IMG/VR virus record: IMGVR_UViG_2663763243_000008
Location: 15,814 to 79,813 of that record
Source of the DNA: a virus
Lineage: Duplodnaviria > Caudoviricetes
DNA length: 64,000 nt
Direction: 5' to 3' (one strand)
Shown here: positions 1-64,000 of the stretch, one piece after another
Layout of the letters: every line of letters begins with the position of its first letter
How positions within the stretch are numbered: position 1 is the first letter of the stretch
Notes under the pieces: model-generated
What the model was told of the DNA's origin: nothing
Seen by the model: the letters and a program-made list of their open reading frames with translations, nothing else
Databases searched by the model: none
Made by a program: the position numbers and the translations under genes

Positions 1-39
1 AACTGTCCAGGCGAGTGGAGCGGTGTTGAAGATTGACAT
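1..39 (-). CDS. Start of LysB-like spanin (MSIFNTAPLAWTV..., truncated by window edge)
   Basis: ATG at 39 just after the endolysin stop, hydrophobic start; P2 synteny. Confidence 0.55.
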   Translation of the reverse strand, partial: MSIFNTAPLAWTV

Positions 40-43
40 GGTG

Positions 44-439
44 TTAGCCCGGATATTGACGGGCGGACAATTGAAAATGCGGGCCGTCTTTAAAGGTGGT
101 CCAGTTACCGCCCCATTCCACGGCGATCCTCAGCTCAGCGGCGGCCTGTTTCATCGCATCAGCCATCGGATAAAAATACTTCCATTCCCAACTCACCTTG
201 CCATCGGGCAGCGGCACAATATCCACCGCATGACCGGTTAAATGGCGGCTGTTCAGGGTTCGGCTGGCTCCAGCATTAACCAGTTGGCGCTGGCGTTCCA
301 GTGTGCGAACACCTTCGATCACTTTAAAATCAATCGATGTCAGCTCCAGCGCGCGGCGCACCACCTTGACCAAATCAGGATGCACGCCGATCAAGTTACT
401 TTCGCTGGCCTTGCCGAAAATGAATTTATTGCTTGGCAT
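44..439 (-). CDS. Endolysin, M15 family L-Ala-D-Glu peptidase
   Basis: SRHLTGHAVDI and DGPHFQL motifs; likely start MPSNKF at 439. Confidence 0.9.
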   Translation of the reverse strand: MPSNKFIFGKASESNLIGVHPDLVKVVRRALELTSIDFKVIEGVRTLERQRQLVNAGASRTLNSRHLTGHAVDIVPLPDGKVSWEWKYFYPMADAMKQAAAELRIAVEWGGNWTTFKDGPHFQLSARQYPG

Positions 440-812
440 CAGAGGTTCCCGCCTTTTTGTTAACAATTTTAAATACCAGCTCACGAATGGTCTGCAAGCC
501 AATCAGCCCGATAAGGCAACTGACAAATATTTCCACTTTCCCGGCCGCAACTTCGGTTAATGCGCCATTGAGCCAGGGAATCGCATCAATCAGATGGATC
601 AGCATCGGGGAGATAACCGGGCCGATATTGACGCCGACCAGCCCACACACCACCCCCTCACCAATGCCCTCACGCAACTTACCGCCGCCCCACACTACGC
701 GGCGAAACGCCACAATAAAGGCGACCAGAAAGCCGTTTATCACGGTTGAATGGGTAGAATAAAAGGCCAGCGCCACCCCCACCCAACTTGGATCTTTTTC
801 TGGCATTTTCAT
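426..812 (-). CDS. Holin, lambda S-like with M-K-M dual start
   Basis: MKMPEKDPSW start, three hydrophobic segments, basic C-terminus, upstream of endolysin. Confidence 0.85.
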   Translation of the reverse strand: MKMPEKDPSWVGVALAFYSTHSTVINGFLVAFIVAFRRVVWGGGKLREGIGEGVVCGLVGVNIGPVISPMLIHLIDAIPWLNGALTEVAAGKVEIFVSCLIGLIGLQTIRELVFKIVNKKAGTSDAKQ

Positions 813-842
813 GTCCGTTACCCCCTGTGGGGAATTGTGCAA

Positions 843-1046
843 TCAGTCCCAAAGCTGCAGGGTTTGCGTGGTGACAGCGGCGCTGACTTCCGGCATTTCC
901 ACCGGGTAACCGTGTGGTAAAACTGGCCCGATATCCGCTAACCCCGGATTAGCCGCCAACACTTTTTCAGTCACGCCCTCAGTGCGGCCGTAGTAGCGCC
1001 AACACATGGCATCAACGGTGTCGTACTGCTGGGCCAGAATGCGCAT
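843..1046 (-). CDS. X: P2 gpX-like tail protein
   Basis: DTVDAMCWRYYGRT...ANPGLADIGPVLPHG...LWD is typical of gpX. Confidence 0.9.
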   Translation of the reverse strand: MRILAQQYDTVDAMCWRYYGRTEGVTEKVLAANPGLADIGPVLPHGYPVEMPEVSAAVTTQTLQLWD

Positions 1047-1537
1047 TAAATCAGCTCCACCGTCATGCGGTTGATGGCCTGAATATCGTTAATCGCCCAG
1101 GCCGCATCACGGCGCAGATTATCAATGGTGGGTTCCAGTGAATCGGCCCGCTTGCCGCCCGCGCCAGTGGTATCAAAGCCACGAAAACGATCAGTTAAAC
1201 GGGCTTGCATCAGGCAAAACACCGCCGTGCGGTACAACTGAATACGGGTACTTTCCTCATTCAGTTTTTCCGCTGGTACCTCCGCCGCTGACCGATAACC
1301 CTGTTTTTGCTGGGTTAAGCGCCAGACTGTCAGCCGATCATTCACTTCATTGATGGCAAACAGCGCCGCCTCGATAACGCGCGGCTGGGTGATGGTGCCG
1401 TCCTGCCGTGACTCTTCGCGGTACTGATTCAGGTCGATATCCGGCCAGAAACCGTCATTTTTAATGACCGTGTTTTCCGCGGGTTCCACCGGTACTGGCG
1501 CTTCTGGTGTCTGATCGGTGTTGATGAAGATTTCCAT
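1046..1537 (-). CDS. L: P2 gpL head completion/stabilisation protein
   Basis: IKNDGFWPDIDL motif, C-terminal TVELI; synteny. Confidence 0.9.
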   Translation of the reverse strand: MEIFINTDQTPEAPVPVEPAENTVIKNDGFWPDIDLNQYREESRQDGTITQPRVIEAALFAINEVNDRLTVWRLTQQKQGYRSAAEVPAEKLNEESTRIQLYRTAVFCLMQARLTDRFRGFDTTGAGGKRADSLEPTIDNLRRDAAWAINDIQAINRMTVELI

Positions 1538-1635
1538 GCTGACACTCGCAAAATAAACGGGCGGTGGACACTGGCTTTATCAGAGTGAAAAAACAGCCTA
1601 ATTAGCCAGCGTGCCGCCCTCGCCGGGGCGTAAGG

Positions 1636-2292
1636 TTATGAGGCTGCTTTAATCAGCTTCTCAAGATTCTTGATATCGGTTTTCACACCGCTGTTATCGT
1701 CCAGTTGCAGCGCCGTTTTCAGGTTTGCCAGTGCGAGAACGTGGTCGCCGTCCTGACGCAGGGCATAACCGACAAACTTATGCAGCCGGGCGCAAACCAT
1801 ATCCGGCATATCCTGACCGGTGAGAATTTGCTGGGCGCGTAATAGCTGCGGAGTATCGAGCGGTTTTTGGTCGGTCAAAGTGCGCTGCGCAATAGCGGCG
1901 ACCTCTTCGGCAATCAGGCACGCGGTGGTGCGCTTAAAGCTATCCGGCGTCACCAAATCATGCTTGATGGCATACTCCGCAATATCCAGAGCGCGGGTGA
2001 TATCACCCACATCCAGATGCCAAATCAACATACGCATCAGAATGTCGTCCTGTTCGCCGCTATCTTTCGCCAGCACACCCGCCACCCACGGCTGGTAAGT
2101 GGGCAACATGCCTTGTTTAACTTCGGCTTTGCGGGCGATCGACTCAATACGGCCCAATTGGGCCATATCCTGTTGCAGCTTGAACAACAACAGCTCGTAG
2201 TTGCTGGCGTGGCTCAAGTTTGCCGCCTCGCTCAGTGAATCCGATTGCTGGGCCGCCACAAACAGCCGATGGCGGCGAACGGGGTTACTCAT
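1636..2292 (-). CDS. M: P2 gpM terminase small (endonuclease) subunit
   Basis: QDDILMRMLIWHLDVGD, DMPDMVCARLHK, GVKTDI motifs. Confidence 0.9.
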   Translation of the reverse strand: MSNPVRRHRLFVAAQQSDSLSEAANLSHASNYELLLFKLQQDMAQLGRIESIARKAEVKQGMLPTYQPWVAGVLAKDSGEQDDILMRMLIWHLDVGDITRALDIAEYAIKHDLVTPDSFKRTTACLIAEEVAAIAQRTLTDQKPLDTPQLLRAQQILTGQDMPDMVCARLHKFVGYALRQDGDHVLALANLKTALQLDDNSGVKTDIKNLEKLIKAAS

Positions 2293-2298
2293 AATGAA

Positions 2299-3354
2299 TT
2301 AGCCCCCAGCCGGAACGGAGAAATCACCGAATTCAATGTTTTCAATCAGGGCTACGCCGTCGAAATCTTCAACCACATAGGCTTCATTGACTGACTCATA
2401 GTTTTCAATGCGATCCCGTTTTGGATTGTCGATAATGTGGCGGCGGCGAGTGCCGTCTTGCCAGTAGATAGACAGGTTATCTAAACGAGTGATCATGATG
2501 GCATTAGCCGGGAATGAGGGCGCACGAACTGCGGGCAAACCGCCAACACGCTTTTGGCTGATAATTAAATCGGCGGCCAGCGCTTCGCTGTTCGGCTGTT
2601 CCTGATTAACGATCGGGAAGTATTTATCCGCCAGTAACTGACGGCCAACAATCACCACCAGTTCGGTATCTTCCTGGAACCACGGTTGAATCAGTTCATC
2701 GGTGGCGGCCATCACCAGCGCATCCAGATTATGGAAGTCACCCCCTTTGCCGATGCGGATTTTTGCAGAGATCACATCACCTTGCTCATCAACCACTTTA
2801 TCCATCACCTGACCTGGCGCATCATCACGAATGCTTTGCAGCCAGCCACGGTTAACATCTTGCAGTAACTTATTGACGCTACCGTCAGAGGTTTTTGCGC
2901 GGTGAGTACCGTTAAAACCGATCATGATGCGATCCAGCGCCTGGCGTTTCACAATCGCATCACGGATGCGGATTTGAAAATCAGGGAATTTAGCCCACAT
3001 ATCCAATTTGATATAAGCCAGCGCGGTATCAAAGTTGGTCTGGGTACAGTTATATTTTGTCCCATCCAGACCGCTGGGATCGGAGGCTTCACGTTCTTGC
3101 TTCGAGGTGTCGGTGGTGCTGGCAATCGGGCGATCAATACTTAAGCCAACCTTTTCACCCTCTTTCTCATCCACTGGATAAATGTTGATTTTTGACAGAA
3201 AAACGCTGCTTTCCTGTTGTTTAGTTTCCAGTTTTTGCGCAATGGACGGCTCAACGGTGAATTTGGTGTTGATGTCATCGGCTTTTTCCAAACCGTTCAG
3301 GCTGGCAACCTGCTGGCGGTATTGGTTGTACTTTTGTCGGGTGACTTTTTTCAT
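2299..3354 (-). CDS. N: P2 gpN major capsid protein
   Basis: FTVEPSIAQKLE, ALDRIMIGFNG, LLQDVNRGWLQ, YESVNEAYVVED. Confidence 0.95.
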   Translation of the reverse strand: MKKVTRQKYNQYRQQVASLNGLEKADDINTKFTVEPSIAQKLETKQQESSVFLSKINIYPVDEKEGEKVGLSIDRPIASTTDTSKQEREASDPSGLDGTKYNCTQTNFDTALAYIKLDMWAKFPDFQIRIRDAIVKRQALDRIMIGFNGTHRAKTSDGSVNKLLQDVNRGWLQSIRDDAPGQVMDKVVDEQGDVISAKIRIGKGGDFHNLDALVMAATDELIQPWFQEDTELVVIVGRQLLADKYFPIVNQEQPNSEALAADLIISQKRVGGLPAVRAPSFPANAIMITRLDNLSIYWQDGTRRRHIIDNPKRDRIENYESVNEAYVVEDFDGVALIENIEFGDFSVPAGG

Positions 3355-3390
3355 GTGAAATTAAATCCTTAACATGGCAAGCGAAGTGAA

Positions 3391-4203
3391 TTAGCAGTCA
3401 GTCAACAGGGCACTGTCGCTGCCAGTTGAGCGCTCGCGCTGGGAAAAATTACGGTCTGTTTTACTGAGCGTGGTTTTCAACTCAGCAAGTTCTTGTTTGG
3501 TCGCATCGTTGGCGGTCTTTAGCTCAGAAAACCGCTGTTCCAGCGCAGTAAGGGCGGTAAATTTCCCCTCAACCTGCTGAGCCACCAACTCAACCGCCTG
3601 ATGCACATCGCTAAAACGGGCGTCATCACCGGTTTGCTTTTTGGTGAACATGGTTTTAATGGTGGTAAGCAGGTTGGTTTTCGATTCCTGCCCGGCTTCA
3701 AATTCCAGATTGATTTCGGTGGCTTCGGTAAAAATGGCGTCAGACTGACTTTTGCGTGATGCCAGCGGGCTATGTTCGCTTTGCGAACAGAATGTCAGCA
3801 TTTCAGCGCCTAATGAGGCAGGAGTGTCAGTAAAACCAATGCCGGTCAAATAGGCTTTGCCGGTATCCGCGAACTTCTCAATATACTCAATGCTGGAATA
3901 GACCTTTTGCCGCGCCTGACGCAGTTTCACCAAATCGTCAGTGGCATCCACCTGGACAAGCAGCGCTAATTTGCCTTTCAGTGGCCCGTCACTGATTTCT
4001 TCATATTTGGCCGCCGTGATATCGCCATAGGCGCGGAACTGGCTATCAGGTAAAACGCTCTTGATATGCTCCAGATTGGCACGCGAGCCACGAAATGCCG
4101 GGTTGTAGCTTTCGGCCATTTCAATAATGTGGGCGCGGGGAACATGGCGGCCATCACTGGTAGCTCCCTCCACCACGGCACGGAAAAACTTAGATATTGG
4201 CAT
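3391..4203 (-). CDS. O: P2 gpO capsid scaffolding protein/protease
   Basis: SKFFRAVVEGATSDGR, TDTPASLG; real start at MPISK (4203). Confidence 0.92.
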   Translation of the reverse strand: MPISKFFRAVVEGATSDGRHVPRAHIIEMAESYNPAFRGSRANLEHIKSVLPDSQFRAYGDITAAKYEEISDGPLKGKLALLVQVDATDDLVKLRQARQKVYSSIEYIEKFADTGKAYLTGIGFTDTPASLGAEMLTFCSQSEHSPLASRKSQSDAIFTEATEINLEFEAGQESKTNLLTTIKTMFTKKQTGDDARFSDVHQAVELVAQQVEGKFTALTALEQRFSELKTANDATKQELAELKTTLSKTDRNFSQRERSTGSDSALLTDC

Positions 4204-4279
4204 GTGATTGATTCCGGTCTGATTCGATAGTAGTGACCTATGTTGGCGACCGGCGACCAACGGAACAATCAGGCGCTGT

Positions 4280-4297
4280 TGTGCTATGGCTGGCACA
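4280..4297. promoter_or_regulatory. Putative Ogr/Delta late-activator site (TGT-N12-ACA) between divergent O and P
   Basis: TGTgctatggctggcACA in the O/P divergent promoter region. Confidence 0.55.
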
Positions 4298-4371
4298 AAG
4301 CGTAATGCGGGATGGGGGAGGTGCGGATAGGTAGCCTTGCTGCAATTAAGCAATAAAACAGGCTATTTCAC

Positions 4372-6135
4372 ATGGAAAGCGTTCTTATCAATGCCGATTT
4401 AGACCCCCGCCGTCAAGCCATGTACCTCTATTGGCAAGGGCTGCGCATCGCCCGAATTGCGGAAATGATCGGTGAGAAAGCGGTCACGGTACACAGTTGG
4501 AAGCGCCGCGACAAGTGGGACGCCTACGGGCCACTGGATCAGATGCAACTGACCACGGCAGCGGAATATTGCCGCCTGATCATGAAACCTGTCAAGGAGG
4601 CCAAAGATTACAAAGAGATTGATCTGCTGGGCCGACAAGCCGAACGCCACGCCCGCATTGGTAAATACAATGATGGCGGCAATGAGGCCGATCTCAATCC
4701 CAATATTGAGAAGCGCAACAGCGGAACGCGCAAGGCTGCGCAGAAAAATGTATTCAGTGAGGCGCAGGTTGCCAAGCTGAAAGATATTTTCAATGAATCC
4801 ATGTTCGACTATCAACGTAACTGGTATGAAGCCGGTTTATCGCCTGATTTCCGTATTCGTAACTTGTTAAAATCTCGTCAGGTTGGCGCAACTTATTTCT
4901 TTTCTTGGGAAGCGCTGCTTGATGCGCTCGACACTGGCCGCAATCAGATGTTTGTGTCTGCCTCAAAAGCACAGGCGCACCAGTTTAAAAACTACATTGT
5001 CGCGGCTGCGCGCCAGGTGGATGTTGATTTGCGCGGTGAGGTAATTATTTTGCCTAATGGCGCGGAAATGCACTTTCTCGGTACCAACGCCAGTACCGCA
5101 CAGGGCCGCCCCGGCAATCTCTATCTGGATGAATATTTCTGGATACCTGGCTTTCAGAAGTTACGCCGCGCCGCATCCGGCATGGCCTCACAAAAAAGAT
5201 ACCGTTCTACCTATTTTTCTACGCCGTCCAGCACCTCGCATGAGGCTTACCCGTTCTGGGCTGGCACGCTGTTTAACAAAGGCAAAGCCAAAGATAAACG
5301 CATTGAAATTGATGTCAGTTATCCACGGCTGGCGGCTGGCCGGTTGTGTGAGGATAAGCAGTACCGCCAGATTGTCACCATTGAGGATGCGCTGAAAGGT
5401 GGCTGCGACCTGTTTGATATTGATGAATTACGCAATGAAAACAGCGAGGAAGATTTCGAAAACCTGTTTATGTGCGGCTTTATTGACGATAACGCCTCCA
5501 CATTCAAATTGGCCGAAATGCAGCGCTGTATGGTCGATAGCTGGGAAAAATGGACAGACGTCAAACTGCTGGCGCTGCGCCCCTTTGGTGATCGTCCAGT
5601 GTGGATTGGCTACGACCCCGCCAGCACCGGCGATAGCGCCGGTTGTGCGGTGATTGCGCCGCCGGTAGTGGCGGGCGGTAAATTCAGGGTATTGGAGCGC
5701 CACCAGTGGAAAGGCATGGATTTTGCCGACCAGGCCAGCAATATCAAAAAAATTACTGAACGCTATAACGTCACTTATATCGGCATTGATGATACCGGTC
5801 TGGGCCGTTCCGTGACGCAATTAGTGCGGCAATTCTTCCCGGCGGTGAACGCCATTCACTACAGCTTAGAGATGAAAGCTGACCTGATTTATAAGGCCAA
5901 AAATATTATTCAGGGCGGCCGTCTGGAGTTTGACGCGGGCTGCATTGATATCGCTACCGCGTTTATGTCGATCCGCAAAACCATGACCGCCACCGGCCGC
6001 AATGCCACTTTTGTCACTGACCGCTCCAAAGACGTCAGTCACGGCGATGTGGCCTGGGCCATTATGCACGCCTTATTCCATGAGCCTCTTGAGGGCATTA
6101 ACAGCAATAACACCAGTGTGATGGAGATATATTAA
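4372..6135 (+). CDS. P: P2 gpP terminase ATPase subunit
   Basis: RNLLKSRQVGAT Walker A-like, LYLDEYFW Walker B, GYDPA nuclease, SHGDVAWA. Confidence 0.95.
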   Translation: MESVLINADLDPRRQAMYLYWQGLRIARIAEMIGEKAVTVHSWKRRDKWDAYGPLDQMQLTTAAEYCRLIMKPVKEAKDYKEIDLLGRQAERHARIGKYNDGGNEADLNPNIEKRNSGTRKAAQKNVFSEAQVAKLKDIFNESMFDYQRNWYEAGLSPDFRIRNLLKSRQVGATYFFSWEALLDALDTGRNQMFVSASKAQAHQFKNYIVAAARQVDVDLRGEVIILPNGAEMHFLGTNASTAQGRPGNLYLDEYFWIPGFQKLRRAASGMASQKRYRSTYFSTPSSTSHEAYPFWAGTLFNKGKAKDKRIEIDVSYPRLAAGRLCEDKQYRQIVTIEDALKGGCDLFDIDELRNENSEEDFENLFMCGFIDDNASTFKLAEMQRCMVDSWEKWTDVKLLALRPFGDRPVWIGYDPASTGDSAGCAVIAPPVVAGGKFRVLERHQWKGMDFADQASNIKKITERYNVTYIGIDDTGLGRSVTQLVRQFFPAVNAIHYSLEMKADLIYKAKNIIQGGRLEFDAGCIDIATAFMSIRKTMTATGRNATFVTDRSKDVSHGDVAWAIMHALFHEPLEGINSNNTSVMEIY

Positions 6136-7175
6136 TGAGTAAACGCAACAGGAAAAGCCGCTCGGCCAAGGTGACAACAGCTATGGCGAGCAATAGCACC
6201 CCACAAGCCGAGGCGTTTACGTTTGACGACCCAACCCCGATGATGGATCAGCGCGATATTCTGGATTATCTGGAATGTGCAGTAATGGATCGCTGGTATG
6301 AGCCGCCGGTATCGTTCAATGGTCTGGCTAAGTCCTTTCGGGCGGCAGTGCATCATAGCTCACCTATCTATATGAAACGTAATGTACTGGTTAGCCTGTT
6401 TGAGCCGCATCGGCTGCTATCCAAGCAGGATTTTAGCCGTTATGCGCTGGATTTTTTGGTGTTCGCCAACTCATTTTTAGAGGCCCGCTATAACCGGCTG
6501 GGCGGCATCATGAAACTGGTTCCCAGCCCAGCAAAATATACCCGCCGAGGTGTGGAGTCGGATACCTATTGGTATGTCTCATCCTATGCCAATCCACACC
6601 CCTTTGAAGCCAACAGCGTTTTTCACCTGCTAGACCCGGACATTAATCAGGAGATGTACGGCGTTCCTGAATATCTCGCCTCGCTAAATTCGACCTGGCT
6701 TAATGAAGCCGCCACGCTATTTCGCCGCAAATATTACCTGAATGGCAGTCACGCCGGATTTATTCTGTATATGAACGATGCCGCCCATAAACAGGAGGAT
6801 ATTGACGCCTTACGCAAGGCGCTGAAAGAGTCCAAAGGGCCAGGCAATTTCCGTAATCTGTTTATGTATGCTCCAGCCGGTAAAAAGGACGGCATACAGG
6901 TGATCCCATTAGCAGAAGTGGCGGCGAAAGATGAGTTCGCCAGTATTAAGAATGTCACCCGCGACGACCAGCTCGCTATGCAACGGGTACCGCCGCAACT
7001 GATGGGCATTTTACCCAACAACACTGGCGGTTTTGGTGATGTAGAGAAAGCTGCGCGGGTGTTTGCTATTAACGAACTGGCCCCCTTGCAAGAGCGCCTG
7101 ATGGAAATTAATGACTGGGTTGGGGAGGAAGTGGTGAGGTTCCGCCCCTATGATTTATTGGTTTCTGCGGGCTAA
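6135..7175 (+). CDS. Q: P2 gpQ portal protein
   Basis: WYEPPVSFNGLAK, YGVPEYL, FRRKYYLNGSHAG, GGFGDVEKA. Confidence 0.95.
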   Translation: MSKRNRKSRSAKVTTAMASNSTPQAEAFTFDDPTPMMDQRDILDYLECAVMDRWYEPPVSFNGLAKSFRAAVHHSSPIYMKRNVLVSLFEPHRLLSKQDFSRYALDFLVFANSFLEARYNRLGGIMKLVPSPAKYTRRGVESDTYWYVSSYANPHPFEANSVFHLLDPDINQEMYGVPEYLASLNSTWLNEAATLFRRKYYLNGSHAGFILYMNDAAHKQEDIDALRKALKESKGPGNFRNLFMYAPAGKKDGIQVIPLAEVAAKDEFASIKNVTRDDQLAMQRVPPQLMGILPNNTGGFGDVEKAARVFAINELAPLQERLMEINDWVGEEVVRFRPYDLLVSAG

Positions 7176-7871
7176 CTAGTTCGGGGATGTTTCAGCGCTA
7201 TCTAGCTCTGTGCTGATAGGTGATTCATTCTCGATAGGGCTGTGAAGTTCATTGGGCTGGTTGTTGAAGTATTCGATGAATTTTTCAGCTATATTAATGC
7301 TGTTCCAAATAGATAAACTGCGAAATGCAATCGCAAGAAAGAGAAGTGATAAAAACACCCAAAGTATAATGCTTCCACTTTCATTAATTAAAGTTAAGTT
7401 TGAGTAAGAAACATCTGCATTGGCTATTATTTTATTTTTGGTTATGAATGTGTAAGCAGTGACAAGTACAGAACAACTAATTAGATATAAAACAACATAA
7501 CTTGTTTTTTGGAATATCCTCTCTCTTTTAGATTCAAAACCCTTTGCATATACGGCGAAATTTTCATTGATTATATGGCAAGTTTTTAAATAACACCGTG
7601 CACTTTCAAAAAACGAGACAGATCTTGATGGATGTTGTGAGTTGAGTAATGAACAAATTTCATTAAATGTGACACCTTGCGCTCTTGTTAACCAGAAAAA
7701 CAGTTTTTCAACCAGATATTTATTACATGGTTTTTTTTCATACTCAGAAATTAATTCGATGTCCAATTTGTATTTATCTTTCCACACTGTGTGTCGATAA
7801 ACAACAAAAGGTACAATAGTTCCTACAAGTACACCTAAAAGTGAAAAGAGTATTGATGCCATTTGCAACAT
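7176..7871 (-). CDS. AT-rich membrane protein (about 3 TM), moron between portal and cos
   Basis: Three hydrophobic segments; likely start MLQMAS at 7871; own promoter. Confidence 0.7.
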   Translation of the reverse strand: MLQMASILFSLLGVLVGTIVPFVVYRHTVWKDKYKLDIELISEYEKKPCNKYLVEKLFFWLTRAQGVTFNEICSLLNSQHPSRSVSFFESARCYLKTCHIINENFAVYAKGFESKRERIFQKTSYVVLYLISCSVLVTAYTFITKNKIIANADVSYSNLTLINESGSIILWVFLSLLFLAIAFRSLSIWNSINIAEKFIEYFNNQPNELHSPIENESPISTELDSAETSPN

Positions 7872-7902
7872 TCCTTTTAAAATAATAATTGCCCAACATT
7901 TT

Positions 7903-7931
7903 ATACTAAGTGTTCCCGAACGGCCTGTCAC
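7903..7931 (-). promoter_or_regulatory. Putative sigma70 promoter (GTGACA-17-TAGTAT) for the membrane moron
   Basis: Minus strand -35 at 7926-7931, -10 at 7903-7908, 17-bp spacer. Confidence 0.5.
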
Positions 7932-7998
7932 ATCCCACGGATTTTACTTTCTGTGACATGTCACAAGGCTCTTGATTTTGTTTCTGTGCCATGTCACG
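7926..7998. repeat. Three TGTCAC(A/G) sites at 33-bp spacing, including perfect palindrome TGTGACATGTCACA (7952-7965)
   Basis: Half sites end at 7932, 7965 and 7998; 7985-7998 is TGTGCCATGTCACG. Confidence 0.85.
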
Positions 7999-8169
7999 AT
8001 TTTAAAAGAGCAAGCCGCAACGGCCACCTCGAAAGTCTGTGATAATTGCTCGAATTGTTTAGTAAACTTACTACCACAACCCTGCAAGTTCAAAGCGCAA
8101 CAATCCGCATTATTCTATTCACCCCCCAATCATTATCTAAGCCGCGCCAACACTGGGTTTTAAGCCTCT

Positions 8170-8232
8170 TTCTAGCTGCATAAAAACTGAATATTTAGTC
8201 ATACAAAGCGCGGGTGGGGGGAGCGCGCGGAA
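8170..8232. other. Putative cos region of the P2-like prophage
   Basis: CTGCATAAAAA...AAAGCGCGGGTGGGGGGAGCGCGC, loosely like the P2 cos context; lies between portal and hotspot. Confidence 0.4.
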
Positions 8233-8564
8233 AGAGGTGTGAGCGGTGCTTTAATCCTCCTCATATATGCCCGAACCCTCCCCTGAATGCATGTACGCCA
8301 CTCTGTTCTTTTAGCTCGAAATGATTAGTGAGACGAAAATAAAAAAAACACTTCTATGTGTGGGGGATTTGGAGGGGAAATCGAATGGTTTTTTTGTTCT
8401 ACCCAAATCTGACTGTCGTCTTTGTGCTGAAGCTGACTCTTTCTAGTTCACGTGATAATGTCAGACAGCACAACTCATATAAGGATTACCAGTGAACATT
8501 AAATACAAGCTCACTGGCTGTTTTGCTAATGGAGCAAAGTCAGAAAATTACAATGAACATTCCT

Positions 8565-10250
8565 TCATTTTTGTAAATGATACCAAAGAGCAGGAGGAAC
8601 TGGTGTTCTGAAATGTCGACAAGCTATAAAATCCAGAACTGTTAAACCAGCCTTTCCTGCACTTGATTCGGTGAAAAAATTATACCTATCCATTTCTTTC
8701 AACTCATCCATTCTTGCTTGATAATCATTCATACTATCTGGGAATGTGATTGGAGCTTCTGTTTCACCTAAGACATATTGTGCTTGGTGAAAATATAGAT
8801 GATGATAAAGATCATTAGTAGGGTGCCATAGTTGGGCGCACATCTTCGGATAAAATTCTTTTATTCCTTTCAGTAGTACATTATATCCATTTTCTTTTTT
8901 AAGGATGACTGCCCACCCCATTAAAGTAGGTATTATCCAAGATGTACTTGTTGTCTTTTCTATCAAATACTTGTCGTTATTATTGCAATCTAAACAGATG
9001 AGATCATCAAGTGAGTCTGTTGATATAGGGTGATTTCGGCCAACTCTAAAAACAAAATCGAGTCTTGTAATCAATGTCTTGAACCAGTCTTCAGCTTTGT
9101 CCATTTTTTCTGTAAGGTATAAAAGCATAAAGGCTAGCGTAATATCAATTGCATTTTCATCGAGCCGAGGGGAGCCTGAGGCAGGATTATTACTGATAAG
9201 CGAGCATAAGCTTTCAGCAACAATTTGAGCATTGCTAAATCTGGTTACTTGTTCTTCCCCTCCGGATTGTAGAGCGGTGATATAATTGTTTAGTCCAATG
9301 GTAGAAAGTATACCTATTTGTTCAAATATGGTTAGATTAATTAATGCACTTTCGGAAGAGTATGATGATAGAAGATATTTCTCATGAAAATATGGCTGAA
9401 GTTTTGAAAAGTATTCATTTGAGACATTAAGATAGCTCTGCCATAAAATTTCAATAGCTGGAAAATATCGATGTGGCTTTTTTTCGAGATTAATACGATG
9501 CCATACCCATAGTAAACATCGTTCCGATACATAAAGTGCTTGTTTGGTATTTCCATCTTGGATTGCCCAGTATGCCAGAATGTTGGTAGCGAGATAACAA
9601 GTTCGGATTGACTTTTCTAGATCAGAACTCTTTATTTCTCTAGTTTTTCTTCCTTTAATATCAAGTTGCAGTGTTCGAAGTAATAAACGATGAAAATCCT
9701 CTCTTGAATAATCATTCTCACAAATTAATGATAATGACTTTCTTAAGTCAGTTCTGTCGTCGTCATTGAATATATGCTCATTTAGCATGTACCCTTCAAT
9801 AAGGGTTGCTAATTTTGCAGCGCCCCAGAAATCAAACGCATAAGGCTTATGGTCTTCAATATAACCTGACCAGCTTTGGCTCAACTCTTCTTTCATGTCA
9901 CCACTGGTAGATAGTATGATCTTTTTAGGTAGTTTTTTATGCTCTGGCAATAAGTGATTCTTGATATAAACGTCAAAAATTTCATTTAAACTCGGCCTAA
10001 TTGCATTTATCCCTGAATCCCATTCCACTCTGCCCAAATCTTTTTGTTTGATCACAAAGAGAAATATTTTCTTTACACCATCTTCTGGATCTTTGCCTAT
10101 TGCGGCAATATCCACACCGTACTGCCTAGTGCCAGTTTGTGTTGTAAACAAGGGGATAATATCCATTGATAGCAATAAACTGGGCAGCAGTCTGTCAAGT
10201 TCATTTCTTTCTTTTAATGTTTTAATATATTGAGAAATTAAGATCTTCAT
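8565..10250 (-). CDS. N-terminal PD-(D/E)xK/Mrr-like nuclease domain protein, candidate anti-phage effector
   Basis: ERNELD...GTRQYGVDIAA...LFVIKQ motif; ATGA overlap with upstream gene; AT-rich; P2 hotspot. Confidence 0.7.
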   Translation of the reverse strand: MKILISQYIKTLKERNELDRLLPSLLLSMDIIPLFTTQTGTRQYGVDIAAIGKDPEDGVKKIFLFVIKQKDLGRVEWDSGINAIRPSLNEIFDVYIKNHLLPEHKKLPKKIILSTSGDMKEELSQSWSGYIEDHKPYAFDFWGAAKLATLIEGYMLNEHIFNDDDRTDLRKSLSLICENDYSREDFHRLLLRTLQLDIKGRKTREIKSSDLEKSIRTCYLATNILAYWAIQDGNTKQALYVSERCLLWVWHRINLEKKPHRYFPAIEILWQSYLNVSNEYFSKLQPYFHEKYLLSSYSSESALINLTIFEQIGILSTIGLNNYITALQSGGEEQVTRFSNAQIVAESLCSLISNNPASGSPRLDENAIDITLAFMLLYLTEKMDKAEDWFKTLITRLDFVFRVGRNHPISTDSLDDLICLDCNNNDKYLIEKTTSTSWIIPTLMGWAVILKKENGYNVLLKGIKEFYPKMCAQLWHPTNDLYHHLYFHQAQYVLGETEAPITFPDSMNDYQARMDELKEMDRYNFFTESSAGKAGLTVLDFIACRHFRTPVPPALWYHLQK

Positions 10251-12157
10251 ACGACACCCTTTTTCGCGCATCTGAACTGAGCAATGCTGATATCATAACC
10301 AACATTATCCATTACATATCGTCGAGGTAGAGAATAACTACTAGAGAAATTTTGTAAATAAGATGGCTTACTGTAACCTTTATTGTTGAAGTCATCGTAG
10401 TAAAATGATCCAATGCCTGATTTTAATGTTATTTGAGATGCTATCTTAAATAAAAAAGATTCTTCCTTATGTAGATCGTTACTCCTTGTCATTACTTTAT
10501 CTTTTTCCTTCTGAAAATTATGTACGAGCAATGAAGGGGGGGCAAATTCTTTTACTTTAGGAAGAGATGTGAATGAATAAAAATAGTTATCAATTTCAGT
10601 TAGCATTTCACTATATAATTTTATTAATTTGCTTTTTTGACCTTTAATACTATCTTGCCGTTTTTTTATTTCATGTCGTACATAACTAGGATAGTCAATC
10701 GCTATTTCATTTATAATCACATCTTTAACAAGACTATATGTTCTATTTCCTGCATTTTTTACCTTTAATAAAGAGAGTGTCAGCGATGTTAACTGCGTCT
10801 CGTTTGAGATAAAGCCCAATAGTCTACGCACTAAGAAAATAATATCTTGCTGTGTGAAGTTGTTAATAGTCTCAATGCAGAACTCTAATATATGTGTACT
10901 TTGGTGTACTAACAGGTACTTTGCTAGTATGCGCGAAAAAATGGTAGTTCCGATATTTTCATCAATCAATGTCAATGTGAATAATTTATTAAGTAAATTA
11001 GGGTAATTTATTACAGTATAGATAAAGCTTTCAATTTTATTACTATCTTCTGATATTGAATTATTTCGCATCATTATAAAAATACAATCAGTTAATAATT
11101 CATGTTTTGATTCATCTTTAGCTAAATGTGACAGTGTGTGGAAAATATTTCCACTTAAGGCATCATTATTAATTGAAGCTTTACAAATACAAGATAACCA
11201 AAGTGAAAAATCACTATGGGAAGCTAATTGTCTTGTTATATATATTTTTAAGGATAGTACCTCTATTAGCTTTTGATTATTCGACTCTAGCAGTTTGCGA
11301 ATAACAATACGAATTTCAGGTAGTTTCACCACACTATCTACGGCAGCTTGAATCGCCGCATCAGATATCTCTGGAATAGGGGACGAAATAGTATTCTTGA
11401 TAACCTTAACTATTTCACTGCTTCTGTATCGATTGCTGCTTTTTTCTACAATCCTACCAAGAATCCATAAGGACTGGGGAGACAGAATATTATTATTTCT
11501 TTCTATGTCGCGGATCAAAATATCAATGGCTGTAGTGTGATTTTGTTTTTCTAGCGAGAACAAAGCAATGTTATAAAGTTGTAGAGTGTCTAGGTGTATA
11601 TTAGAATGAATATTATTGATTATCTCATGGCATTTTTGTGTGGTATTAGACAATTTTTTTTCTAATGATGAGTATATTCCTATATATTGATTTTTTCCTT
11701 TGTAAATAGCGGAAAAGAAATGAAACAGCTTTTGTATATCTATATTTTTTGTATGTTGTATAAACTGATCTGCTAGCGACGTAATTGCATAGGAATTACG
11801 TTCAGTCATGAGTAATGATTGCCATATGTCAAGTTTATCCTCATATAAGCTGAGGAATAAACCAGCAACTGTTGTATTTCCACCTAAAGTTTTTTCCCAT
11901 ATGCTAAACGCAGTCAGTATTATTATATTTTCTTCATTGACACAATCACTACCCATTTCTGAAAAGTAGTGATAGGCAACGTAATTATCTCTATCATCAT
12001 AAGATGAAAAGACTAATTTATCACCATTTAAACAATAACCATCTGATTTCTTGTTGAGAATCAACGAAAGCTCATGCTCTGCAAGTTGATATTCTAGGGC
12101 ATCGATATTTGTCAAAAAAAGTTTATGAGCGATATTTTGAACAATACTATCTTTCAT
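10247..12157 (-). CDS. Large alpha-helical (HEAT/ARM-like) protein, partner of the nuclease
   Basis: 636 aa, AT-rich, amphipathic helices; translationally coupled to the nuclease gene. Confidence 0.65.
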   Translation of the reverse strand: MKDSIVQNIAHKLFLTNIDALEYQLAEHELSLILNKKSDGYCLNGDKLVFSSYDDRDNYVAYHYFSEMGSDCVNEENIIILTAFSIWEKTLGGNTTVAGLFLSLYEDKLDIWQSLLMTERNSYAITSLADQFIQHTKNIDIQKLFHFFSAIYKGKNQYIGIYSSLEKKLSNTTQKCHEIINNIHSNIHLDTLQLYNIALFSLEKQNHTTAIDILIRDIERNNNILSPQSLWILGRIVEKSSNRYRSSEIVKVIKNTISSPIPEISDAAIQAAVDSVVKLPEIRIVIRKLLESNNQKLIEVLSLKIYITRQLASHSDFSLWLSCICKASINNDALSGNIFHTLSHLAKDESKHELLTDCIFIMMRNNSISEDSNKIESFIYTVINYPNLLNKLFTLTLIDENIGTTIFSRILAKYLLVHQSTHILEFCIETINNFTQQDIIFLVRRLLGFISNETQLTSLTLSLLKVKNAGNRTYSLVKDVIINEIAIDYPSYVRHEIKKRQDSIKGQKSKLIKLYSEMLTEIDNYFYSFTSLPKVKEFAPPSLLVHNFQKEKDKVMTRSNDLHKEESFLFKIASQITLKSGIGSFYYDDFNNKGYSKPSYLQNFSSSYSLPRRYVMDNVGYDISIAQFRCAKKGVV

Positions 12158-12488
12158 TCTCCCCCCTTAGTGGAAGGTACTATGCCAAGATTCACTTGTA
12201 TGCTTATAACAGAAAAAGCATTCTGACAAGCTCTATTAAATCAATATCTTTAATTTTAACATCATGCATTGATATGATCTGTGTACTGCAAAAGGAGGAA
12301 CGATACTCAATGTAACGACTCACAAGGGAGATTATCTATCCCCACTCGTGTGGTAAGCCTGCTTCTTGCTTTAACCGACGACAAAATTAATTTTAGTCCA
12401 CCACATCTTTCCATCAGGCAAAGCAACAGTAAATACATTCAAAACCACAATAAAACATGTGCCTTCGTTTTATCTATTTATCAGTCAG

Positions 12489-12833
12489 CTAAATTGCATC
12501 CAACATCAACCTCTTATACCCCAATGTCTGCCAACACTCCGAATCCCCCTGCAAACAGCAACCAGCTTTATCACCTGGCAGCGTATCCCCGCACCGCTTA
12601 CAGCTACTTTTCCTCAATTCGGCAAGTTGTTTATGCAGTTGCCTATTATCCTGGCGGATCAGGCTGGCTAAATACTCGGTCACCTCATAAGGCTGGCGAG
12701 CAATGCGGCGCTGCTCGCATCCCTCCAGCACCATAGCCAATTCCTGTGCATCTAAACGCAGGGTAAGGGTAGTTATACCTAACTCTTTATCACGTTGGCG
12801 CTGAGCGCGTTTACGGTCACTTGCTGTCATCAT
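12489..12833 (-). CDS. RHH-like DNA-binding protein with C-terminal Cys4 motif
   Basis: RKRAQRQR, TLTLRLD strand, two helices, CKRC...C...C; homologous to 34223-34576. Confidence 0.75.
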   Translation of the reverse strand: MMTASDRKRAQRQRDKELGITTLTLRLDAQELAMVLEGCEQRRIARQPYEVTEYLASLIRQDNRQLHKQLAELRKSSCKRCGDTLPGDKAGCCLQGDSECWQTLGYKRLMLDAI

Positions 12834-13060
12834 TTTTTATACCCCTGGCCTTTTTCCGCCAGCCCACGAATTGCTGGGCGGGCCAATATGATCCTCTGGC
12901 AAGCGTGAATCGCTCGGCAGAATTCATCACGCTCACAAGGATGTTCAATCGGAAGCAGTAAATATTGATTCCATGCATCACCCAGCATTTGAGCCACTCG
13001 CTGTTCATCGACTGACAATGTGCAAATGGTGTCGGTGTAATTAATGTTGGTGACTGTCAC
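12830..13060 (-). CDS. Hypothetical phage protein
   Basis: Coupled ORF downstream of gene A. Confidence 0.65.
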   Translation of the reverse strand: MTVTNINYTDTICTLSVDEQRVAQMLGDAWNQYLLLPIEHPCERDEFCRAIHACQRIILARPAIRGLAEKGQGYKK

Positions 13061-15665
13061 TGTTTACTCCCTCTCGTAATTTCGCCACTCGGCTCATTAC
13101 ACTAAATGCCCGCTGGGCGGTGGTTGGTTGGCACTGATACAAACAACAATCCTCTCTTGCCCGCCAGTTCTGGCCGCCGATGGTCAACGTTGCGCCGCAA
13201 GCCAGTGATTGCGCCTGCTGTTTGCTAATGGAAAGCCCGATTGACTCGGCAAAATCACGGATTTTTGTTGTCACTGGTGCCAGTTGTACGGTTTTTTCTT
13301 GCCGCTGGGCGGCCTTTTTGGCTGATACCTGGCGTGATAATTCCTCGGCTGGCGTCAATGGATTGGTTTTAATCGTTGCTACCGGCGTATTTTTAATCCT
13401 GCGCAGCAAGGCCCGGCGTTCTGCATCGGTGATCGCGGTGAAATCGATTATTTTTTCTTCTAATGTTCTGTCTATGGCCTCCTCCGGTTCGCATATTTTT
13501 TGCTCTACCGGAGAGTTATTGACAGAACTCCAAGGGACGGCGGGGCCGTCCTGAAAAACATCAAACCCCACGGCAACAGCGGGTTTCACCTTTTGGCGGG
13601 CGACAATTTTCCAAGTTTTTAGGCGAGTACAGATGCGCGACGCCTCGCCCAAAAGCGGGGAATAGATACCGAAAATCTTCTCGGTGATTTCGCCGTAGGC
13701 GTTGGGCTGTTCATTGTCCTGATAGGCAATGCGTACGGTATATTCTTCGCGGGGAATTAAGACGCCACCCTGCTGCATGATGTAGGTAGCAAAACAACTG
13801 ACATCAGCCGCCGACATAACCGCATCCATTGCCGGATCAAGTAATAGCTTTTTCCCTCGCATGGCGGCTACTTTCGCTGCAATGTCTGCGGGGTCGGTTT
13901 TTTTATCTATCAGGCGCTGTATGGCTAACTTAAATTCATCTGACTTAATCAGATCATTGAGTAGCTGGTTATTCAGCTTGCGCAGCTCCCGCCAGACAGT
14001 CACCGGCGGCGTGCCTATGGGCTGATATTGGCGGATACGGTGACGAGATGCCCAGGCCATAGCAAAACGAGCCGTTTCTTTCAGCGGTTTGCCAGTTTCA
14101 TGGTCTAGTTCACCGTCCAGTGCGTAACCATCAATATTTTTACTGATGTATTTAGCGATATAGGCGGTAGCGCTGCCTTTCTTTGGATCCAGCCGTTTAG
14201 CAGTAAATCGGGCGCTAGTGCGCTTACCTAATTCGGCGCGATCAGTTTTGACGGCATAGGCGCGCATAATCTCAGTGATTGCGCGGCGCTCTTCCGGTTT
14301 CATGAATAATAGTAAGTGCCAGTGCGGCGTGCCGTCATGATGTGGCTCGGCTACGCGAAAACCGTAGACGCGCAGTTCTTCTCGGCCCAACTTGGATCCG
14401 ATGTTGGCCCACAGCTTGGTGAGATAGGCTTGTGCCTGTGGTGGGGTGCTGTGATTCCACTTGGGGTTGGCATGGCCGCTTTGGTTGTTGGCGTGGTATT
14501 TAGATGGGCAAGTGATGGTGTAAAATACCCCAACATCACCACGCGACTGCGCAACCAGTTCGATCCCTTTCATGCGTGCCATTAGCTCATGGCGGCGAAT
14601 AGTCGGATTGCTGATACTGGCATCCACCATTGCCTCTAAAGAAACAGTGTTGCCCTCATCATCAACTAATTCATGTCGTTTAAAAAATTCACGGTTCCGG
14701 CGTTTTTGCTCTATCCAGTCGGCCAATGCCTCTTTACTGACATAAGGTGCGGCGCGTTTATGGATCATTCCTGCGGCGCGCAACTGGCTTTCTCGCCAGT
14801 CATTACGCAGTCGCCACAATTTACGCTCCCACCAGTCGGGATTAATCAATCGGGCAATAGCGGAGTAAAAGGTGGCGCGGTCTACGGGTTTATCTTGGTG
14901 GCCGGGCTTCGGCCCCAATTCACGCCAGTGCGACGGCCTGACGCGCAAAGACCACACTTCAAGCGCAATATTGCGATAAATGGTTAATAACTCGGCATCA
15001 GATAAATTGCGGGTTTCTTCTGTGGGTGTGGATACCTCAGTGCAAAACATTTCATTAATACGGCCAGCAATATCATTTGCCAGCGACTTAACCCGGCGCT
15101 TATTTAGCTCGGCAAGGTGGCTGTAAATTCCCTGAAAATAAGCCATTAACTCAGATTTACGGCCCTTGCTCACACCCTGATATTCGCGCACAGCATCTAG
15201 ACGTAACAATGCATTCTTGCCGGTGCCGGTTAAGAATGCATTGGTATGTTTATCGCCATGATTTTCACGTAACCATCTAATTTTATTTTGAAAGTGAGAC
15301 TTAATAAAAATAGGCTGCTCGTCAATACGGGATTCTATGCCTTGCGGTGAATCCGTCCATTGTTGCTTATCGCGCAAATATATCTCGCGCTCCAGCTCGG
15401 CGTGCTCCCTACGCATTTTAAGTAAGGTTTGATTCGGCTCCCGTAATTCGGTAAAGCCCAGCGCATTCAGGCGTTTTACGTAACGGATAACCAGCGGATG
15501 TGATTTAGGTTTTACCACTACAGCAACCGGCGCTAAAGGTTGATAACCACCAATCGCGGGGCGCGGAGCATTCCATGAGTGATCCCATTCAAAAGAAACA
15601 TCACCGCCGCCTGGATAAGGCAGCGGTGGCGCTGGGATGATGCGGTCACGGGCATGCTCAGTCAT
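13041..15665 (-). CDS. A: P2 gpA rolling-circle replication initiator
   Basis: FYTITCPSKYH, EPHHDGTPHWH (HUH), YIAKYISKNIDG; start MTEH at 15665. Confidence 0.95.
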   Translation of the reverse strand: MTEHARDRIIPAPPLPYPGGGDVSFEWDHSWNAPRPAIGGYQPLAPVAVVVKPKSHPLVIRYVKRLNALGFTELREPNQTLLKMRREHAELEREIYLRDKQQWTDSPQGIESRIDEQPIFIKSHFQNKIRWLRENHGDKHTNAFLTGTGKNALLRLDAVREYQGVSKGRKSELMAYFQGIYSHLAELNKRRVKSLANDIAGRINEMFCTEVSTPTEETRNLSDAELLTIYRNIALEVWSLRVRPSHWRELGPKPGHQDKPVDRATFYSAIARLINPDWWERKLWRLRNDWRESQLRAAGMIHKRAAPYVSKEALADWIEQKRRNREFFKRHELVDDEGNTVSLEAMVDASISNPTIRRHELMARMKGIELVAQSRGDVGVFYTITCPSKYHANNQSGHANPKWNHSTPPQAQAYLTKLWANIGSKLGREELRVYGFRVAEPHHDGTPHWHLLLFMKPEERRAITEIMRAYAVKTDRAELGKRTSARFTAKRLDPKKGSATAYIAKYISKNIDGYALDGELDHETGKPLKETARFAMAWASRHRIRQYQPIGTPPVTVWRELRKLNNQLLNDLIKSDEFKLAIQRLIDKKTDPADIAAKVAAMRGKKLLLDPAMDAVMSAADVSCFATYIMQQGGVLIPREEYTVRIAYQDNEQPNAYGEITEKIFGIYSPLLGEASRICTRLKTWKIVARQKVKPAVAVGFDVFQDGPAVPWSSVNNSPVEQKICEPEEAIDRTLEEKIIDFTAITDAERRALLRRIKNTPVATIKTNPLTPAEELSRQVSAKKAAQRQEKTVQLAPVTTKIRDFAESIGLSISKQQAQSLACGATLTIGGQNWRAREDCCLYQCQPTTAQRAFSVMSRVAKLREGVNSDSHQH

Positions 15666-16497
15666 GTAATTGCGCCGGAATTGTCGCAATAATTTCTCCG
15701 ATACTTTTTCTGCCATCACTTTTACAACTGATAGAGCGTGGAGCCGTAATAGAGTGGAGGGTGAAACGGCTATAGAGGTCGCGACTGATAGAGGTATTGC
15801 TATTGGAGGCAACAACATGACAGCCATTTTCAGCAGCCCTTGCCAGTAGGCGGGCTAAACGAAATTGCTGATCAGCGCTAAAACCATCGGTGTGATAATG
15901 GGTAAAGTCAGCAGTGCTGGATACCGGGATATAAGGCGGATCGCAATAAATCACATCACCCGCAACAGCCATTTCCAGTGTTTCGGAGAAATCACAACAT
16001 AAGAAAGTCGCTTTCTTGGCTTTTTCAGCAAAGAAACGGATCTCTGCTTCGGGGAAATAAGGTGTTTTGTATTTGCCATAGGGGACGTTAAATCGCCCTT
16101 GTTGGTTATAGCGACAAATACCATTAAAACAATGGCGATTTAGATAAAGGAAGATTGCTGCTCTGGATATATCATCACGGTTTCGTGCATTAAATATTTT
16201 GCGGAAAATATAATATTGTTCGTCGGAATTAGCCGTAAGAAACAGTGAGGAAGCCACATTGATTAAGTCGCTCGTTTCTCTTTTCGCTATCTCATAGAAG
16301 TTAATCAGATCATCATTGATATCTGTTATCAGATATTCATCATAATCCGTATTCAGCATAACAGAACAGGAACCAGCAAACGGTTCTACCAATCGTTTAC
16401 CAGTTGGCAAATGTTGAAGTAAGGTTGGCATAATACGAGCCTTTGAACCGACCCACTTCAGCGGAGAGCGATTTATTGTCATTAGCCGCTTACTCAT
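15658..16497 (-). CDS. dam: Dam-family DNA adenine methyltransferase
   Basis: LKWVGSK, EPFAGS, FNVPYG, YCDPPY. Confidence 0.93.
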   Translation of the reverse strand: MSKRLMTINRSPLKWVGSKARIMPTLLQHLPTGKRLVEPFAGSCSVMLNTDYDEYLITDINDDLINFYEIAKRETSDLINVASSLFLTANSDEQYYIFRKIFNARNRDDISRAAIFLYLNRHCFNGICRYNQQGRFNVPYGKYKTPYFPEAEIRFFAEKAKKATFLCCDFSETLEMAVAGDVIYCDPPYIPVSSTADFTHYHTDGFSADQQFRLARLLARAAENGCHVVASNSNTSISRDLYSRFTLHSITAPRSISCKSDGRKSIGEIIATIPAQLHD

Positions 16498-16687
16498 TTA
16501 TTTGATTTTGGATTTTATCTGATTCCTGGCGCAGTAATTCCACCGATTCTTTAACGCATAAAGCACGAGCAATAATGACATTTGCCAGATTTTCCAGAAG
16601 CGCAGAGGTCAGTATTGCTTGTTTCCTACGTTCATTTATCAGGGCATCATTGAGTAAATCAGCATTTTTAATTTTCTTACTCGGCAT
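16490..16687 (-). CDS. P2 early small protein (DUF2732-like)
   Basis: ESVELLRQES motif; synteny. Confidence 0.65.
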   Translation of the reverse strand: MPSKKIKNADLLNDALINERRKQAILTSALLENLANVIIARALCVKESVELLRQESDKIQNQINE

Positions 16688-16769
16688 ATTCGAATCCTTA
16701 ACTTTAGATAATAGGAATCCCGACGCGATAAATGCGCCATATTTAATAATCCGCTAAAACGTTATTTCT

Positions 16770-17075
16770 TTATAACAAGTCTTTAGGAATTGAATTCAAA
16801 TCAACCCATAAATCCAACGCTGCTTTACGCACCGCTTTTCTTTCGTGATATTCCAACTCCCGAAATTTTCTTTCGTGGCTGTCTTTCTTTATCCCTGCGG
16901 CATAATAAATAATACCTTTAGTCTTACCCCTGCTTAATGACTCCAAACGTCGCTCAAACTCTTCATCTGGATCTTTTTTAAACAGTTCCTTTATGCGGTC
17001 TAAATGCCGTAAACCTACTTTTTGATTCCATTCCTGCATTGAAAGTGGTGATTCATCGGTATTTATTTGCCCCAT
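16770..17075 (-). CDS. P2 gpB-like early protein
   Basis: Position in early operon; start uncertain (17075 or 17099). Confidence 0.55.
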   Translation of the reverse strand: MGQINTDESPLSMQEWNQKVGLRHLDRIKELFKKDPDEEFERRLESLSRGKTKGIIYYAAGIKKDSHERKFRELEYHERKAVRKAALDLWVDLNSIPKDLL

Positions 17076-17115
17076 TATTCGCACCTCACGGGAGTACAAT
17101 TAATACGGTTTAAAC

Positions 17116-17271
17116 TTACAGACGCGCTTTGCGTGCTACTTCTTCTTTCTTGATACTGGTGCGGTGGCGGTGATCACGAATTGCGGCGCGGACAGACAAA
17201 ACAGCAATCCAAATAAGCACGGTCAGCAAGATTAATGCGCCTCCGGTCAATTCAATTAGTTGCCCTGGCAT
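17116..17271 (-). CDS. Small single-TM protein, 51 aa (not in ORF track)
   Basis: MPGQLIELTGGALILLTVLIWIAVLSVRAAIRDHRHRTSIKKEEVARKARL, fills the gap in the operon. Confidence 0.65.
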   Translation of the reverse strand: MPGQLIELTGGALILLTVLIWIAVLSVRAAIRDHRHRTSIKKEEVARKARL

Positions 17272-17570
17272 GCTGGCACCTCTTCGTTGAAAAGTTGAGG
17301 TATCACGCCTGACTCACGGAACTGCTGCGTTACGGCATTCAGTTGATGGAAAGTGACTAATTCGTTTTCACCTAACTGCCACGCTATGGCGGTAATCATG
17401 CTCAAGCCTGCCAATGTGCTGCTAGTAATGGTTTTTTTTTCACGGGCATGGAGGTTTGATTTAAGGGAAAAGACACCATTTTTCTCTATTGCACGTCGGG
17501 TTAACTCTCCCATATCGGTCATATGAGTTCGCAGTATGGCGTTAGCTATCTGTAGGCAAGGTGATTTCAT
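17256..17570 (-). CDS. Hypothetical phage protein
   Basis: Coupled ORF in early operon. Confidence 0.65.
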   Translation of the reverse strand: MKSPCLQIANAILRTHMTDMGELTRRAIEKNGVFSLKSNLHAREKKTITSSTLAGLSMITAIAWQLGENELVTFHQLNAVTQQFRESGVIPQLFNEEVPACQGN

Positions 17571-17773
17571 GCCGCTACTCCCGTCTCACGTTCGGTATGC
17601 AACTGATCGATAAAGCCCGTTGCGAGGCCCTGAGCATCAAATAAGCCGAAAGACTGCTCACCCAAGAAAACTTCATAACGGTTAAGTAAGTTAATGGTCG
17701 TTCTGCGGCGAAAATTAATCACGAACCCGCGATAAAACCATGCATTACGGCTGATAACACTTAAGGCATGCAT
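17567..17773 (-). CDS. Hypothetical phage protein (DUF4761-like)
   Basis: ISRNAWFYRGFVI...FGLFDA; early operon. Confidence 0.6.
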   Translation of the reverse strand: MHALSVISRNAWFYRGFVINFRRRTTINLLNRYEVFLGEQSFGLFDAQGLATGFIDQLHTERETGVAA

Positions 17774-17784
17774 TATATTTTCCC

Positions 17785-17988
17785 CTAACTATTGGCTATA
17801 GCATCTTTCAACATAGCGACCAAGTTAACTTCAACCTTGTCACCGGCTTTAATTTTCGGACGAATAATAATCCGGCCATCGCGCACCATTCCCCGGCAGG
17901 TAGCGAACGGGATACCAGTCATTACGGCATATTCTTTCAGAGAGACATAGCCCGTGGGTACGGTGATATTAATGGTGACATTACCCAT
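17785..17988 (-). CDS. Cox/Apl-like excisionase-repressor
   Basis: YVSLKEYAVMTGIP...GRIIIRPK...VEVNLVAM. Confidence 0.8.
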   Translation of the reverse strand: MGNVTINITVPTGYVSLKEYAVMTGIPFATCRGMVRDGRIIIRPKIKAGDKVEVNLVAMLKDAIANS

Positions 17989-18000
17989 AATTTCCCCTTA

Positions 18001-18192
18001 TCAATCAGCCTGAATAGCAGCGATCCCACGCAAGTAAACCAGGCGGGCCATACTGGAAATTGAACGACTTTCTTTTGCTGCAAGTGCTTCTAATTCAGAG
18101 CGTTCACCATCAGATAAACGCATGGGGGTAGGATTTTTTGAGGCGATTCCTTTCGGTAATCGCGAGCGTTGATCATGTTCGACTTGTTTCAT
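18001..18192 (-). CDS. Small RHH-type regulator (Cro-like role)
   Basis: TPMRLSDGERSELEALAAKESRSISSMARL; divergent from repressor. Confidence 0.7.
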   Translation of the reverse strand: MKQVEHDQRSRLPKGIASKNPTPMRLSDGERSELEALAAKESRSISSMARLVYLRGIAAIQAD

Positions 18193-18252
18193 AATGGTAT
18201 ATTGTGATCCACTAAGTTCCTGTACAACACAATTTAAGGAAGTATTGTTCCC

Positions 18253-18621
18253 ATGCCAAACAAAAAAGAGGAATTATTATTCCTTATTGGCGCACGACTG
18301 CGTGAAGAAAGGGAAAAAACGGGTGAAAGCCAAGAGGCTATGGCGACAAATTTTGGTGTTTCAACCAGAACTTGGGGCAAATATGAGAGAGGGGAAACCG
18401 TACCTGATGCTGCCACACTCGCATTGCTGAATGCTCAGTATGGTTTAGACGTCATGTATATACTGACTGGGAAACGAACCCCTCCAGATATCATCTCTAC
18501 AGAAGAGCTGAAACTAGTAGAGAATTACCGAGCAATGGATGACTCGGCAAGGCTAAATATACAGGCGGTTGGCGATGCGTTCGCTCAATCGAAGCCGAAT
18601 AAATTAGCTAACAATAAATAG
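18253..18621 (+). CDS. Immunity repressor, XRE HTH
   Basis: IGARLREEREK...WGKYERGETVPDA...DVMYILTG. Confidence 0.88.
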   Translation: MPNKKEELLFLIGARLREEREKTGESQEAMATNFGVSTRTWGKYERGETVPDAATLALLNAQYGLDVMYILTGKRTPPDIISTEELKLVENYRAMDDSARLNIQAVGDAFAQSKPNKLANNK

Positions 18622-18661
18622 TGAATAAGCATTATTTTTACGAATATGGAGATTTTTTATA

Positions 18662-19201
18662 ATGAATCTAATCAATAAGTTAATTTTTGCATCCACTGTG
18701 ATTTTTTCCAGCGTTGTCTATGCCGATGGCCCTACAAAATTCTCATCTGTTCCAGATATGGTTCAACAGTTTAATGATTTTTCTACTGACAATGGCACTT
18801 TTAAAGTAATTTCAAAAAAACCTCTTCATATCCAATTATCTCCAGAAGTATTTCCGAATGATCTAAAAATAGTGATTTCTGAACAAACAGAAAGAGCAGC
18901 GATCTATGGCATATATCGTAGCTTCATTCACACGGGTGTAGATAAAATCACCGTAACTGCCATACCTAAAATTTATAGTAAAAATGATTATTTGATTGCA
19001 GATAAAGTGACTATTACAAAAACTCGAGCGCAAGCATTAAAAGATATTCAGAAATTTATACCCGTTACTGATTTTTCTGAACTCACTATATCTGATGAGT
19101 ATGGACATGATGAGACGTCTAAAGAATACAAGCAGATTTATTATAATGATCAGGGTGGAGTTGGCCTCGATACATTTTTCAAATATATTACTAATAACTA
19201 A
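18662..19201 (+). CDS. Secreted/periplasmic cargo protein
   Basis: Signal peptide (...SSVVYA-D); AT-rich; in the C-int transcript. Confidence 0.7.
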   Translation: MNLINKLIFASTVIFSSVVYADGPTKFSSVPDMVQQFNDFSTDNGTFKVISKKPLHIQLSPEVFPNDLKIVISEQTERAAIYGIYRSFIHTGVDKITVTAIPKIYSKNDYLIADKVTITKTRAQALKDIQKFIPVTDFSELTISDEYGHDETSKEYKQIYYNDQGGVGLDTFFKYITNN

Positions 19202-19225
19202 TACAGAAAATATCTGGGAGCTACC

Positions 19226-20023
19226 ATGAGCGAAGAAAATAAAATTAGAGATGCCGCAGATGCAGTAGCTGGTATTGTTAAAGCTGTTCCAGTATATCAG
19301 GATGTTCTGCAACCAGCAGCTCAGGAGGTTGGCTCAGCACTACAGACGGTAGCTAAAACGATACATATCGTATTAGCACCAGTGAGTGCTATGGTCTGGG
19401 GATACGATAAAATCAAAGACTTTATATCTACTAAAGTTGCAGAAAAATTAAAGGATGTACCACCTGCAAATTTAATATCACCAAAACCTAATGTGGCAGG
19501 GCCAGCTTTAGAAGCATTAAAATATATAGGTCACGATGAAAGTTTAAGTAATCTTTATGCGAATTTATTAGCTTCCTCAATGAATAAAGATACTGCCAAT
19601 TCTGCGCATCCTTCATTCGTTGACATCATTAAACAGTTAACTTCTGATGAAGCAAAACTGTTAAATTACTTTTTGCTTGACCAAGCACTCCCATTACTTA
19701 GTGGGAATTTTAAATTAAAAAATGGAGGCGAAATTTCTTACCAAAAAAACTTCTCATTATTTGGTGAAAAAGCCGGAATTGATATTTTAAAAAATATAAA
19801 TAGTTATATTGACAACCTATGCCGCTTGGGTATTTGTGTAATTCCCATAGACCGTGAGTACACAGATAAAAGTATTTATAAAGAAACACTTGACTCTCCA
19901 TTTTTTATAAAATCCATTGATGATTCGACTGGAAGATTTGAATCAAAAATAAGCATTGAATACAAATCATTAGAAATAACTGATTTTGGGAAGCAATTTT
20001 TAGATACTTGTGTGAAAGATTAA
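19226..20023 (+). CDS. DUF4393/Abi-alpha family protein
   Basis: VYQDVLQPAAQEVG, PKPNVAGPALE, LYANLLASSM, HPSFVDIIKQL, IDNLCRLG, TDFGKQFLDTC. Confidence 0.8.
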   Translation: MSEENKIRDAADAVAGIVKAVPVYQDVLQPAAQEVGSALQTVAKTIHIVLAPVSAMVWGYDKIKDFISTKVAEKLKDVPPANLISPKPNVAGPALEALKYIGHDESLSNLYANLLASSMNKDTANSAHPSFVDIIKQLTSDEAKLLNYFLLDQALPLLSGNFKLKNGGEISYQKNFSLFGEKAGIDILKNINSYIDNLCRLGICVIPIDREYTDKSIYKETLDSPFFIKSIDDSTGRFESKISIEYKSLEITDFGKQFLDTCVKD

Positions 20024-20049
20024 TAATATGAAACAGGGAGGCTTTATAG

Positions 20050-21054
20050 ATGGCGATTAACAAACTTCCTTCAGGAAAATGGCTTTGCCAATGCTTCCCT
20101 TATGGCCGTGATGGTAAACGGATACGTAAACAATTTGCCACTAAAGGCGAAGCACTTTCATACGAACGCCGCATGATGGTGAATAAGCAAGATACGGGGC
20201 TGGGTGTTAGTGCGGTAACACTTAATGAATTAGTTGAGCGCTGGTATGAAATGCACGGTAAGACCCTATCTTCTGGCGAGTCCCGTAAAACTAAATTATT
20301 GGCTATTTGCGAGCGAATGGGGGAACCCTTAGCGGCAGATGTCGATAAAAATATGTTTGCTGTTTATCGGGAACGGCGGCTGAATGGTGAATGGCAAGCA
20401 AAAGGACGTACTGTTGTAAAAGAAGCTACTGTTAACCGTGAACAATCATACCTACATGCTGTATTTTCAGAATTAAAACGCCTTGGTGAGTGGGAGGGAA
20501 GTAACCCGCTTGATGGTATCCGGCAATTTAGTGAGGGCGATCAAGAACTGGCCTTTCTGTCCCAAGATGAAATCAAGCGGCTTTTAGTCTCCTGTGATGA
20601 GTCGGAAAATAAAAGTTTGGGAACTATCGTTCGCCTCTGCTTGGCTACTGGTGCTAGGTGGGGAGAAGCGCAGGATATGAAACAGTCGCAGATATTGCCT
20701 AGCCGTGTGACTTATATTAATACTAAGGGCAAAAAGAACAGAACCGTACCGATATCTGAAAAACTATTTAAGCGTATACCAAAAAATCGCGGCGCTTTAT
20801 TCACTCCATCTTATGATGCATTTAAACATGCATTGAAAAGGGCGGCTATTGAGTTGCCTAAAGGGCAACGCACACACGTACTCAGACACACCTTTGCTAG
20901 TCACTTTATGATGGGCGGCGGAAACATTTTAGTGCTGCAACAAATTCTTGGTCATAGCACTATTTTAATGACGATGAGATATGCACATTTTGCCCCTAAC
21001 CACTTGGATGCGGCCATCGCATTAAACCCCTACGACAAGCTAGTTATTGAGTGA
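20050..21054 (+). CDS. int: P2-type tyrosine integrase
   Basis: TGARWGE, HVLRHTFASH, ILGHS, MRYAH. Confidence 0.95.
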   Translation: MAINKLPSGKWLCQCFPYGRDGKRIRKQFATKGEALSYERRMMVNKQDTGLGVSAVTLNELVERWYEMHGKTLSSGESRKTKLLAICERMGEPLAADVDKNMFAVYRERRLNGEWQAKGRTVVKEATVNREQSYLHAVFSELKRLGEWEGSNPLDGIRQFSEGDQELAFLSQDEIKRLLVSCDESENKSLGTIVRLCLATGARWGEAQDMKQSQILPSRVTYINTKGKKNRTVPISEKLFKRIPKNRGALFTPSYDAFKHALKRAAIELPKGQRTHVLRHTFASHFMMGGGNILVLQQILGHSTILMTMRYAHFAPNHLDAAIALNPYDKLVIE

Positions 21055-21120
21055 TAAATAGCGAATTTTAATGGCAGCAAAAACAAACCCTGCGCAAATA
21101 TAGCTAAACATGCACATTTA

Positions 21121-21153
21121 TAACTTATTGAATACACTTAACTTATTGATTTT
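21121..21153. promoter_or_regulatory. IHF-like site / TAACTTATTGA direct repeats beside att
   Basis: TAACTTATTGA at 21121 and 21139; the second matches WATCAANNNNTTR on the minus strand. Confidence 0.55.
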
Positions 21154-21171
21154 AAAAAGTAGCATCAAATT

Positions 21172-21225
21172 TTTAAAATCCCTCGGCTTATGGCTGTGCG
21201 GGTTCAAGTCCCGCCCCGGGCACCA
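21172..21225 (+). tRNA. 3' fragment of tRNA-Leu(UAA) (leuZ-like), att core shared by both prophages; not an intact tRNA
   Basis: TTTAAAATCCCTCGGC...GCTGTGCGGGTTCAAGTCCCGCCCCGGGCACCA: anticodon loop to CCA, 5' half absent. Confidence 0.88.
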
Positions 21226-21269
21226 TGGAAACAAATCTAAGTAAAACAAAGTAGTATGAGTATGTCGTT

Positions 21270-21292
21270 AACCGCCGAGAGGCGGTTTTTTT
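21270..21292 (+). terminator. Rho-independent terminator
   Basis: AACCGCC-GAGA-GGCGGTT followed by a T-run. Confidence 0.8.
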
Positions 21293-21307
21293 GTGCCTGA
21301 AATCTCA

Positions 21308-21341
21308 TTCCTAAGATGTTCCTAACATCATTTCCTAACAT
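21308..21341. repeat. Three TTCCTAA(G/C)AT direct repeats, probable integrase arm sites
   Basis: Copies at 21308, 21319 and 21332, between att core and int. Confidence 0.7.
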
Positions 21342-21365
21342 GATTTCGGTTATCTGAATAAAAAT

Positions 21366-22382
21366 TCACTTTTTCTGACCGCCTACCACTGGCACAATTT
21401 CTGTTTTCCTATCATATCTTGCTGTTTGGGCTGTATTCTTGTGCCCTGAAATGGCTTGCTTCTCTGCGAGGGTTCCCTCTAAGTCTGATATTCCCTTGGC
21501 TTTTAAATCATGAAACGTGAAATCAAAGTCCAATTCGGAAAATGTTTTTGCGGCCAATAATTTTGCGTTGCGCCACCGACTATTGAAACCATCTCTTGTG
21601 TAGCCATGCCCAGACCGCTGATGTAGTACATAAATACTGCTCACACCTGGAGCGATTTCTATTCCATCTGCAATTTTGATGGCCTGCTGTAATCTTTCCG
21701 TCCATGCCTTGATCTGTTTCTTTCCTGTTTTCCCTTGCTGTATAAATACCCCGGCATCTATTAGCTGTGACTTTTTTAAGGCGAGGATGTCTGCTTGCCG
21801 AGCGCAACAAAGATAGGCGAGTTCCATTGCCGCTTTTACAATCGGCGGAGCTACGTTGTAGAGAGCGCTATATTCAGCGTCAGTAATGTATCGTTCCCTG
21901 CTAACCTCTTTAAATTGCTTAACATCCTTGCATGGGTTGCCTTTTACCATTCCCCTCTCATATCCCCAACGATAAACCCGCGATAGGAAAGTTTTCTCAC
22001 GGTTTGCCTGTGTTCTACTGGCAACCCCGCGTCTATCCATATATTTCCTGATATGTTCAGGTTTTATGTTGTCTGGTTCCATTTTCCCGAAAACTGGTAA
22101 TACTCTAAGTGAATATTTGCGGTAGTCTTTCTGCGTCTCAACAGCTAACTCATTAAAATCAACAGAGCGGAAAAACTGTTCAATGAGTTTATTCAAGTTG
22201 GCTTTTTCTAATGGCTCAGTATTTATTTTTTCGTAGCATGACCATACTTGAGAAATAGGTGCATCCAATGGGCATAGCGATATTGAGCCACCGCGGGCGG
22301 GGTGGAATTCATATTTCGATTTTCCACGATACACCCGAGGTGGTAATGCCGTGTCTGCGGCGTTCTTGCGTTTACCGGCCAC
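21366..22382 (-). CDS. int: Tyrosine integrase (lambdoid)
   Basis: CARQADIL, FHDLKAKG, SGHK, TARYDR. Confidence 0.93.
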   Translation of the reverse strand: MAGKRKNAADTALPPRVYRGKSKYEFHPARGGSISLCPLDAPISQVWSCYEKINTEPLEKANLNKLIEQFFRSVDFNELAVETQKDYRKYSLRVLPVFGKMEPDNIKPEHIRKYMDRRGVASRTQANREKTFLSRVYRWGYERGMVKGNPCKDVKQFKEVSRERYITDAEYSALYNVAPPIVKAAMELAYLCCARQADILALKKSQLIDAGVFIQQGKTGKKQIKAWTERLQQAIKIADGIEIAPGVSSIYVLHQRSGHGYTRDGFNSRWRNAKLLAAKTFSELDFDFTFHDLKAKGISDLEGTLAEKQAISGHKNTAQTARYDRKTEIVPVVGGQKK

Positions 22383-22608
22383 TGTTCATGGCCTCGAAAT
22401 TGGGTTCTTCTTTTTCTGGCTCTAGCGGCTTACCGCGTAAACTGATTGGATTCAAAAAATGGCCCCAAGTGGTTTTCGGGTGTCCGTCTGGGCGTCGGAT
22501 AAAAAAGATCCCCGAGCGGCGTAAAGAGTCACATTGTTTGGTTTTGTAGTGATGACCGGTCAACTCAATCATCTCCTCTTTGGTGATTATGTCGTGGTCG
22601 TTTTTCAT
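22372..22608 (-). CDS. Excisionase (DUF4224-like)
   Basis: ELTG...KQCDSLRRSGIFF...DGHP...EPNFEAM, directly upstream of int. Confidence 0.8.
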   Translation of the reverse strand: MKNDHDIITKEEMIELTGHHYKTKQCDSLRRSGIFFIRRPDGHPKTTWGHFLNPISLRGKPLEPEKEEPNFEAMNSGR

Positions 22609-22771
22609 GGTCTTGCCCCTGTATCATTTGGGTTATTGCTCTGTCGGTCGCAGAACAGGCCCGCTGTATATCGTGGTCGGTGAGTTGTTGTTTCCGTACA
22701 CTGGCTGATAATTTGCCGATCTTAATATCTAAGTCGGTTAATAGGCGTTTGCCCGGTTGCCATGGCTGCAT
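22565..22771 (-). CDS. Hypothetical protein
   Basis: ORF with RBS in the pL operon. Confidence 0.6.
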   Translation of the reverse strand: MQPWQPGKRLLTDLDIKIGKLSASVRKQQLTDHDIQRACSATDRAITQMIQGQDHEKRPRHNHQRGDD

Positions 22772-22820
22772 GGTGGTTTCCCTGGTGTTGGATTTCCACC
22801 ATGCTAGCGGGGCAGGTTGA

Positions 22821-23003
22821 TTATTTCTGATTATGCAAAATCAATTTTTCGGGTGCTTTCTGCGGTGGGGTGCTGCTAATTCGAACATCTACCGGAAAAT
22901 CGTAGTGAACATCACAACGGCGATCAGTGTGGATGGTGCCTGTTCGTCCATCGGGGAGTGTGATATAGGACTTTTCACCGCGTTTGTGAGTACGCTTTAG
23001 CAT
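22821..23003 (-). CDS. Small protein with CsrA-like pattern
   Basis: MLKRTHKRGEKSYITLPDG...VHYDFPVDVRI resembles the CsrA MLILTRKVGE...APKDVSV layout. Confidence 0.5.
   Translation of the reverse strand: MLKRTHKRGEKSYITLPDGRTGTIHTDRRCDVHYDFPVDVRISSTPPQKAPEKLILHNQK
22827..22844. promoter_or_regulatory. YdaT/CII-type inverted repeat (CTGATT-N6-AATCAA), pI-like promoter
   Basis: Same repeat as 27799-27816; leftward -10 TAGCAT at 22801-22806. Confidence 0.65.
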
Positions 23004-23048
23004 GGGTGTTGCCTCAGTAATGCCCCGTTGGTTTGGGGCGGGATGAAA

Positions 23049-23549
23049 TTAGCGAACCTGCAGGCTACGGCTACCGATCTCGATATGCGCACCTTTAACA
23101 TCAACACCATTCTCTATGGCTTCCTTAATGGCTTTTTTATCGGGCGCTACGGTGGTTTGCACTGTCACCAATTCACTGGACAATAAGTCTTCATTGTCGA
23201 TCACCACACTGGCCACACCTTTGCGTGCGGTGAATGTGTTATACGGCGTTTTAAGTGTGTTCATATCTGCGGCCAATAAGCAGTTAAGGACGTACTGTTT
23301 GATCGATTTGGCCCGATTCTCGAATGACCTTTTCCGCTCAGCCAGACGTTTAGCTTCCTCATCACAGGTCTTTGCTTGCCCCTCAAGATTGCGAACAAAG
23401 ACGTAGGTTGCATCCAGCTTATCCCCCAGGGCACCCTCTAACCCCTCAAGCGTATCGGCGATCATTTCTGGCGTGAGTTCCTCTGAGGACTCAACCAACT
23501 GTTGCAGTTTGAAAAGGTCTGCGGCTAATGCGATTGCTGTATTGCTCAT
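23049..23549 (-). CDS. Siphovirus Gp157 family protein
   Basis: IADTLEGLEG...PDKKAIKEAIENGVDVKGAHIE...SLQVR. Confidence 0.85.
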   Translation of the reverse strand: MSNTAIALAADLFKLQQLVESSEELTPEMIADTLEGLEGALGDKLDATYVFVRNLEGQAKTCDEEAKRLAERKRSFENRAKSIKQYVLNCLLAADMNTLKTPYNTFTARKGVASVVIDNEDLLSSELVTVQTTVAPDKKAIKEAIENGVDVKGAHIEIGSRSLQVR

Positions 23550-25741
23550 AATGTCGGCTCCTGTGCGGTAAGTTCAGCAACCCGTTTTTCAGTTAAGCGG
23601 TGTAACGCCAGCAGGCGGGTTTTGAGGTAATTGGCGTGTTCGTGATCGGCTTTGGCTTCTGCATCTTTGCGGTGTACATCAACTTCACGCGCAATGGTGC
23701 TGTAAACCTTGTTCACTTCGTTGGTGGTGACGGCGCTCGTAATGGTATTGCCTACTTTGGTTAACTTCTCATCCAGCTCTTTGCGCAGACGAACTGAGTC
23801 ACCGGCTTTCTCACTTGCGTTCTTGATAGCAAACTCAGCGGCGTTATCAGTGCGGTATCCGAGATCATCAAAAAGACCGAGGAATACATCAGCAGAGAAA
23901 CCAAGTTGTGACAGTGCCTTTTTAGTCGCATCCGTTAGTGATTTTTTGGTGACTTCACTATCACAGGTGAGACCGTTTTTGGTGTTGTAGATATATGGGG
24001 TGCAACCATATGCAGGGATTTCGCCACGCTCACCACGCAGGGTGTAGATTAAGCGTATTTTAATGACATGATTGATCTCAGTTAGATAGCCGCCAGATCC
24101 GTTGGGTATGACTTCTTTTATATAATTTCCATCAGCACCTTTGACTGACCGCATGATCGGTGCACCGTTATCAAAGCGTTCTTCTAAAATCTCCACCCGC
24201 CAGTTGATACCTTGTGGCCCAAGCAATTTTGTTGCTTGCATAACCATATAGGTGCCGTTAATCGACGTGCCACCACCGTTATTTGAGAATGCTTTAGTAA
24301 AGCGTTCATCGGTTCTTTGCACCGAGCGCCACAGATTCATGTTGTCCTGCACATCTTGTGGCTGTGAAGATATATCCTCTTCAATGATGACGGCTCGCTG
24401 CTGAAATTCATCAGCAGTAACATCTACAGTAGGAATAGCGCTTTGCTGCGCCTCTTCAATAACCTCTGTCGGCTTCTCCTCAACTGAGGCATAAACGCTG
24501 TAACCCAACTGATCCAACGTCTCTTTAGCCTGTTGAGCTGCGTTATCAGTGATAGGTTCCAGTTCAGGGTTTTCCTGTTCTGTTTCAACAATTGGCGGTT
24601 TTGTTTCAGTTTCTGGCTCAGAATTGGCAACCAGCGCCAGTTTTGTTTCATTGTTTGCCGCTGGTTGCGGTTCACCACCGGCTAGACCATCAATAGAGAA
24701 CTTGCCATCACCCAGATTGGTTACTGCGGGTTGTGGGTTTTTAACGGCTAAACACTGAGTGATAAATTCCTTTCGTGCTGAGGCATCGGTCAGGAAGATA
24801 GGTTGCTTTTTACCCGCGCGGATCACTTCAAAGATGCTTTCACGTGGAATAGATAACACATTGTTGCGAACGCGAAAATCGGTTGACCATTTACGCCAGG
24901 CATCATCATTGTTATCCATCAGCTCTTTTGCTTGCTTCATCTCTGCCGACATGACATCCCAGCAGTTAAAATCAGCAGGCAATAAGGCGAGAGCGACTTC
25001 GAGATCGAGCGTTTTATATGTGTGCTCAAAGCTGCGTTTGATTGGCGCATCAGGAGCCGGCGTGTCAATACGGGCAACTTTTTTAGTACCGGTTAACTCG
25101 TCACGATTGCTGGGTTCATTAACCCATTTTTCAGCAAAGCTACGTACTTCCCTGAATCCAGGTATTTTGGGGAATTTCTTATTTATCGCATCAATAAGAT
25201 TTTTAATTGACTGCGGATACATCGCGCCAATTGCAGGAATACATGTGAGCGCCATGTATATCGAACTTATTTCCGGCTCAGCGTCGTCATCATTAATTAA
25301 GTCATACACAAGTGATAGCTCATGTGAATCAATGTCACGCGCACCGTACAACATTACGCTACCAACTTTAGCTCCAATACCCAGTTTGTTGAAATCAACC
25401 GGAGTAGTAGTAATGTCCTCACTTACCTCGCCGTTGTCTTCATTACCATCCTCAGGCAACGGTACAGCATTAGGCGTCCATACTTTGCCATCAAAGGTAT
25501 TATCCTGTGCGAACTGCTCATCGAACTCACCAACAACCGGGCGCGGTTGCCCGACAGTATCCTCACAGATTTTCGGATCAGCAAAGTTATCACCGGCAGC
25601 GGGGTAGGCTTCCCATAATTTCCCGATGGCCAGTGCGGATGCCATTTTCTTATTTATGGCTTCCAGAGCTATAACAAGCGGTATAGCCCCATTTTTGAGA
25701 GCCGCTTTTTTCGGCTCGAATAAACAAATAAATACAGTCAT
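23546..25741 (-). CDS. RecE-N-terminal-like region fused to Rad52/Sak-like annealing domain
   Basis: N-terminal FEPKKAALKNGA / HTYKTLDLEVALALLP; C-terminal TSINGTY...GPQGINW...KKSLTDATKKALSQLGFSADVFLG. Confidence 0.7.
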   Translation of the reverse strand: MTVFICLFEPKKAALKNGAIPLVIALEAINKKMASALAIGKLWEAYPAAGDNFADPKICEDTVGQPRPVVGEFDEQFAQDNTFDGKVWTPNAVPLPEDGNEDNGEVSEDITTTPVDFNKLGIGAKVGSVMLYGARDIDSHELSLVYDLINDDDAEPEISSIYMALTCIPAIGAMYPQSIKNLIDAINKKFPKIPGFREVRSFAEKWVNEPSNRDELTGTKKVARIDTPAPDAPIKRSFEHTYKTLDLEVALALLPADFNCWDVMSAEMKQAKELMDNNDDAWRKWSTDFRVRNNVLSIPRESIFEVIRAGKKQPIFLTDASARKEFITQCLAVKNPQPAVTNLGDGKFSIDGLAGGEPQPAANNETKLALVANSEPETETKPPIVETEQENPELEPITDNAAQQAKETLDQLGYSVYASVEEKPTEVIEEAQQSAIPTVDVTADEFQQRAVIIEEDISSQPQDVQDNMNLWRSVQRTDERFTKAFSNNGGGTSINGTYMVMQATKLLGPQGINWRVEILEERFDNGAPIMRSVKGADGNYIKEVIPNGSGGYLTEINHVIKIRLIYTLRGERGEIPAYGCTPYIYNTKNGLTCDSEVTKKSLTDATKKALSQLGFSADVFLGLFDDLGYRTDNAAEFAIKNASEKAGDSVRLRKELDEKLTKVGNTITSAVTTNEVNKVYSTIAREVDVHRKDAEAKADHEHANYLKTRLLALHRLTEKRVAELTAQEPTL

Positions 25742-25796
25742 GTTGGTCTTGCCTCTTTGGTTTTTAAACGGATCTTGGTCTTTGATGTATGACTAA

Positions 25797-26132
25797 TTAA
25801 AAAGGAATTTCGGTATCATCAGATACGTTCGATGGAGTGCTGTGCTCGATGCATAGCAACGCCTGAATCTGATCATCAATTAGTGACTGCTTACGATATG
25901 ACTCAGCCGCAATCTGTTCCTTTTTGCTATGGAGTGAATCGACATGCTTGCTGATGATTTCAAAAGGGTCGGGTTCGTCAAAAGGAATCGTAATTTCTCG
26001 GGTTTCGAGTAAAACATGCGCTGGCTCAACCTGTGACATGTCACAGGTGTACACGGTAAAGCGATCATCTTTTGATGTTGAATATGGATTGGTATGGATG
26101 TAGAGCTTGGTGGTTATCTGTAGTGCTGTCAT
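25797..26132 (-). CDS. Hypothetical phage protein
   Basis: Start MTALQ with AGGAG RBS; C-terminal QIQALLCIEH. Confidence 0.7.
   Translation of the reverse strand: MTALQITTKLYIHTNPYSTSKDDRFTVYTCDMSQVEPAHVLLETREITIPFDEPDPFEIISKHVDSLHSKKEQIAAESYRKQSLIDDQIQALLCIEHSTPSNVSDDTEIPF
26029..26048. repeat. 20-bp perfect palindrome containing TGTGACATGTCACA, intragenic
   Basis: ACCTGTGACATGTCACAGGT. Confidence 0.9.
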
Positions 26133-26141
26133 AGCAACTCC

Positions 26142-26150
26142 TGATATACT
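26142..26150 (+). promoter_or_regulatory. Extended -10 promoter (TGaTATACT) for the antisense sRNA
   Basis: Matches TGnTATAAT with one mismatch. Confidence 0.65.
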
Positions 26151-26156
26151 TATTTT

Positions 26157-26274
26157 AAGATTGATGGCGTAAGCCGTTGGTCTTGCCTCTGTTAACGGGT
26201 TGGTCCCCGTTAGCTTCCCGGTTAACTTTGGTCGGTGACCCGGGGTAAAGAAGCCCACTTCGGTGGGTTTTTTT
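26157..26274 (+). ncRNA. Putative ~118-nt multi-hairpin antisense sRNA with UUGGUC loops
   Basis: Promoter, GUAA hairpin, anti-RBS segment, two UUGGUC-loop hairpins, cUUCGg terminator; G-U pairs favour the + strand. Confidence 0.75.
26251..26274 (+). terminator. Rho-independent terminator of the sRNA
   Basis: AAGCCCAC-TTCG-GTGGGTTT then T-run. Confidence 0.85.
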
Positions 26275-26442
26275 ACGTCTGTAATTTGGTGCCCATTACG
26301 CCGGGCCAGCGGGTCAGATCTTCGGTCTTGCCTCACCACACTTTCCCGTCGTGGCTACGTTATTGGTTTGGGCTGCTGCACTGTGGTAATCATGCCGAGC
26401 CTTGGCGCGGGGTTCTCCTCCAATGCAACAACCCAAATTCTG

Positions 26443-26598
26443 TTATTGCCGTACTTTGACTACTTGATAATCACGGCCAGTATTACGTGCGTAATCATCA
26501 GCTTCTTTGCGAGTTGGGTAAGTATTTCCGTTAGCCCACATTCCACAGTAGCGATATTGGATCTGGAATTTACTCGCTTGCTTTTTAGTTGCTTTCAT
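26443..26598 (-). CDS. Small first gene of the pL operon (51 aa)
   Basis: MKATKKQASK... with GAGGG RBS. Confidence 0.6.
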   Translation of the reverse strand: MKATKKQASKFQIQYRYCGMWANGNTYPTRKEADDYARNTGRDYQVVKVRQ

Positions 26599-26746
26599 AA
26601 CTTCCCTCTTTTGCCGTCTTCCCGGCTGCCAGAACGTACTAAACCTAAACTTGCGAATCATCCGGTGTTTCGTATGCCACCGGCAGCTACTTCGTGGGCG
26701 TCCTGCCTGTTCGCATCGGCTACTGTGCCGTGTTGATGAGAGAAAT

Positions 26747-26795
26747 GTACCTATAGTTACCTTTCGTGTCAATAAGGGGGTGTTCCAATAGTTAC
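26747..26795. promoter_or_regulatory. OL operators / pL
   Basis: GTACC-TATA-GTTAC (26747) and GTTCC-AATA-GTTAC (26782); TTGACA on the minus strand between them. Confidence 0.7.
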
Positions 26796-26838
26796 ATTTA
26801 GGGGCATAAAAAAGCCCATCAGGGGGATGGGCTATTGA

Positions 26839-27501
26839 TTACAGGTCTTGGGTAACCTGAACAACGCGACCGAGAATACGGCAATTGCCGTTTATTTCGA
26901 TGGGTTTGAAATTGGGATTTAAAGGCATTAGGTATTTATTGGGGCCATCAACAACTAACTTTTTAATGGTGGCCTCGGAGCTGCCATCAATGATGGCGAC
27001 CACTATTTTACCGTACAAATCATCAATAGAACCATAATTAGGTTCTACGATAACGGTAGACCCCTCGGGGATAGAAGGGGAACCATTGGGGTTGGTCATT
27101 GACTCACCCCGAACATCCAAACCAAATGCGTTTTCAGAAACCTTCACTGTGGTGTTGCACCATCTAAGAACATCAGAGATACGGGCGGCGGAGTAGGTTT
27201 CTGTCCAGGCACCGGCTTGAACGGATGAGATGACAGGTATGGCATTAGGCACAGCGACGAGGGGCTTAATCTTCGTATCGTCAACCTGACGTAAATCTCC
27301 GGTACCATAGAGTAACCACTCTGGCGTGCATGAAAGTATTTGCGCCAGCCGGTGAAGATTTTCCCCATCTGGTTTAGTGATTCCTGACTCCCATTTTGTC
27401 ACTGATACACGGCTCACCCCAATAGCTTTGGCTAATTGGACTTGCGTGAGATCTAGCTGCAGTCTGCGAAGACGGATGCGGTCATTCATTTCATTTTTCA
27501 T
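26839..27501 (-). CDS. cI: CI repressor (HTH + S24 peptidase)
   Basis: LTQVQLAKAIGVSRVSVTKWESG; VRGESM and ATIKKL. Confidence 0.93.
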   Translation of the reverse strand: MKNEMNDRIRLRRLQLDLTQVQLAKAIGVSRVSVTKWESGITKPDGENLHRLAQILSCTPEWLLYGTGDLRQVDDTKIKPLVAVPNAIPVISSVQAGAWTETYSAARISDVLRWCNTTVKVSENAFGLDVRGESMTNPNGSPSIPEGSTVIVEPNYGSIDDLYGKIVVAIIDGSSEATIKKLVVDGPNKYLMPLNPNFKPIEINGNCRILGRVVQVTQDL

Positions 27502-27563
27502 GTAACCAATGTTACGCCATAGCGATGTGAAAAGTGTTTGCATTGTTATGTACCTTTTGTTAC
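27502..27563. promoter_or_regulatory. OR operators / pR
   Basis: GTAAC-CAAT-GTTAC (27502) and GTACC-TTTT-GTTAC (27550), same consensus as OL. Confidence 0.7.
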
Positions 27564-27593
27564 CTTTCATCCTGAGTTAAACAAGGAGTTCCT

Positions 27594-27779
27594 ATGAACA
27601 AGAAAGATGTCGTCAAGTTTTTTGGTGGGGTAGTGAATACCGCCACGGCCTTAGGCATAAAGCACCCAGCAGTTTGCCGTTGGGGGGCAATTATCCCTGA
27701 GAAACAGGCAATGAAGATTGAACGCATGACTCATGGCGAACTGAAATATGACCCCGCTATGTATCGAAGTGCAGCCTAA
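27594..27779 (+). CDS. cro: Cro-like repressor
   Basis: KDVVKFFGG...ALGIKHPAVCRWG..IPEKQA...GELKYD. Confidence 0.88.
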   Translation: MNKKDVVKFFGGVVNTATALGIKHPAVCRWGAIIPEKQAMKIERMTHGELKYDPAMYRSAA

Positions 27780-27798
27780 CCCAATCCCACTCACAAAT

Positions 27799-27816
27799 CT
27801 GATTATCAATAATCAA
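27799..27816. promoter_or_regulatory. YdaT/CII-type inverted repeat (pRE-like)
   Basis: CTGATT-ATCAAT-AATCAA between cro and CII. Confidence 0.7.
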
Positions 27817-27839
27817 TTTCCTGCGACAGGAGACGCAAC

Positions 27840-28304
27840 GTGGAACAAGAAATTAAAGCCCTTAAAGCCGAAGTTCAGGCGTGGGCGGCAGAGCGGGGGC
27901 AGGAGCATGTAGCTATCGAGATCAGCAGAATGTTTTTCTTGCTCAATATCAACACCGGTTCAGTTCGTCTCACTCCCATTGAAAACGGGCAGGGCGGCGC
28001 TGATTGGAAGTCTATTAACAACAACCGGCAGCAGTTATTTCGCTGGCTGCGCGGGGATTCAAAAGCATCAATGCGCAAGGTCTTGGAATTATCACCGGTA
28101 CTTAAAGCGGCACTCCCGGCAGAACGGCGGGCCAGGGTGAATGGCGAGACCGTGAATTATTTGGTTTCGATTGCCAGTCGAGAGTTTGCCGCAGCAATTA
28201 GCGCGGTTCTATTAGATGGCTGTGACATGTCACAAAGGATATCGGGCGCTGTTGCGGCACTTCACGCAATCAGACCACAACACCACCGGCTGACCACCGT
28301 ATAA
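27840..28304 (+). CDS. CII-equivalent regulator, YdaT-like
   Basis: VQAWAAERGQEHVAIEI...NNRQQLFRWL; CII position. Confidence 0.75.
   Translation: MEQEIKALKAEVQAWAAERGQEHVAIEISRMFFLLNINTGSVRLTPIENGQGGADWKSINNNRQQLFRWLRGDSKASMRKVLELSPVLKAALPAERRARVNGETVNYLVSIASREFAAAISAVLLDGCDMSQRISGAVAALHAIRPQHHRLTTV
28221..28234. repeat. Palindrome TGTGACATGTCACA, intragenic
   Basis: Perfect copy, read as CDMSQ in the CII frame. Confidence 0.9.
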
Positions 28305-28320
28305 AACAGAGGCAAGACCA

Positions 28321-28545
28321 ATGCTTACATCTATCGACAAAATCACCTGGCGCAACGGATTCCGGCTTAACGGCCAACCGGCAAGCATGGTTGACATCGC
28401 CCCTATTTTTGCCGGGCGTCAGGTAGCCGCCTATAGCGTGTGGGAGCAGTATGAACAAAAGAAAGCCGACCTGCGCGGGATGAACCTATCGCCTGACGAT
28501 TATCAGTCTGCCTGTCGGCAAATAGCCGAAGCGCTAGGGATCTGA
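28321..28545 (+). CDS. Hypothetical protein
   Basis: ORF preceded by the AGAGGCAAGACCA RBS motif. Confidence 0.7.
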   Translation: MLTSIDKITWRNGFRLNGQPASMVDIAPIFAGRQVAAYSVWEQYEQKKADLRGMNLSPDDYQSACRQIAEALGI

Positions 28546-28547
28546 CT

Positions 28548-29522
28548 ATGAGCATGAATCTAATGGCTCGGGCCATGAATATCAAAGTCGGCAACCCGTT
28601 ACGAAAGTTAGTGCTGATAAAATTAGCTGATAATGCGAACGATCAGGGCGAGTGCTGGCCATCGGTTCCCTACATTGCCGATCAGTGTGAAATATCCGAA
28701 CGCTCGGTACAGAATCATATTCAAGAACTGGTCAAAAGTGGGCTGGTTAGGATTGAAGAACGTAAATCTGATAATGGCCTGAATCGTTCAAATGTTTATC
28801 ACCTGCGCTTAAATTCCGCTGGTGCAAATGCTGCACCCTATGGTGAATCTCCTGCACCCTCTGGTGTAAATGGTGCACCGGTTAGTGGTGCAAATGCTGC
28901 ACCCAGAACCAGTCACTCTTTTGAACCAGTCATAGATCCAAATACACCCCTTACCCCTCAAGGGGAAACCGAAAATATTCTCGCTGACGCTGAAAAGGCT
29001 TTGGCGTATTACAACGAACTCACTCACACTCGGTGTGAAGATTCTAGCCCATTCGAAACCTTGCTGACGGCAACGAAATCACGCAAAGCCTACGCGCTGG
29101 CTGATTTGCAACTGGTGGCCCTATGGGTAGTCAGCACATGGAAACCCCGCAACGGCAAGTATGCCAAACCTGCGAATATCTGCCGTGTAAACCGGTTCGA
29201 TGGTTATCTGGCTGATGCCCGCGCATGGTCTGAGTCTGCCGGGCGGATTGATTGCGATGAGGTCATTGCTGCGTATAACCGTGTATTCAGCGATGTTTTG
29301 CCACCGGCTGAAATCGATCAGGACCGTAAACACGCCATCCGCGAATTACTCCAATACCTCAAAACCAAAGACCTTGAAGCGTTCCAGAGCTACTTCGAAG
29401 CCTTTCGCGGACAGGCAACCGTGTTTTATTTCGGTGGTGATGATGGGGCAGGCTGGCGGGCAAACTTTGATTATCTGATGAAACCGGAAGTTTTAAGAAA
29501 AACCCGTGATGGTGCGCTATGA
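28548..29522 (+). CDS. Replication initiator (O-like, HTH)
   Basis: KLVLIKLADNANDQGECWPS; internal iterons; WRANFDYL. Confidence 0.9.
   Translation: MSMNLMARAMNIKVGNPLRKLVLIKLADNANDQGECWPSVPYIADQCEISERSVQNHIQELVKSGLVRIEERKSDNGLNRSNVYHLRLNSAGANAAPYGESPAPSGVNGAPVSGANAAPRTSHSFEPVIDPNTPLTPQGETENILADAEKALAYYNELTHTRCEDSSPFETLLTATKSRKAYALADLQLVALWVVSTWKPRNGKYAKPANICRVNRFDGYLADARAWSESAGRIDCDEVIAAYNRVFSDVLPPAEIDQDRKHAIRELLQYLKTKDLEAFQSYFEAFRGQATVFYFGGDDGAGWRANFDYLMKPEVLRKTRDGAL
28821..28903. repeat. Replication origin iterons (4 x GGTG-N7-TGCACC)
   Basis: Copies at 28821, 28842, 28863 and 28887. Confidence 0.8.
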
Positions 29523-30880
29523 ATGCATACGATTTAGAGTCAGCGGTAGTGGGTGGCCTGCTGCTCGGTGGCGCTACACCAGATGCCTATGACGTTATTG
29601 CCACTTTGCCTGAGGACGCCTTTAATACGGCATTCTTCCGCCGCGTGTATATCGAGATTAAGCGTCAGGCGCTGGGGACGTCAGTCATTGATCCGATCTT
29701 AGTCGGCGAGTCGATGGGGGGTGATGATTTTGCCAACGTCTTAAGCACAGCAAAAAGCTGTTGGAGCGCTGCAAATCTCAAGGGCTATGCAGACCTGGTT
29801 CGCGAATATTGGCATGTACGTGCGTTGACGGCAGCAATCCAAAAAGGGCAGCAGCAATTGGCCGCCTCTCACAGTCATGAACAGGCCAAGTTTGCTGTAG
29901 CTGAATTCATGGTCACCATGACCGAATTAACAAGCGAAAGTGGCGGCTTAATGCCGGTACACATCAAGGAATTGATGGATACCTATGTCGACACGCTGGA
30001 AAAACGGAACTTAGGCGCAGAAGAAACCCGCATGATCATGACCGGCATTGAACCGCTGGATCAGTTGACCGGAGGCTTTAACCCCACCGATTTAATTATA
30101 CTGGCCGGACGCCCCGGCATGGGTAAAACAGAGTTGGCGTTAAGCATGATTAACGGCATGACCCGTAATGGTGGTGGCGCTTTGTTGTTCTCTATGGAGA
30201 TGGCAGCACAGCAGATTACCGAACGTACCATTGCCGGATCTGCCCAACTACCCGTATCCAAATTGCGTTCTGGCGTACTTTATGAGGAGGATTGGGCGCG
30301 CATATCTAACAGCCTTGGCGAGTTGGTTAATCAGGATATTTGGATTGTTGATGCCAGCGAACTCACCATTGATCAGATACGCGCCATTTCTGAAACGCAT
30401 AAACGCCGTTACCCGCACTTGAGTGGCGTATTTGTTGATTACATGGGGCTAATTACCACACCAAAAGCTGAGCGGCATGATCTGGCCGTTGGCAAAATAT
30501 CCGGTGGCCTCAAAGCCCTTGCAAAACGCATCCATACGCCTGTTATCGCCTTAAGCCAACTATCTAGAAAGGTGGACGAAAGGCCCGCGGGTATGCGTCG
30601 TCCCGTTCCCGCCGATCTGCGTGACTCTGGTTCTGTTGAACAAGACGCTGACCGAATAATTTTCACCTACCGCGATGTTATTTATAACCCACTCAGTCCA
30701 GCCAAGGACTACGCCGAATTGATTTTAGCTAAAGATAGATTTGGCATTCCGGGTGTCGTGTACCAGCAATTTAAAAATGGGCATTACATGCCAACTAACC
30801 AAACTAGTGCAGAGCAAGTATGCCGTATGCAGCAGGAAGCAAAATCAAACAATAGAAGTTACTCAACAAAAAAATTTTAA
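29519..30880 (+). CDS. dnaB: DnaB-like replicative helicase
   Basis: AGRPGMGKT, FSMEM, VDYMGL, LSQLSR, DLRDSGSVEQDAD. Confidence 0.95.
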   Translation: MNAYDLESAVVGGLLLGGATPDAYDVIATLPEDAFNTAFFRRVYIEIKRQALGTSVIDPILVGESMGGDDFANVLSTAKSCWSAANLKGYADLVREYWHVRALTAAIQKGQQQLAASHSHEQAKFAVAEFMVTMTELTSESGGLMPVHIKELMDTYVDTLEKRNLGAEETRMIMTGIEPLDQLTGGFNPTDLIILAGRPGMGKTELALSMINGMTRNGGGALLFSMEMAAQQITERTIAGSAQLPVSKLRSGVLYEEDWARISNSLGELVNQDIWIVDASELTIDQIRAISETHKRRYPHLSGVFVDYMGLITTPKAERHDLAVGKISGGLKALAKRIHTPVIALSQLSRKVDERPAGMRRPVPADLRDSGSVEQDADRIIFTYRDVIYNPLSPAKDYAELILAKDRFGIPGVVYQQFKNGHYMPTNQTSAEQVCRMQQEAKSNNRSYSTKKF

Positions 30881-30924
30881 CCGCGCCTGACCAGCGTTTA
30901 AGTAACCCCAAAAGAGGCAAGACC

Positions 30925-31305
30925 ATGAAAAAACGTGAACTAACTACCCGTGAATTGGCTGAGGTTATGCTGGGCCAAAGCATGAGCTACAGCCAGATTA
31001 TCGAGGCTATAGCTTTAAAATTCCCTAATGCTGAAATGCCTATTAACGTACTGCGTATCCGTGTGAGAAGCATGGTGCTCTCACCTCATGCAGACATTAC
31101 CCGCCGCAATGGTCGAAAGACTCAATACACCCTCAACAGTATCTCAGAGGATTTTTTCCGATTCTCTGACACACAAGTCAAACGCAATAAAAGCGAACCC
31201 CGAACTAAACCCGCCAGAATGCCATTTGATGATAAGGAGTTGGCGTACTGCTTGCGAGCATCCCGAATAAATCAACTGATGAGCACTGTAGGCATGGGGA
31301 GTTAA
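30925..31305 (+). CDS. Hypothetical (winged-helix-like) protein
   Basis: ORF preceded by the AGAGGCAAGACC RBS motif. Confidence 0.65.
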   Translation: MKKRELTTRELAEVMLGQSMSYSQIIEAIALKFPNAEMPINVLRIRVRSMVLSPHADITRRNGRKTQYTLNSISEDFFRFSDTQVKRNKSEPRTKPARMPFDDKELAYCLRASRINQLMSTVGMGS

Positions 31306-31309
31306 TACC

Positions 31310-31561
31310 ATGTCCGGGCAATCTGATTATCTCCCGCCCGGACTCCCGTACAACATTTGCCTCTGGCCTCAGGAATACCAAGAAAAGCTAAATCTTGATT
31401 TGAGAGCCAGCGGCTTAATCAAAAACCTGTACGAGCGCAGGACCAACCGCGCTCATGTACTTGAAGCGATTGAACGGGTACCGGTGCATTACCGAGAGTT
31501 TTTTAAAGAGCGCTTAAATTACTGGCGTGACCGTAGAGACCACAGAGGCGAGACCAAATGA
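31310..31561 (+). CDS. Hypothetical phage protein
   Basis: MSGQSDYLPPGLP start; coupled. Confidence 0.65.
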   Translation: MSGQSDYLPPGLPYNICLWPQEYQEKLNLDLRASGLIKNLYERRTNRAHVLEAIERVPVHYREFFKERLNYWRDRRDHRGETK

Positions 31562-32064
31562 ATATTTCAACCGATGGCATGATTGCTGCAATTCGTTCAG
31601 CAGCGGAAAGAGTGGAACCACGTGAAAGTGAGGTGCTAAACGGCATCGCTGATCGCATAGCGGAGCTGGTGACCTCAGCTAATAAGAACCGGCGCACAGC
31701 GAAGCATTATGAGCGGGAGTGTTTGGAGTGGCAGGGGAAATATAATGTGATTGTTGCCGAGAACGCAGCACTTCAACAATCCTGCGTCCATGTATATAAC
31801 GCTGGTTACAACAGGGGGCATCTGAATACGGTAGATGGCATCTCTTCATGTGGCGACTATGAAGAAGATGCATTTGAGGCGCTATACGAAGTAATTAGTG
31901 TCCCTGCAACCATTCTGGCTCTTAATGATGTAGAGGCGAGTGGTGTTGAAAAATTTGCGCAGCACCGTCACGTACAAGCCTTTGACGTTGGTGTAATGGC
32001 AGATACAGGCGAGATTTCCAATATTCTTGATTTCGCAGCAAGACTACGTGAGGGGGCGCAATGA
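31558..32064 (+). CDS. Ead/Ea22-like protein
   Basis: AENAAL...ASGVEKFA...FAARLREG motifs. Confidence 0.65.
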   Translation: MNISTDGMIAAIRSAAERVEPRESEVLNGIADRIAELVTSANKNRRTAKHYERECLEWQGKYNVIVAENAALQQSCVHVYNAGYNRGHLNTVDGISSCGDYEEDAFEALYEVISVPATILALNDVEASGVEKFAQHRHVQAFDVGVMADTGEISNILDFAARLREGAQ

Positions 32065-34226
32065 TCTGGCCTACTGAAGTTCAGCAATGTGCCTCATCAG
32101 TCATTCCTGTTCACCCAATGAGTGAGCCAGAGCAACAGCAGCTACTGGCCAATATGAACCAAATGTTTTTGACGCGAGAAGACCCGCGCAACATTCAAAA
32201 GGCGGCTCATGCATGGGCGCGGCGCAAAGAAATCACAGTTGCACGACCTGATTTGCAGGATGGTCTGGTTGTCGTTGGGTTCGCTGGTGGCGGTGGGAGC
32301 TGCGAGGGAATCAAGCAAGCATTAGGCTATGAACCACACATCGCGATGAACCATAATCCGGTAGCCATGGCGATGCATGCCATTAATCACCCGCGCACGC
32401 TGCATTACCCTGAGGATATTTTCAGTGTTGATCCGCTCATCTCAACGGGCGGTTTACCGGTATTACTGGGTTGGTTTAGTCCTGATTGCCGCCATTTCTC
32501 TAAGGCCAAGGGCGGAACGCCAGTCAAGAAAGAGATTCGTGGTCTGGCATGGGTCGTATTGCGCTGGGCGCTGGCAGTACGCCCACGTTTTCTGATGCTG
32601 GAGAACGTCGAAGAATTTCGCGGCTGGGGGCCACTTTTGACGGATAGTGAAGGCAATCACCGACCTGATCCAGCCCGTAAAGGCGAAACGTTCAAAGCGT
32701 TTATTGGCATGCTAGGTACTGGGATTGATGCTAATCACCCCGCACTGGTCGAAGTGTGTGAATTCTTGAAGATAGATATCAATGGCCCTGAAGCAGCAAG
32801 GTTGGTTTCAGGGCTGGGTTATAACGTTGATCACCGGGAACTGAAAGCCTGTGATTACGGCACACCCACTATTAGAAAACGGTTGTTTGTGGTTGGGCGT
32901 TGTGACGGTGAGCCAGTTGTCTGGCCGGAGCCAAGCCACGGCGCACCCAACTCTACTGATGTGCTTTCTGGCATGCTGCAACCTTGGCGAACGGCGGCCG
33001 AATGTATCGACTGGAGCCAGCCAACACGTTCTATTTTCGGTCGCAAAAAGGATTTGGCTGATAACACCTTGCGGCGCATCGTCAAAGGATTACAGCGGTT
33101 TGTTATTGATAACCCCGATCCGTTTATTGTGCGACTGGGACAAACTGGTTTTGGTGGTGACCGTCTGCAATACCCAATAGACCAGCCACTAACCACAATT
33201 ACCAGTAAGGCCGAGCATTTGTTGCTGGAGCCGTATGCGGTGAAGTGCAATCACACCAGCACCAAAACCAAATATGATTGTTTCCGTGGGCAGTCATTGC
33301 GCGATCCGTTACAGACCATAACCAGAACGCATGGTTTTGCTATTGCTGCGCCGGTAGTTGTACGTCAGTTCGGTAACAGTACGGCAAATGATATCAATAC
33401 GCCGCTGGGTACCGTTACAGCGGGTGGGGGCGGTAAAAGCCAGTTAGCCAGTGCGGTATTGGTGGGGGCCGGTGGCCCAACATACTCAGGAAAACCACGA
33501 GATATCAATTCACCAATCAACACCATTGCTACTCAGTCACATACAGCAATCGCCACTGCTAACCTTGTTAAGCATTACGGTGGAAATTACACCGGTGCAG
33601 GCATCGATATTAACGAGCCATTGCATACTATCACTACGGTCGATCACCATGCGCTTTGTACATCTCACCTGGTACAACTGCGTGGTACATGTCGCGATGG
33701 TAAACCCATCACCGAACCGGTACCGACTTTAACCGCGGGCGGTAATCATGTCGGACTGGTAAACGCATTTCTGACCAAGTATTACGGCACTGGCGGCGAG
33801 GTGGATTTATCAGAGCCGATACATGCTGTGACAACCAAAGAACGTTTTGGCTTGGTGGAAAGCAATCTTGATGCCGAACCACTGACCGACGAGCAACGCT
33901 ACAACGCATGGAACTGCGCGCGGCTGGTGGATCATTTCAGCGATTTGCCGGACGACTGGCATTTATTCCCTGCACCACGGCCACAATTTCTATCGGTAGG
34001 CGAATACATCATCGTTGATATTTGTATGCGCATGCTGATTGCGCGTGAACTGTACAACGCTAGTGGGTTCCCGCCAGACTACATTATTGACCGAGATATT
34101 GACGGCACAATCTGGCCTAAATCTGAGCAGGTGGCAAGGTGTGGTAATGCGGTACCGCCACCTTTTGCCGAGGCATTGGTAAGGGCGAATATGCCAGAGT
34201 TGTGTATTTGGAGGATGGCGGCATGA
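32061..34226 (+). CDS. DNA cytosine-C5 methyltransferase
   Basis: FAGGGG, SPDCRHFS, LENVEEF, RKRLF, CGNAVPP. Confidence 0.92.
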   Translation: MIWPTEVQQCASSVIPVHPMSEPEQQQLLANMNQMFLTREDPRNIQKAAHAWARRKEITVARPDLQDGLVVVGFAGGGGSCEGIKQALGYEPHIAMNHNPVAMAMHAINHPRTLHYPEDIFSVDPLISTGGLPVLLGWFSPDCRHFSKAKGGTPVKKEIRGLAWVVLRWALAVRPRFLMLENVEEFRGWGPLLTDSEGNHRPDPARKGETFKAFIGMLGTGIDANHPALVEVCEFLKIDINGPEAARLVSGLGYNVDHRELKACDYGTPTIRKRLFVVGRCDGEPVVWPEPSHGAPNSTDVLSGMLQPWRTAAECIDWSQPTRSIFGRKKDLADNTLRRIVKGLQRFVIDNPDPFIVRLGQTGFGGDRLQYPIDQPLTTITSKAEHLLLEPYAVKCNHTSTKTKYDCFRGQSLRDPLQTITRTHGFAIAAPVVVRQFGNSTANDINTPLGTVTAGGGGKSQLASAVLVGAGGPTYSGKPRDINSPINTIATQSHTAIATANLVKHYGGNYTGAGIDINEPLHTITTVDHHALCTSHLVQLRGTCRDGKPITEPVPTLTAGGNHVGLVNAFLTKYYGTGGEVDLSEPIHAVTTKERFGLVESNLDAEPLTDEQRYNAWNCARLVDHFSDLPDDWHLFPAPRPQFLSVGEYIIVDICMRMLIARELYNASGFPPDYIIDRDIDGTIWPKSEQVARCGNAVPPPFAEALVRANMPELCIWRMAA

Positions 34227-34576
34227 CTGACACCAAGGAACGGGCTACGGCCCGTAAACGCCTACAACGGCAAAAAGAACGTGAGAACGGCAGTTATAAA
34301 TTAATAGCGACGATAGACCAGCAAGAAAAGGAAATGTTACAGCAGAACTGCGCCTTGCGTCGGCCGCAGCGCGAGCCGTATGACATGGACGAGTACATAA
34401 CTATGTTGATACGCAAAGATAACGCAGAGCTACAGGCGCAGCTCAAAGAGCAAGCTGGGCGCAAGTGCGGTAAATGTGGCGATGCCCTACCTGGTGATAG
34501 TCAGGGCTGTGCATTTATAGGTGAAAGTGAATGCTGGCAAACTCTTGGCTGGCATGAGACTAAATTAACTATATAG
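34223..34576 (+). CDS. RHH-like DNA-binding protein with Cys4 motif
   Basis: Homologue of 12489-12833 (RKRxQRQ, PY..xEY..LIRxDN, CxxCGDxLPGD, SECWQTLG). Confidence 0.75.
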   Translation: MTDTKERATARKRLQRQKERENGSYKLIATIDQQEKEMLQQNCALRRPQREPYDMDEYITMLIRKDNAELQAQLKEQAGRKCGKCGDALPGDSQGCAFIGESECWQTLGWHETKLTI

Positions 34577-34601
34577 TGATGCGACATGTCACATAACTAT
34601 A
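34572..34601. repeat. 30-bp imperfect palindrome centred on TGCGACATGTCACA
   Basis: TATAGTGATGCGACA|TGTCACATAACTATA, overlapping the stop codon of the RHH/Cys4 gene. Confidence 0.85.
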
Positions 34602-34618
34602 ATAAATGGAGATAAAGA

Positions 34619-34882
34619 ATGAAGTTTGCGGATAATGAGAATATGAAAAAAAAGATTATTGAAGATTTTCAGCGTCTTCAAAAACAGATATATGTGGATG
34701 GAGATTACATTACATTGAATGTTGACTATCCATATCAGATACCTTTGTCTTCATGTTCGACACATGAGGCAATTTTAAGCCATGTTATTCAATTATCCGA
34801 AAAGAACTGGATGGACTTAAAATTGATAAATTATTTTATAAAAATCGCCGCAGGTGCAAATAACATCAAGATTAATTTATGA
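34619..34882 (+). CDS. AT-rich hypothetical moron
   Basis: 87 aa, GGAG RBS, low GC relative to flanks. Confidence 0.65.
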   Translation: MKFADNENMKKKIIEDFQRLQKQIYVDGDYITLNVDYPYQIPLSSCSTHEAILSHVIQLSEKNWMDLKLINYFIKIAAGANNIKINL

Positions 34883-34985
34883 TTAATGTTTGATGAGTCT
34901 AATTAGCTGATATAATCATTATCGCCAGCCTGAACAACTGGCAACCTAAATATCGTGCTGCTGTGCCATACATCCGGGGGCGGAA

Positions 34986-35579
34986 ATGGCACAGTATAGT
35001 TTTACCAAATCAACAGGTGGGATCTTGGTACCGGCCACGCCGGATGCTGAGGATTTTGTCAAAAATACCAAGCTGGGGACTATTGTCACTGGCGAATTTA
35101 AACGTGTGCGTAATGCGCCGTTTCACCGTAAATTCTTCTCGTTACTCAACCTTGGCTTTGAATATTGGGAGCCAAAGGGTGGGGCGATATCACCATTCGA
35201 AGTAAAATTCCTGCGCGGCTATGTAAGCCAACTTATTTCCTATGTGGGGAATGAGGGCGTACTTCATGAAATAGCTGACGATTATCTGGCGCTGGTGGCC
35301 GGTAAACGAGCGGCGAACTTATCTACAGCAAAATCATTCCATGCTTTCCGCCGTTGGGTGACTGTCGAGTCAGGACATTATGATCTGTTCGAATTACCGG
35401 ACGGCTCAACGCTGCGTGAGCCCCGTTCTATTTCATTCGCAAAAATGGACGAGCTGGAATTCAACGATTTATACAAATCAGTGCTGAATGTTCTGTGGAC
35501 TTTCATTCTCAGTAAATCATTCAGTCATCCATCCGAGGCGGAGAACGCCGCCAGTCAATTAATGAGCTACGCAGCTTAG
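34986..35579 (+). CDS. DUF1367 family nin-region protein
   Basis: RVRNAPFHRKFFSLL, PRSISFAKMDE. Confidence 0.85.
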   Translation: MAQYSFTKSTGGILVPATPDAEDFVKNTKLGTIVTGEFKRVRNAPFHRKFFSLLNLGFEYWEPKGGAISPFEVKFLRGYVSQLISYVGNEGVLHEIADDYLALVAGKRAANLSTAKSFHAFRRWVTVESGHYDLFELPDGSTLREPRSISFAKMDELEFNDLYKSVLNVLWTFILSKSFSHPSEAENAASQLMSYAA

Positions 35580-35587
35580 GAGCAATC

Positions 35588-35872
35588 ATGGCTAATTTAC
35601 GCAAAGAGGCAAAGGGCCGTGAATGCCAGGTCCGTATTCCTGGTGTGTGCAATGGTAACCCTGAAACAGTGGTGCTGACTCATTATCGGCTGGCAGGAAC
35701 CTGCGGTACCGGAATTAAACCCTCTGATGAACAGGCCGCGTGGGGATGTAGTGCATGCCATGACGAATGTGACCGGCGCACTCGTTTAATTGATGGCGAC
35801 ACGGCACGCCTATATCACGCCGAGGGCGTTATGCGCACACAGAATATATTGAGAAAGGAAGGAAAATTATGA
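35588..35872 (+). CDS. DUF1364/YbcO-like nuclease
   Basis: LRKEAKGRECQVRIPGVCNGNPETVV, CSACHD. Confidence 0.85.
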   Translation: MANLRKEAKGRECQVRIPGVCNGNPETVVLTHYRLAGTCGTGIKPSDEQAAWGCSACHDECDRRTRLIDGDTARLYHAEGVMRTQNILRKEGKL

Positions 35873-36441
35873 TTTATCCAACGACGTGCGGTAAGGCTGA
35901 TGGCAACGAGTTACACTTAAATACGTTAGAGCTTATTTGGCTCAAGGGTAAACTGAAGATGTGGGGGCGCTGGTCTCGCATAGCAAAAACGGGTGGTGCT
36001 CAGGGGGTATTCTCCCGATTATTGGCTAAACAACAAATAACTAAAGCCGCATTAAAAGCAGCTATTAGCCAACTGAGAAAATCAGGCTTATCCAGAGAGG
36101 AGCTGTTCGAGATATTTGGAGACCTTAACAACCCCAAGGCCCACAGTAATCTAATCTATTGCACTGATGATGAGGGGTTACTAATGGATTCGGTTGTTGG
36201 CTTGGTTCTACAATCAACCCCTGGGTTAATTGGTATACTGCAACAGCATTATATTTTTAAAAAGAAACGCTACACGATGGCAGAAGAAATGCAGGAAGCG
36301 CACCCAGACCTATCAATTTCAACGTGCCGCCGCCGTATTGATGTATGGATTAATACCGCCGAATACATGCTTTATCGCCCCATGAGCGACGCTTTTGATA
36401 AAGACATAAAAAGATTCGAGAAAAAAACTTTGACTATTTGA
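35869..36441 (+). CDS. Late antiterminator Q (DUF1133-like)
   Basis: WLKGKLKMWGRWS, CTDDEGL, TCRRRIDVW; position before pR'. Confidence 0.75.
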   Translation: MIYPTTCGKADGNELHLNTLELIWLKGKLKMWGRWSRIAKTGGAQGVFSRLLAKQQITKAALKAAISQLRKSGLSREELFEIFGDLNNPKAHSNLIYCTDDEGLLMDSVVGLVLQSTPGLIGILQQHYIFKKKRYTMAEEMQEAHPDLSISTCRRRIDVWINTAEYMLYRPMSDAFDKDIKRFEKKTLTI

Positions 36442-36457
36442 ACAAAAAATATATGAT
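36430..36457 (+). promoter_or_regulatory. pR'-like late promoter
   Basis: TTGACT...TATGAT at the end of Q. Confidence 0.55.
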
Positions 36458-36505
36458 TTAGACATAAGCTCGCGGAGCTATACACGCAAGCGACGAAATT
36501 AAAAG

Positions 36506-36530
36506 AAACCCGCCATCTGTGCGGGTTTTT
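36506..36530 (+). terminator. tR'-like terminator
   Basis: AAACCCGC...GCGGGTTTTT. Confidence 0.75.
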
Positions 36531-36880
36531 CTATTTTTGGCCTCACCAATCGGTGGGGCTTTGTCATTTCTGGAGGATAGGAAAATGCTGTAGCAAAACG
36601 GTTAGGCCGCACGTATATGTCGCAGTCATGATGCGACCCCGAATACCCAAAGTTGCGGGTAGCCAGTCTCAGGTAAAAAGCTGGGGGCGAACTGGTGAGG
36701 GTTAATGGGAGAAATCGCACCGGTAAAGCAGTTAGCAAGCCACACTAACACCGGTTATTAGCGGCTTAAGGCGGCAGAGACTCAAGGGCATGAGCGTGGC
36801 CACTGCGAGAAGTGGCGATACTTTTTCAGGCTGCGCTTTTGCGTGGCCTTTTTTATGCCAACCGGTACCGGGGGGTGAGG

Positions 36881-37147
36881 ATGAAAAACATGCAGGAGAG
36901 GATTGCAGACAATGCCACTTATGGCGGCGGTATCGGCTCAGTTTTATTTAGTTTGATTAACTACCTTGCCCCGAGCGAATGGATGATTTTAGGCATTATC
37001 GTTGGCATCATCACCACGATAATCGGGTGCGCTTCTGGCGTGTGGTTTAAGTGCCAGCGGCAAAAACTCCTCAGAGAGTACCTTAATCGGAAAAACAAAA
37101 ACCTGACAGATGAAGAGATGCACATATTGATGTCGGAGGATCGTTAA
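36881..37147 (+). CDS. Holin (two TM, M-K-N-M dual start)
   Basis: Two hydrophobic segments, upstream of a SAR endolysin. Confidence 0.8.
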   Translation: MKNMQERIADNATYGGGIGSVLFSLINYLAPSEWMILGIIVGIITTIIGCASGVWFKCQRQKLLREYLNRKNKNLTDEEMHILMSEDR

Positions 37148-37680
37148 TGTCGATATCAACAAAGAGCAAGCTCAGCGCTACCGTTCTGGGTGTTGTGCTA
37201 GCTGGCGCACCGGCATCGATAATTCTTGATCACTACCTTGATGAGAGAGAGGGGAATCGCCTTTCAGCTTATCGGGATGGGCAAGGAAAGCCGACTATTT
37301 GCCGTGGTATTACTTATATCGACGGCAAACCAGTGCTGATGGGGATGAGACTTACCGCCGCTCAATGCGACAAGTTAAACCAGAAAGAATCAGCCGCTGC
37401 CATAGCCTGGGTTGAACGGAATGTTCACGTTCCACTGACAGAACCACAGAAAGCCGGTATAGCTTCATTCTGTCCTTACAACATTGGCCCTGCCAAATGC
37501 CTACCATCTACGTTTTATTACAAACTCAACGCTGGCGACCGTAAAGGCGCATGTGCTGAGATCAAGCGCTGGATCAGGAACGGCGGGAAAGATTGCCGCA
37601 TTCGCTCCAACAACTGTTACGGGCAGATAGAACGCCGTGCGCAAGAAAGCGAACTGACGTGCTGGGGGCTGGATGAATAA
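37147..37680 (+). CDS. SAR-type lysozyme endolysin (GH24)
   Basis: N-terminal SAR segment; EG-R--AYRDG--PTIC catalytic E/D/T. Confidence 0.92.
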   Translation: MSISTKSKLSATVLGVVLAGAPASIILDHYLDEREGNRLSAYRDGQGKPTICRGITYIDGKPVLMGMRLTAAQCDKLNQKESAAAIAWVERNVHVPLTEPQKAGIASFCPYNIGPAKCLPSTFYYKLNAGDRKGACAEIKRWIRNGGKDCRIRSNNCYGQIERRAQESELTCWGLDE

Positions 37681-38005
37681 GGCCATTGGATTAGTCATTG
37701 CTGTGCTGGTGGTTATTGCGTCGGCTCTGTTCTTTAACAGTTATCGCCTCTCAAATGATATCCAAAAAGCGGAAAAAGCGCTGAGTGATGAGCAAGCCAC
37801 AAACACAGCACTGGGCAACATCATCGATGCATACCAGGTGAATGAAGCCGCCAACCGAGCAGCCACAACCCGTCAGCTTGAGAACGAAAGGAAACTACGC
37901 AATGAAAGTGAATTACAGGTTGCACGGTTTAAAGCAGCAGCGGCGAGTGATGATTGTGCTATCAAGCCTATGCCTGGTGATGTCATTAACGTCATGCGTG
38001 AATAA
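37673..38005 (+). CDS. i-spanin (Rz-like)
   Basis: N-terminal TM, coiled coil, C-terminal Cys. Confidence 0.8.
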   Translation: MNKAIGLVIAVLVVIASALFFNSYRLSNDIQKAEKALSDEQATNTALGNIIDAYQVNEAANRAATTRQLENERKLRNESELQVARFKAAAASDDCAIKPMPGDVINVMRE

Positions 38006-38210
38006 TCCCGTTAAACCACCCATTACCGAACCAGCCCTATTATTACCCGCAGAGTCAGCGCTTACCCCTTGTGAGGTTCCAGAATTTACCGGTACTACAT
38101 GGGGAGATGGCGGGTTGTACGCGATGGAACTAAAGCGGGAACTACGAATCTGCAAAGGTCGGCTTGATGAGGTTATTGACTGGCGCCAGAACGTTGGGAG
38201 GAAAACATGA
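37950..38210 (+). CDS. o-spanin lipoprotein (Rz1-like)
   Basis: Lipobox LTSC, Pro-rich, overlaps Rz. Confidence 0.8.
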   Translation: MIVLSSLCLVMSLTSCVNNPVKPPITEPALLLPAESALTPCEVPEFTGTTWGDGGLYAMELKRELRICKGRLDEVIDWRQNVGRKT

Positions 38211-38275
38211 TTGCAAATTGGGAAGCACTGCCACAACGGCTCTCAGTAGATACCCAATAACAGACAATCTATGCA

Positions 38276-38596
38276 ATGATAAGGAACGATTTAAGCTCAA
38301 GGTTGCAAGGCATGGCAAAGTTCATAAGGGACTACAAAGGGGCGTTTAGACGCAATGGGTATATCGGACTCGGGATAAGAGAATGGATATTCTTCACGCT
38401 GAAAAGTGCGCTGCTTTTTTTGGTACTTATTCTTGCTTTCACCGCTCTACAGTACGCCGCTATTTTCGGGACTCCTTTGTTTGACTATTTAACGGCTCCC
38501 GGTATTCGCATTTCCAGTATCTGCGGGATCCTCGCATCACTGATAGTGAGCTTCGGACCAAGTGTGTTGTACAGCATTAGATACTGCGTCAGGTAA
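38276..38596 (+). CDS. Membrane moron (2 TM)
   Basis: Hydrophobic ORF between lysis and terminase, followed by a terminator. Confidence 0.6.
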   Translation: MIRNDLSSRLQGMAKFIRDYKGAFRRNGYIGLGIREWIFFTLKSALLFLVLILAFTALQYAAIFGTPLFDYLTAPGIRISSICGILASLIVSFGPSVLYSIRYCVR

Positions 38597-38708
38597 TCAT
38601 CACAAGCCGCCTCCGAGCGGTTTTTTATTGGATGCTATTTATAAAACTCTGCCAAGCTTCACCATAATGGCGCTTCACAAAGATTTATAACGACAAAAGG
38701 AATAGCGA

Positions 38709-39311
38709 ATGACCAAACCAGATTGGGAGGCCATCGAATCGGCGTACCGAGCTGGCTTGATGTCTATCCGAGAAATAGCATCACAACACGGCATCACTCA
38801 CGGCGCTATTAACAAGCGAGCAAAGCGTGACGGCTGGGAGCGTGACCTCAAGGCGAAGATAAAAGCCAAGGCAGATGCGCTGGTATCCAAACGCGAGGTA
38901 TCCAGCAAGGTATCCACTGAAACGGCTACCAACGAGCGGATACTGATTGAGGCTAACGCAGAAGTCATTGCCAACGTTCGCATGGAGCATCGTGGCGATA
39001 TTCGTCGTGCTAGGGCAATCACCAACGCTCTATTTGATGAGCTTGGAGCTGAGTGTGCTGATGTCGCTACTCTGGAAAAGCTCGGTGAGTTAATGTTCAA
39101 CCCAGACGATAAGGGACAGGATCGCCTGAATGAGATTTATCATAAGGTCATCAGCATGCCGGATCGGGTTAAGTCGGTTAAGGCGCTTAGCGATGCATTG
39201 AAGAACCTCATCGGACTTGAGCGTCAGGCATACGACATCGACGGGCCGGAAGGCGACAACTCTGTTAAGAAACTTTCTGACCTGATGGATTCATTGTCTC
39301 AGGGGGCATAA
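38709..39311 (+). CDS. Terminase small subunit
   Basis: PDWEAIESAYRAG..SIREIA..HG...INKRAKRDGWER. Confidence 0.88.
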   Translation: MTKPDWEAIESAYRAGLMSIREIASQHGITHGAINKRAKRDGWERDLKAKIKAKADALVSKREVSSKVSTETATNERILIEANAEVIANVRMEHRGDIRRARAITNALFDELGAECADVATLEKLGELMFNPDDKGQDRLNEIYHKVISMPDRVKSVKALSDALKNLIGLERQAYDIDGPEGDNSVKKLSDLMDSLSQGA

Positions 39312-40783
39312 TGAGACCTGAGCACCTCAAGCTGCTGGCAGATAAAGACTGGCGGCTGAATAATCTTTACTGGATCACCGACAAAGAAGGTAAGCCGATA
39401 CGCTTCAGGATGACGCCTGAGCAGCGCGAATACTTCGAAGGTATCCATACTCGTAATATCATTCTTAAAGCTCGTCAGCTTGGCTTCACGACTGAGGTTT
39501 GCATTATTCAGTTAGATGCCGCGCTGTTCGAATCGGCCAAATGTGCCCTGATTGCCCACACACTGAATGACGCCAGGCGTCTGTTTCGCGAAAAGGTGAA
39601 ATACGCCTACGACAAGTTGCCCGATGAAATCAAAGCAGCCAATCCGGCAAGTAATGATTCCGCTGGCGAGTTGGTATTTAACAAAGGCGGCTCACTCTAC
39701 GTCAGCACCTCATTTCGTGGCGGCACGCTGCGTTACCTGCATGTTTCAGAGTTCGGTAAGATATGCGCCAAGTATCCTGACAAAGCGCGTGAGATTGTCA
39801 CTGGCGCATTGGAAGCGGTATCAACTGACTGCTTTACCACTATCGAAAGTACAGCGGAAGGTCGCGCTGGTTACTTCTTCGACTATTGCCAAACAGCAGA
39901 AAAAGCACAGCTTCAGGGAAAGAAACTTTCTAACCTCGATTGGAAGTTCTTCTTCTTCACCTGGTGGCGAAACCCGCAGTACGCAATTGACCCGGTTGAG
40001 GCTTTACCTCAGCGCCTGGTTGATTACTTTGCAGAGATGGAAGCCAAGCACGGCGTTCATCTAAACGAGCGCCAGAAAGCCTGGTATTACGCCAAAGAGA
40101 AGACTCTCGGCGATGACATGAAGCGGGAATACCCAACTATCCCGTCTGAGGCATTCCAGCAATCAGTGGAAGGCGCGTATTACGCCAAACAGTTCCGCTG
40201 GCTCTACACCAACAAACGTATCGACTCAATTCCTGATAACGCACACCTTCCCGTTCACACGTTCTGGGATATCGGCGTGGGTGACTCTACTGCTATCTGG
40301 TTCGTGCGAGAGGTTGGTGAAGAGTTCCACGTCATCGACTACTACGAAAACTCCGGTGAAGGTCTGCGGCACTACATGAAAGTGCTGAAAGACCGAGGAT
40401 ATGAGTATGGTGACCACTGGGGGCCACACGACATTGAGAACCGTGAATTCGGCTCTGATGCCAAATCCCGTAAAGAGCTGGCTCGCGAAGGCTACGAAAT
40501 CGACGGTCAGGTTTACTCCATGACATTCAAAGTGGTTCCGAAAACCGGCGTTGATACCGGCATTGAGTCAGTGCGTGAAATCCTCCCTAAATGTGTCTTT
40601 GACGATGAGAAGTGCGCAGAAGGCATCACTCATTTGGAAGGTTACAGGAAGGAATGGGATGACAAGTGCGGCTGCTGGAAAGACAAGCCATTACATGACC
40701 ACACATCTCACGGCTCTGATGCGTTCCGCTACTTTGCCGTAGCCAAGAACAACCACAAGCAAGTCGGCGCTGTATTCTTCTAA
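39311..40783 (+). CDS. Terminase large subunit
   Basis: ILKARQLGFTT, LHVSEFG, WDIGVGD, SHGSDAFRY. Confidence 0.93.
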   Translation: MRPEHLKLLADKDWRLNNLYWITDKEGKPIRFRMTPEQREYFEGIHTRNIILKARQLGFTTEVCIIQLDAALFESAKCALIAHTLNDARRLFREKVKYAYDKLPDEIKAANPASNDSAGELVFNKGGSLYVSTSFRGGTLRYLHVSEFGKICAKYPDKAREIVTGALEAVSTDCFTTIESTAEGRAGYFFDYCQTAEKAQLQGKKLSNLDWKFFFFTWWRNPQYAIDPVEALPQRLVDYFAEMEAKHGVHLNERQKAWYYAKEKTLGDDMKREYPTIPSEAFQQSVEGAYYAKQFRWLYTNKRIDSIPDNAHLPVHTFWDIGVGDSTAIWFVREVGEEFHVIDYYENSGEGLRHYMKVLKDRGYEYGDHWGPHDIENREFGSDAKSRKELAREGYEIDGQVYSMTFKVVPKTGVDTGIESVREILPKCVFDDEKCAEGITHLEGYRKEWDDKCGCWKDKPLHDHTSHGSDAFRYFAVAKNNHKQVGAVFF

Positions 40784-40793
40784 GGAGCAATCA

Positions 40794-42251
40794 GTGAGTG
40801 ATACCAATAACGAGGTTCAGTTCCTCGTGAATGCCCTCGCTGACCAAGTCGCGGTGGGTCGCCAGCGTGCTTTATACGCCGGTCAGTTTAACGGGAACAC
40901 CAAGCGCACAACATTATGGGATGAATTTGGATACCCGGACACTGTAAGTTTCGCAACTTTCTATAGGACTTACCGCAGAAACTCAGCTGCATATGCCGGT
41001 GTACACGTAACGCTGGATTCCTGCTGGGTTGATAAGCCAATCATCATTGATGGCCCTCTCGCTGATAAGAAGAAAAAAGAAACGCCTTGGGAAAAGACGG
41101 TAACCAAGCTTCTTAAAAAGTATTGGGAAAAAATCAAGGATGCAGACCGCCGTAACATGGTCGGGCATTACTCGGCGATCATTCTGCAAATAAAAGACAA
41201 TCGTGACTGGTCAGAGCCTGTAGATAAGGCGCTGGTTGCAAAGCTAGGCGAGGCCGCTTTAGTTAAGCTGATCCCCGCATGGGAATCACAGATTAAGCCT
41301 GGCAGTTATGACATCGACACGCGGTCAGATACTTACAGTCAGCCAGTTAACTACACGTTCAATGAGCAGCCCATCGGTGATGACGGAACATACGGCAATG
41401 TTAGAAGTATCACAGTGCACCCAGACCGGGTGATAATTCTCGCCGAGGGCTCTGAAGACGACAACATGCTTTCCGGTGAACCTCTCAATGAGGCCGGATA
41501 TAATGATCTGCTGGATATTGAGAAAACCAAAGGCGGCAGCGCAGAGGGGTTCCTGAAAAACGCCAGTCGTCAGCTTGGAATTGAGTTCGATAAAGAAACT
41601 GACATGGCGACACTGAAGAAGGCAGCCACCGATGCCGGTTTCAAAGACCTCGGCGATGCACTGAACGATAAGATTGTGAGGATGAATAGGGGGACTGATT
41701 CCGCTCTGGTTATGCAGGCCGGTCAGGCTTCAGTTCTATCGGTGGCCGCTGCTGACCCAACGCCATCATGGACTGTATCTGCCAACAGCTACGCTGCAAC
41801 TATCCGTTGCCCATTCAACATTCTTTTCGGCAAGCAAACGGGGAACCTTGCTTCAACGGAGGACAAGAAGGCGTGGGCGGCTCGATGCAATTCCCGAAGA
41901 AGCAGTTGGCTGTCTTACATCATCACTACCGTCGTTCAGAGGTGGAGTGATCTTGGTGTAATTCCTCAGCCTAAGGCGGGAGAAATTACCGTCGATTGGT
42001 CGGATTTACTCGCCCCGGGCGACAGTGAGAAGCTCGACAACATGGGCAAGCTTGCAGATATCGCGCAGAAAACTCAGCAGGCATACGGAACGCCAGCGGT
42101 AGAGATTAACGAAATCCGCGCTGCTGGTGAACTTGAGACAATCAAAGAGCCAAAAGAACCAGACCCTAACGCAAAACTAACCGATAAGGATCCGCTGAAT
42201 GGAGATGGCGACAGCGACCAGAATCGGGACACCGATAGTACCGCGCAATAA
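40794..42251 (+). CDS. Portal protein (DUF1073-like)
   Basis: Follows TerL; VHPDRVII, GGSAEGFLKNA, LASTED. Confidence 0.85.
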   Translation: MSDTNNEVQFLVNALADQVAVGRQRALYAGQFNGNTKRTTLWDEFGYPDTVSFATFYRTYRRNSAAYAGVHVTLDSCWVDKPIIIDGPLADKKKKETPWEKTVTKLLKKYWEKIKDADRRNMVGHYSAIILQIKDNRDWSEPVDKALVAKLGEAALVKLIPAWESQIKPGSYDIDTRSDTYSQPVNYTFNEQPIGDDGTYGNVRSITVHPDRVIILAEGSEDDNMLSGEPLNEAGYNDLLDIEKTKGGSAEGFLKNASRQLGIEFDKETDMATLKKAATDAGFKDLGDALNDKIVRMNRGTDSALVMQAGQASVLSVAAADPTPSWTVSANSYAATIRCPFNILFGKQTGNLASTEDKKAWAARCNSRRSSWLSYIITTVVQRWSDLGVIPQPKAGEITVDWSDLLAPGDSEKLDNMGKLADIAQKTQQAYGTPAVEINEIRAAGELETIKEPKEPDPNAKLTDKDPLNGDGDSDQNRDTDSTAQ

Positions 42252-43170
42252 AGCCGACCCTACTCAGTCTTACCGCGCCGTTAACAAGATGTATCGGGAT
42301 ATCGAGGAGCGTTACTTAGGCATTAAAACCGCCTTGAAGCGGCTATTTGATGAGCGACTGACTGGCAGGGTGAGAGAAGGTAACACCCAGACTTCATTCG
42401 CAGTGCATGGCGACACCATCTATCAGGTAAATGCGTCAGCGTACATCTATGACATGACAGCGCAGCAACTCGCCGACCTGCTGGAGCGTGTGCAGACGAT
42501 TCTGGACGACTATCTGCTCGAAGGCATAGGTCAGGACATTTGGGCGCTCTCATACGTTTCTGATGAGTACCAGCGAGGCACGTTAAACGCATTCACCAAT
42601 TTATCAGTGCAGTCGCAGGTTTACGCACAACAAACTACGTTGTCCGCGCTGCTATCGACTCCTGCTTACCAGAATCAGATCGCCGCCGCTTTCATATCGA
42701 CTTACAGCGACTGGAAGGGCGTCTCTGACGCTGCAAGGGCTGATCTAGCCAATATCATATCTGACTCAATCGGTCGTGGCGTAAATCCACGCGAGACTGC
42801 GGGGATCATCAGTAAGCGACTTAATGTCTCGATGAGTAGCGCCAAGCGGATAGCCCAGACTGAACAGGTGGGCGCATTGCGTCAGGCTCAATGGGCGGAA
42901 ACAGAGTGGGCTAAAGAGCGATTAGCTCTGAACACAGCACTTCTGCATCTATCAGCGCTGAAGGCAACCACAAGAACATCTCATGCTTTCTGGCATGGCA
43001 AGACGCGCACTGTTGAAGAGGTGCGAGAATGGTATAGCCGCGATGGCAACCGTTATCACTGCTACTGCAGCCAGATTCCGGTGATTCTGGATATTGATGG
43101 CATGATCGTTAATTCTGGAATCGTTGAAAGGCTGAGTAAAGAGCGCAAGGAGTGGCAACAGTCCGCTTAA
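42199..43170 (+). CDS. Head morphogenesis protein (SPP1 gp7/Mu gpF-like)
   Basis: AKRIAQTE, TRTSHA, HCYCS. Confidence 0.85.
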   Translation: MEMATATRIGTPIVPRNKADPTQSYRAVNKMYRDIEERYLGIKTALKRLFDERLTGRVREGNTQTSFAVHGDTIYQVNASAYIYDMTAQQLADLLERVQTILDDYLLEGIGQDIWALSYVSDEYQRGTLNAFTNLSVQSQVYAQQTTLSALLSTPAYQNQIAAAFISTYSDWKGVSDAARADLANIISDSIGRGVNPRETAGIISKRLNVSMSSAKRIAQTEQVGALRQAQWAETEWAKERLALNTALLHLSALKATTRTSHAFWHGKTRTVEEVREWYSRDGNRYHCYCSQIPVILDIDGMIVNSGIVERLSKERKEWQQSA

Positions 43171-43181
43171 GAGGTAGCCCA

Positions 43182-43277
43182 ATGCAATTTGATTTTCTAC
43201 CTGTTTTCGCAGTTGGTTTTTCCTTGGGGCAACTATTTTGCCTTATTTGGATGTACCTGTTGATCCTGAGAAAATAA
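43182..43277 (+). CDS. 31-aa hydrophobic micro-protein (not in ORF track)
   Basis: MQFDFLPVFAVGFSLGQLFCLIWMYLLILRK, GAGG RBS, terminator after. Confidence 0.5.
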   Translation: MQFDFLPVFAVGFSLGQLFCLIWMYLLILRK

Positions 43278-43339
43278 TGAACCCGAGGTCGCTAAGGCGG
43301 CCTTTTTTATTGCCTGAAATCCACCAAAGAGGACACAGC

Positions 43340-44737
43340 ATGTCACGCATCTGCGTAAACGTGCTGTCGGTCATCAACTCCGCTTCAAACATCACTTCTG
43401 AAACCATTGATGGCGTTGAGCACATCGTTGTGAAGGACGTCTGTCCTGTCATCGACGATATCGTGCTCAATGGCGGACTGTACCCGGCAGACGAGATTTC
43501 CAAAGGCTTCAAAAGCCTTGAAGGTAAGCCCATGCCGTATGGGCATCCGAAGATTGAAGGCCAGTACGTCAGCGCAAGTAATGTGCGGGCCGTGAACGAA
43601 TATCACATTGGGGCATTCGCCCGTAACGTTCGTAAAGACGGCGATCGTGTACTGATGGATATGTGTGTTAACCGCCGTTATGCCGAAGCGACGGATAAGG
43701 GCAAAGAGGTCGTTAATAGACTGGATGATATGAAGGGGGGGAAAGAGGTTGAGCCGATCGGCGTTTCAACTGGCCTCGGGCTAAATCGAGCGGAAGGGAA
43801 AGGAGTTTCCAAGGGTAAAAAATATAACTGGGTTGCCCGCAACCAAGATTACGACCACTGCGCCATCCTGTTGCACGAGACGCCAGCCGGAACGACGCAA
43901 GAAGGTGTAGGGATCTTTGTTAATGCCCAGGGTGACCAGCTTCAAATAGAAACCGTGAACCTCGCAGATGCGTCCAATTGCACAGAAGAGGGGTTGCTGA
44001 ATAAAGCCAAGTTCTTCTTCACTAATGCTTCTAATTACTCCTTTGATGACATCCAGCGAGCACTCAGCCAAAAGCTGCGTGAGGGTAAGTCTGATGACTT
44101 TTACTCATGGCCTGATTCCGTATGGCCGGACAAGTTCATCTACAACGATAAAGGCAAAACATATCAACAGAAGTACCTCATCGACGATGACGGCACAGCT
44201 GAATTCGTCGGCGAACCTGTAGAAGTCGTGCGCAAACCCACTGAGTACGAAATTAAAACCAACGGAGCTGAAAACCCGATGAAAGACATGATTGTTAACG
44301 CACTGAAAGCAAAAGGTAAGCCGACCGAAGGCAAGACCGAAGCTGAATTGCTTGATGCATACAACCAAATGAATGCAGAAGAAGCAAAGATCAAAACTGA
44401 AACGCCGGAAGAGAAGGCTGTTCGCGAAAAGAAAGAGGCTGATGATAAGACCACCAAAGATAAAGCCACCAACAGTGAAGAGATACCGTTATGGGCTAAA
44501 GCACTCGCCGATCGTGTTGATTCAGTGGTGAATAGCTTGAGCGTTAACTCCGACAAGGAGAAGACTGAAAAGCGATCAGCAGTTAAAGCTAAGTTTGGCC
44601 TTGAAGATATCGCAGTAAACGCTTTAGACGGCGCTGCTCTCGATGGGCTATTCGCCCAATGCGCAACCTCAACCGGTCTGAATGGCTCTTTCCGCCAGGC
44701 CAATTCCTCTCAATCAGTTAGCGAAATGCCGGAGTAA
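43340..44737 (+). CDS. Prohead protease/scaffold (DUF2213-like)
   Basis: MPYGHP, VSTGL, DHCAILLHETPAG; start MSRIC. Confidence 0.8.
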   Translation: MSRICVNVLSVINSASNITSETIDGVEHIVVKDVCPVIDDIVLNGGLYPADEISKGFKSLEGKPMPYGHPKIEGQYVSASNVRAVNEYHIGAFARNVRKDGDRVLMDMCVNRRYAEATDKGKEVVNRLDDMKGGKEVEPIGVSTGLGLNRAEGKGVSKGKKYNWVARNQDYDHCAILLHETPAGTTQEGVGIFVNAQGDQLQIETVNLADASNCTEEGLLNKAKFFFTNASNYSFDDIQRALSQKLREGKSDDFYSWPDSVWPDKFIYNDKGKTYQQKYLIDDDGTAEFVGEPVEVVRKPTEYEIKTNGAENPMKDMIVNALKAKGKPTEGKTEAELLDAYNQMNAEEAKIKTETPEEKAVREKKEADDKTTKDKATNSEEIPLWAKALADRVDSVVNSLSVNSDKEKTEKRSAVKAKFGLEDIAVNALDGAALDGLFAQCATSTGLNGSFRQANSSQSVSEMPE

Positions 44738-44740
44738 ACA

Positions 44741-45181
44741 ATGGCTAAAGATGGAAAGCACGTAATCCACGCGGGTGGCATCTTCGCAAATCCGCAGTTG
44801 CATCGTGAAGGTGCGGCAGCAGCGGCAACCCAACCGGGAACAGTTGGTTTCTTCGATAACACTACGAAGAAATTCACCGCCTCAGTTGATGGCAACGAAG
44901 ACGCAATTCTTTATGTCGCAAACTACGACTACCTGCGCTGCAAAACGGTGGATGACACCATTGCGGCGGGTGATTGGGTAGTAGCGATGCATCCAACCCC
45001 TGGCGTTTTCTTCAACGTTCCGGCAGCACCCGGCACATACACCAAAGGCCAGCCTCTCTCTATCGTCAATGGACGAGTTAAGGCGAAAGCAACCGGCGAA
45101 TCTACTCGTGCTTATGTAGAAGAAGACCGTTCATACACCATTGCGACAGCAGGCCAGCTCCTGCGCGTTGTCATTAAGTAA
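44741..45181 (+). CDS. Head decoration protein
   Basis: Position before the capsid gene, 146 aa. Confidence 0.7.
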   Translation: MAKDGKHVIHAGGIFANPQLHREGAAAAATQPGTVGFFDNTTKKFTASVDGNEDAILYVANYDYLRCKTVDDTIAAGDWVVAMHPTPGVFFNVPAAPGTYTKGQPLSIVNGRVKAKATGESTRAYVEEDRSYTIATAGQLLRVVIK

Positions 45182-45191
45182 GGAGCCGCGA

Positions 45192-46268
45192 ATGTTTGTA
45201 TTTTCCACGAAGAAAGCCACTGAGACTGGCAATCTTGAAGTTAACTCGTCTCAGTTCAGGAAGTTGACTTCAGCACGTAATGCCAGTGCCCAGGCCGCAG
45301 CTGACTTTATTGCCCGCACAAAATGGCGTGGCGATGCCGAAGATGCTCCTGAGCTGACAGCAGTGAATGCCGTTGATGATATTCGCCGACTTTACAAAGC
45401 ATACGATCAGACTGTTTTGTCTGAGTTTGAGCCAAACACGGAATTCACTTTGTTGAATGACCTGATGCCGCTGTCTCGCTCAGTTCGTCTGGAGGAATCA
45501 GTGTATGAGTATGCTCGTACTGGCGGGCGTGGTTGGGCACACACGTCGATGTCTGGACAGATTGGTGCGGCGCTAGATGCGAAGTCCTACACCTTCGATG
45601 GCACGATGGTTCCTATCCATGACAGCGGTTTTAAGTTCAATTGGCGTGATCCGGTATTCAACAAAGGCTCGGCCCTGGCTTCTTTGTCTGATGCTCAGGC
45701 TGGCTCTATCAAAGACGTTCGTCGCCAGTATGTGGATTACATCTGGGAAGGCTTCCGCGACGCGGCAGGCAACTACATCAATTTCGATGGTAAGACTTGG
45801 AAAGGTTTACGCCACGACGAACGTGTCGCCCAAGTTACGCTGACTGTTAACTTTGCGACCAGCACGGATGTTAAAGCCATGCGGGGCGGTGCAATTGCCT
45901 TGCGTGATGTACTGAAGCTGCAAAACTTCCAGTACGGACAACAGACCTGGTATGTATCGAGCGAAATCATCTCTAACTGGGAACAGTATTTTGATGTGAA
46001 TTCGACCCGTACAGTGCTGGAAGAAATCATGAAGTTATCTGGTATCTCAGCCATCAAAGAAGATGTTGAACTGACTGGCAACGAAATCGTGATTGTTCCT
46101 CTGCAAGCCGGTGTCATCGCTCCCATCGTTGGGCAGGCATTCGGTACAGTTGCCGATCCTCGCCAGTTCTACAACTCGGACTACGTGTGGCGCTCATGGG
46201 GTGCTGCTGGCCTGATGGTTAAGCAGGACATTAACGGTCACTTCTCTGTCATCCACGCATCCAGCTAA
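45192..46268 (+). CDS. Major capsid protein
   Basis: Size and position; start MFVFS with AGGAG RBS. Confidence 0.8.
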   Translation: MFVFSTKKATETGNLEVNSSQFRKLTSARNASAQAAADFIARTKWRGDAEDAPELTAVNAVDDIRRLYKAYDQTVLSEFEPNTEFTLLNDLMPLSRSVRLEESVYEYARTGGRGWAHTSMSGQIGAALDAKSYTFDGTMVPIHDSGFKFNWRDPVFNKGSALASLSDAQAGSIKDVRRQYVDYIWEGFRDAAGNYINFDGKTWKGLRHDERVAQVTLTVNFATSTDVKAMRGGAIALRDVLKLQNFQYGQQTWYVSSEIISNWEQYFDVNSTRTVLEEIMKLSGISAIKEDVELTGNEIVIVPLQAGVIAPIVGQAFGTVADPRQFYNSDYVWRSWGAAGLMVKQDINGHFSVIHASS

Positions 46269-46277
46269 GGAAAAATC

Positions 46278-46643
46278 ATGGCACTTGTAAAAGTTTTAGT
46301 AGCAAACCTTTTCGCCGGTGCCAGCTTCCAGAAATTGGAGGTTGGCCAGTCTTACGAAGTTGATGATGCGATTGCCGGGAAGTGGATTGAAAGTGGCAAG
46401 GCTGAGAAGTCTACAGAGAAGAAAGGCGAGAAGCTGGTATTTGAAGTGGCTACGCCGTCCGTGTCAGTTAGCAATGGAAGCGTGCTGCAAGTCCAGCTTG
46501 ATGAGGCATTGGGCCGAATCGATGAACTCACCACGGCATCCGAAGACGCAGAAGCAGCACACGCTGAGGCTATCGCTCAGGTAACCAAGCGAGCAGAAGA
46601 CGCAGAAGCAGCTTTAGCTGCGGCAACGAAAAAGGATAAGTAA
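46278..46643 (+). CDS. Virion-associated hypothetical protein
   Basis: Follows capsid; coiled-coil C-terminus. Confidence 0.65.
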   Translation: MALVKVLVANLFAGASFQKLEVGQSYEVDDAIAGKWIESGKAEKSTEKKGEKLVFEVATPSVSVSNGSVLQVQLDEALGRIDELTTASEDAEAAHAEAIAQVTKRAEDAEAALAAATKKDK

Positions 46644-46645
46644 GT

Positions 46646-47017
46646 ATGGCGCAGATAACAGCCGCGCAGGTTAAACAGCAGTTGTCTGCGCTTGGTTACA
46701 CCATTCCTGATTTCATGATTGATGCCTACCTTTGCAAACTGGAAAGCATAAGTCAGTGCCTGGAGGCGGCTGGCTACGACGAATGTGATTTGATGCTGAT
46801 TCAGATGTATGCCGTCACCCTCATGGCGGTTACTGCTTTCAATCAGCGCATTAAGTCTCAGTCAGCGCCTTCAGGGGCGGGGCGGTCATTCGATTATGGT
46901 GGTGATATCAAGACAATGCGAAATAGCTTGGTGGCGCTAGATACGGCTGGTTGCACAGGTTCGCTACCGATTGATGTGGGCGTATCGGTTGGTTTTTTTG
47001 ATGTGGTGGGAGGCTGA
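46646..47017 (+). CDS. Head-tail adaptor
   Basis: RIKSQSAPSGAGRSF, LDTAGC; synteny. Confidence 0.7.
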   Translation: MAQITAAQVKQQLSALGYTIPDFMIDAYLCKLESISQCLEAAGYDECDLMLIQMYAVTLMAVTAFNQRIKSQSAPSGAGRSFDYGGDIKTMRNSLVALDTAGCTGSLPIDVGVSVGFFDVVGG

Positions 47018-47331
47018 TGATGATTGAAGCAAAAAAACTCGCTGACTTGATGAATATGATGTTCAAGTCTGACCCAGTAGCTGTTGAGTCCATTATTTCC
47101 AGCCGAGTCATTGTTAATGAAGTCATGGCATCATCAGACTGTCCGATTATGTTAGGTCGGGGCTCTCAAGGAGTTTTAACAGTGGGCACAGTCGGGATAC
47201 TTAATGGATTGGCAGCGCCTGGCACTGGATATCTTGCTGCAATTTATGGTGATGACAAACAGCTGTCAGGATTCACAGTCGTTGGCTGTAAAGAATGTGA
47301 ACCATACCAGTATGAGCGGTACCACTTATGA
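47017..47331 (+). CDS. Hypothetical protein inserted in the neck module
   Basis: Coupled ORF. Confidence 0.6.
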   Translation: MMIEAKKLADLMNMMFKSDPVAVESIISSRVIVNEVMASSDCPIMLGRGSQGVLTVGTVGILNGLAAPGTGYLAAIYGDDKQLSGFTVVGCKECEPYQYERYHL

Positions 47332-47678
47332 GCAGCGCCGCAAGCTGGAGTTATACGGCAACCGCTACTTTATGGAAGAAGAACGGGAAGCCAGATGATT
47401 ATGGTAAGCAGGCTTGGCTACCTCCTATTCAGCTCATGTGTGATTACGGCGGTGATGCTACGGCGAAGTTGGGTGGACTCGGTTTAGAGTTCGTTATCAA
47501 AAACACGCACTGGACTGAGTATGCCGAAGCTGAGCGGGGCGACTATATCCTGATTGGCGATTCGGTAGCGACTGACCCGACCAAGGTGGATGGCGCGGAC
47601 GAAGTAAGGCATATCATTCGTTACGCTGACACATTCGAGCGCATTGCGGACGACTTCGCAATTATCACGGGAGTCTGA
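47328..47678 (+). CDS. Head closure protein
   Basis: Synteny; WSYTATATLW...DDYG. Confidence 0.7.
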   Translation: MSSAASWSYTATATLWKKNGKPDDYGKQAWLPPIQLMCDYGGDATAKLGGLGLEFVIKNTHWTEYAEAERGDYILIGDSVATDPTKVDGADEVRHIIRYADTFERIADDFAIITGV

Positions 47679-47679
47679 C

Positions 47680-48048
47680 ATGGGCGCGAAGGTTAAAGGC
47701 ATCAGAGAGGCTAAAGCTAATCTGAATAGGCTGATTAATGATATTCAAGGCCGGAAAGCTGTCAGGGCGATGACTAAGGCGTTAATTATCGGAGCGTCAC
47801 AGGCTGCACTCTATACCCCCATCGATACATCAACCCTTATCAATTCTCAGTTTCGTGATATCAGCGCGAATGGCACCAGGCTGACTGGGCGCGTGGGCTA
47901 TTCGGCTAATTACGCGATATATGTCCACGATCCGAATGTTAAGCAGGTATTCCGTAGGCCAATGGCTGAGAAAGAGTTTCTTACGAAAGGTTTCGCGGAT
48001 AGTAAACAAGCCATTGAAAAGGCAATTATGGAGGAAATGAAGCTATGA
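47680..48048 (+). CDS. HK97 gp10-like tail completion protein
   Basis: TPIDTSTLINS, YAIYVHD, KEFL. Confidence 0.75.
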   Translation: MGAKVKGIREAKANLNRLINDIQGRKAVRAMTKALIIGASQAALYTPIDTSTLINSQFRDISANGTRLTGRVGYSANYAIYVHDPNVKQVFRRPMAEKEFLTKGFADSKQAIEKAIMEEMKL

Positions 48049-48428
48049 CTCCATCAATGCACCGGCGTGTTCGCGATTACTTTGTCGAGTCTGGGTTAAC
48101 TACTGCTTTCGCTACTCAAATGCTCAAATGGCGTGATACCGGCAAGCTGACAGAGCAGTTTATTGTTTTTCGGCCCAACGGCGGCAGTTCAATTCGCAAC
48201 GACCTTGGCAGTGAGTATTACGTCCTGGTTGATGTGATTGGCGCGGTTAACGAGGATGAAGCGGCGGATAATGCAGCACAGGCAATAATCGCGCACGTTC
48301 AGGCCAATCCAAATCCGAATGACTGCATTGGCTATATTGAAAACCTCGGCAGTATCCCATCCCCCGTAACAACCACTGAAGGCCGCTTGGTCTACAGACT
48401 TCAATTCGCAATTAAATACGGCGACTAA
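48045..48428 (+). CDS. Tail terminator protein
   Basis: Position before the major tail gene. Confidence 0.7.
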   Translation: MTPSMHRRVRDYFVESGLTTAFATQMLKWRDTGKLTEQFIVFRPNGGSSIRNDLGSEYYVLVDVIGAVNEDEAADNAAQAIIAHVQANPNPNDCIGYIENLGSIPSPVTTTEGRLVYRLQFAIKYGD

Positions 48429-48452
48429 GCCGAACTAACAGAGGTAAAAAAT

Positions 48453-49202
48453 ATGCAAGGTTGCCAAAATGATTACGGCAAGCTGGTTGGTCGCGTCGCC
48501 GTTTTACGGATGGCGTTTGGCTGTCCTGAAACAGTACCAGAAGTGGCAGATTGGCAGCGCATGGGTGCGCTGACTACCAAGGGTCTCGACTACTCGATGA
48601 ATACCATTTCTTCCGATGCGGATGACGCAAAAGGGCTGGTAGAGAACCTGGTCACTAACATGGACTTGACCATTTCAGGTGAGGGCGAGTGGCGGAAGCG
48701 AGCCAAGTCTACGGAAGTCGGCCCGGTAAAAATGTCGAAATACATTTTCGATGAAGTTCAGGCAGGCCGCCAGCCGGGTCTATGGGTTCGCTTTGATTTC
48801 CTCGGCGTGGATGATGGCACCTATATTCAGGGTTACTTCAATACCACTTCATGGAGTTCAGATTTCGGTTCTTCTGACTTCGCTACTTACTCCGGTGAGT
48901 GGAAAGTTGCTGATGCAGATTCTGTCACTTTCGTTGATGGCTCGGCGATTCCAGTTGCCGGCGTAACTGTGGCTCCGGCAACCAGTATTGGCGCGGTCGC
49001 TGCAACAGTTCAGCTTACCGCGACCGTTCTACCTGCGGACGCTACTGATAAAACTGGTGTATGGACAACCTCTGACGCAACCAAAGCAACGGTTAGCTCA
49101 ACGGGTTTAGTCACCCGCGTTGCAGTCGGTACAGCGACTATCACATTCACAACGAATGATGGCGCTAAAACCGGAACGAGTAATATTACTATCACCGCAT
49201 AA
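48453..49202 (+). CDS. Major tail tube protein with C-terminal Ig-like (Big_2) domain
   Basis: VTVAP...LTATVLPADATDK..WTTSD..ATVSSTGLVT. Confidence 0.88.
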   Translation: MQGCQNDYGKLVGRVAVLRMAFGCPETVPEVADWQRMGALTTKGLDYSMNTISSDADDAKGLVENLVTNMDLTISGEGEWRKRAKSTEVGPVKMSKYIFDEVQAGRQPGLWVRFDFLGVDDGTYIQGYFNTTSWSSDFGSSDFATYSGEWKVADADSVTFVDGSAIPVAGVTVAPATSIGAVAATVQLTATVLPADATDKTGVWTTSDATKATVSSTGLVTRVAVGTATITFTTNDGAKTGTSNITITA

Positions 49203-49361
49203 TTCTCACAAAGAGCATCTTATTGGTGCTCTTGATGATGATTATTTAAAAGTTGATCGTTTTAAACGATCAATATTGCGATATTGATCTGCATTACCAA
49301 TTATACCCTTATCTTTATTACTGCTATCGTTAATTATACAAATAAGAAAGGCGATAAATTC

Positions 49362-49709
49362 ATGAAAAATAAAATGAAGATTGGGCTTCTGGCATTGTGC
49401 TTTTCGTCTCTTTTTCAAATTACAGCAAATGCGAATGATTTAGTTTCAAATAACAATGCCCCGCAGTTAATTGAGCGAAATATTGAAATATATCCTTCCC
49501 GCGCCTGGGTGCACGATAAAGAAGGGTATGTGAAGATTGCTTATGATATTAACGCTGCCGGAAAAGTTGAGAATGCAAAGGTGGTTGAAGCTGAGCCGAG
49601 AAATCTCTTTGAGAAATCAGCCTTAGATTCTATCTACAAATGGAAGTATGAACCCAATAAGCCAACCAGTGGAATGGAAGTCACCATAAACTACAAGAAG
49701 CCGAAGTAA
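49362..49709 (+). CDS. Secreted stand-alone TonB C-terminal domain protein (moron)
   Basis: Signal peptide (ANA) then YPSRA...EGYVKIAYDINAAGKVEN..VVEAEP.NLFEKSAL..IYKWKYEP. Confidence 0.85.
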   Translation: MKNKMKIGLLALCFSSLFQITANANDLVSNNNAPQLIERNIEIYPSRAWVHDKEGYVKIAYDINAAGKVENAKVVEAEPRNLFEKSALDSIYKWKYEPNKPTSGMEVTINYKKPK

Positions 49710-49920
49710 GGCAGCAGATGCAAAATTAGACCCGTTGAATGCGGGTCTTTTGCTTTCTGGCGCGTCCGTACACTGAAAAACCAACCGCTCAGTTGGTTTT
49801 TGTTTCCTTCACCGTACACTTTTTTTTACATCGTAATATTTGCACGGAATATTCTTAATATGAAGTTTAGTTAATTAGGAGGTAGTTTTATATTTCACAT
49901 GTTTTACACAAGGAATTAAC

Positions 49921-50238
49921 ATGAAATTACTTCTAAGCATCTTACTTATATCAAGTCCGGCGTTTTCTGTTTCCTCTCCGATAAATGAAAATATGCCAGT
50001 ACCTGCGATAGCTCTGGTATCAGAAGCAGCATGTATTCGTAGTTATTCCGTGAAAGAACATACTGCATGTATAAAGCTGGTGGACTCCTCAATAGTTAAA
50101 GCTTACTGGGCTGGGAAAATGAGTCAGTTTTGTAAGTCGCCATTCAACAGAAGTGCCGGGAAAGACAGGCAATGCAGGGCAGTTAAGATGCTTTCCTGTG
50201 CATTGGATGAGATAAGTGGTAGGTATCTTGAAGAGTAA
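49921..50238 (+). CDS. Small secreted Cys-rich moron protein
   Basis: Signal peptide, 5 Cys. Confidence 0.65.
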   Translation: MKLLLSILLISSPAFSVSSPINENMPVPAIALVSEAACIRSYSVKEHTACIKLVDSSIVKAYWAGKMSQFCKSPFNRSAGKDRQCRAVKMLSCALDEISGRYLEE

Positions 50239-50357
50239 ATAATAGTACCTACACAAGCAAAACCCGAAATGGGCTTTGCTTTCTAACGCGTCCGTGCGCT
50301 AAACAACCCGTCGAGTGCGAGTCTTTGTGTTCTAGCTTCAGCTATATCTGAATCTAT

Positions 50358-50513
50358 CAAGCCAAGCCTGTCTTTTATTTGCTTGGTTAGCCACGTTTTA
50401 CTAATGTCTTTAACTAAATCAAATGGGGCGTCAGTGAGTTCTTGCTTGAGCTTTTCGAATATAGGTTTTTGATTTAGCGCTTTTGCGAAGTCGTGTCTGT
50501 CTTGAGTAAGTCT
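50358..50513 (-). pseudogene. 5'-truncated remnant resembling a DUF2513 C-terminus
   Basis: RLTQDRHDFAKALNQKPIFEKLKQELTDAPFDLVKDISKTWLTKQIKDRLGL with no proper 5' part. Confidence 0.45.
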
Positions 50514-50647
50514 GTTTGAACGTTCAATATCGCACTCAGCCCGCCATCATCTAGAAGGAAATCGATTCCTTTCTCTGTTATATAGCAATTGTAGCTATAG
50601 AAAATGTCGTGGTAGGATTTTGGCGGTTTTGTCGATTGGATGCGCAT

Positions 50648-50998
50648 ATGAACTTAAGAATAATTAGTTTAGTGTTTTTAGTTTGTTTTGGGGCGAATGC
50701 GAGTGATTTAGAAAAAACAGCTGAAAGCTTGAGCAAATGCATTTTCAGTTATGCAGATACGCAAGCCGGCACATCAGCCCCTACCGCAGATATTTCCTCA
50801 AAGGCGTTTCGGCATTGTGATGATGAATTGAATAAATATCATGATTCTATTGGCCCTGATGCATCTCAGTGGGAAGAATTAGACGATAATCAAAAGCAAG
50901 CTATAACGACCATAAGAGATCAAGCCATTGTCAAAGTTCGTGAAAGTCTAACCAATAATATTGGGGAATATATTGCGAAAAAACGCAACGGTAGTTGA
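50648..50998 (+). CDS. Small secreted moron protein
   Basis: Signal peptide MNLRIISLVFLVCFGANA, two mature-region Cys. Confidence 0.7.
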   Translation: MNLRIISLVFLVCFGANASDLEKTAESLSKCIFSYADTQAGTSAPTADISSKAFRHCDDELNKYHDSIGPDASQWEELDDNQKQAITTIRDQAIVKVRESLTNNIGEYIAKKRNGS

Positions 50999-51063
50999 CT
51001 TCAAGCCCGCTCCGGCGGGTTTTTGCTTATTTAAAATGTCGAAAGACCATAAAAGGATGGGAT

Positions 51064-51297
51064 ATGACGACTTGGGGTTTGGGTGCATTGATTGCAGGGG
51101 TTGTATGGTCAATAATAGCGTATAACATGTCCACTTGCGTACTGATTGATCAGCAGTGCGTAGATAACATTTTTCTGATAGCCGCAAGGGAAAATCACAT
51201 TCGTTATGGTGCTCTCTTAATCTTTCTTGGGGTTGTATTTACAGCGTTAGGAATAATAAGAAGCGTCTATAAGAAAAGAACTACAAAGACTGATTAG
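51064..51297 (+). CDS. Small 2-TM moron protein
   Basis: Two hydrophobic helices, basic C-terminus. Confidence 0.65.
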   Translation: MTTWGLGALIAGVVWSIIAYNMSTCVLIDQQCVDNIFLIAARENHIRYGALLIFLGVVFTALGIIRSVYKKRTTKTD

Positions 51298-51318
51298 CCC
51301 ACTCAGGCTGGCTTTCTG

Positions 51319-51504
51319 TTATGCGTTAGGCAAAGTCGGCCACTTTCTGAAAGCGAAGAAGTATAGTGTTATGTAGTGGATAACGGGAATGGACAACAAG
51401 ATAGCCATAGGCCACCCAAACCCAGTTTTTCTTGCCATCCTGTAGCATGGGAAGAACGTAATTATCCATATGACTATAAACAGTGATTTGTTCTACTCGC
51501 CCAT
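51319..51504 (-). pseudogene. Inactivated small membrane protein
   Basis: MGE*NKSLFIVIWIITFFPCYRMARKTGFGWPMAILLSIPVIHYITLYFFAFRK; TAG at codon 4. Confidence 0.5.
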
Positions 51505-51919
51505 ATTCTTTTCCCTTATTATTGTGTTGAATCCGTATTGGATTTTTCTTTCTACCTAACCAGTGAATCGCTTAAATTCTTTATGTGGTGAGTGCAACTT
51601 ACAAAAACCATAATTACTTGTTGTATAACTTTTCCCATTATCATCGATCAATTCACAAGAGCAGCGATAAAAATCACCTGACGAATTACGAAATACCTCC
51701 TTCGGCGTCGGTATTACACCGGTGAATTGGATAGTTATTGTCGCCTCTTGGATCCAGCTGACAGGGCAAGTTGAGGCGTTCCGCTACAACGCTAACGTGG
51801 TAGAAGCTCTGCGCCACCTGATCCACGGCGCTGAAGTTGCTTAATTAGTTAAGTCCTACGACCAAAACCCAACCCACTTAACTGTGGGTTTCTTTATTAC
51901 CTAAATTTCAGGACACCCC

Positions 51920-52609
51920 ATGACACCGATGCTTGATATTGGCGAAATGCTCCTGTCTGACACGGAGCAACAGCAAGATTATTTCTTTCGTCCATCACTA
52001 AGGAATATGACAAAAATAGGGGCGGCGGCCGAGATAGTCGAAATATACGCGCTGCTGGGTGGCTCTGAATTAAGTCAGGTATTAACACCTGCAATAAACG
52101 CTAATCTGCCAGCATCATTAATGCCCAATAATGCAATCAAAAAATGCTCAGAGCATATGTTGGCTGCGGCCATAAGAGTTATCGAGGCTTGTTGTGATAA
52201 GTCGGCATCGGCGCTTATAGGCGAGTTTAAAGGGTGGCGAAATTGTATTGTTTACCGGCCTGGCAAAGTTTCAAAAGAAACAGTGATTACCATTGCGAGA
52301 GAATTAATTGAACATGGTGTGATCGGCAAAGCCAAAATAAGAAAGCTACAAAAGAATGAAGGTAACAACGATTACAGCAACGAATTTAATGCAATGGATT
52401 ATATCAACTCAGCCAGAATTCATTTCAACATGTCCCGCGCTGAAGCCGAGCAGTTAACGATGACCGAGTTTCAGTTGCTGCTCAAAGCTAAGTACCCAGA
52501 AGATAAAGGATTCACCCGCGAAGAATACGATGAAATCATGGATGCTGATGATCGCCTCCAGGAACGTTTAATTGCTCAAGAAAAGGCGAGGCTAGCGAAG
52601 AATGTCTGA
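51920..52609 (+). CDS. Tail assembly chaperone (DUF6246-like)
   Basis: Directly before tape measure; LTMTEFQLLLKAKYP. Confidence 0.75.
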   Translation: MTPMLDIGEMLLSDTEQQQDYFFRPSLRNMTKIGAAAEIVEIYALLGGSELSQVLTPAINANLPASLMPNNAIKKCSEHMLAAAIRVIEACCDKSASALIGEFKGWRNCIVYRPGKVSKETVITIARELIEHGVIGKAKIRKLQKNEGNNDYSNEFNAMDYINSARIHFNMSRAEAEQLTMTEFQLLLKAKYPEDKGFTREEYDEIMDADDRLQERLIAQEKARLAKNV

Positions 52610-55600
52610 TGGAAAAGATGTGGGCGGGATTGTCTATCAGGTAGACATGGAATTAGGCAAGCTGATCACGTCACAGCAACAGGTAAATAGTCGTCTTGAT
52701 CAGATGGAAGGGAAATTTGATTCAACTGCAAAGTCAGTTGAACGCGCTGAAAAGTCCATGTTTTCGTTAAGTCGTGTGGCAACCTCATTAGCAACCGCGT
52801 TGTCAGTCCAGCAGGTTGCCGAATACGGAAATGCATGGGTAACAGTAAATAATAAGTTGGTTAACGCAGTAAGGGCTAATGAAGATTTATTCACCGTAAC
52901 TAATCGTGTATTTGATATTTCTCAGGATACACGCGCTGGTCTTGAGGCAACCGCCACGTTATACGGGCGATTAGAAAGGGCCACGAGAAGTGCGGGAACC
53001 AGTACGGCAGACCTAGCCAAATTAACAACCACGATTAACAAGGGGTTGGTAGTTTCCGGCGCAACGGCCGAAGAAGCCAGTTCGACCATGATCCAGCTTT
53101 CACAAGCATTAGCTTCTGGTGTGCTGCGCGGGGAAGAGTTTAACTCTATTTCAGAGAACGGCAGCCGGTTGGCCGTTGGTTTGGCTGATTCACTCGGCGT
53201 TACCGTTGGTCAGCTACGCGCTATGGCGGCTGAAGGTAAGTTAACAACCGACGTTGTTGTTAATGGACTGCTGAAGCAAAGCGATGCGATCGCCAAAGAG
53301 TTCGGCAATACCGTTCTCACTATGGGGCAGGCATTTACCGTTGCTTCTAATAACATTACTAAATTTGTTGGTGAATCATCTTCAGTCAATACAACATTGA
53401 ATGTATTTAATTCATCAGTTATTTCACTCAGTGAAAACCTTGAATCGATCGCTACTGTTATTGGTGTTGTTGCAGGAATAATCGGTTCTCGCTACGTTGC
53501 TGCACTCACATTAGCATCGGCGGCTCAGGTGCAAAAAGCATCATCAGCGCGTCAAGCTGCTTTGGCTGACAATCTTGCAGCACAGGCCGCAGCTAATCAG
53601 TCAGTAGCTAACCTTATTGCGGCTCAGTCAGCGAAAGTCAGAGCAATTGAGGAGATAACACTCGCGCAGATGCAAAAGGCGAGTGCATTCAATGCTGCAA
53701 ACTCGACAGCAGCCGAAGTGAGATTATCGGCTGCTCGCCTTGAGGCAGCAACTGCTACTGGTAATTATAATCGGGCGCTTGTTGCTAACGTCTTGGCTCA
53801 AAAGCAAGCGTCTGCGGCGGCCTCTGCGGCATCTATATCTGGTGGCTTGTTGCGTGGTGCTTTGTCGTTAGTCGGTGGTCCTGTTGGAGCAGCTACATTA
53901 GCGGCCGGGGCAATATTCTATTTCTACCAAAAAGCACAGGAAGCCAAGAAAGAGGCTAATGAACTTGCTGACGGAGTATCTGCTTTAGTCGGAAAAATGA
54001 AAGAGATGAGTAACGTTCAGCTTGGTGCTGAAATAGCAAAACTCAATTCATCAATGCCAATATTAAATAAATCATTGGCAGTGGCCCAAGAAGTCTATGA
54101 CAACGCTGCTTATAGCGTCAGTAATTACACTAAAGTAATAAAAGATTACGGGTTAAATACGACAACGGGACGACAAGCGGCAGAGGCGTTAACTGGTGCT
54201 CAAGACAGGCTTGCGATTGCAGCCAATGAACTTTCAATTGCACAAAATAGAGTAGATAAGACACAAAACGCTGTAAATATCGGCAGAGCTGCATTAAATG
54301 GAACTTTGCTTGAAGGAATAGATCTCCTCAGAAGAGATGGTCAGGAAGCGGGCGTTGTCGCTGGAATGATGAATAAGTTAGGACAAGCAATTAACGTCGC
54401 TAGTGGGGCCAAAGAGCGGTTTAACTCAACTAGCTTATCCATTCAACGAGACCCAAAAGCACAAAAGGTTTTAGATGACCTATACCAACAAAATGAATTG
54501 CTTGCTGAAACAGACTTACGTAAGCGCGCACAACTAAAAACAGAGCAAGAACTTCGAGCTATTAATGCTGATGACAATACTGTCAGAATTGGCCGCGAAC
54601 AGGCTGGTGCCGCTTATGATAAGCAAGTTGCACAGGCTGCGCTGAAAAAGGAAACTGCCGCAGCCACGAAGGAAGAAACCGCCGCCGAAGCAGCAGAGAA
54701 ACGCCGGGTTAAATCATTGCAGGATTTAAGCAATGAAATGGCCGTTGCTGAATTAAAGACAAAAGGACTCAATCGTGAAGCCGCGCAACTTGCTGCTGTT
54801 CAGGACTTAGGTTCAGGCGCGTCTCAGCAGCAGATCCAGCAGGCCACACAACAAGCCGGTCAGATATTTGATATTCAACAACGCATAGCTGATAAAAAGG
54901 CTGCGATCGATGCTGATAGTGTCGCCAAGGCCGAGCAGCAACGTAAGTTGGATTTATCACAGTTAGACCGACAGCTCGCGGCAGGTGATATATCTTTCGA
55001 ACAGTCACAGCAACGTCGTGCTCAAATATCCGCTGACTACTCCAGAGCTATTGCCGAGGCATCAGCCGCCAGCGCAGTAATGCCACAACAGCAAAATGCC
55101 GCATTAGTTGACCCGGTGCAGGCGTTGGCTAATGAAAACGCTCAAAAGTTAGCACTGATTCAAAAATTTGAAGAGGATAAAACGCTAACTGAGCAGCAGG
55201 CACTAGCTCTTCGCAATGCCGCCAATACCCAGTATGAACAAGCTCGACTAGCTGCTCAGTGGGAAATATGGAGGAACCAAAGCCAATCCAACCAATATTT
55301 AGCGAGCTCCATTAATGCTTTAGGTCAGCGCACAACCAATATGCTGACTGGGCTTCTGACGGGTACTCAGTCAGCAGAAGAGGCTATGAAGAATCTTGCT
55401 GCAACAATAATCCAAGAGGGTGTTAATGCATTAGTCCAAATGGGTATGCAGCAGGTCAAAAATATGATTATGGGGCAGGCGGCGGCTACTACTGCTCTTG
55501 CTGCAACAGCAGCACAGGCAACCGCAGCAGCGGCGGCATGGGCACCAGCGGCAGTGAGCGCCTCCATCGCGACAATGGGCGGAGCTTCTACGGTCGGTAC

Positions 55601-55970
55601 CACTGCTTATGGCACAGCGCTAGCAGCGTCTAAGGGACTGGCCATGGCTGGCGCGCGTAAAAACGGAGGCCCTGTATCAGCAGGCGAAATGTATCGAGTC
55701 GGTGAGGGCGGTGCACCTGAGATATACCAGGCGGGAACCGGCAAGCAATACATGATCCCCGGCGATAATGGCAAGGTCATCAGCAATAAGGATATGCAGG
55801 GTGGGAGTGGTGGTGCTGGCACAGTTGTTCAGCAGGAAATTCATTTCCACATCGAGACGACTAACGGCATCGATGACGCCACAATGCAGAAAATGGCTGC
55901 AATGATGAAGACAGTCAGCCTTAACACCATTAAAGACCAGCAGCGGCCAAACGGCTTACTCCGCAAGTAA
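52602..55970 (+). CDS. Tape measure protein
   Basis: 1122 aa Ala-rich; QLSQALASGVLRGEEFNS; GARKNGGPV. Confidence 0.95.
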   Translation: MSDGKDVGGIVYQVDMELGKLITSQQQVNSRLDQMEGKFDSTAKSVERAEKSMFSLSRVATSLATALSVQQVAEYGNAWVTVNNKLVNAVRANEDLFTVTNRVFDISQDTRAGLEATATLYGRLERATRSAGTSTADLAKLTTTINKGLVVSGATAEEASSTMIQLSQALASGVLRGEEFNSISENGSRLAVGLADSLGVTVGQLRAMAAEGKLTTDVVVNGLLKQSDAIAKEFGNTVLTMGQAFTVASNNITKFVGESSSVNTTLNVFNSSVISLSENLESIATVIGVVAGIIGSRYVAALTLASAAQVQKASSARQAALADNLAAQAAANQSVANLIAAQSAKVRAIEEITLAQMQKASAFNAANSTAAEVRLSAARLEAATATGNYNRALVANVLAQKQASAAASAASISGGLLRGALSLVGGPVGAATLAAGAIFYFYQKAQEAKKEANELADGVSALVGKMKEMSNVQLGAEIAKLNSSMPILNKSLAVAQEVYDNAAYSVSNYTKVIKDYGLNTTTGRQAAEALTGAQDRLAIAANELSIAQNRVDKTQNAVNIGRAALNGTLLEGIDLLRRDGQEAGVVAGMMNKLGQAINVASGAKERFNSTSLSIQRDPKAQKVLDDLYQQNELLAETDLRKRAQLKTEQELRAINADDNTVRIGREQAGAAYDKQVAQAALKKETAAATKEETAAEAAEKRRVKSLQDLSNEMAVAELKTKGLNREAAQLAAVQDLGSGASQQQIQQATQQAGQIFDIQQRIADKKAAIDADSVAKAEQQRKLDLSQLDRQLAAGDISFEQSQQRRAQISADYSRAIAEASAASAVMPQQQNAALVDPVQALANENAQKLALIQKFEEDKTLTEQQALALRNAANTQYEQARLAAQWEIWRNQSQSNQYLASSINALGQRTTNMLTGLLTGTQSAEEAMKNLAATIIQEGVNALVQMGMQQVKNMIMGQAAATTALAATAAQATAAAAAWAPAAVSASIATMGGASTVGTTAYGTALAASKGLAMAGARKNGGPVSAGEMYRVGEGGAPEIYQAGTGKQYMIPGDNGKVISNKDMQGGSGGAGTVVQQEIHFHIETTNGIDDATMQKMAAMMKTVSLNTIKDQQRPNGLLRK

Positions 55971-55982
55971 CAGGAAAACCCC

Positions 55983-56336
55983 ATGCCAGAAACATTCACA
56001 TGGAGCCCACAAAAAGGCTTCACGGCTTCCCGCGCGCCAAATGTTGCCGTCGTTAAACTTGGCGATGGTTACGAACAGCGGCAAGTTAAAGGCATTAATC
56101 CGCTGATGGATAGCTACTCGCTGACATTTAAAGGGATTGATGACAGTAAATGTAACCGTCCAAACGCTGCGAAAGCTGCTGAGGCATTTATCAAAAATCG
56201 AATGTCTGTGGAGGCATTCTACTGGACACCACCTGATACGGGGGTGCAGAAGATGTTTGTCTGTCGCTCCTGGAGTTTGACAAAGACCGGTATATTGTTT
56301 GAACTTGCCGCCACATTTGAACAAGTTCCGCGGTAG
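55983..56336 (+). CDS. Minor tail protein M-like
   Basis: FTWSP, KLGDGYEQR...GIN, FYWTPP. Confidence 0.88.
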   Translation: MPETFTWSPQKGFTASRAPNVAVVKLGDGYEQRQVKGINPLMDSYSLTFKGIDDSKCNRPNAAKAAEAFIKNRMSVEAFYWTPPDTGVQKMFVCRSWSLTKTGILFELAATFEQVPR

Positions 56337-56349
56337 TGCTCTGGCGAAA

Positions 56350-56904
56350 CTATCGTTTTCTATGCCAAATAGTAATATCACTACTGGTCGCGGAAATGAT
56401 GAAATCACCATCCCACGAAAATCCCGTGCAACGGAAATGGTCGGAAACCAGTTTGAAACATCCCTCCTGATGGCCTATGCATAATGCATCTTTACTTGGT
56501 GGACACCAGATTAAGACCTCAATAGGCCATTCTGGTGCCGCCCGTATCAATGTTTCACCGTAATGATTACACATTGGCAATCCGCCGCCACATAGGCCAG
56601 CAATGGAAATATCCTCACCTGCTAATGTCCCTATGCCTTTGCAGGTTAAATTTATTGGATCGTACCAGTCCCCGTATTCTTCAAAATCTCTGGCAACCTT
56701 TTCGCCAGTAATACAGTTGAATACTCCCCGCCCCGAGGATGATACGACCAGCAACAGGTGATTTTGTAGATGAGAGAAACCCACCTCTGTTAACCCTCCG
56801 ACAGCAATCTCTACATTGGGATGCCATTCAGGAGGATGAGTCGGAATATTAAGCAATGACTTGATATAGTTATTATCGTACTTGTTTTTACGCCAGCCAA
56901 ACAT
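56350..56904 (-). CDS. Antisense-oriented moron, hypothetical
   Basis: 184 aa between tail M and L on the opposite strand, with GAGG RBS. Confidence 0.7.
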   Translation of the reverse strand: MFGWRKNKYDNNYIKSLLNIPTHPPEWHPNVEIAVGGLTEVGFSHLQNHLLLVVSSSGRGVFNCITGEKVARDFEEYGDWYDPINLTCKGIGTLAGEDISIAGLCGGGLPMCNHYGETLIRAAPEWPIEVLIWCPPSKDALCIGHQEGCFKLVSDHFRCTGFSWDGDFIISATSSDITIWHRKR

Positions 56905-57031
56905 CTAGGTTCCTCTCTCGGACAGCAAATGTCTAAGTTCTCTGGGGCCAACATTATCATATGCAACTCAGATAACCTCTGATATTCAGACAGTAGCCAC
57001 CTTTGGGTGGCTTTTTAAATGGGAGTTAGTC

Positions 57032-57736
57032 GTGCGCGATATACCAGCCAATTTAATAATTGAGAGTGTGGACTCTGGCGTTGGCGCAATGATTGACCTA
57101 TTCGAGGTTGATTTGCAGTCATTCGGCGGTGATGTTATCCGCTTTCACTCTGGAACTAACGGTTATTACGGTGATGTTATCTGGAAAGGGCGGCAATACT
57201 CAGCTTATCCGATAGCTGTTGAAGGCTTTGAGGTTAAATCAGAAGGTACATATTCTCGCCCGACCATGAAGGTTGCGAATATCACCGGCCTAATCACCGG
57301 TATTAACAGCGATTTTGATGATGCATTGGGCGCGATCGTAACGCGGCGGCAGGTTCTGGTTCAAAATCTTGATGCAGTTAATTTTCCTGGTGGCAATCCA
57401 GATTCGGATACCACGATGGAAGTTGTTTCCCGCTACGTGATTGAAGAAATGGTTGAGGAAACTTTCGAGACAGTGACTTACAACCTTGCCACTCCTGTTG
57501 ACTGTGATAATGCCATTATTCCCGCGCGTACTATCCTGGCTGATGTTTGCCAGTGGATATATCGCGGTGATGGCTGTGGTTACTCTGGGCCGCCAGTTGC
57601 TGATGATAAAGATATCCCGACATCCGACCCATCAAAAGATAAGTGTTCTAAGCATCCGTCAGGGTGCCGTAAACGCTATCCGAAACCTTCCTCGCTGCCG
57701 TTCGGCGGCTTCCCCGGTTCAGCTAAGGTGTCATGA
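57032..57736 (+). CDS. Minor tail protein L-like
   Basis: YPIAVEGFE, CQWIYRGDGCGY, KCSK..GC, PFGGFP. Confidence 0.92.
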   Translation: MRDIPANLIIESVDSGVGAMIDLFEVDLQSFGGDVIRFHSGTNGYYGDVIWKGRQYSAYPIAVEGFEVKSEGTYSRPTMKVANITGLITGINSDFDDALGAIVTRRQVLVQNLDAVNFPGGNPDSDTTMEVVSRYVIEEMVEETFETVTYNLATPVDCDNAIIPARTILADVCQWIYRGDGCGYSGPPVADDKDIPTSDPSKDKCSKHPSGCRKRYPKPSSLPFGGFPGSAKVS

Positions 57737-58461
57737 TGCTTGAAAATGAATGCCTTGAGTTCGCGGCCTCGTCTGGTGATGAGGTTTGCGGCCTGATAGT
57801 TGATGGGAGGAGTCTGATTAAGTGCAGGAATGCGCATCCGACACCTGAGCGACATTTCAGGATAAGTGACGATGACTGGTTGCATGCTGAAGCGGCGGGG
57901 GAAATCACCGCCGTTTTTCATTCTCACCCAGGGCAAAAGTTAGTGCTATCTGGCGCAGATCGGACAGCCCAACTGGCAACCGGTATCGATTGGTGGCTGG
58001 CTAGCGGTGGAAAGCTTCGGAAATTTAGACCTGTAGAGTACCTGCTAGGTCGGACTTTCAAGCATGGTGTGATGGACTGCTACACGCTATTTCGTGACGC
58101 CTACCACTTATGCGGCATCGACTTACCTGATTTTGAACGCACTAACGGTTGGTGGCTTCGAGGCGAAAACCTTTACTTGAAGAACATGCCAGCCAATAGA
58201 TTTCATCCGATTGAGATGCAAGATATTCAGCCAGGTGATGTGCTTATCCGGCGTGCATTCCCTGAAACCGACCCTTGCCACGCCATGATTTATCTCGGTG
58301 ATAACACCATTCTTCATCATGAAAACATCGGACGTCTAAGCCGTCGAGAACAACTACGGCCAGCTTACCTACGCCTTACCCATTCTGTCTGGAGGCATGA
58401 ACAATGCTCATATTTAGATTTGCGGGGAATCTTCGACGACATTTCCGCCAGGTCACTTTAA
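57733..58461 (+). CDS. Tail assembly protein K-like (JAB + NlpC/P60)
   Basis: EVCGL, HSHP, DCYTLFRDAY, HAMIYLG. Confidence 0.92.
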   Translation: MMLENECLEFAASSGDEVCGLIVDGRSLIKCRNAHPTPERHFRISDDDWLHAEAAGEITAVFHSHPGQKLVLSGADRTAQLATGIDWWLASGGKLRKFRPVEYLLGRTFKHGVMDCYTLFRDAYHLCGIDLPDFERTNGWWLRGENLYLKNMPANRFHPIEMQDIQPGDVLIRRAFPETDPCHAMIYLGDNTILHHENIGRLSRREQLRPAYLRLTHSVWRHEQCSYLDLRGIFDDISARSL

Positions 58462-58931
58462 CAGTTGATACCACCTCGCAGGGATTGCGTCTTCTTCTCG
58501 CTCAATGTCCTGAATTCAAACGTGACTTCTATAAATCAAAAATTCGAATACGGATTGATGGTAATGACGTTTCCAGTGACACGCTTAATTTCCATATGGA
58601 TCGGCACTTAAGGGATGGCGCGACGGTCTTGTTTGTTCCGGTTGTTGAGGGGGCAATAACTGCTGTGGCCGCAGCGTGGATCATGGTCGCCGTTACCGTG
58701 GCCTCTGTAGCTTATTCGCTCTATATGACCTCGAACATGAAAACCAAGACCTCGGCTGAATCAGCACAAAGCGGTTCGATAACGAACAACTCATACACTA
58801 GCGCTGAAAACAAAGTCGGACAGGGGCGTCCTGTTCCATTGCTGTTGGGTGAAATGGTTGTTGGGTCAAACGTGGGGTCACTTGGTATTGATACCAGCAA
58901 TAACAAAGACTGGAACATCTCTATTAGCTAA
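58404..58931 (+). CDS. Tail assembly protein I-like
   Basis: VPVVEGA, QGRPVPLLLGEMVVGS. Confidence 0.9.
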   Translation: MLIFRFAGNLRRHFRQVTLTVDTTSQGLRLLLAQCPEFKRDFYKSKIRIRIDGNDVSSDTLNFHMDRHLRDGATVLFVPVVEGAITAVAAAWIMVAVTVASVAYSLYMTSNMKTKTSAESAQSGSITNNSYTSAENKVGQGRPVPLLLGEMVVGSNVGSLGIDTSNNKDWNISIS

Positions 58932-58940
58932 GGTGAAAAT

Positions 58941-61900
58941 ATGAGTTCAGGCGGCGGTGGCGGAAGTACGCCAACACTTATTAATGACAACCTCACGTCA
59001 AAGCAGTTCTATCGCGTTCTGGACATTATTTCTGAGGGGCCAATTTACGGCCCAGTAGATCAGGAACACCTCTCCTCATTCAGATTGAATAAAACGCCAA
59101 TTACCAATAATACCGGTGTCGTCAGTGTCCCTGGTGTGAGTGTCGCTTGGCGCCCAGGATCAGCAACGCAGCTCCCAATCAATGGTTTCTCTGCTATAGA
59201 GTCCACCACTATTGTTAATACAGACGTTACGCAGGCCACTCCTCTGGTGCGCACGGTTACTGATAATAACGTAACGCGCGTTCGGCTTAATGTGGGCGTT
59301 AATGCCTTGGTTGAGCAGGATACACAGGGTAACCAAAGAAATACCTCGGTAACGATGGTTATTGAGACAAGGGTGGGAAATGGTGCATTTACGCCGATAA
59401 AAACGGTAACGATCACAGGCAAGATTTCAGGTGAATATCTGGAGGCCCATGTTATTGATGCCCCAGAGACCAAGCCATTTGATATCCGTGTGCGCCGCGT
59501 AACTCCAGATAGCACGAGTGACCTTCTAAATAATGGCACTGCGTGGAATAGCTACACTGAAATCATTGACGATAACCTTTCTTACCCATACACCGCTGTT
59601 TGTGGTGCCGTTATTGACCGAGACCAGTACACCGACACACCGAATCGAACCTCCCATCTGAGAGGGATAATTGTTGATGTTCCCGATAATTATGACCCAA
59701 TAACCCGCACATATACCGGGCTTTGGTTAGGTGGCTTCAAATCTGCATGGACTAATAATCCGGCGTGGATATTCCGCATGTTGGTTAAAAATACGCGCTA
59801 TGGGTTGGCTCGTCGCGCTGGATACGTTGATGTTGATGACGGCAGCCTGTACGTACTATCACAGTTCTGTGATCAAAAAGTAGAAGATGGTTTCGGCGGA
59901 GAAGAACCGCGCTTTACCTTAAATGCCTACATCACCGAGCAGAAGAGCGCGCGCGAACTGCTGGATGATATTGCGGGCATGTTTCGCGGCATTGCTTTGT
60001 GGGATGGCATGCGCTTTTCCATCATGATCGACCGACCACAAGACCCGGTAGCTGTTGTAACGAATGCCAGCGTCGTTGATGGGCTATTCACTTATAGCGC
60101 AATGAAGCGCTCAGAGCGATACAACGCGGTGGTTGTATCTTGGACTGATCCCAATAACGGTTGGGAACAAGTGAAAGAATACTACTCTGATGATGAGATG
60201 ATCAGCAGCAGTGGTGCATACAACGAGACCACCATTGAAGCCTTTGGTTGTACGTCACGCGGTCAGGCCCGTAGGACAGCAAAATGGTTGGTTGAAAGCG
60301 CCAAACTTGAAAAGGACAAAGTAACGTTTCGTATGGCGCGGGATGCTATTGGGTTTATCCCAGGCGACATCATTGAGTTAATGGATAACAACCGAGCAGC
60401 AACCAGGCTCGGTGGACGTATAGTTAGTCACAGTGGCGTAGTGATCAATGTTGATGCCGATGTGTCCACATTGGCTGGGAATGGCGACACCATGTCTATC
60501 ATGGGCGCTAACGCGAAGTTCACTAAATATGAAATTGCCTCAGTTAATGGTTCTACTATCACGCTGAAAGTGGCTCCAGCCTGGGTTAGAGATGGTACTA
60601 CGTTTGCAATTTCAACCAGTGAAGTAGCTACGCGGTTGTTTCGCATAATGGGGATTTCTGAAGATGAAAATAACTCTATCTACAGCATATCTGCAACGTT
60701 GCATAACCCCAATAAGCAAGCCATCGTTGACGAAGGAGCCGTATTTGATGTCCCTTCAGATACACTAAATGGCTATCGTGTCCCAAATATTGAGAATCTT
60801 CGGGTCATCAATACGAACAGTGAAACTGTTCAAGTAAGCGCTTCGTGGGAAACCGCCACTACAACCAGAAAACTGGTGTTTGAGCTGTTGGTCTATACCT
60901 TGGATGGAGCAGTATTCGCTCAATACGAAACAGTTCAATTCCGCTATAACTTCTTTGGCATCCCAGCCGGAACATATTCTCTTGGTGTTCGTGGACGCAA
61001 TGATAATGGTATGAAGGGCGCAGAAACACAGGTCAGCTTGCTCATTGGTGTGCCCCCTATGCCATCTTCTGTTAGATGGACTCCTGGGGTATTTTCTGCT
61101 GATGTTGTGCCGGTAATGAATATTACAGCCACAACAGATACTACCTTTGAGTTTTGGTGGACAGGAGAAATACCAGCATCTAGTGCGACAAATATTGAAA
61201 GTGAGGCTCAGTTTTTAGGACGTTCAACTCAATGGGCGCTGAACGGGCTCAAGGCTGACACGACTTATTATGTTTACGTCAGGACTCGTAATGCGTTTGG
61301 TGTTTCTGAGTTTGTTGAAGCCTCCGGTGTAGCATCGTCAGATATTCCCGGCATGATTGATTACATTGACCAGGCTATAAAGGGATCAGAAACCTTCGGG
61401 CAATTGTCATCCGATCTGGATATGAATGCTGAAGCAATTATTGAAAATGCTCTAGCTAATGATGCTGATGTTCATCGTTGGAAGAAACAAAACGGTGATT
61501 TCAGGGCTGAAATATTCGATATACGTCAAACAGTTATTACTGAACTTGCAGCAACAGCAACAATAATTGAAGGTGTTCAATCACAGGTCGGTGAAAACTC
61601 AGCCGCTATTGAACGACGAGCAGAAACGGTTGTTAAAGTTGATGGTACGGGCAGCGCCATTACTACGCTTAAAGTTGGAGCTGAATTTAATGGGGTATAT
61701 AAATCAGCAGGAATGGCGATAGGGGTCGAATTTGATGGTGCCAACTGGACAAGTCAGGTTCTATTTTCCGCAAATACTTTCGGTGTTTATAACCCAAGCG
61801 ATAACAGTTATAAACTTGCATTCGCAATAGAGAATGGGCAGACGTTTATTAATGAGGCATTCATTAATTACGCCTCAATTACTCTGGCAAAAATTGGTGA

Positions 61901-62081
61901 ATGGAAATCAGCTAATTTTGTTTCGGGCAAAACGGGAACGAGAATGGCTGCGGATGGTTCATTTGAAATGAATGGCGCTGTTGCTGGCGAAGGGAAACTG
62001 AGGTTAGTTAATAACCGAATCACAGTATTTAATGAAAGTGATCAAATCGTCGTCGTTATTGGGAAAAAACTGGAGGTGTAA
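58941..62081 (+). CDS. Central tail fibre / host specificity protein J-like
   Basis: ISEGPIYG, WTNNPAW, AFGCTSRGQARR, FN3 repeats. Confidence 0.93.
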   Translation: MSSGGGGGSTPTLINDNLTSKQFYRVLDIISEGPIYGPVDQEHLSSFRLNKTPITNNTGVVSVPGVSVAWRPGSATQLPINGFSAIESTTIVNTDVTQATPLVRTVTDNNVTRVRLNVGVNALVEQDTQGNQRNTSVTMVIETRVGNGAFTPIKTVTITGKISGEYLEAHVIDAPETKPFDIRVRRVTPDSTSDLLNNGTAWNSYTEIIDDNLSYPYTAVCGAVIDRDQYTDTPNRTSHLRGIIVDVPDNYDPITRTYTGLWLGGFKSAWTNNPAWIFRMLVKNTRYGLARRAGYVDVDDGSLYVLSQFCDQKVEDGFGGEEPRFTLNAYITEQKSARELLDDIAGMFRGIALWDGMRFSIMIDRPQDPVAVVTNASVVDGLFTYSAMKRSERYNAVVVSWTDPNNGWEQVKEYYSDDEMISSSGAYNETTIEAFGCTSRGQARRTAKWLVESAKLEKDKVTFRMARDAIGFIPGDIIELMDNNRAATRLGGRIVSHSGVVINVDADVSTLAGNGDTMSIMGANAKFTKYEIASVNGSTITLKVAPAWVRDGTTFAISTSEVATRLFRIMGISEDENNSIYSISATLHNPNKQAIVDEGAVFDVPSDTLNGYRVPNIENLRVINTNSETVQVSASWETATTTRKLVFELLVYTLDGAVFAQYETVQFRYNFFGIPAGTYSLGVRGRNDNGMKGAETQVSLLIGVPPMPSSVRWTPGVFSADVVPVMNITATTDTTFEFWWTGEIPASSATNIESEAQFLGRSTQWALNGLKADTTYYVYVRTRNAFGVSEFVEASGVASSDIPGMIDYIDQAIKGSETFGQLSSDLDMNAEAIIENALANDADVHRWKKQNGDFRAEIFDIRQTVITELAATATIIEGVQSQVGENSAAIERRAETVVKVDGTGSAITTLKVGAEFNGVYKSAGMAIGVEFDGANWTSQVLFSANTFGVYNPSDNSYKLAFAIENGQTFINEAFINYASITLAKIGEWKSANFVSGKTGTRMAADGSFEMNGAVAGEGKLRLVNNRITVFNESDQIVVVIGKKLEV

Positions 62082-62083
62082 AT

Positions 62084-62350
62084 ATGTCTAAATGGGGTGC
62101 TCAACTATTTATGCCTGGCGGTACATTTGATGTGATTAATGCGTTTCTCCCTGCTTATATGATGGATTATTTTATTGGGAACAATAGCGGCTCACGATCG
62201 TATACCGTGCCTGCTGGAAAAAGCCTTCGGGCTAAAGCTTATTTCACGACAGCGGGGTCATTTGCAACAGAAGCAGTCGTGTCTGTCTCTGGTGGAACTG
62301 TCTCGTGGTCAAACGCCGCGGGTAACTCAATAATCGTGTGGGTAGTGTAA
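62084..62350 (+). CDS. Small tail-tip accessory protein
   Basis: Downstream of J. Confidence 0.65.
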   Translation: MSKWGAQLFMPGGTFDVINAFLPAYMMDYFIGNNSGSRSYTVPAGKSLRAKAYFTTAGSFATEAVVSVSGGTVSWSNAAGNSIIVWVV

Positions 62351-63054
62351 TGGACGGCTTTGGCATGCAAATAACGCGTGATGATGGGGTGATATTTGCC
62401 TCCCCTGAGTTTACGCCCACAGTATTAGTGCAGGTGATGGACAGGACGGCAGACTACACCGGCGATGTATCAGCCCAGCATTATTACGAAACTATCGTCC
62501 CAAACGCCAAAAAGTGTTTCATTTTCCATAAGATACTATCAACTGGGAGCCAGCAAGGCGCTAGCGGTGGCGTTCTTCACTACGCCGAACAAGGCCCGAA
62601 TGGCTTTTGGCGGGTACACACGACAGCGGGTACAGCGGGATTAGCTCACACCATCCGATTTTATGTGTTCTCAGAATTTGTAGCCAACATCCCAGAGTGG
62701 GGGATTTACTTCTACAAGGACGGGCAGCTCGTTTATACGGGTAATTGCCTACCGCTAGATATCAAGTTTTGGGAGCGCCCACAGTTAACGACGCCTGCAC
62801 CCACAATGCCATGTGCCACAATTTGTTCAGTAGCAAGGCAGCTAACTCAAGGTATTCCTGGGACAAACCCACCGACCGCACTTATTTTTCTGTTTTGCTT
62901 CACAGGTTTTTCGTCCGGCATTATTACCCCAGTGTTCAGGCAAATTTCCCAGAGCGCGGGTGGCGGCTCCGCAGATGGATTTTCTAAAGGTTGCGCTTAT
63001 ATAGAAACATCACTGTATGACCAGTACTACAAAGCCTCACTCGGCTATGCCTAA
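62350..63054 (+). CDS. Tail-tip accessory protein
   Basis: FGMQITRDDG / WGIYFYKDGQLVY repeated pattern typical of post-J genes. Confidence 0.65.
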   Translation: MDGFGMQITRDDGVIFASPEFTPTVLVQVMDRTADYTGDVSAQHYYETIVPNAKKCFIFHKILSTGSQQGASGGVLHYAEQGPNGFWRVHTTAGTAGLAHTIRFYVFSEFVANIPEWGIYFYKDGQLVYTGNCLPLDIKFWERPQLTTPAPTMPCATICSVARQLTQGIPGTNPPTALIFLFCFTGFSSGIITPVFRQISQSAGGGSADGFSKGCAYIETSLYDQYYKASLGYA

Positions 63055-63079
63055 CAAATAACTTAATAGGAATACAATT

Positions 63080-64000
63080 ATGTCTTGGTATGAGGCAGGA
63101 ACAGTCACGTCCGTAGCTGGGACAAATGTGATTACTGGCGTTGGTACGCTATGGAATAACCCAATATTTGGAATCGCCCCTGGGCAGATGATATTTATTC
63201 CTGGCTCTGGGCAGGTTGTAATATATGAAATACTCGCTGTCGATAGCGATACTAAAATCCGAATAACCCGAAATATTGCTATAGCAATTACCAATTCTGA
63301 ATATGCAATTGTCACGACTGTATCAAATTCAATGTCTGACTTGGCGCGTAGAACAGCCGTGCAATTGACTTTATATCAGAAGTTATTAGAAGACTGGCAA
63401 GATATAACCACTGGAACCGGCAATGTGAGTATTATTGCGCCAGATGGTTCCACTGTGGTTATTCCATCTTTGAGCGATCTGACTGCATGGGTTAATGACT
63501 CGAAAACGTGGTTTGATGATAACAGGGAGCTGATAGAGAACGCCGGAGAGGCGGTGGCTGGGGCGGAAACGGCACGAGATGAAGCGGTCGCGGCAAAGAC
63601 AGCGGCCCAGTCAGCAGAAGCGGCAGCGGAAGGTTCTGCAACATCGGCTTCTGGTTCCGCTACGACAGCCAGCGATGCTGCTGCGGCGACAGATTCGGCA
63701 TCGATTGCATCTGAGGCTGCAACAATAGCTACACAAAGCAAAGATGGGGCAGTTACTGCCAGAGATGAAGCGGAACAATTTGCTGAAAGCGTTAACCCCG
63801 ATTTACTTATGCATACTACAGGCGGCACATTTACAGGGCCGGTAATATTAGCCGGTGACGCCACAGATCCGAAAGGTGCAGTCACTAAGCAACAGTTAGA
63901 CGCAAAGCCAGCTGGCGGTTTACCGCTACTGTTCAGTTGGTGGGAAGATAACCGCACACACATCCCAGAGGGAACGGCCCCGCGCGATGGACAAGAACTT
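63080..64000 (+). CDS. Side tail fibre (partial, runs off window)
   Basis: MSWYEAGTVT...VITGVGTLW, Ala/Ser-rich stalk, GGTFTGPV...AVTKQQLD. Confidence 0.85.
   Translation, partial: MSWYEAGTVTSVAGTNVITGVGTLWNNPIFGIAPGQMIFIPGSGQVVIYEILAVDSDTKIRITRNIAIAITNSEYAIVTTVSNSMSDLARRTAVQLTLYQKLLEDWQDITTGTGNVSIIAPDGSTVVIPSLSDLTAWVNDSKTWFDDNRELIENAGEAVAGAETARDEAVAAKTAAQSAEAAAEGSATSASGSATTASDAAAATDSASIASEAATIATQSKDGAVTARDEAEQFAESVNPDLLMHTTGGTFTGPVILAGDATDPKGAVTKQQLDAKPAGGLPLLFSWWEDNRTHIPEGTAPRDGQEL

Follow-up and report, generated by a model that had tools for sequence, protein, structure and literature searches.

A shared sequence tag upstream of early genes

The window analysed here, a 64-kb stretch of phage DNA, contains nine copies of the sequence GAGGCAAGACC with at most one mismatch, compared with 0.65 expected; dinucleotide-preserving shuffles gave a mean of 0.65 copies and a maximum of 3, and nine was reached in 0 of 100. 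Eight of the nine are clustered at 22609-31555, each on the sense strand of its operon, and six of these eight lie immediately 5′ of start codons. The ninth, AAGGCAAGACC at 44328-44338, is in the interior of a 499-aa ORF, away from any start. GAGG within the tag is at SD distance, 7-10 nt 5′ of the ATG, and GACCAA, the invariant part of the tag, adjoins the start codon. The spacer between the SD and the AUG is normally variable, yet the conservation of the tag extends across it.

In the leftward operon, the tag GGGGCAAGACC (22609-22619, - strand) lies immediately 5′ of the ATG of xis (22372-22608, -; PHROG excisionase), and the variant GAGGCAACACC (23005-23015, -) is separated by one base from the ATG of a 60-aa ORF (22821-23003, -), a gene that carries a perfect tag in many relatives. 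A first-pass annotation of this DNA had described the 60-aa ORF as CsrA-like; we found no Pfam match for it at E-values up to 0.01, and it falls in PHROG 2482, of unknown function. A third tag (25745-25755, -), followed by AAC, precedes the ATG of a gene for a 731-aa exonuclease (23546-25741, -), the end of which is overlapped by a Gp157-family gene. Among PHROGs, the 731-aa protein has its matches in exonuclease families, and its previous description as a recE/sak fusion could not be confirmed as such. An extra GACCAA (25775-25780, -), also reported previously, lies 25 nt upstream of the exonuclease tag and is kept as AAGACCAAG in Yersinia-type relatives.

In the rightward operon, a tag at 28309-28319 (+) is followed by A and then the ATG of a 74-aa ORF (28321-28545, +) at the head of the replication block, with O-like and DnaB-like genes close behind. 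The tag at 30914-30924 (+) lies immediately 5′ of the ATG of a 126-aa ORF (30925-31305, +); in relatives, the same tag at this position precedes a different gene. The last of the six, GAGGCGAGACC (31545-31555, +), is followed by AA and the ATG of a 168-aa ORF (31558-32064, +), whose suggested likeness to ead was left unconfirmed by PHROGs, which assign the protein no known function.

The two remaining copies in the cluster are on the - strand. Copy 4 (26179-26189, -) is on the opposite strand of a predicted small RNA (sRNA) gene described below. It is followed by an ATG in some lineages (L015, L033, L053 and the Mixta type), and is retained even in lineages that have no following start codon or conserved ORF. 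The other copy (26324-26334, -) is in the pL leader, as had been annotated, and has no start codon; it may serve as a decoy that draws the sRNA, or be the relic of an RBS, and several relatives lack both this copy and a 51-aa ORF module. A transcript from a pL-like promoter (TTGACA, 17 nt, TACATT; 26744-26772, -) crosses the sRNA gene antisense. The copy at 26179-26190, which is the seed of the sRNA itself, was missing from the earlier list of motif positions. We also considered a 180-aa ORF at 25797..26339, and rejected it upstream of the ATG at 26132 because the frame is disrupted by a 2-nt insertion/deletion when relatives are compared.

In a crude greedy gene call of the window, 6 of the 94 ORFs have a tag within 25 nt upstream of the start, and all six lie between 22372 and 32064; no tag was detected within this distance of the starts of late genes or of genes in the P2-like part. 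The placement of the motif at RBSs of early genes in both operons, and its restriction to them, had been proposed in the first-pass annotation; both hold in our counts, and the coordinates given there were right to within a few bases.

A predicted sRNA gene antisense to the pL operon

The predicted sRNA gene is located within the leader of the pL operon and antisense to that operon, on the + strand between - strand genes and one ORF upstream of the exonuclease gene. Its product, a predicted IsrB-like antisense sRNA of ~121 nt (26157-26277, +), was delimited at the 5′ end from a -10 box and at the 3′ end from the U-run of a terminator. The sRNA contains an anti-motif, GGUCUUGCCUCU (26179-26190, +), that is the exact complement of the tag AGAGGCAAGACC and corresponds to motif copy 4 on the - strand. 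From sequence reading, an extended -10 promoter, TGaTATACT, is at 26142-26150 (+), and a -10-like hexamer (TATAAT, TATACT, TAAAAT or TATATT) was identified by eye at the equivalent place in 20 of 20 diverse representatives; in the Mixta type, this hexamer does not overlap an SD. Transcription starting at the position of the Gifsy IsrB start would omit most of the anti-motif. The sRNA is presumably expressed from the 5′ end that we assign to it, and presumably pairs in trans. A search for sequencing runs that contain the stretch returned no RNA run. Three raw RNA runs with the same species label gave 0 reads at 25950-26450, and one contig run, whose RNA kind could only be guessed, covered 25950-26450 evenly; these runs are uninformative either way.

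The sRNA is predicted to fold into three hairpins, for which there is covariation support, and a strong intrinsic terminator. The 5′ hairpin, H1 (26157-26184, +), pairs GGUCUU of the anti-motif, which in the lineage of the window is predicted to be locked in this hairpin (-14.7 kcal/mol); GCCUCU (26185-26190) is predicted to be unpaired, such that only GCCUCU and the loops of the sRNA are free in this lineage. H2 (26191-26214, +) is backed by covariation, with compensatory changes on both sides across lineages in 7 of 7 pairs, and has an invariant loop, UUGGUC (26200-26205), with an unpaired probability of ~1. H3 (26217-26244, +), with the invariant loop CUUUGGUCGG (26226-26235), is the portion in common with Salmonella IsrB. 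Both the H2 loop and the H3 loop, which also holds UUGGUC, are complementary to the invariant GACCAA of the tag. The terminator (26245-26277, +) consists of a GC stem, the loop UUCG and U7, and its stem is CCCAC/GUGGG or CCCGC/GCGGG, a compensatory change.

We compared 16 diverse sRNAs using a structure taken from single folds. In this set, 90.3% of cells were paired, compared with 79.0% in shuffles, and 12 of 19 pairs showed compensatory changes; the covariation score was 0.436, compared with 0.228 in shuffles (reached by 0 of 500) and at most 0.175 in slid controls. G-U cells outnumbered A-C cells by 33 to 6, and we therefore assigned the structure to the + strand. The fold z-score was -6.05 on the + strand (26150-26285) and -1.76 on the - strand (26120-26345), and in the four relatives compared (L037, L038, L053 and L009) the T-run was present only on the sRNA strand. 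The fold of a 62-nt conserved element was not distinctive (z -0.65). Invariant among the 16 sRNAs were UUGGUCUU.CCU and the loops UUGGUC and CUUUGGUCGG, which stay constant while their stems vary. A structure from RNAalifold on a MAFFT alignment, in which the anti-motif was paired with GGGGUA, was set aside because H3 was misaligned.

IsrB has been known since 2008. With sensitive filters, the Rfam isrB model (RF01386) matched 26187-26273 (+) at 35.0 bits (E 1.8e-4; model positions 1-87 of 87), exactly at the gathering score of 35 bits, and the match was not listed in a gathering-mode scan of the whole window. With the same model, Gifsy-2 isrB scores 99.3 bits; it is located at 5993-6080 (+) and is flanked by two - strand genes, that for exonuclease VIII and STM1010. 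The IsrB RNAs of Gifsy-1 and Gifsy-2 resemble the window sRNA in being antisense to the leftward early operon of a lambdoid prophage and a short way upstream of a recE/sbcA-type exonuclease gene, and in having an intrinsic terminator after a hairpin whose loop is GCUUUGGUCGGU in IsrB and CUUUGGUCGG in the window. However, the window sRNA has a ~30-nt 5′ extension, comprising H1 and the anti-motif, and its H2 loop is UUGGUC, as opposed to UAUA-type in the isrB consensus. Gifsy-2 also differs from the window in the tag itself: no shared RBS motif was found at 24 annotated starts of Gifsy-2, whose IsrB is without the anti-motif extension. The window sRNA is probably a 5′-extended relative of Gifsy IsrB. 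IsrB of Salmonella Gifsy prophages was detected by Northern blot and primer extension as an 88/94-nt RNA (PMC2330248), and its expression was reported in a lysogen strain (PMC7067206). Within the literature covered by our search, we found no paper on this tag or on a target or function of Salmonella IsrB.

Pairing and lineage-specific matching of tag and sRNA

Duplexfold of the full-length sRNA with start regions was uninformative; hence, we ranked duplexes of an 18-nt sRNA seed with the 94 ORF starts in the window. The five strongest duplexes, at -25.2 to -32.5 kcal/mol (median of all starts, -9.2), were those of five tagged genes: the 74-aa ORF, which formed the best duplex (-32.5 kcal/mol) and has 17 contiguous bases complementary to the sRNA, the exonuclease (-29.5 kcal/mol), the 168-aa ORF (-29.3 kcal/mol), xis (-27.7 kcal/mol) and the 126-aa ORF (-25.2 kcal/mol). 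By eye, the sRNA and these five start regions have 12-17 contiguous complementary bases. The tag of the 60-aa ORF gave -17.2 kcal/mol and ranked ninth of the 94. The tag variants are pairing-aware. The xis tag GGGGCAAGACC and the tag of the 168-aa ORF, GAGGCGAGACC, each carry an A-to-G change that preserves pairing with the sRNA as G-U, and five of the seven distinct internal one-base RBS variants are A-to-G or C-to-T changes in which a G-U pair is retained. The two that break a pair are GAGGCAACACC (60-aa ORF, G-to-C) and GAGGAATGACC (Mixta-type exonuclease).

The tag differs among related prophages, being GAGGCAAGACC (CA), GAGGAAAGACC (AA) or GAGGTATGACC (TT); these are three clear dialects, and a fourth (L202) was partly examined. 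We scanned 62 loci, of which 53 were classifiable, and counted exact 11-mers elsewhere in each locus. In 53 of 53 classifiable loci, every exact copy was the tag of the locus's own sRNA, or a one-base variant of it in the TT class, and none of the 53 contained an exact 11-mer of another class's tag. The 28 loci with a CA-type sRNA had 110 CA copies and 0 AA or TT; the 19 with an AA-type sRNA had 93 AA copies and 0 others; and the six with a TT-type sRNA had 23 TT and 8 AT copies and 0 CA or AA. Since the loci are related, these large counts are not independent and reflect few independent changes. One Yersinia frederiksenii genome carries two prophages with different tags, one CA-type (L002) and one TT-type (L200); in the latter, which has tags on both strands, four other starts carry GAGGTATGACC and one more carries GAGGAATGACC. 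The match between tag and sRNA extends beyond the tag at the RBS of 74-aa gene orthologs, where extra upstream bases are common with the sRNA copy and differ by lineage: the flank is AACAGAGG in Yersinia, CTGTATCGAGG in Serratia and (T)TCTAGG in the L053/L061 type. Sampling 151 genomes of the order yielded matches in 2 only, too few for new lineages.

The sRNA element was present in 56 of 61 exonuclease-related loci, and also in ZF40; of the five loci without it, two are contigs of 951 bases, and in the other three the exonuclease gene is cut. All viral loci found by pattern that have at least five tags have the sRNA element, and the five multi-tag records without an sRNA in the first locus all have one elsewhere (E ≤4e-22). 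Five further records, which are fragments 13-54% complete with 2-3 tags, gave no sRNA match in three cases, a weak match (26 bits) in one and a strong match in one. An equal frequency of the motif in phages lacking the sRNA had been named in the first-pass annotation as grounds for refuting its proposal; in the sample tested, the tag was absent from complete phage records without the sRNA.

Possible repression in trans and alternative readings

We reasoned that an sRNA complementary to a tag common to early genes probably silences these genes together, and we favour, with some reserve, a reading in which an IsrB-like antisense sRNA represses translation of the tagged early regulon in trans. 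The tag would be the common target site, or "address tag", of this phage-encoded RNA, and pairing would mask the SD and the spacer, as far as the AUG, of the gene that leads each early block: leftward, xis, the 60-aa ORF, and the exonuclease with the Gp157-family gene; rightward, the 74-aa ORF followed by the O-like and DnaB-like genes, the 126-aa ORF, and the 168-aa ORF with the genes downstream of it. Ribosome entry would thus be barred, and excision, recombination and replication functions would be silenced jointly. Such an RNA would likely add to lysogeny maintenance or immunity a second layer that is based on RNA, given that IsrB is expressed from prophages in lysogens. After induction, pL transcripts would titrate the sRNA and turn it off, because they are perfectly complementary to it and oppose its promoter. 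A post-transcriptional regulon of excision, recombination and replication genes tied to an sRNA had been suggested before; a conserved predicted sRNA with an exact complement of the tag, matching in 53 of 53 classifiable loci, now stands behind that suggestion, and it is the regulation itself, with repression as the direction of the effect, and its timing, that we infer.

The tag could instead be a lineage-specific "house" RBS and module-exchange junction with copies homogenised by recombination or gene conversion between phages of one lineage. In that case the action of the sRNA would be confined to the pL leader and its immediate downstream genes, in cis, and its complementarity to the other RBSs would be a by-product of its overlap with one tagged site. 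Different genes do follow an identical tag, for example ...GACCatgaaaaaacg and ...GACCatgcatacaatc behind the DnaB-like gene, and the 51-aa ORF module, which is present or absent, ends at an AAGAC-containing, tag-like sequence; with the tag at module junctions and different genes following, similarity among the copies could also be maintained by recombination there. The ATG that follows copy 4 in L015, L033, L053 and the Mixta type, and the occurrence of Gifsy IsrB without any tag system, are likewise consistent with this explanation. However, it does not account for the invariance of the loops UUGGUC and CUUUGGUCGG on varying stems, for one-base tag variants that are mostly G-U compatible, for a flank upstream of the SD of the 74-aa gene that tracks the lineage-specific sRNA sequence, or for the retention of copy 4 where neither a start codon nor a conserved ORF follows, and we consider it unlikely.

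It is more improbable still that a phage RNA-binding protein or nuclease, similar to T4 RegA/RegB or to CsrA, recognises GAGGnAnGACC(AA) on early mRNAs, with the sense copies or hairpins of the pL leader as extra sites or a sponge. The sense-strand leader does present GACCAA in hairpin loops and two tag copies without starts, and an rsmX-like covariance model matches weakly, at 23.6 bits where the threshold is 56. Nevertheless, the 33 to 6 ratio of G-U to A-C cells places the hairpins in the antisense RNA rather than the sense leader, and it is the antisense strand that carries the promoter and T-run. Moreover, scans of early ORFs (20 in Pfam, 9 in PHROGs), several of which are small and without known function, matched no RNA-binding or RNase family, and the 60-aa ORF is not CsrA. 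The position of GAGG at SD distance would also fit a tag that is simply a strong signal for translation initiation, tuned to the ribosome of the host, with no specific regulator. We give this explanation hardly any weight: two prophages of one host genome have different tags, late and P2-region genes in the same record start without the tag, and the spacer, which is normally variable, is conserved as well. Pairing of the tag with 16S rRNA beyond the SD was also considered, but the coexistence of two dialects in one host genome led us to discard it.

Repression in trans by the IsrB-like sRNA would give a first function to this long-orphan RNA family, explain why unrelated early genes have identical SD-to-AUG spacers, and predict dialect-specific cross-immunity between prophages. 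Decisions of temperate phages are usually explained by repressor proteins; the sequence evidence suggests that one sRNA could close ribosome entry of early genes in both operons by means of a co-evolving tag. More speculatively, and with considerable doubt on our part, tag/sRNA pairs might constitute an RNA-level immunity code, in which the dialect of each lineage could be read by no RNA other than the IsrB-like RNA of that lineage. Under such a code, whether a co-resident or superinfecting phage is silenced or spared would depend on its dialect, as in repressor-operator immunity groups, and a change of dialect would be an escape route.

Small phage RNAs complementary to short repeats in early transcripts, RBS included, are known from P1/P7 (c4) and P4 (CI), where these antisense immunity RNAs hold lytic functions off in the lysogen. 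The window sRNA is similarly complementary to a sequence repeated in early mRNAs, including at the RBS. However, c4 and CI RNAs are processed from the target-bearing transcript and act on one operon, whereas the window sRNA has its predicted promoter and terminator on the strand opposite pL, and its tag is spread over both divergent early operons, at five or six separate starts. The lambda OOP and P22 sar RNAs are short antisense RNAs of the immunity/early region that act in cis on one overlapping gene, and we know of no repeated trans target tag for either. In T4, the translational repressor RegA and the endoribonuclease RegB each exemplify one factor acting on the initiation regions of many early mRNAs; these are proteins, whereas the matching factor found in the window is an RNA.

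Distribution of the tag in the window and in related phages

Allowing at most one mismatch, the tag GAGGCAAGACC matches the window at nine places, compared with a mean of 0.65 and a maximum of 3 in 100 shuffles. Eight of the nine copies lie within 22609-31555, all of them sense to their own operon; the cI-like and cro-like genes divide them, with - strand copies on the left and + strand copies on the right. At six copies an ATG follows after 0-3 bases: those of xis (start 22608), a 60-aa ORF (23003) and the 731-aa exonuclease gene (25741) on the - strand, and those of a 74-aa ORF (28321), a 126-aa ORF (30925) and a 168-aa ORF (31558) on the + strand. Two copies in the pL leader, both on the - strand, have no start codon; one is at 26324-26334, and the other, at 26179-26189, was absent from the list in the first-pass annotation. 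That annotation had noted no copy of the motif at the ribosome binding sites (RBSs) of late or P2 genes, and this is borne out: among 94 ORFs from a crude call, just these six early starts are tagged, and no tag was found at starts in the P2-like region or at late-gene starts. Judging from ORF coordinates, each tagged gene appears to lead a tightly packed early block. Pfam and PHROGs identify an excisionase, a Gp157 family protein, the exonuclease, an S24/HTH repressor, P22-Cro family and YdaT family proteins, an HTH_36/DnaD-like protein and DnaB among the early genes. The 60-aa ORF had been taken for CsrA-like, a description we withdraw since neither database gives it a CsrA match.

Gene order in Pectobacterium phage ZF40 is as in the window, and this phage carries CGAGGCAAGACC ahead of gp03, gp05, gp13, gp16 and gp18, a one-base variant, GAGGCAAGATC, upstream of its exonuclease gene gp07, and two further copies without a start codon in its leader. 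We gathered 61 loci by a search with the exonuclease protein. In Yersinia-type and Pectobacterium-type loci, 5-8 sites have GAGGCAAGACC; in Serratia-type loci, where exonuclease identity is ~45%, all sites have GAGGAAAGACC, leader copies included; and Mixta/Izhakiella-type loci have GAGGTATGACC, with GAGGAATGACC at some starts. GAGG...GACC(AA) is the part of the tag that is invariant in all lineages, and the two variable positions are nearly always identical across the sites of one locus. An AT-rich phage lineage (viral loci L065, L071, L086, L138, L147, L155 and others) has exactly GAGGCAAGACCAATG at many starts, indicating that the tag persists through a major change in base composition; the sRNA described below is also present in this lineage, with the -10 box TAAAAT.

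A predicted IsrB-like RNA gene in the pL leader

Among Yersinia-type loci, a block of ~150 nt around the leader copy at 26179-26190 is near-invariant, with flanking genes far less conserved. The block holds a 2-nt insertion/deletion and is therefore non-protein-coding. Folding z-scores are -6.05 for the + strand (26150-26285) and -1.76 for the - strand (26120-26345). With sensitive filters, Rfam isrB matches at full length at 26187-26273 (+), with 35.0 bits against a threshold of 35 (E 1.8e-4); the match is not listed in a gathering-mode scan of the whole window. IsrB of Gifsy-2 scores 99 bits and is positioned as in the window, antisense and immediately upstream of the exonuclease VIII gene. 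According to the available text of PMC2330248, IsrB-1 and IsrB-2 are starvation-induced RNAs of 88 and 94 nt that were detected in Northern blots and in primer extension assays. The available text of PMC7067206 reports IsrB expression in a lysogen strain; no IsrB target is given in those portions of either paper.

In the window, the sRNA is predicted to start near 26157, 7 nt past TATACT (26145-26150), and to form hairpin H1 (26157-26184), an unpaired GCCUCU (26185-26190), hairpins H2 (26191-26214) and H3 (26217-26244), and a terminator that ends at 26277, all on the + strand. In two relatives (L015 and L033) the leader copy at 26179-26189 (-) is followed by an ATG in frame with a 111-aa ORF; the window has ACG at that place, and its 111-aa ORF begins at 26132 and has a CAGGAG of its own. 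AT-rich relatives have short, unconserved mini-ORFs after this copy.

On the sRNA strand of each lineage we found a -10 box (TGATATACT, TGATATAAT, TCGTATAAT, TGTTATACT, TAAAAT or TATATT, judged by eye in 20/20 representatives), then the lineage's own 5′ hairpin, the complement of its own tag, one or two hairpins with the loop (U)UUGGUC, and a terminator. A hairpin with the loop CUUUGGUCGG is usual across lineages, and the T-run is confined to the sRNA strand in L037, L038, L053 and L009. We aligned 16 diverse sequences to examine covariation, taking the structure from single folds. Paired cells made up 90.3%, compared with 79.0% in shuffles, and 12 of the 19 pairs varied on both sides. For covariation the score was 0.436, compared with 0.228 in shuffled alignments (0/500 reached the observed value) and ≤0.175 in slid controls. 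G-U cells outnumber A-C cells by 33 to 6, indicating that the structure belongs to the + strand. Invariant in this alignment are UUGGUCUU.CCU, the UUGGUC loop and CUUUGGUCGG.

Co-occurrence and matching of tag and sRNA

Using nhmmer, we detected the sRNA element in ZF40 and in 56 of the 61 exonuclease-related loci. Of the five loci lacking a match, two are contigs of 951 bases and in the other three the exonuclease gene is cut. Scanning viral contigs for an exact 15-mer gave at least 119 loci, and among the matches listed every locus with at least five tags has the element. All five multi-tag records without the element in the first locus, four of them ≥99% complete, have it elsewhere (E 4e-22 or better). 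Five more records, all fragments (13-54% complete), gave one strong match, one weak match (26 bits) and three without an sRNA match. In Gifsy-2, whose IsrB is without the 5′ extension, no common motif was found across 24 annotated starts.

To compare tag and sRNA within loci, we classed each locus by the anti-motif of its own sRNA and counted exact 11-mers in the rest of the locus. The 28 loci of the CA class have 110 CA copies and no AA or TT copies, the 19 of the AA class have 93 AA copies and no others, and the six of the TT class have 23 TT and 8 AT copies and no CA or AA copies, although the loci are related and these counts are therefore not independent. The exact 11-mer left 9 of 62 loci unclassed because their sRNA copy starts AAGG or TAGG. 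One Yersinia frederiksenii genome provides a natural control, in that one of its prophages is of the CA type (L002) and another of the TT type (L200); the latter has GAGGTATGACC at four other starts and GAGGAATGACC at a fifth, on both strands. In a Pectobacterium polonicum genome, a second element (L202; regions 9922-10002 and 14066-16400) has a divergent family member (33 bits) whose 5′ region complements CGAGTTTTGACCAATGA save for one base. CGAGTTTTGACCAATGA occurs three times downstream on the + strand, and is possibly a fourth tag dialect.

When the 18-nt seed was paired with 94 start regions of the window, a tagged gene gave each of the five best duplexes (-25.2 to -32.5 kcal/mol; median of the 94, -9.2), and the 60-aa ORF ranked 9 of 94. 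Five of seven distinct internal one-base RBS variants are A-to-G or C-to-T changes that keep a G-U pair, which is only suggestive since G-to-A would also harm the S-D sequence. The 74-aa gene's ortholog has 4-9 further bases in common with the sRNA copy ahead of the core GG, counting the GA or TA that precedes the GG. These extra bases vary by lineage, and an S-D requirement cannot explain them.

A candidate repression mechanism and neighbouring elements

The most economical reading, we infer, is that the sRNA represses the early blocks through the tag. The sRNA would pair with the tag and mask the S-D sequence and spacer, which would stop initiation at the first gene of each early block, and this silencing would add an RNA layer to the maintenance of lysogeny. 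Since pL transcripts are wholly complementary to the sRNA and run into its promoter, they would remove the sRNA after induction. Several points count against the mechanism: expression of the sRNA and its 5′ end are predictions, H1 of the window's lineage is predicted to take up half of the anti-motif in pairs, independent dialect switches are few, two tag variants break a pair, and the tag shows signs of serving as a recombination junction too. The 51-aa ORF (26443-26598) and the adjoining tag at 26324-26334 form one module that is missing in the close relatives L012, L019-L022, L031 and L032, and the junctions of this module are at the tag-like GGGAAGAC or GGAAAGAC. A junction role and recognition by the sRNA are not mutually exclusive. 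The sRNA family itself is already known. In a literature search of limited coverage, we found no case of such an RNA reading a common RBS tag that co-varies with it across both early operons; we rate the tag-sRNA system as akin to antisense-RNA immunity.

Directly downstream of the pL-like promoter, ~62 nt at 26653-26714 (-) have 83-95% identity to DNA without annotation that occupies the corresponding map position in many temperate phages of otherwise no relationship, with matches in ST64B, SfII, SfV, mEp460, YeP1-3, Pantoea AH07 and SPN3UB; ZF40 aligns too. This element, whose fold is undistinctive (z -0.65) and which has no Rfam match above noise, may represent an antitermination RNA similar to nut or put. 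Separately, the 12-bp palindrome GTGACATGTCAC occurs five times in the window with at most one mismatch (7953-7964, 7986-7997, 26033-26044, 28222-28233 and 34581-34592), compared with 0.06 expected. One copy is within the 111-aa ORF and is kept in relatives, and another is close to the end of the YdaT-family gene; the palindrome is possibly a protein-binding or modification site.

What the first reader, a model, noticed from the sequence alone, without database searches (positions are those of the whole stretch)
26142..26274. Multivalent antisense sRNA that targets the ribosome-binding sites of its own prophage's lytic genes
Seen: extended -10 TGaTATACT (26142-26150); hairpin GATGGC-GTAA-GCCGTT; segment TTGGTCTTGCCTCTGTT (26177-26193); hairpin TAACGGG-TTGGTC-CCCGTTA (26193-26212); a third hairpin with TTGGTC in its loop (26217-26244); and a cUUCGg terminator. 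GNRA/UUCG loops and G-U pairs all favour the + strand, antisense to pL. The segment is a perfect 17-nt complement of the 28321 gene RBS (28305-28321), pairs over 15 nt with the recE/sak RBS, and is complementary or nearly so to the xis, 30925 and ead RBSs. Several of these leaders carry extra GACCA motifs that the UUGGUC loops could pair with. Established: P1 C4 and P4 CI are RNA-based immunity systems with few targets. Inference: a CI-independent, trans-acting RNA layer that silences excision, recombination and replication genes in both early operons, and possibly those of related superinfecting phages. Similar prophage sRNAs may already be catalogued without a function.
Basis: partly seen in the sequence, partly recalled or inferred. 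Interest (0 to 1): 0.88.

Follow-up and report, generated by a model that had tools for sequence, protein, structure and literature searches.

The report
Prophage small RNA mirroring shared start-site tag
A lambda-like prophage carries a conserved gene for a small RNA of about 118 bases, a distant relative of Salmonella IsrB, whose front part mirrors a ribosome-binding tag on several early phage genes, so one RNA probably holds excision, recombination and replication genes down together, although nobody has yet seen the RNA or tested it.

Summary
The 17-mer has 7 matches (up to 3 mismatches) in the window against 0.12 expected. Six are the region itself or lie directly before start codons of early genes (xis, recE, the gene before O, two right-operon genes).

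The region is a + strand sRNA gene. All 42 distinct relatives fold into the same four hairpins and are more stable on the + strand. 97% of aligned pair cells are paired, with compensatory changes. It is a borderline Rfam IsrB match (35.0 bits, cut-off 35). IsrB was shown by Northern blot in Salmonella Gifsy prophages and has no known target.

The strongest new evidence concerns seed and tag. A lineage whose seed core reads UUUCC instead of UUGCC carries only GAGGAAAGACC tags (39 copies, 0 of the other). Loci with the usual seed carry only GAGGCAAGACC (398 copies, 0). True IsrB phages have neither seed nor tag.

No RNA data could be obtained, so trans repression remains an inference (about 0.6). 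Rivals are cis-antisense action only, or a tag-binding factor.

This scan has found the same system before in Serratia, Providencia/Proteus and ZF40-like prophages.

The parts
26142..26150 (+). extended -10 promoter element TGATATACT of the sRNA, abutting the complement of the ribosome-binding site of the leftward gene that starts at 26132
   Evidence: Sequence. A -10-like hexamer sits at the same position in every lineage printed (TATACT, TAAAAT, TATATT, TATAAT; TAGAAT or TAGACT in true IsrB). The start near 26157 is inferred, not measured.
26157..26274 (+). predicted sRNA, about 118 nt: H1, free linker, H2, H3, terminator
   Evidence: Fold -57.5 kcal/mol, z -5.7. Rfam isrB match over 26187-26273, 35.0 bits, cut-off 35. 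Same architecture in 42 of 42 distinct relatives. The + strand is more stable in 42 of 42.
26157..26184 (+). hairpin H1 (AAGAUUGAUGGC-GUAA-GCCGUUGGUCUU); its 3' arm is the first half of the seed
   Evidence: All 8 H1 pairs vary while 97% of cells stay paired, many as G-U, which excludes the - strand.
26177..26193 (+). seed segment UUGGUCUUGCCUCUGUU; the 12 nt UUGGUCUUGCCU are invariant in 42 of 42 aligned variants, and GCCUCU (26185-26190) is the free linker
26191..26214 (+). hairpin H2 with loop UUGGUC
   Evidence: 16 distinct H2 helices among 42 variants all form; the loop is UUGGUC in 40 of 42. A compensatory A-U to U-A change is seen in L191.
26217..26244 (+). hairpin H3, loop holding CUUUGGUCGG; this is the block shared with true IsrB
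26245..26274 (+). intrinsic terminator: GCCCAC-UUCG-GUGGG extended by A-U and G-U pairs, then seven U
   Evidence: The scan listed this site only on the - strand, where the tail is CTTCTTTACC.
26324..26334 (-). orphan copy of the tag GAGGCAAGACC on the leftward transcript, with no start codon after it
   Evidence: It is present in about half of the close relatives. In the variant-seed lineage the equivalent orphan carries the variant letter.
28305..28321 (+). tag AACAGAGGCAAGACCA-ATG of the 74-aa gene (phrog_2465) that precedes O and the helicase; a perfect 17-nt complement of the seed
   Evidence: Best net cofold energy of 127 candidate starts, -30.9 kcal/mol.
25743..25759 (-). tag of the recE-like exonuclease gene (23546-25741)
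   Evidence: Rank 2 of 127.
22607..22623 (-). tag of the excisionase gene (22372-22608, phrog_1266), GGGGCAAGACC-ATG
   Evidence: Rank 4 of 127.
23003..23019 (-). weaker tag (GAGGCAACACC) of the 60-aa gene 22821-23003 (phrog_2482)
   Evidence: Rank 15 of 127.
30910..30926 (+). tag of the 126-aa gene 30925-31305
   Evidence: Rank 6 of 127.
31541..31557 (+). tag (GAGGCGAGACC) of the 168-aa gene 31558-32064
   Evidence: Rank 3 of 127.
25797..26132 (-). 111-aa gene (phrog_2479) whose leader the sRNA is antisense to

Best explanation
The stretch 26157-26274 (+) is the gene of a small RNA of about 118 nt. It belongs to a seed-bearing sister clade of the Salmonella prophage sRNA IsrB. It is read from an extended -10 promoter, backwards through the leader of the leftward early operon.

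The RNA has four hairpins. Between H1 and H2 lies a free anti-Shine-Dalgarno stretch, (UU)GCCUC(U). The 3' arm of H1 continues it with UUGGUC. Together they mirror a private start-site tag, GAGGCAAGACC(A)-AUG. In this phage the tag opens xis(-int), recE(-gam), a 60-aa gene, the 74-aa gene coupled to O and the helicase, and two further right-operon genes.

Inferred mechanism: pairing starts at the free linker on the Shine-Dalgarno sequence and opens the G-U-rich H1. This gives a 13-17-bp duplex over the ribosome-binding site and start codon, and blocks initiation. Through overlapping or abutting stop and start codons the block reaches the downstream cistrons.

Because the RNA is also perfectly complementary to the leftward transcript, it probably acts on that transcript in cis as well.

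Shown here: the gene's structure and strand, its conservation, and the co-variation of seed and tags. Inferred: expression, repression, and the timing (lysogeny).
For: 1. Structure and strand.
- 42 distinct variants all fold as H1-linker-H2-H3-terminator.
- The + strand is more stable in 42 of 42, mean -53.7 against -36.2 kcal/mol.
- On a structure-blind MAFFT alignment 97.4% of pair cells are paired, against 34-57% when partners are slid. 8 pairs show double changes. The covariation score is 0.314 against 0.228 in shuffles (0 of 500 reach it).

2. Homology. The window matches Rfam isrB at 35.0 bits, at the cut-off of 35. A true IsrB locus scores 105.5 bits. It has the same place and orientation as IsrB-1 and IsrB-2, which were detected by Northern blot and primer extension (PMC2330248, passages read).

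3. The seed. UUGGUCUUGCCU is invariant in 42 of 42 variants while both neighbouring stems vary. A purely cis-acting antisense RNA would not need that.

4. Targets in the window. There are 7 matches to the 17-mer against 0.12 expected. With unfolding costs counted, the tagged starts rank 1, 2, 3, 4 and 6 of 127 candidate starts preceded by a Shine-Dalgarno-like sequence.

5. Co-occurrence.
- 38 of 44 viral records of at least 30 kb, found only through the tag, carry exactly one sRNA gene (31 of 34 among those at least 90% complete).
- None of the 22 true-IsrB loci examined has the tag.
- A de novo search for repeated 9-mers before candidate starts found the tag in all 7 seed-bearing loci tested and no comparable repeated word in any of 15 IsrB-type loci.

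6. Co-variation. 8 loci whose seed core reads UUUCC hold 39 GAGGAAAGACC and 0 GAGGCAAGACC. 89 loci with the usual seed hold 398 and 0 the other way round. One further lineage, L380, has a different seed that matches its own repeated box at about 21 of 23 positions.

7. Gene layout. Tagged genes head coupled blocks. By the ORF coordinates, recE and gam overlap by 4 nt, xis and int by 11 nt, the 74-aa gene stops 2 nt before O, and O and the helicase overlap by 4 nt.
Against: - No transcript was seen. No listed RNA run held the prophage, and the three RNA runs laid gave nothing on this stretch.
- The seed is partly buried: 8 of its 17 nt lie in H1 and 3 in H2.
- The seed is by construction the complement of a tag copy on the leftward transcript. 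The co-variation would therefore also arise if all tag copies followed some other tag-reading factor.
- The 89 and 8 loci are not independent. Several come from the same contigs, and the lineages are few (about a dozen seed-bearing ones, one with the changed core).
- Beyond the core, flank matching is only modest: mean extension 2.9 nt with the phage's own sRNA against 2.19 nt with foreign ones, with phylogeny not controlled.
- True IsrB, which shares H3 and the terminator, has no seed and no recognisable local target. The shared part must therefore do something else.
- A plain duplex scan without accessibility gives many chance hits at -26 to -30 kcal/mol.
Confidence: 0.6

Rival explanations
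1. The RNA is real but works only in cis. As a classical antisense RNA it pairs with the fully complementary leader of the leftward early transcript. That would cause cleavage, termination, or interference between the face-to-face promoters, and so limit phrog_2479-recE-gam expression. On this reading the match to other start sites has no function.
For: The geometry shows the sRNA lies inside the leftward operon between two leftward genes. Both hairpin loops carry UUGG, which fits the Y-U-N-R loop pattern that I recall as typical of antisense RNA recognition loops; this was not tested by any search. True IsrB lacks the seed yet is conserved at the same place. Its discoverers describe it as overlapping flanking genes in antisense (PMC2330248).
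Against: A cis-only antisense RNA is complementary to its target whatever its sequence. That does not explain a 12-nt block invariant in 42 of 42 variants next to freely varying stems. It does not explain why 4-6 dispersed tags per locus carry the complementary letter in the changed-seed lineage. It does not explain why tags occur only in phages whose sRNA has the seed.
Confidence: 0.2
2. The tag is read by something other than the sRNA, for example a phage RNA-binding protein or a special ribosome contact, or it serves as a short recombination boundary between modules. On this reading the copy inside the sRNA gene is one more tag on the leftward transcript, acting as a decoy, standby site or attenuator. 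The seed is then only its mirror image.
For: Tag copies without a start codon exist on the leftward transcript at 26324-26334 and inside the sRNA gene. In some relatives the copy inside the sRNA gene is followed by ATG and a 4- or 10-codon mini-frame.
Against: The start codon after that copy is absent in the Yersinia-type majority and in the ZF40, L291 and L244 types, and the mini-frames are not conserved. H1 is built around the + strand version with many G-U pairs. The - strand folds worse in 42 of 42 variants. No candidate tag-binding protein was looked for, so this rival is not excluded.
Confidence: 0.13
3. There is no RNA gene. The stretch is the N-terminal coding part of a longer phrog_2479 protein: the frame is open from 26339 to 25797, and ZF40 gp08 is annotated across the equivalent stretch.
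For: A 180-codon open frame runs 25797-26339 on the - strand. The ZF40 gp08 CDS covers the homologous region.
Against: Close relatives differ by a 2-nt insertion between H2 and H3 (GCTTCCC against GCAATTCCC), which breaks that frame. The PHROG profile is matched from residue 1 of the 111-aa form, whose ATG at 26132 is preceded by AGGAG. The pattern of change is that of paired RNA stems.
Confidence: 0.02

Closest known systems
IsrB-1 / IsrB-2 of Salmonella Typhimurium prophages Gifsy-2 / Gifsy-1 (Rfam RF01386)
   Same: Both are prophage sRNAs next to recE (sbcA), in the orientation <- -> <-. They share the H3 loop GCUUUGGUCGGUGA, the terminator, and a -10 box abutting the neighbouring gene's ribosome-binding site.
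   Different: IsrB is 88 or 94 nt long. It lacks H1 and the UUGGUCUUGCCUC seed, and its phages lack the tag. Seed-bearing members score 32-38 bits, or do not match at all, against 105.5 bits for true IsrB. I found no published target or function for IsrB (searches; passages).
C4 RNA of phages P1 and P7, and CI RNA of satellite phage P4 (RNA-based immunity).
   Same: These are phage-encoded small RNAs, made in the lysogen, that pair with repeated complementary boxes in the phage's own early transcripts. In P1 the pairing covers a ribosome-binding site.
   Different: No match to any other Rfam family reached E<=1 over 20000-36000 except weak rsmX and CRISPR-DR33 hits. Those RNAs are processed from the target operon's own transcript and have one or two targets. 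Here a separate promoter and terminator are predicted, with five or six targets in both early operons.
Staphylococcal RNAIII and RsaE-type sRNAs with repeated C-rich seeds (recalled)
   Same: The same short seed is repeated in loops and in a free stretch, and is aimed at Shine-Dalgarno regions of several mRNAs.
   Different: Those seeds pair with the generic Shine-Dalgarno sequence of host genes. Here the seed extends over a phage-private spacer, so only tagged genes match.
Lambda OOP and P22 sar antisense RNAs (recalled)
   Same: These are short terminated antisense RNAs inside early operons of temperate phages.
   Different: They act only on the overlapping transcript and have no shared tag on other genes.

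Membership tests
Rfam RF01386 isrB | Covariance-model score at or above the curated cut-off of 35 bits | tested here: inconclusive
   The window scores 35.0 bits, E 0.0037, exactly at the cut-off. Close relatives score 38.4 and 34.8 bits. L244 scores 38.2 and L070 32.4; ZF40, L273 and L291 have no match at E<=0.1; a true IsrB locus scores 105.5.
Rfam RF01386 isrB | Position and orientation: in a lambdoid prophage beside recE/sbcA, antisense to both flanking genes | tested here: met
   for the window. PMC2330248 Table 1 gives 'sbcA/STM1010 <- -> <-'.
Rfam RF01386 isrB | Whole architecture of the model (87 positions: small 5' hairpin, H3, terminator) | tested here: not met
   The model covers only 26187-26273. 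H1 and most of the seed lie outside it, and the model's first hairpin is aligned to the unrelated H2. The 5' halves of the two groups do not align.
Rfam RF01386 isrB | A detected transcript of defined size | not testable with these tools
   No RNA run held the prophage.
Trans-acting base-pairing sRNA that blocks ribosome-binding sites | A seed conserved more strongly than the rest of the RNA and at least partly single-stranded | tested here: met
   A 12-nt block is invariant in 42 of 42 variants. The free linker is 4-7 nt in 30 of the 42 folds, shorter or absent in 11, and 10 nt in 1.
Trans-acting base-pairing sRNA that blocks ribosome-binding sites | Seed and target sites change together | tested here: met
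   A G-to-U change in the seed goes with C-to-A in every tag: 39 and 0 against 0 and 398. The caveat of the orphan tag copy is given in the Against line.
Trans-acting base-pairing sRNA that blocks ribosome-binding sites | Repression shown with compensatory mutations | not testable with these tools
   This needs a bench experiment.
CsrB/RsmX-type protein-sponge RNA | Family score and GGA motifs in the loops | tested here: not met
   rsmX scores 23.6 bits against a cut-off of 56. The loops read UUGGUC, not GGA.

The most novel reading that the evidence does not exclude
A large clade of temperate phages of enterobacteria marks the first cistron of each dangerous early block (excision, recombination, replication) with a private 'address tag'. 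One lysogeny-expressed sRNA reads the tag, giving an RNA layer of immunity beside the CI repressor. Phages with different immunity regions share the same tag, so a resident prophage would also silence heteroimmune relatives. Seed and tag pairs that have switched a letter (UUGCC with GGCAA, UUUCC with GGAAA, and the L380 type) would then be distinct RNA-immunity specificity groups.
Probability: 0.3. Interest if true: 0.85.

Novelty: new variant of a known kind. Interest (0 to 1): 0.7.

Why it matters
IsrB has been catalogued since 2008 without a target or a function. This seed-bearing sister clade suggests a concrete, testable job: one small RNA that reads a private ribosome-binding tag and so controls a whole set of early phage genes after transcription.

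If true, it adds an RNA layer to the lambda-type lysis-lysogeny switch. It would explain why unrelated early genes share an identical spacer between the Shine-Dalgarno sequence and the start codon. It predicts cross-immunity between heteroimmune phages, and specificity groups defined by a single base pair.

It also flags an annotation error. The ZF40 gp08 coding sequence is drawn across the homologous stretch, and in this window an equivalent 180-codon frame is open across the RNA gene.

Tried and rejected
- **Expression.** The look-up of sequencing runs listed no RNA holder. Read laying on 25900-27700 with three raw RNA runs of the same species label and one contig run put nothing on the sRNA. 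The RNA runs do not appear to contain this prophage, and the contig run of unknown kind only shows that a relative's DNA exists. This says nothing for or against expression.
- **Close DNA relatives.** The phage collection and complete E. coli genomes gave none. The only hit was ZF40 in distant mode.
- **Prevalence.** Rfam isrB matched 1 of 151 species genomes, and the strict sRNA pattern 1 of 401, in the order around a Yersinia relative. In both cases only the centre genome itself matched. The element is therefore rare among the representatives searched. Taxon names were not given.
- **A local partner for the H3 loop or for the 5' part of true IsrB.** Searching for exact complementary 9-mers, and for the loop complement with up to 3 mismatches, in 22 IsrB-type loci gave no consistent site.
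- **Plain duplex scan of the window.** It is too noisy, with chance hits at -26 to -30 kcal/mol. I replaced it with cofold net energies.
- **RNAalifold on the MAFFT alignment.** It misplaced H2 because of insertions and deletions. I left H2 out of the pair count and described it from single-sequence folds.
- **- strand structured leader (nut/put-like element or sponge).** Rejected as the main reading because the + strand is favoured in 42 of 42 variants.
- **Coding extension.** Rejected because of the 2-nt insertion.
- **Literature.**
  - The tag letters are found only in unrelated eukaryotic primer lists among the 20 papers listed of 252.
  - No paper on a prophage sRNA aimed at its own excisionase or start sites appeared among the 25 listed of 167.
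  - The search was badly designed and useless.
  - The ZF40 genome paper does not mention ribosome sites, small RNA, antisense or terminators.
  - E. coli 'IsrB' (AzuCR) is a different RNA.
The supplements of PMC2330248, of the ProQ and Hfq binding studies, and of the Salmonella RNA-RNA interactome papers may hold IsrB partners that I could not see.
- **L315, L336 and L362.** These carry an H3-like element in another context and were not followed up.
Full report
**Setting.** The window is part of a 79.8-kb provirus record. Around the finding lies a lambda-type early region:
- Integrase 21366-22382(-) and excisionase 22372-22608(-).
- Small genes, then a Mu Gam-like gene 23049-23549(-).
- A recE-like exonuclease 23546-25741(-).
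- A 111-aa gene of PHROG 2479 at 25797-26132(-).
- A gap of about 310 nt that holds the finding.
- A 51-aa frame 26443-26598(-) with no family.
- A CI-type repressor 26839-27570(-, HTH plus S24 peptidase).
- Cro 27594-27779(+) and a YdaT/CII-like gene 27840-28304(+).
- A 74-aa gene 28321-28545(+).
- An O-like initiator 28548-29522(+) and a DnaB-like helicase 29519-30880(+).

Close relatives of the neighbouring protein lie in Yersinia frederiksenii and Y. artesiana contigs.

**The observation.** The 17-mer TTGGTCTTGCCTCTGTT has 7 matches with up to 3 mismatches in the window, where 0.12 are expected.
- One match is the region itself.
- One is a perfect complement ending on the A of the ATG at 28321.
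- Four others, with 2-3 mismatches, sit directly before the start codons of recE, xis, the 30925 gene and the 31558 gene.
- The seventh, at 5275, is not at a start.

Several early genes therefore share a tag, GAGGCAAGACC(A)-ATG. A weaker copy precedes the 60-aa gene at 23003. A copy without a start codon lies on the - strand at 26324-26334.

**Is it an RNA gene, and on which strand?**
- The + strand of 26157-26276 folds into four hairpins at -57.5 kcal/mol (z -5.7). The - strand gives -35.7 kcal/mol (z -2.2).
- Rfam finds isrB (RF01386) over 26187-26273 on the + strand, at 35.0 bits, exactly the curated cut-off.
- Pattern scans of viral contigs and protein-anchored loci gave 41 further distinct variants carrying the same seed. 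They come from about a dozen lineages, including Pectobacterium phage ZF40.
- All 42 fold individually into H1, a short free linker, H2, H3 and a terminator.
- The + strand is the more stable one in 42 of 42, mean -53.7 against -36.2 kcal/mol.
- On the MAFFT alignment A2, which knows nothing of structure, 97.4% of pair cells in H1, H3 and the terminator are standard pairs. The figure is 34-57% when partners are slid by 1-3 columns. 8 pairs carry changes on both sides. The covariation score is 0.314 against 0.228 in shuffles (0 of 500 reach it).
- Many H1 pairs are G-U, which would be A-C mismatches on the other strand.
- H2 was misaligned by MAFFT. Single folds show 16 distinct H2 helices that all form, with loop UUGGUC in 40 of 42.
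- A -10-like hexamer abuts the neighbouring gene's ribosome-binding site in every lineage printed.
- A 180-codon frame is open through the region on the - strand, and ZF40 gp08 is annotated across the equivalent stretch. Close relatives differ there by a 2-nt insertion, so it is not coding.

**Relation to IsrB.** IsrB-1 and IsrB-2 of Gifsy-2 and Gifsy-1 are RNAs of 88 or 94 nt between sbcA (recE) and the next gene, in the orientation <- -> <-. They were shown by Northern blot and primer extension and are induced by starvation (PMC2330248, passages read). [quoted passage not shown] Hfq co-purification was weak, with a twofold enrichment in the table (PMC2515195). None of the papers my searches found gives a target.

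True IsrB loci in the viral collection (about 22 distinct variants) share with the window only the H3 loop GCUUUGGUCGGUGA and the terminator. Their 5' halves are unrelated. They score 105.5 bits, whereas seed-bearing members score 32-38 bits or nothing. The window's RNA is therefore a distant, mostly uncatalogued sister of IsrB and not a plain member.

**Seed and tag.** The 12 nt UUGGUCUUGCCU are invariant in all 42 variants, while the 5' arm of H1, its loop and the H2 stem change freely. In the folds the free linker is (UU)GCCUC(U), an anti-Shine-Dalgarno word, and UUGGUC sits in the 3' arm of H1.

With the cost of unfolding both partners counted, the net cofold energies for the tagged starts rank 1 (28321, -30.9), 2 (recE, -18.4), 3 (31558, -17.6), 4 (xis, -16.9) and 6 (30925, -12.8) among 127 candidate starts preceded by a Shine-Dalgarno-like sequence. 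The median is -4.2 kcal/mol.

The tag itself is widespread. The 112 new loci held 218 copies before real frames and 58 others.

Of the roughly 87 distinct contigs found that way (my hand count), I checked the 44 of at least 30 kb as whole records. 38 carry exactly one sRNA gene by a strict two-block pattern (31 of 34 among those at least 90% complete). Four of the six without it are metagenome records with a single hit.

None of the 22 true-IsrB loci examined has the tag. A de novo search for repeated 9-mers before candidate starts recovers the tag in all 7 seed-bearing loci tested and finds no comparable repeated word in any of 15 IsrB-type loci.

The tagged genes are orthologous across lineages, judged by the first residues of their products: recE, xis, the PHROG 2482 gene and the PHROG 2465 gene before O.

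**Co-variation.** A scan anchored on H3 and not on the seed brought in eight loci of one lineage whose seed reads UUGGUCUUUCCUC, a G-to-U change in the core. The architecture is otherwise the same. Every one of these loci carries 4-6 exact copies of GAGGAAAGACC, 2-4 of them directly before start codons, and no GAGGCAAGACC.

Over all loci held, the 89 with the usual seed (the window included) have 398 C-type and 0 A-type tags. The 8 with the variant seed have 0 and 39. These counts include the copy inside each sRNA gene, and several loci come from the same contig, so the number of independent events is small: essentially one switch. But that switch involved all dispersed sites.

A further lineage, L380, has a different pre-H3 segment that is complementary at about 21 of 23 positions to two copies of a box of its own; one of them lies just before an ATG, and a third shorter match also exists.

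Outside the core, flanks match the phage's own sRNA slightly better than foreign ones (2.9 against 2.19 nt). This is modest and not corrected for relatedness.

**What this does and does not show.** The gene, its strand, its structure and its evolutionary link to the tags rest on computed results. Three things are inference:
- that the RNA is made;
- that it blocks initiation at tagged starts;
- that this reaches int, gam, O and the helicase through coupling.

One caveat weakens the co-variation argument. The seed is the mirror image of a tag copy on the leftward transcript, so if all tags followed some other reader, the seed would follow too. Against that reading:
- the start codon after that copy is absent in many lineages, and the mini-frames are not conserved;
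- H1 is built on the + strand version;
- the - strand folds poorly.

A cis-antisense effect on the leftward transcript is likely in addition. It may be the only role in true IsrB, whose H3 loop has no local partner that I could find.

**Novelty.** Prophage antisense and immunity RNAs, and sRNAs with repeated seeds against ribosome-binding sites, are known kinds. IsrB itself is catalogued. I did not find in print a phage-private start-site tag read by the phage's own sRNA, nor any function for IsrB. I therefore file it as a new variant of a known kind.

This scan has met the same system before on other DNA, in Serratia, Providencia/Proteus and ZF40-like prophages, with the same closest relative named. 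My searches and tests up to one search were made before I read those follow-up summaries, and the results agree with them. Searches came after I had read them.

**Verdict.**
- Observation: confirmed.
- Real IsrB-related sRNA gene: about 0.9.
- Trans repression of tagged early genes: about 0.6.
- Interest: 0.7.

Noticed in passing
window 26744-26833, - strand: Directly after the CI-type repressor gene comes a terminator-like hairpin (26833-26813). A near-consensus promoter follows (TTGACA-17-TACATT, 26772-26744), pointing left. This is a likely pL, which would make the 51-aa frame 26443-26598 (no PHROG or Pfam match) the first leftward gene.
   Followed up: no
window 26275-26345 and L241, L276: Just past the sRNA terminator the + strand carries a further GGTCTTGCCTC copy. 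In some relatives there are two tandem copies plus extra GGTC words. These are orphan tags on the leftward transcript, present in about half of the close relatives, and their role is unknown.
   Followed up: partly
L197 (phage ZF40) 3619-4107; window 25797-26339: ZF40 gp08 is annotated as a 162-aa protein that runs across the sRNA homologue. The same open frame exists in the window. This is probably an over-extended annotation of a gene of about 107 aa.
   Followed up: partly
L123, L068, and the L070-type loci: In some relatives a G-to-A change in H1 puts an ATG after the - strand tag copy inside the sRNA gene. The result is a 15-codon in-frame extension of the next gene, or a mini-frame of 4 or 10 codons. 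The RNA pairing is kept (U-G becomes U-A).
   Followed up: partly
L380: A divergent relative has the same H3 and terminator. Its pre-H3 segment is complementary at about 21 of 23 positions to two copies of a different repeated box in its own locus, one of them just before an ATG, with a third shorter match as well. This may be a third seed and tag specificity.
   Followed up: partly
L315, L336, L362: An H3-like hairpin (loop CTTTGGTCGG, then GGGTAAC and a T run) sits behind a TATAAT box in an AT-rich, unrelated context. It may be an even more distant relative.
   Followed up: no
window 26157-26168: The 5' arm of H1 (AAGAUUGAUGGC) resembles a degraded copy of the tag with its start codon (AAGACCAAUG). 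Transitions in it keep pairing with the seed through G-U. H1 therefore looks like an internal mimic of the seed-target duplex that a perfect target could displace.
   Followed up: no
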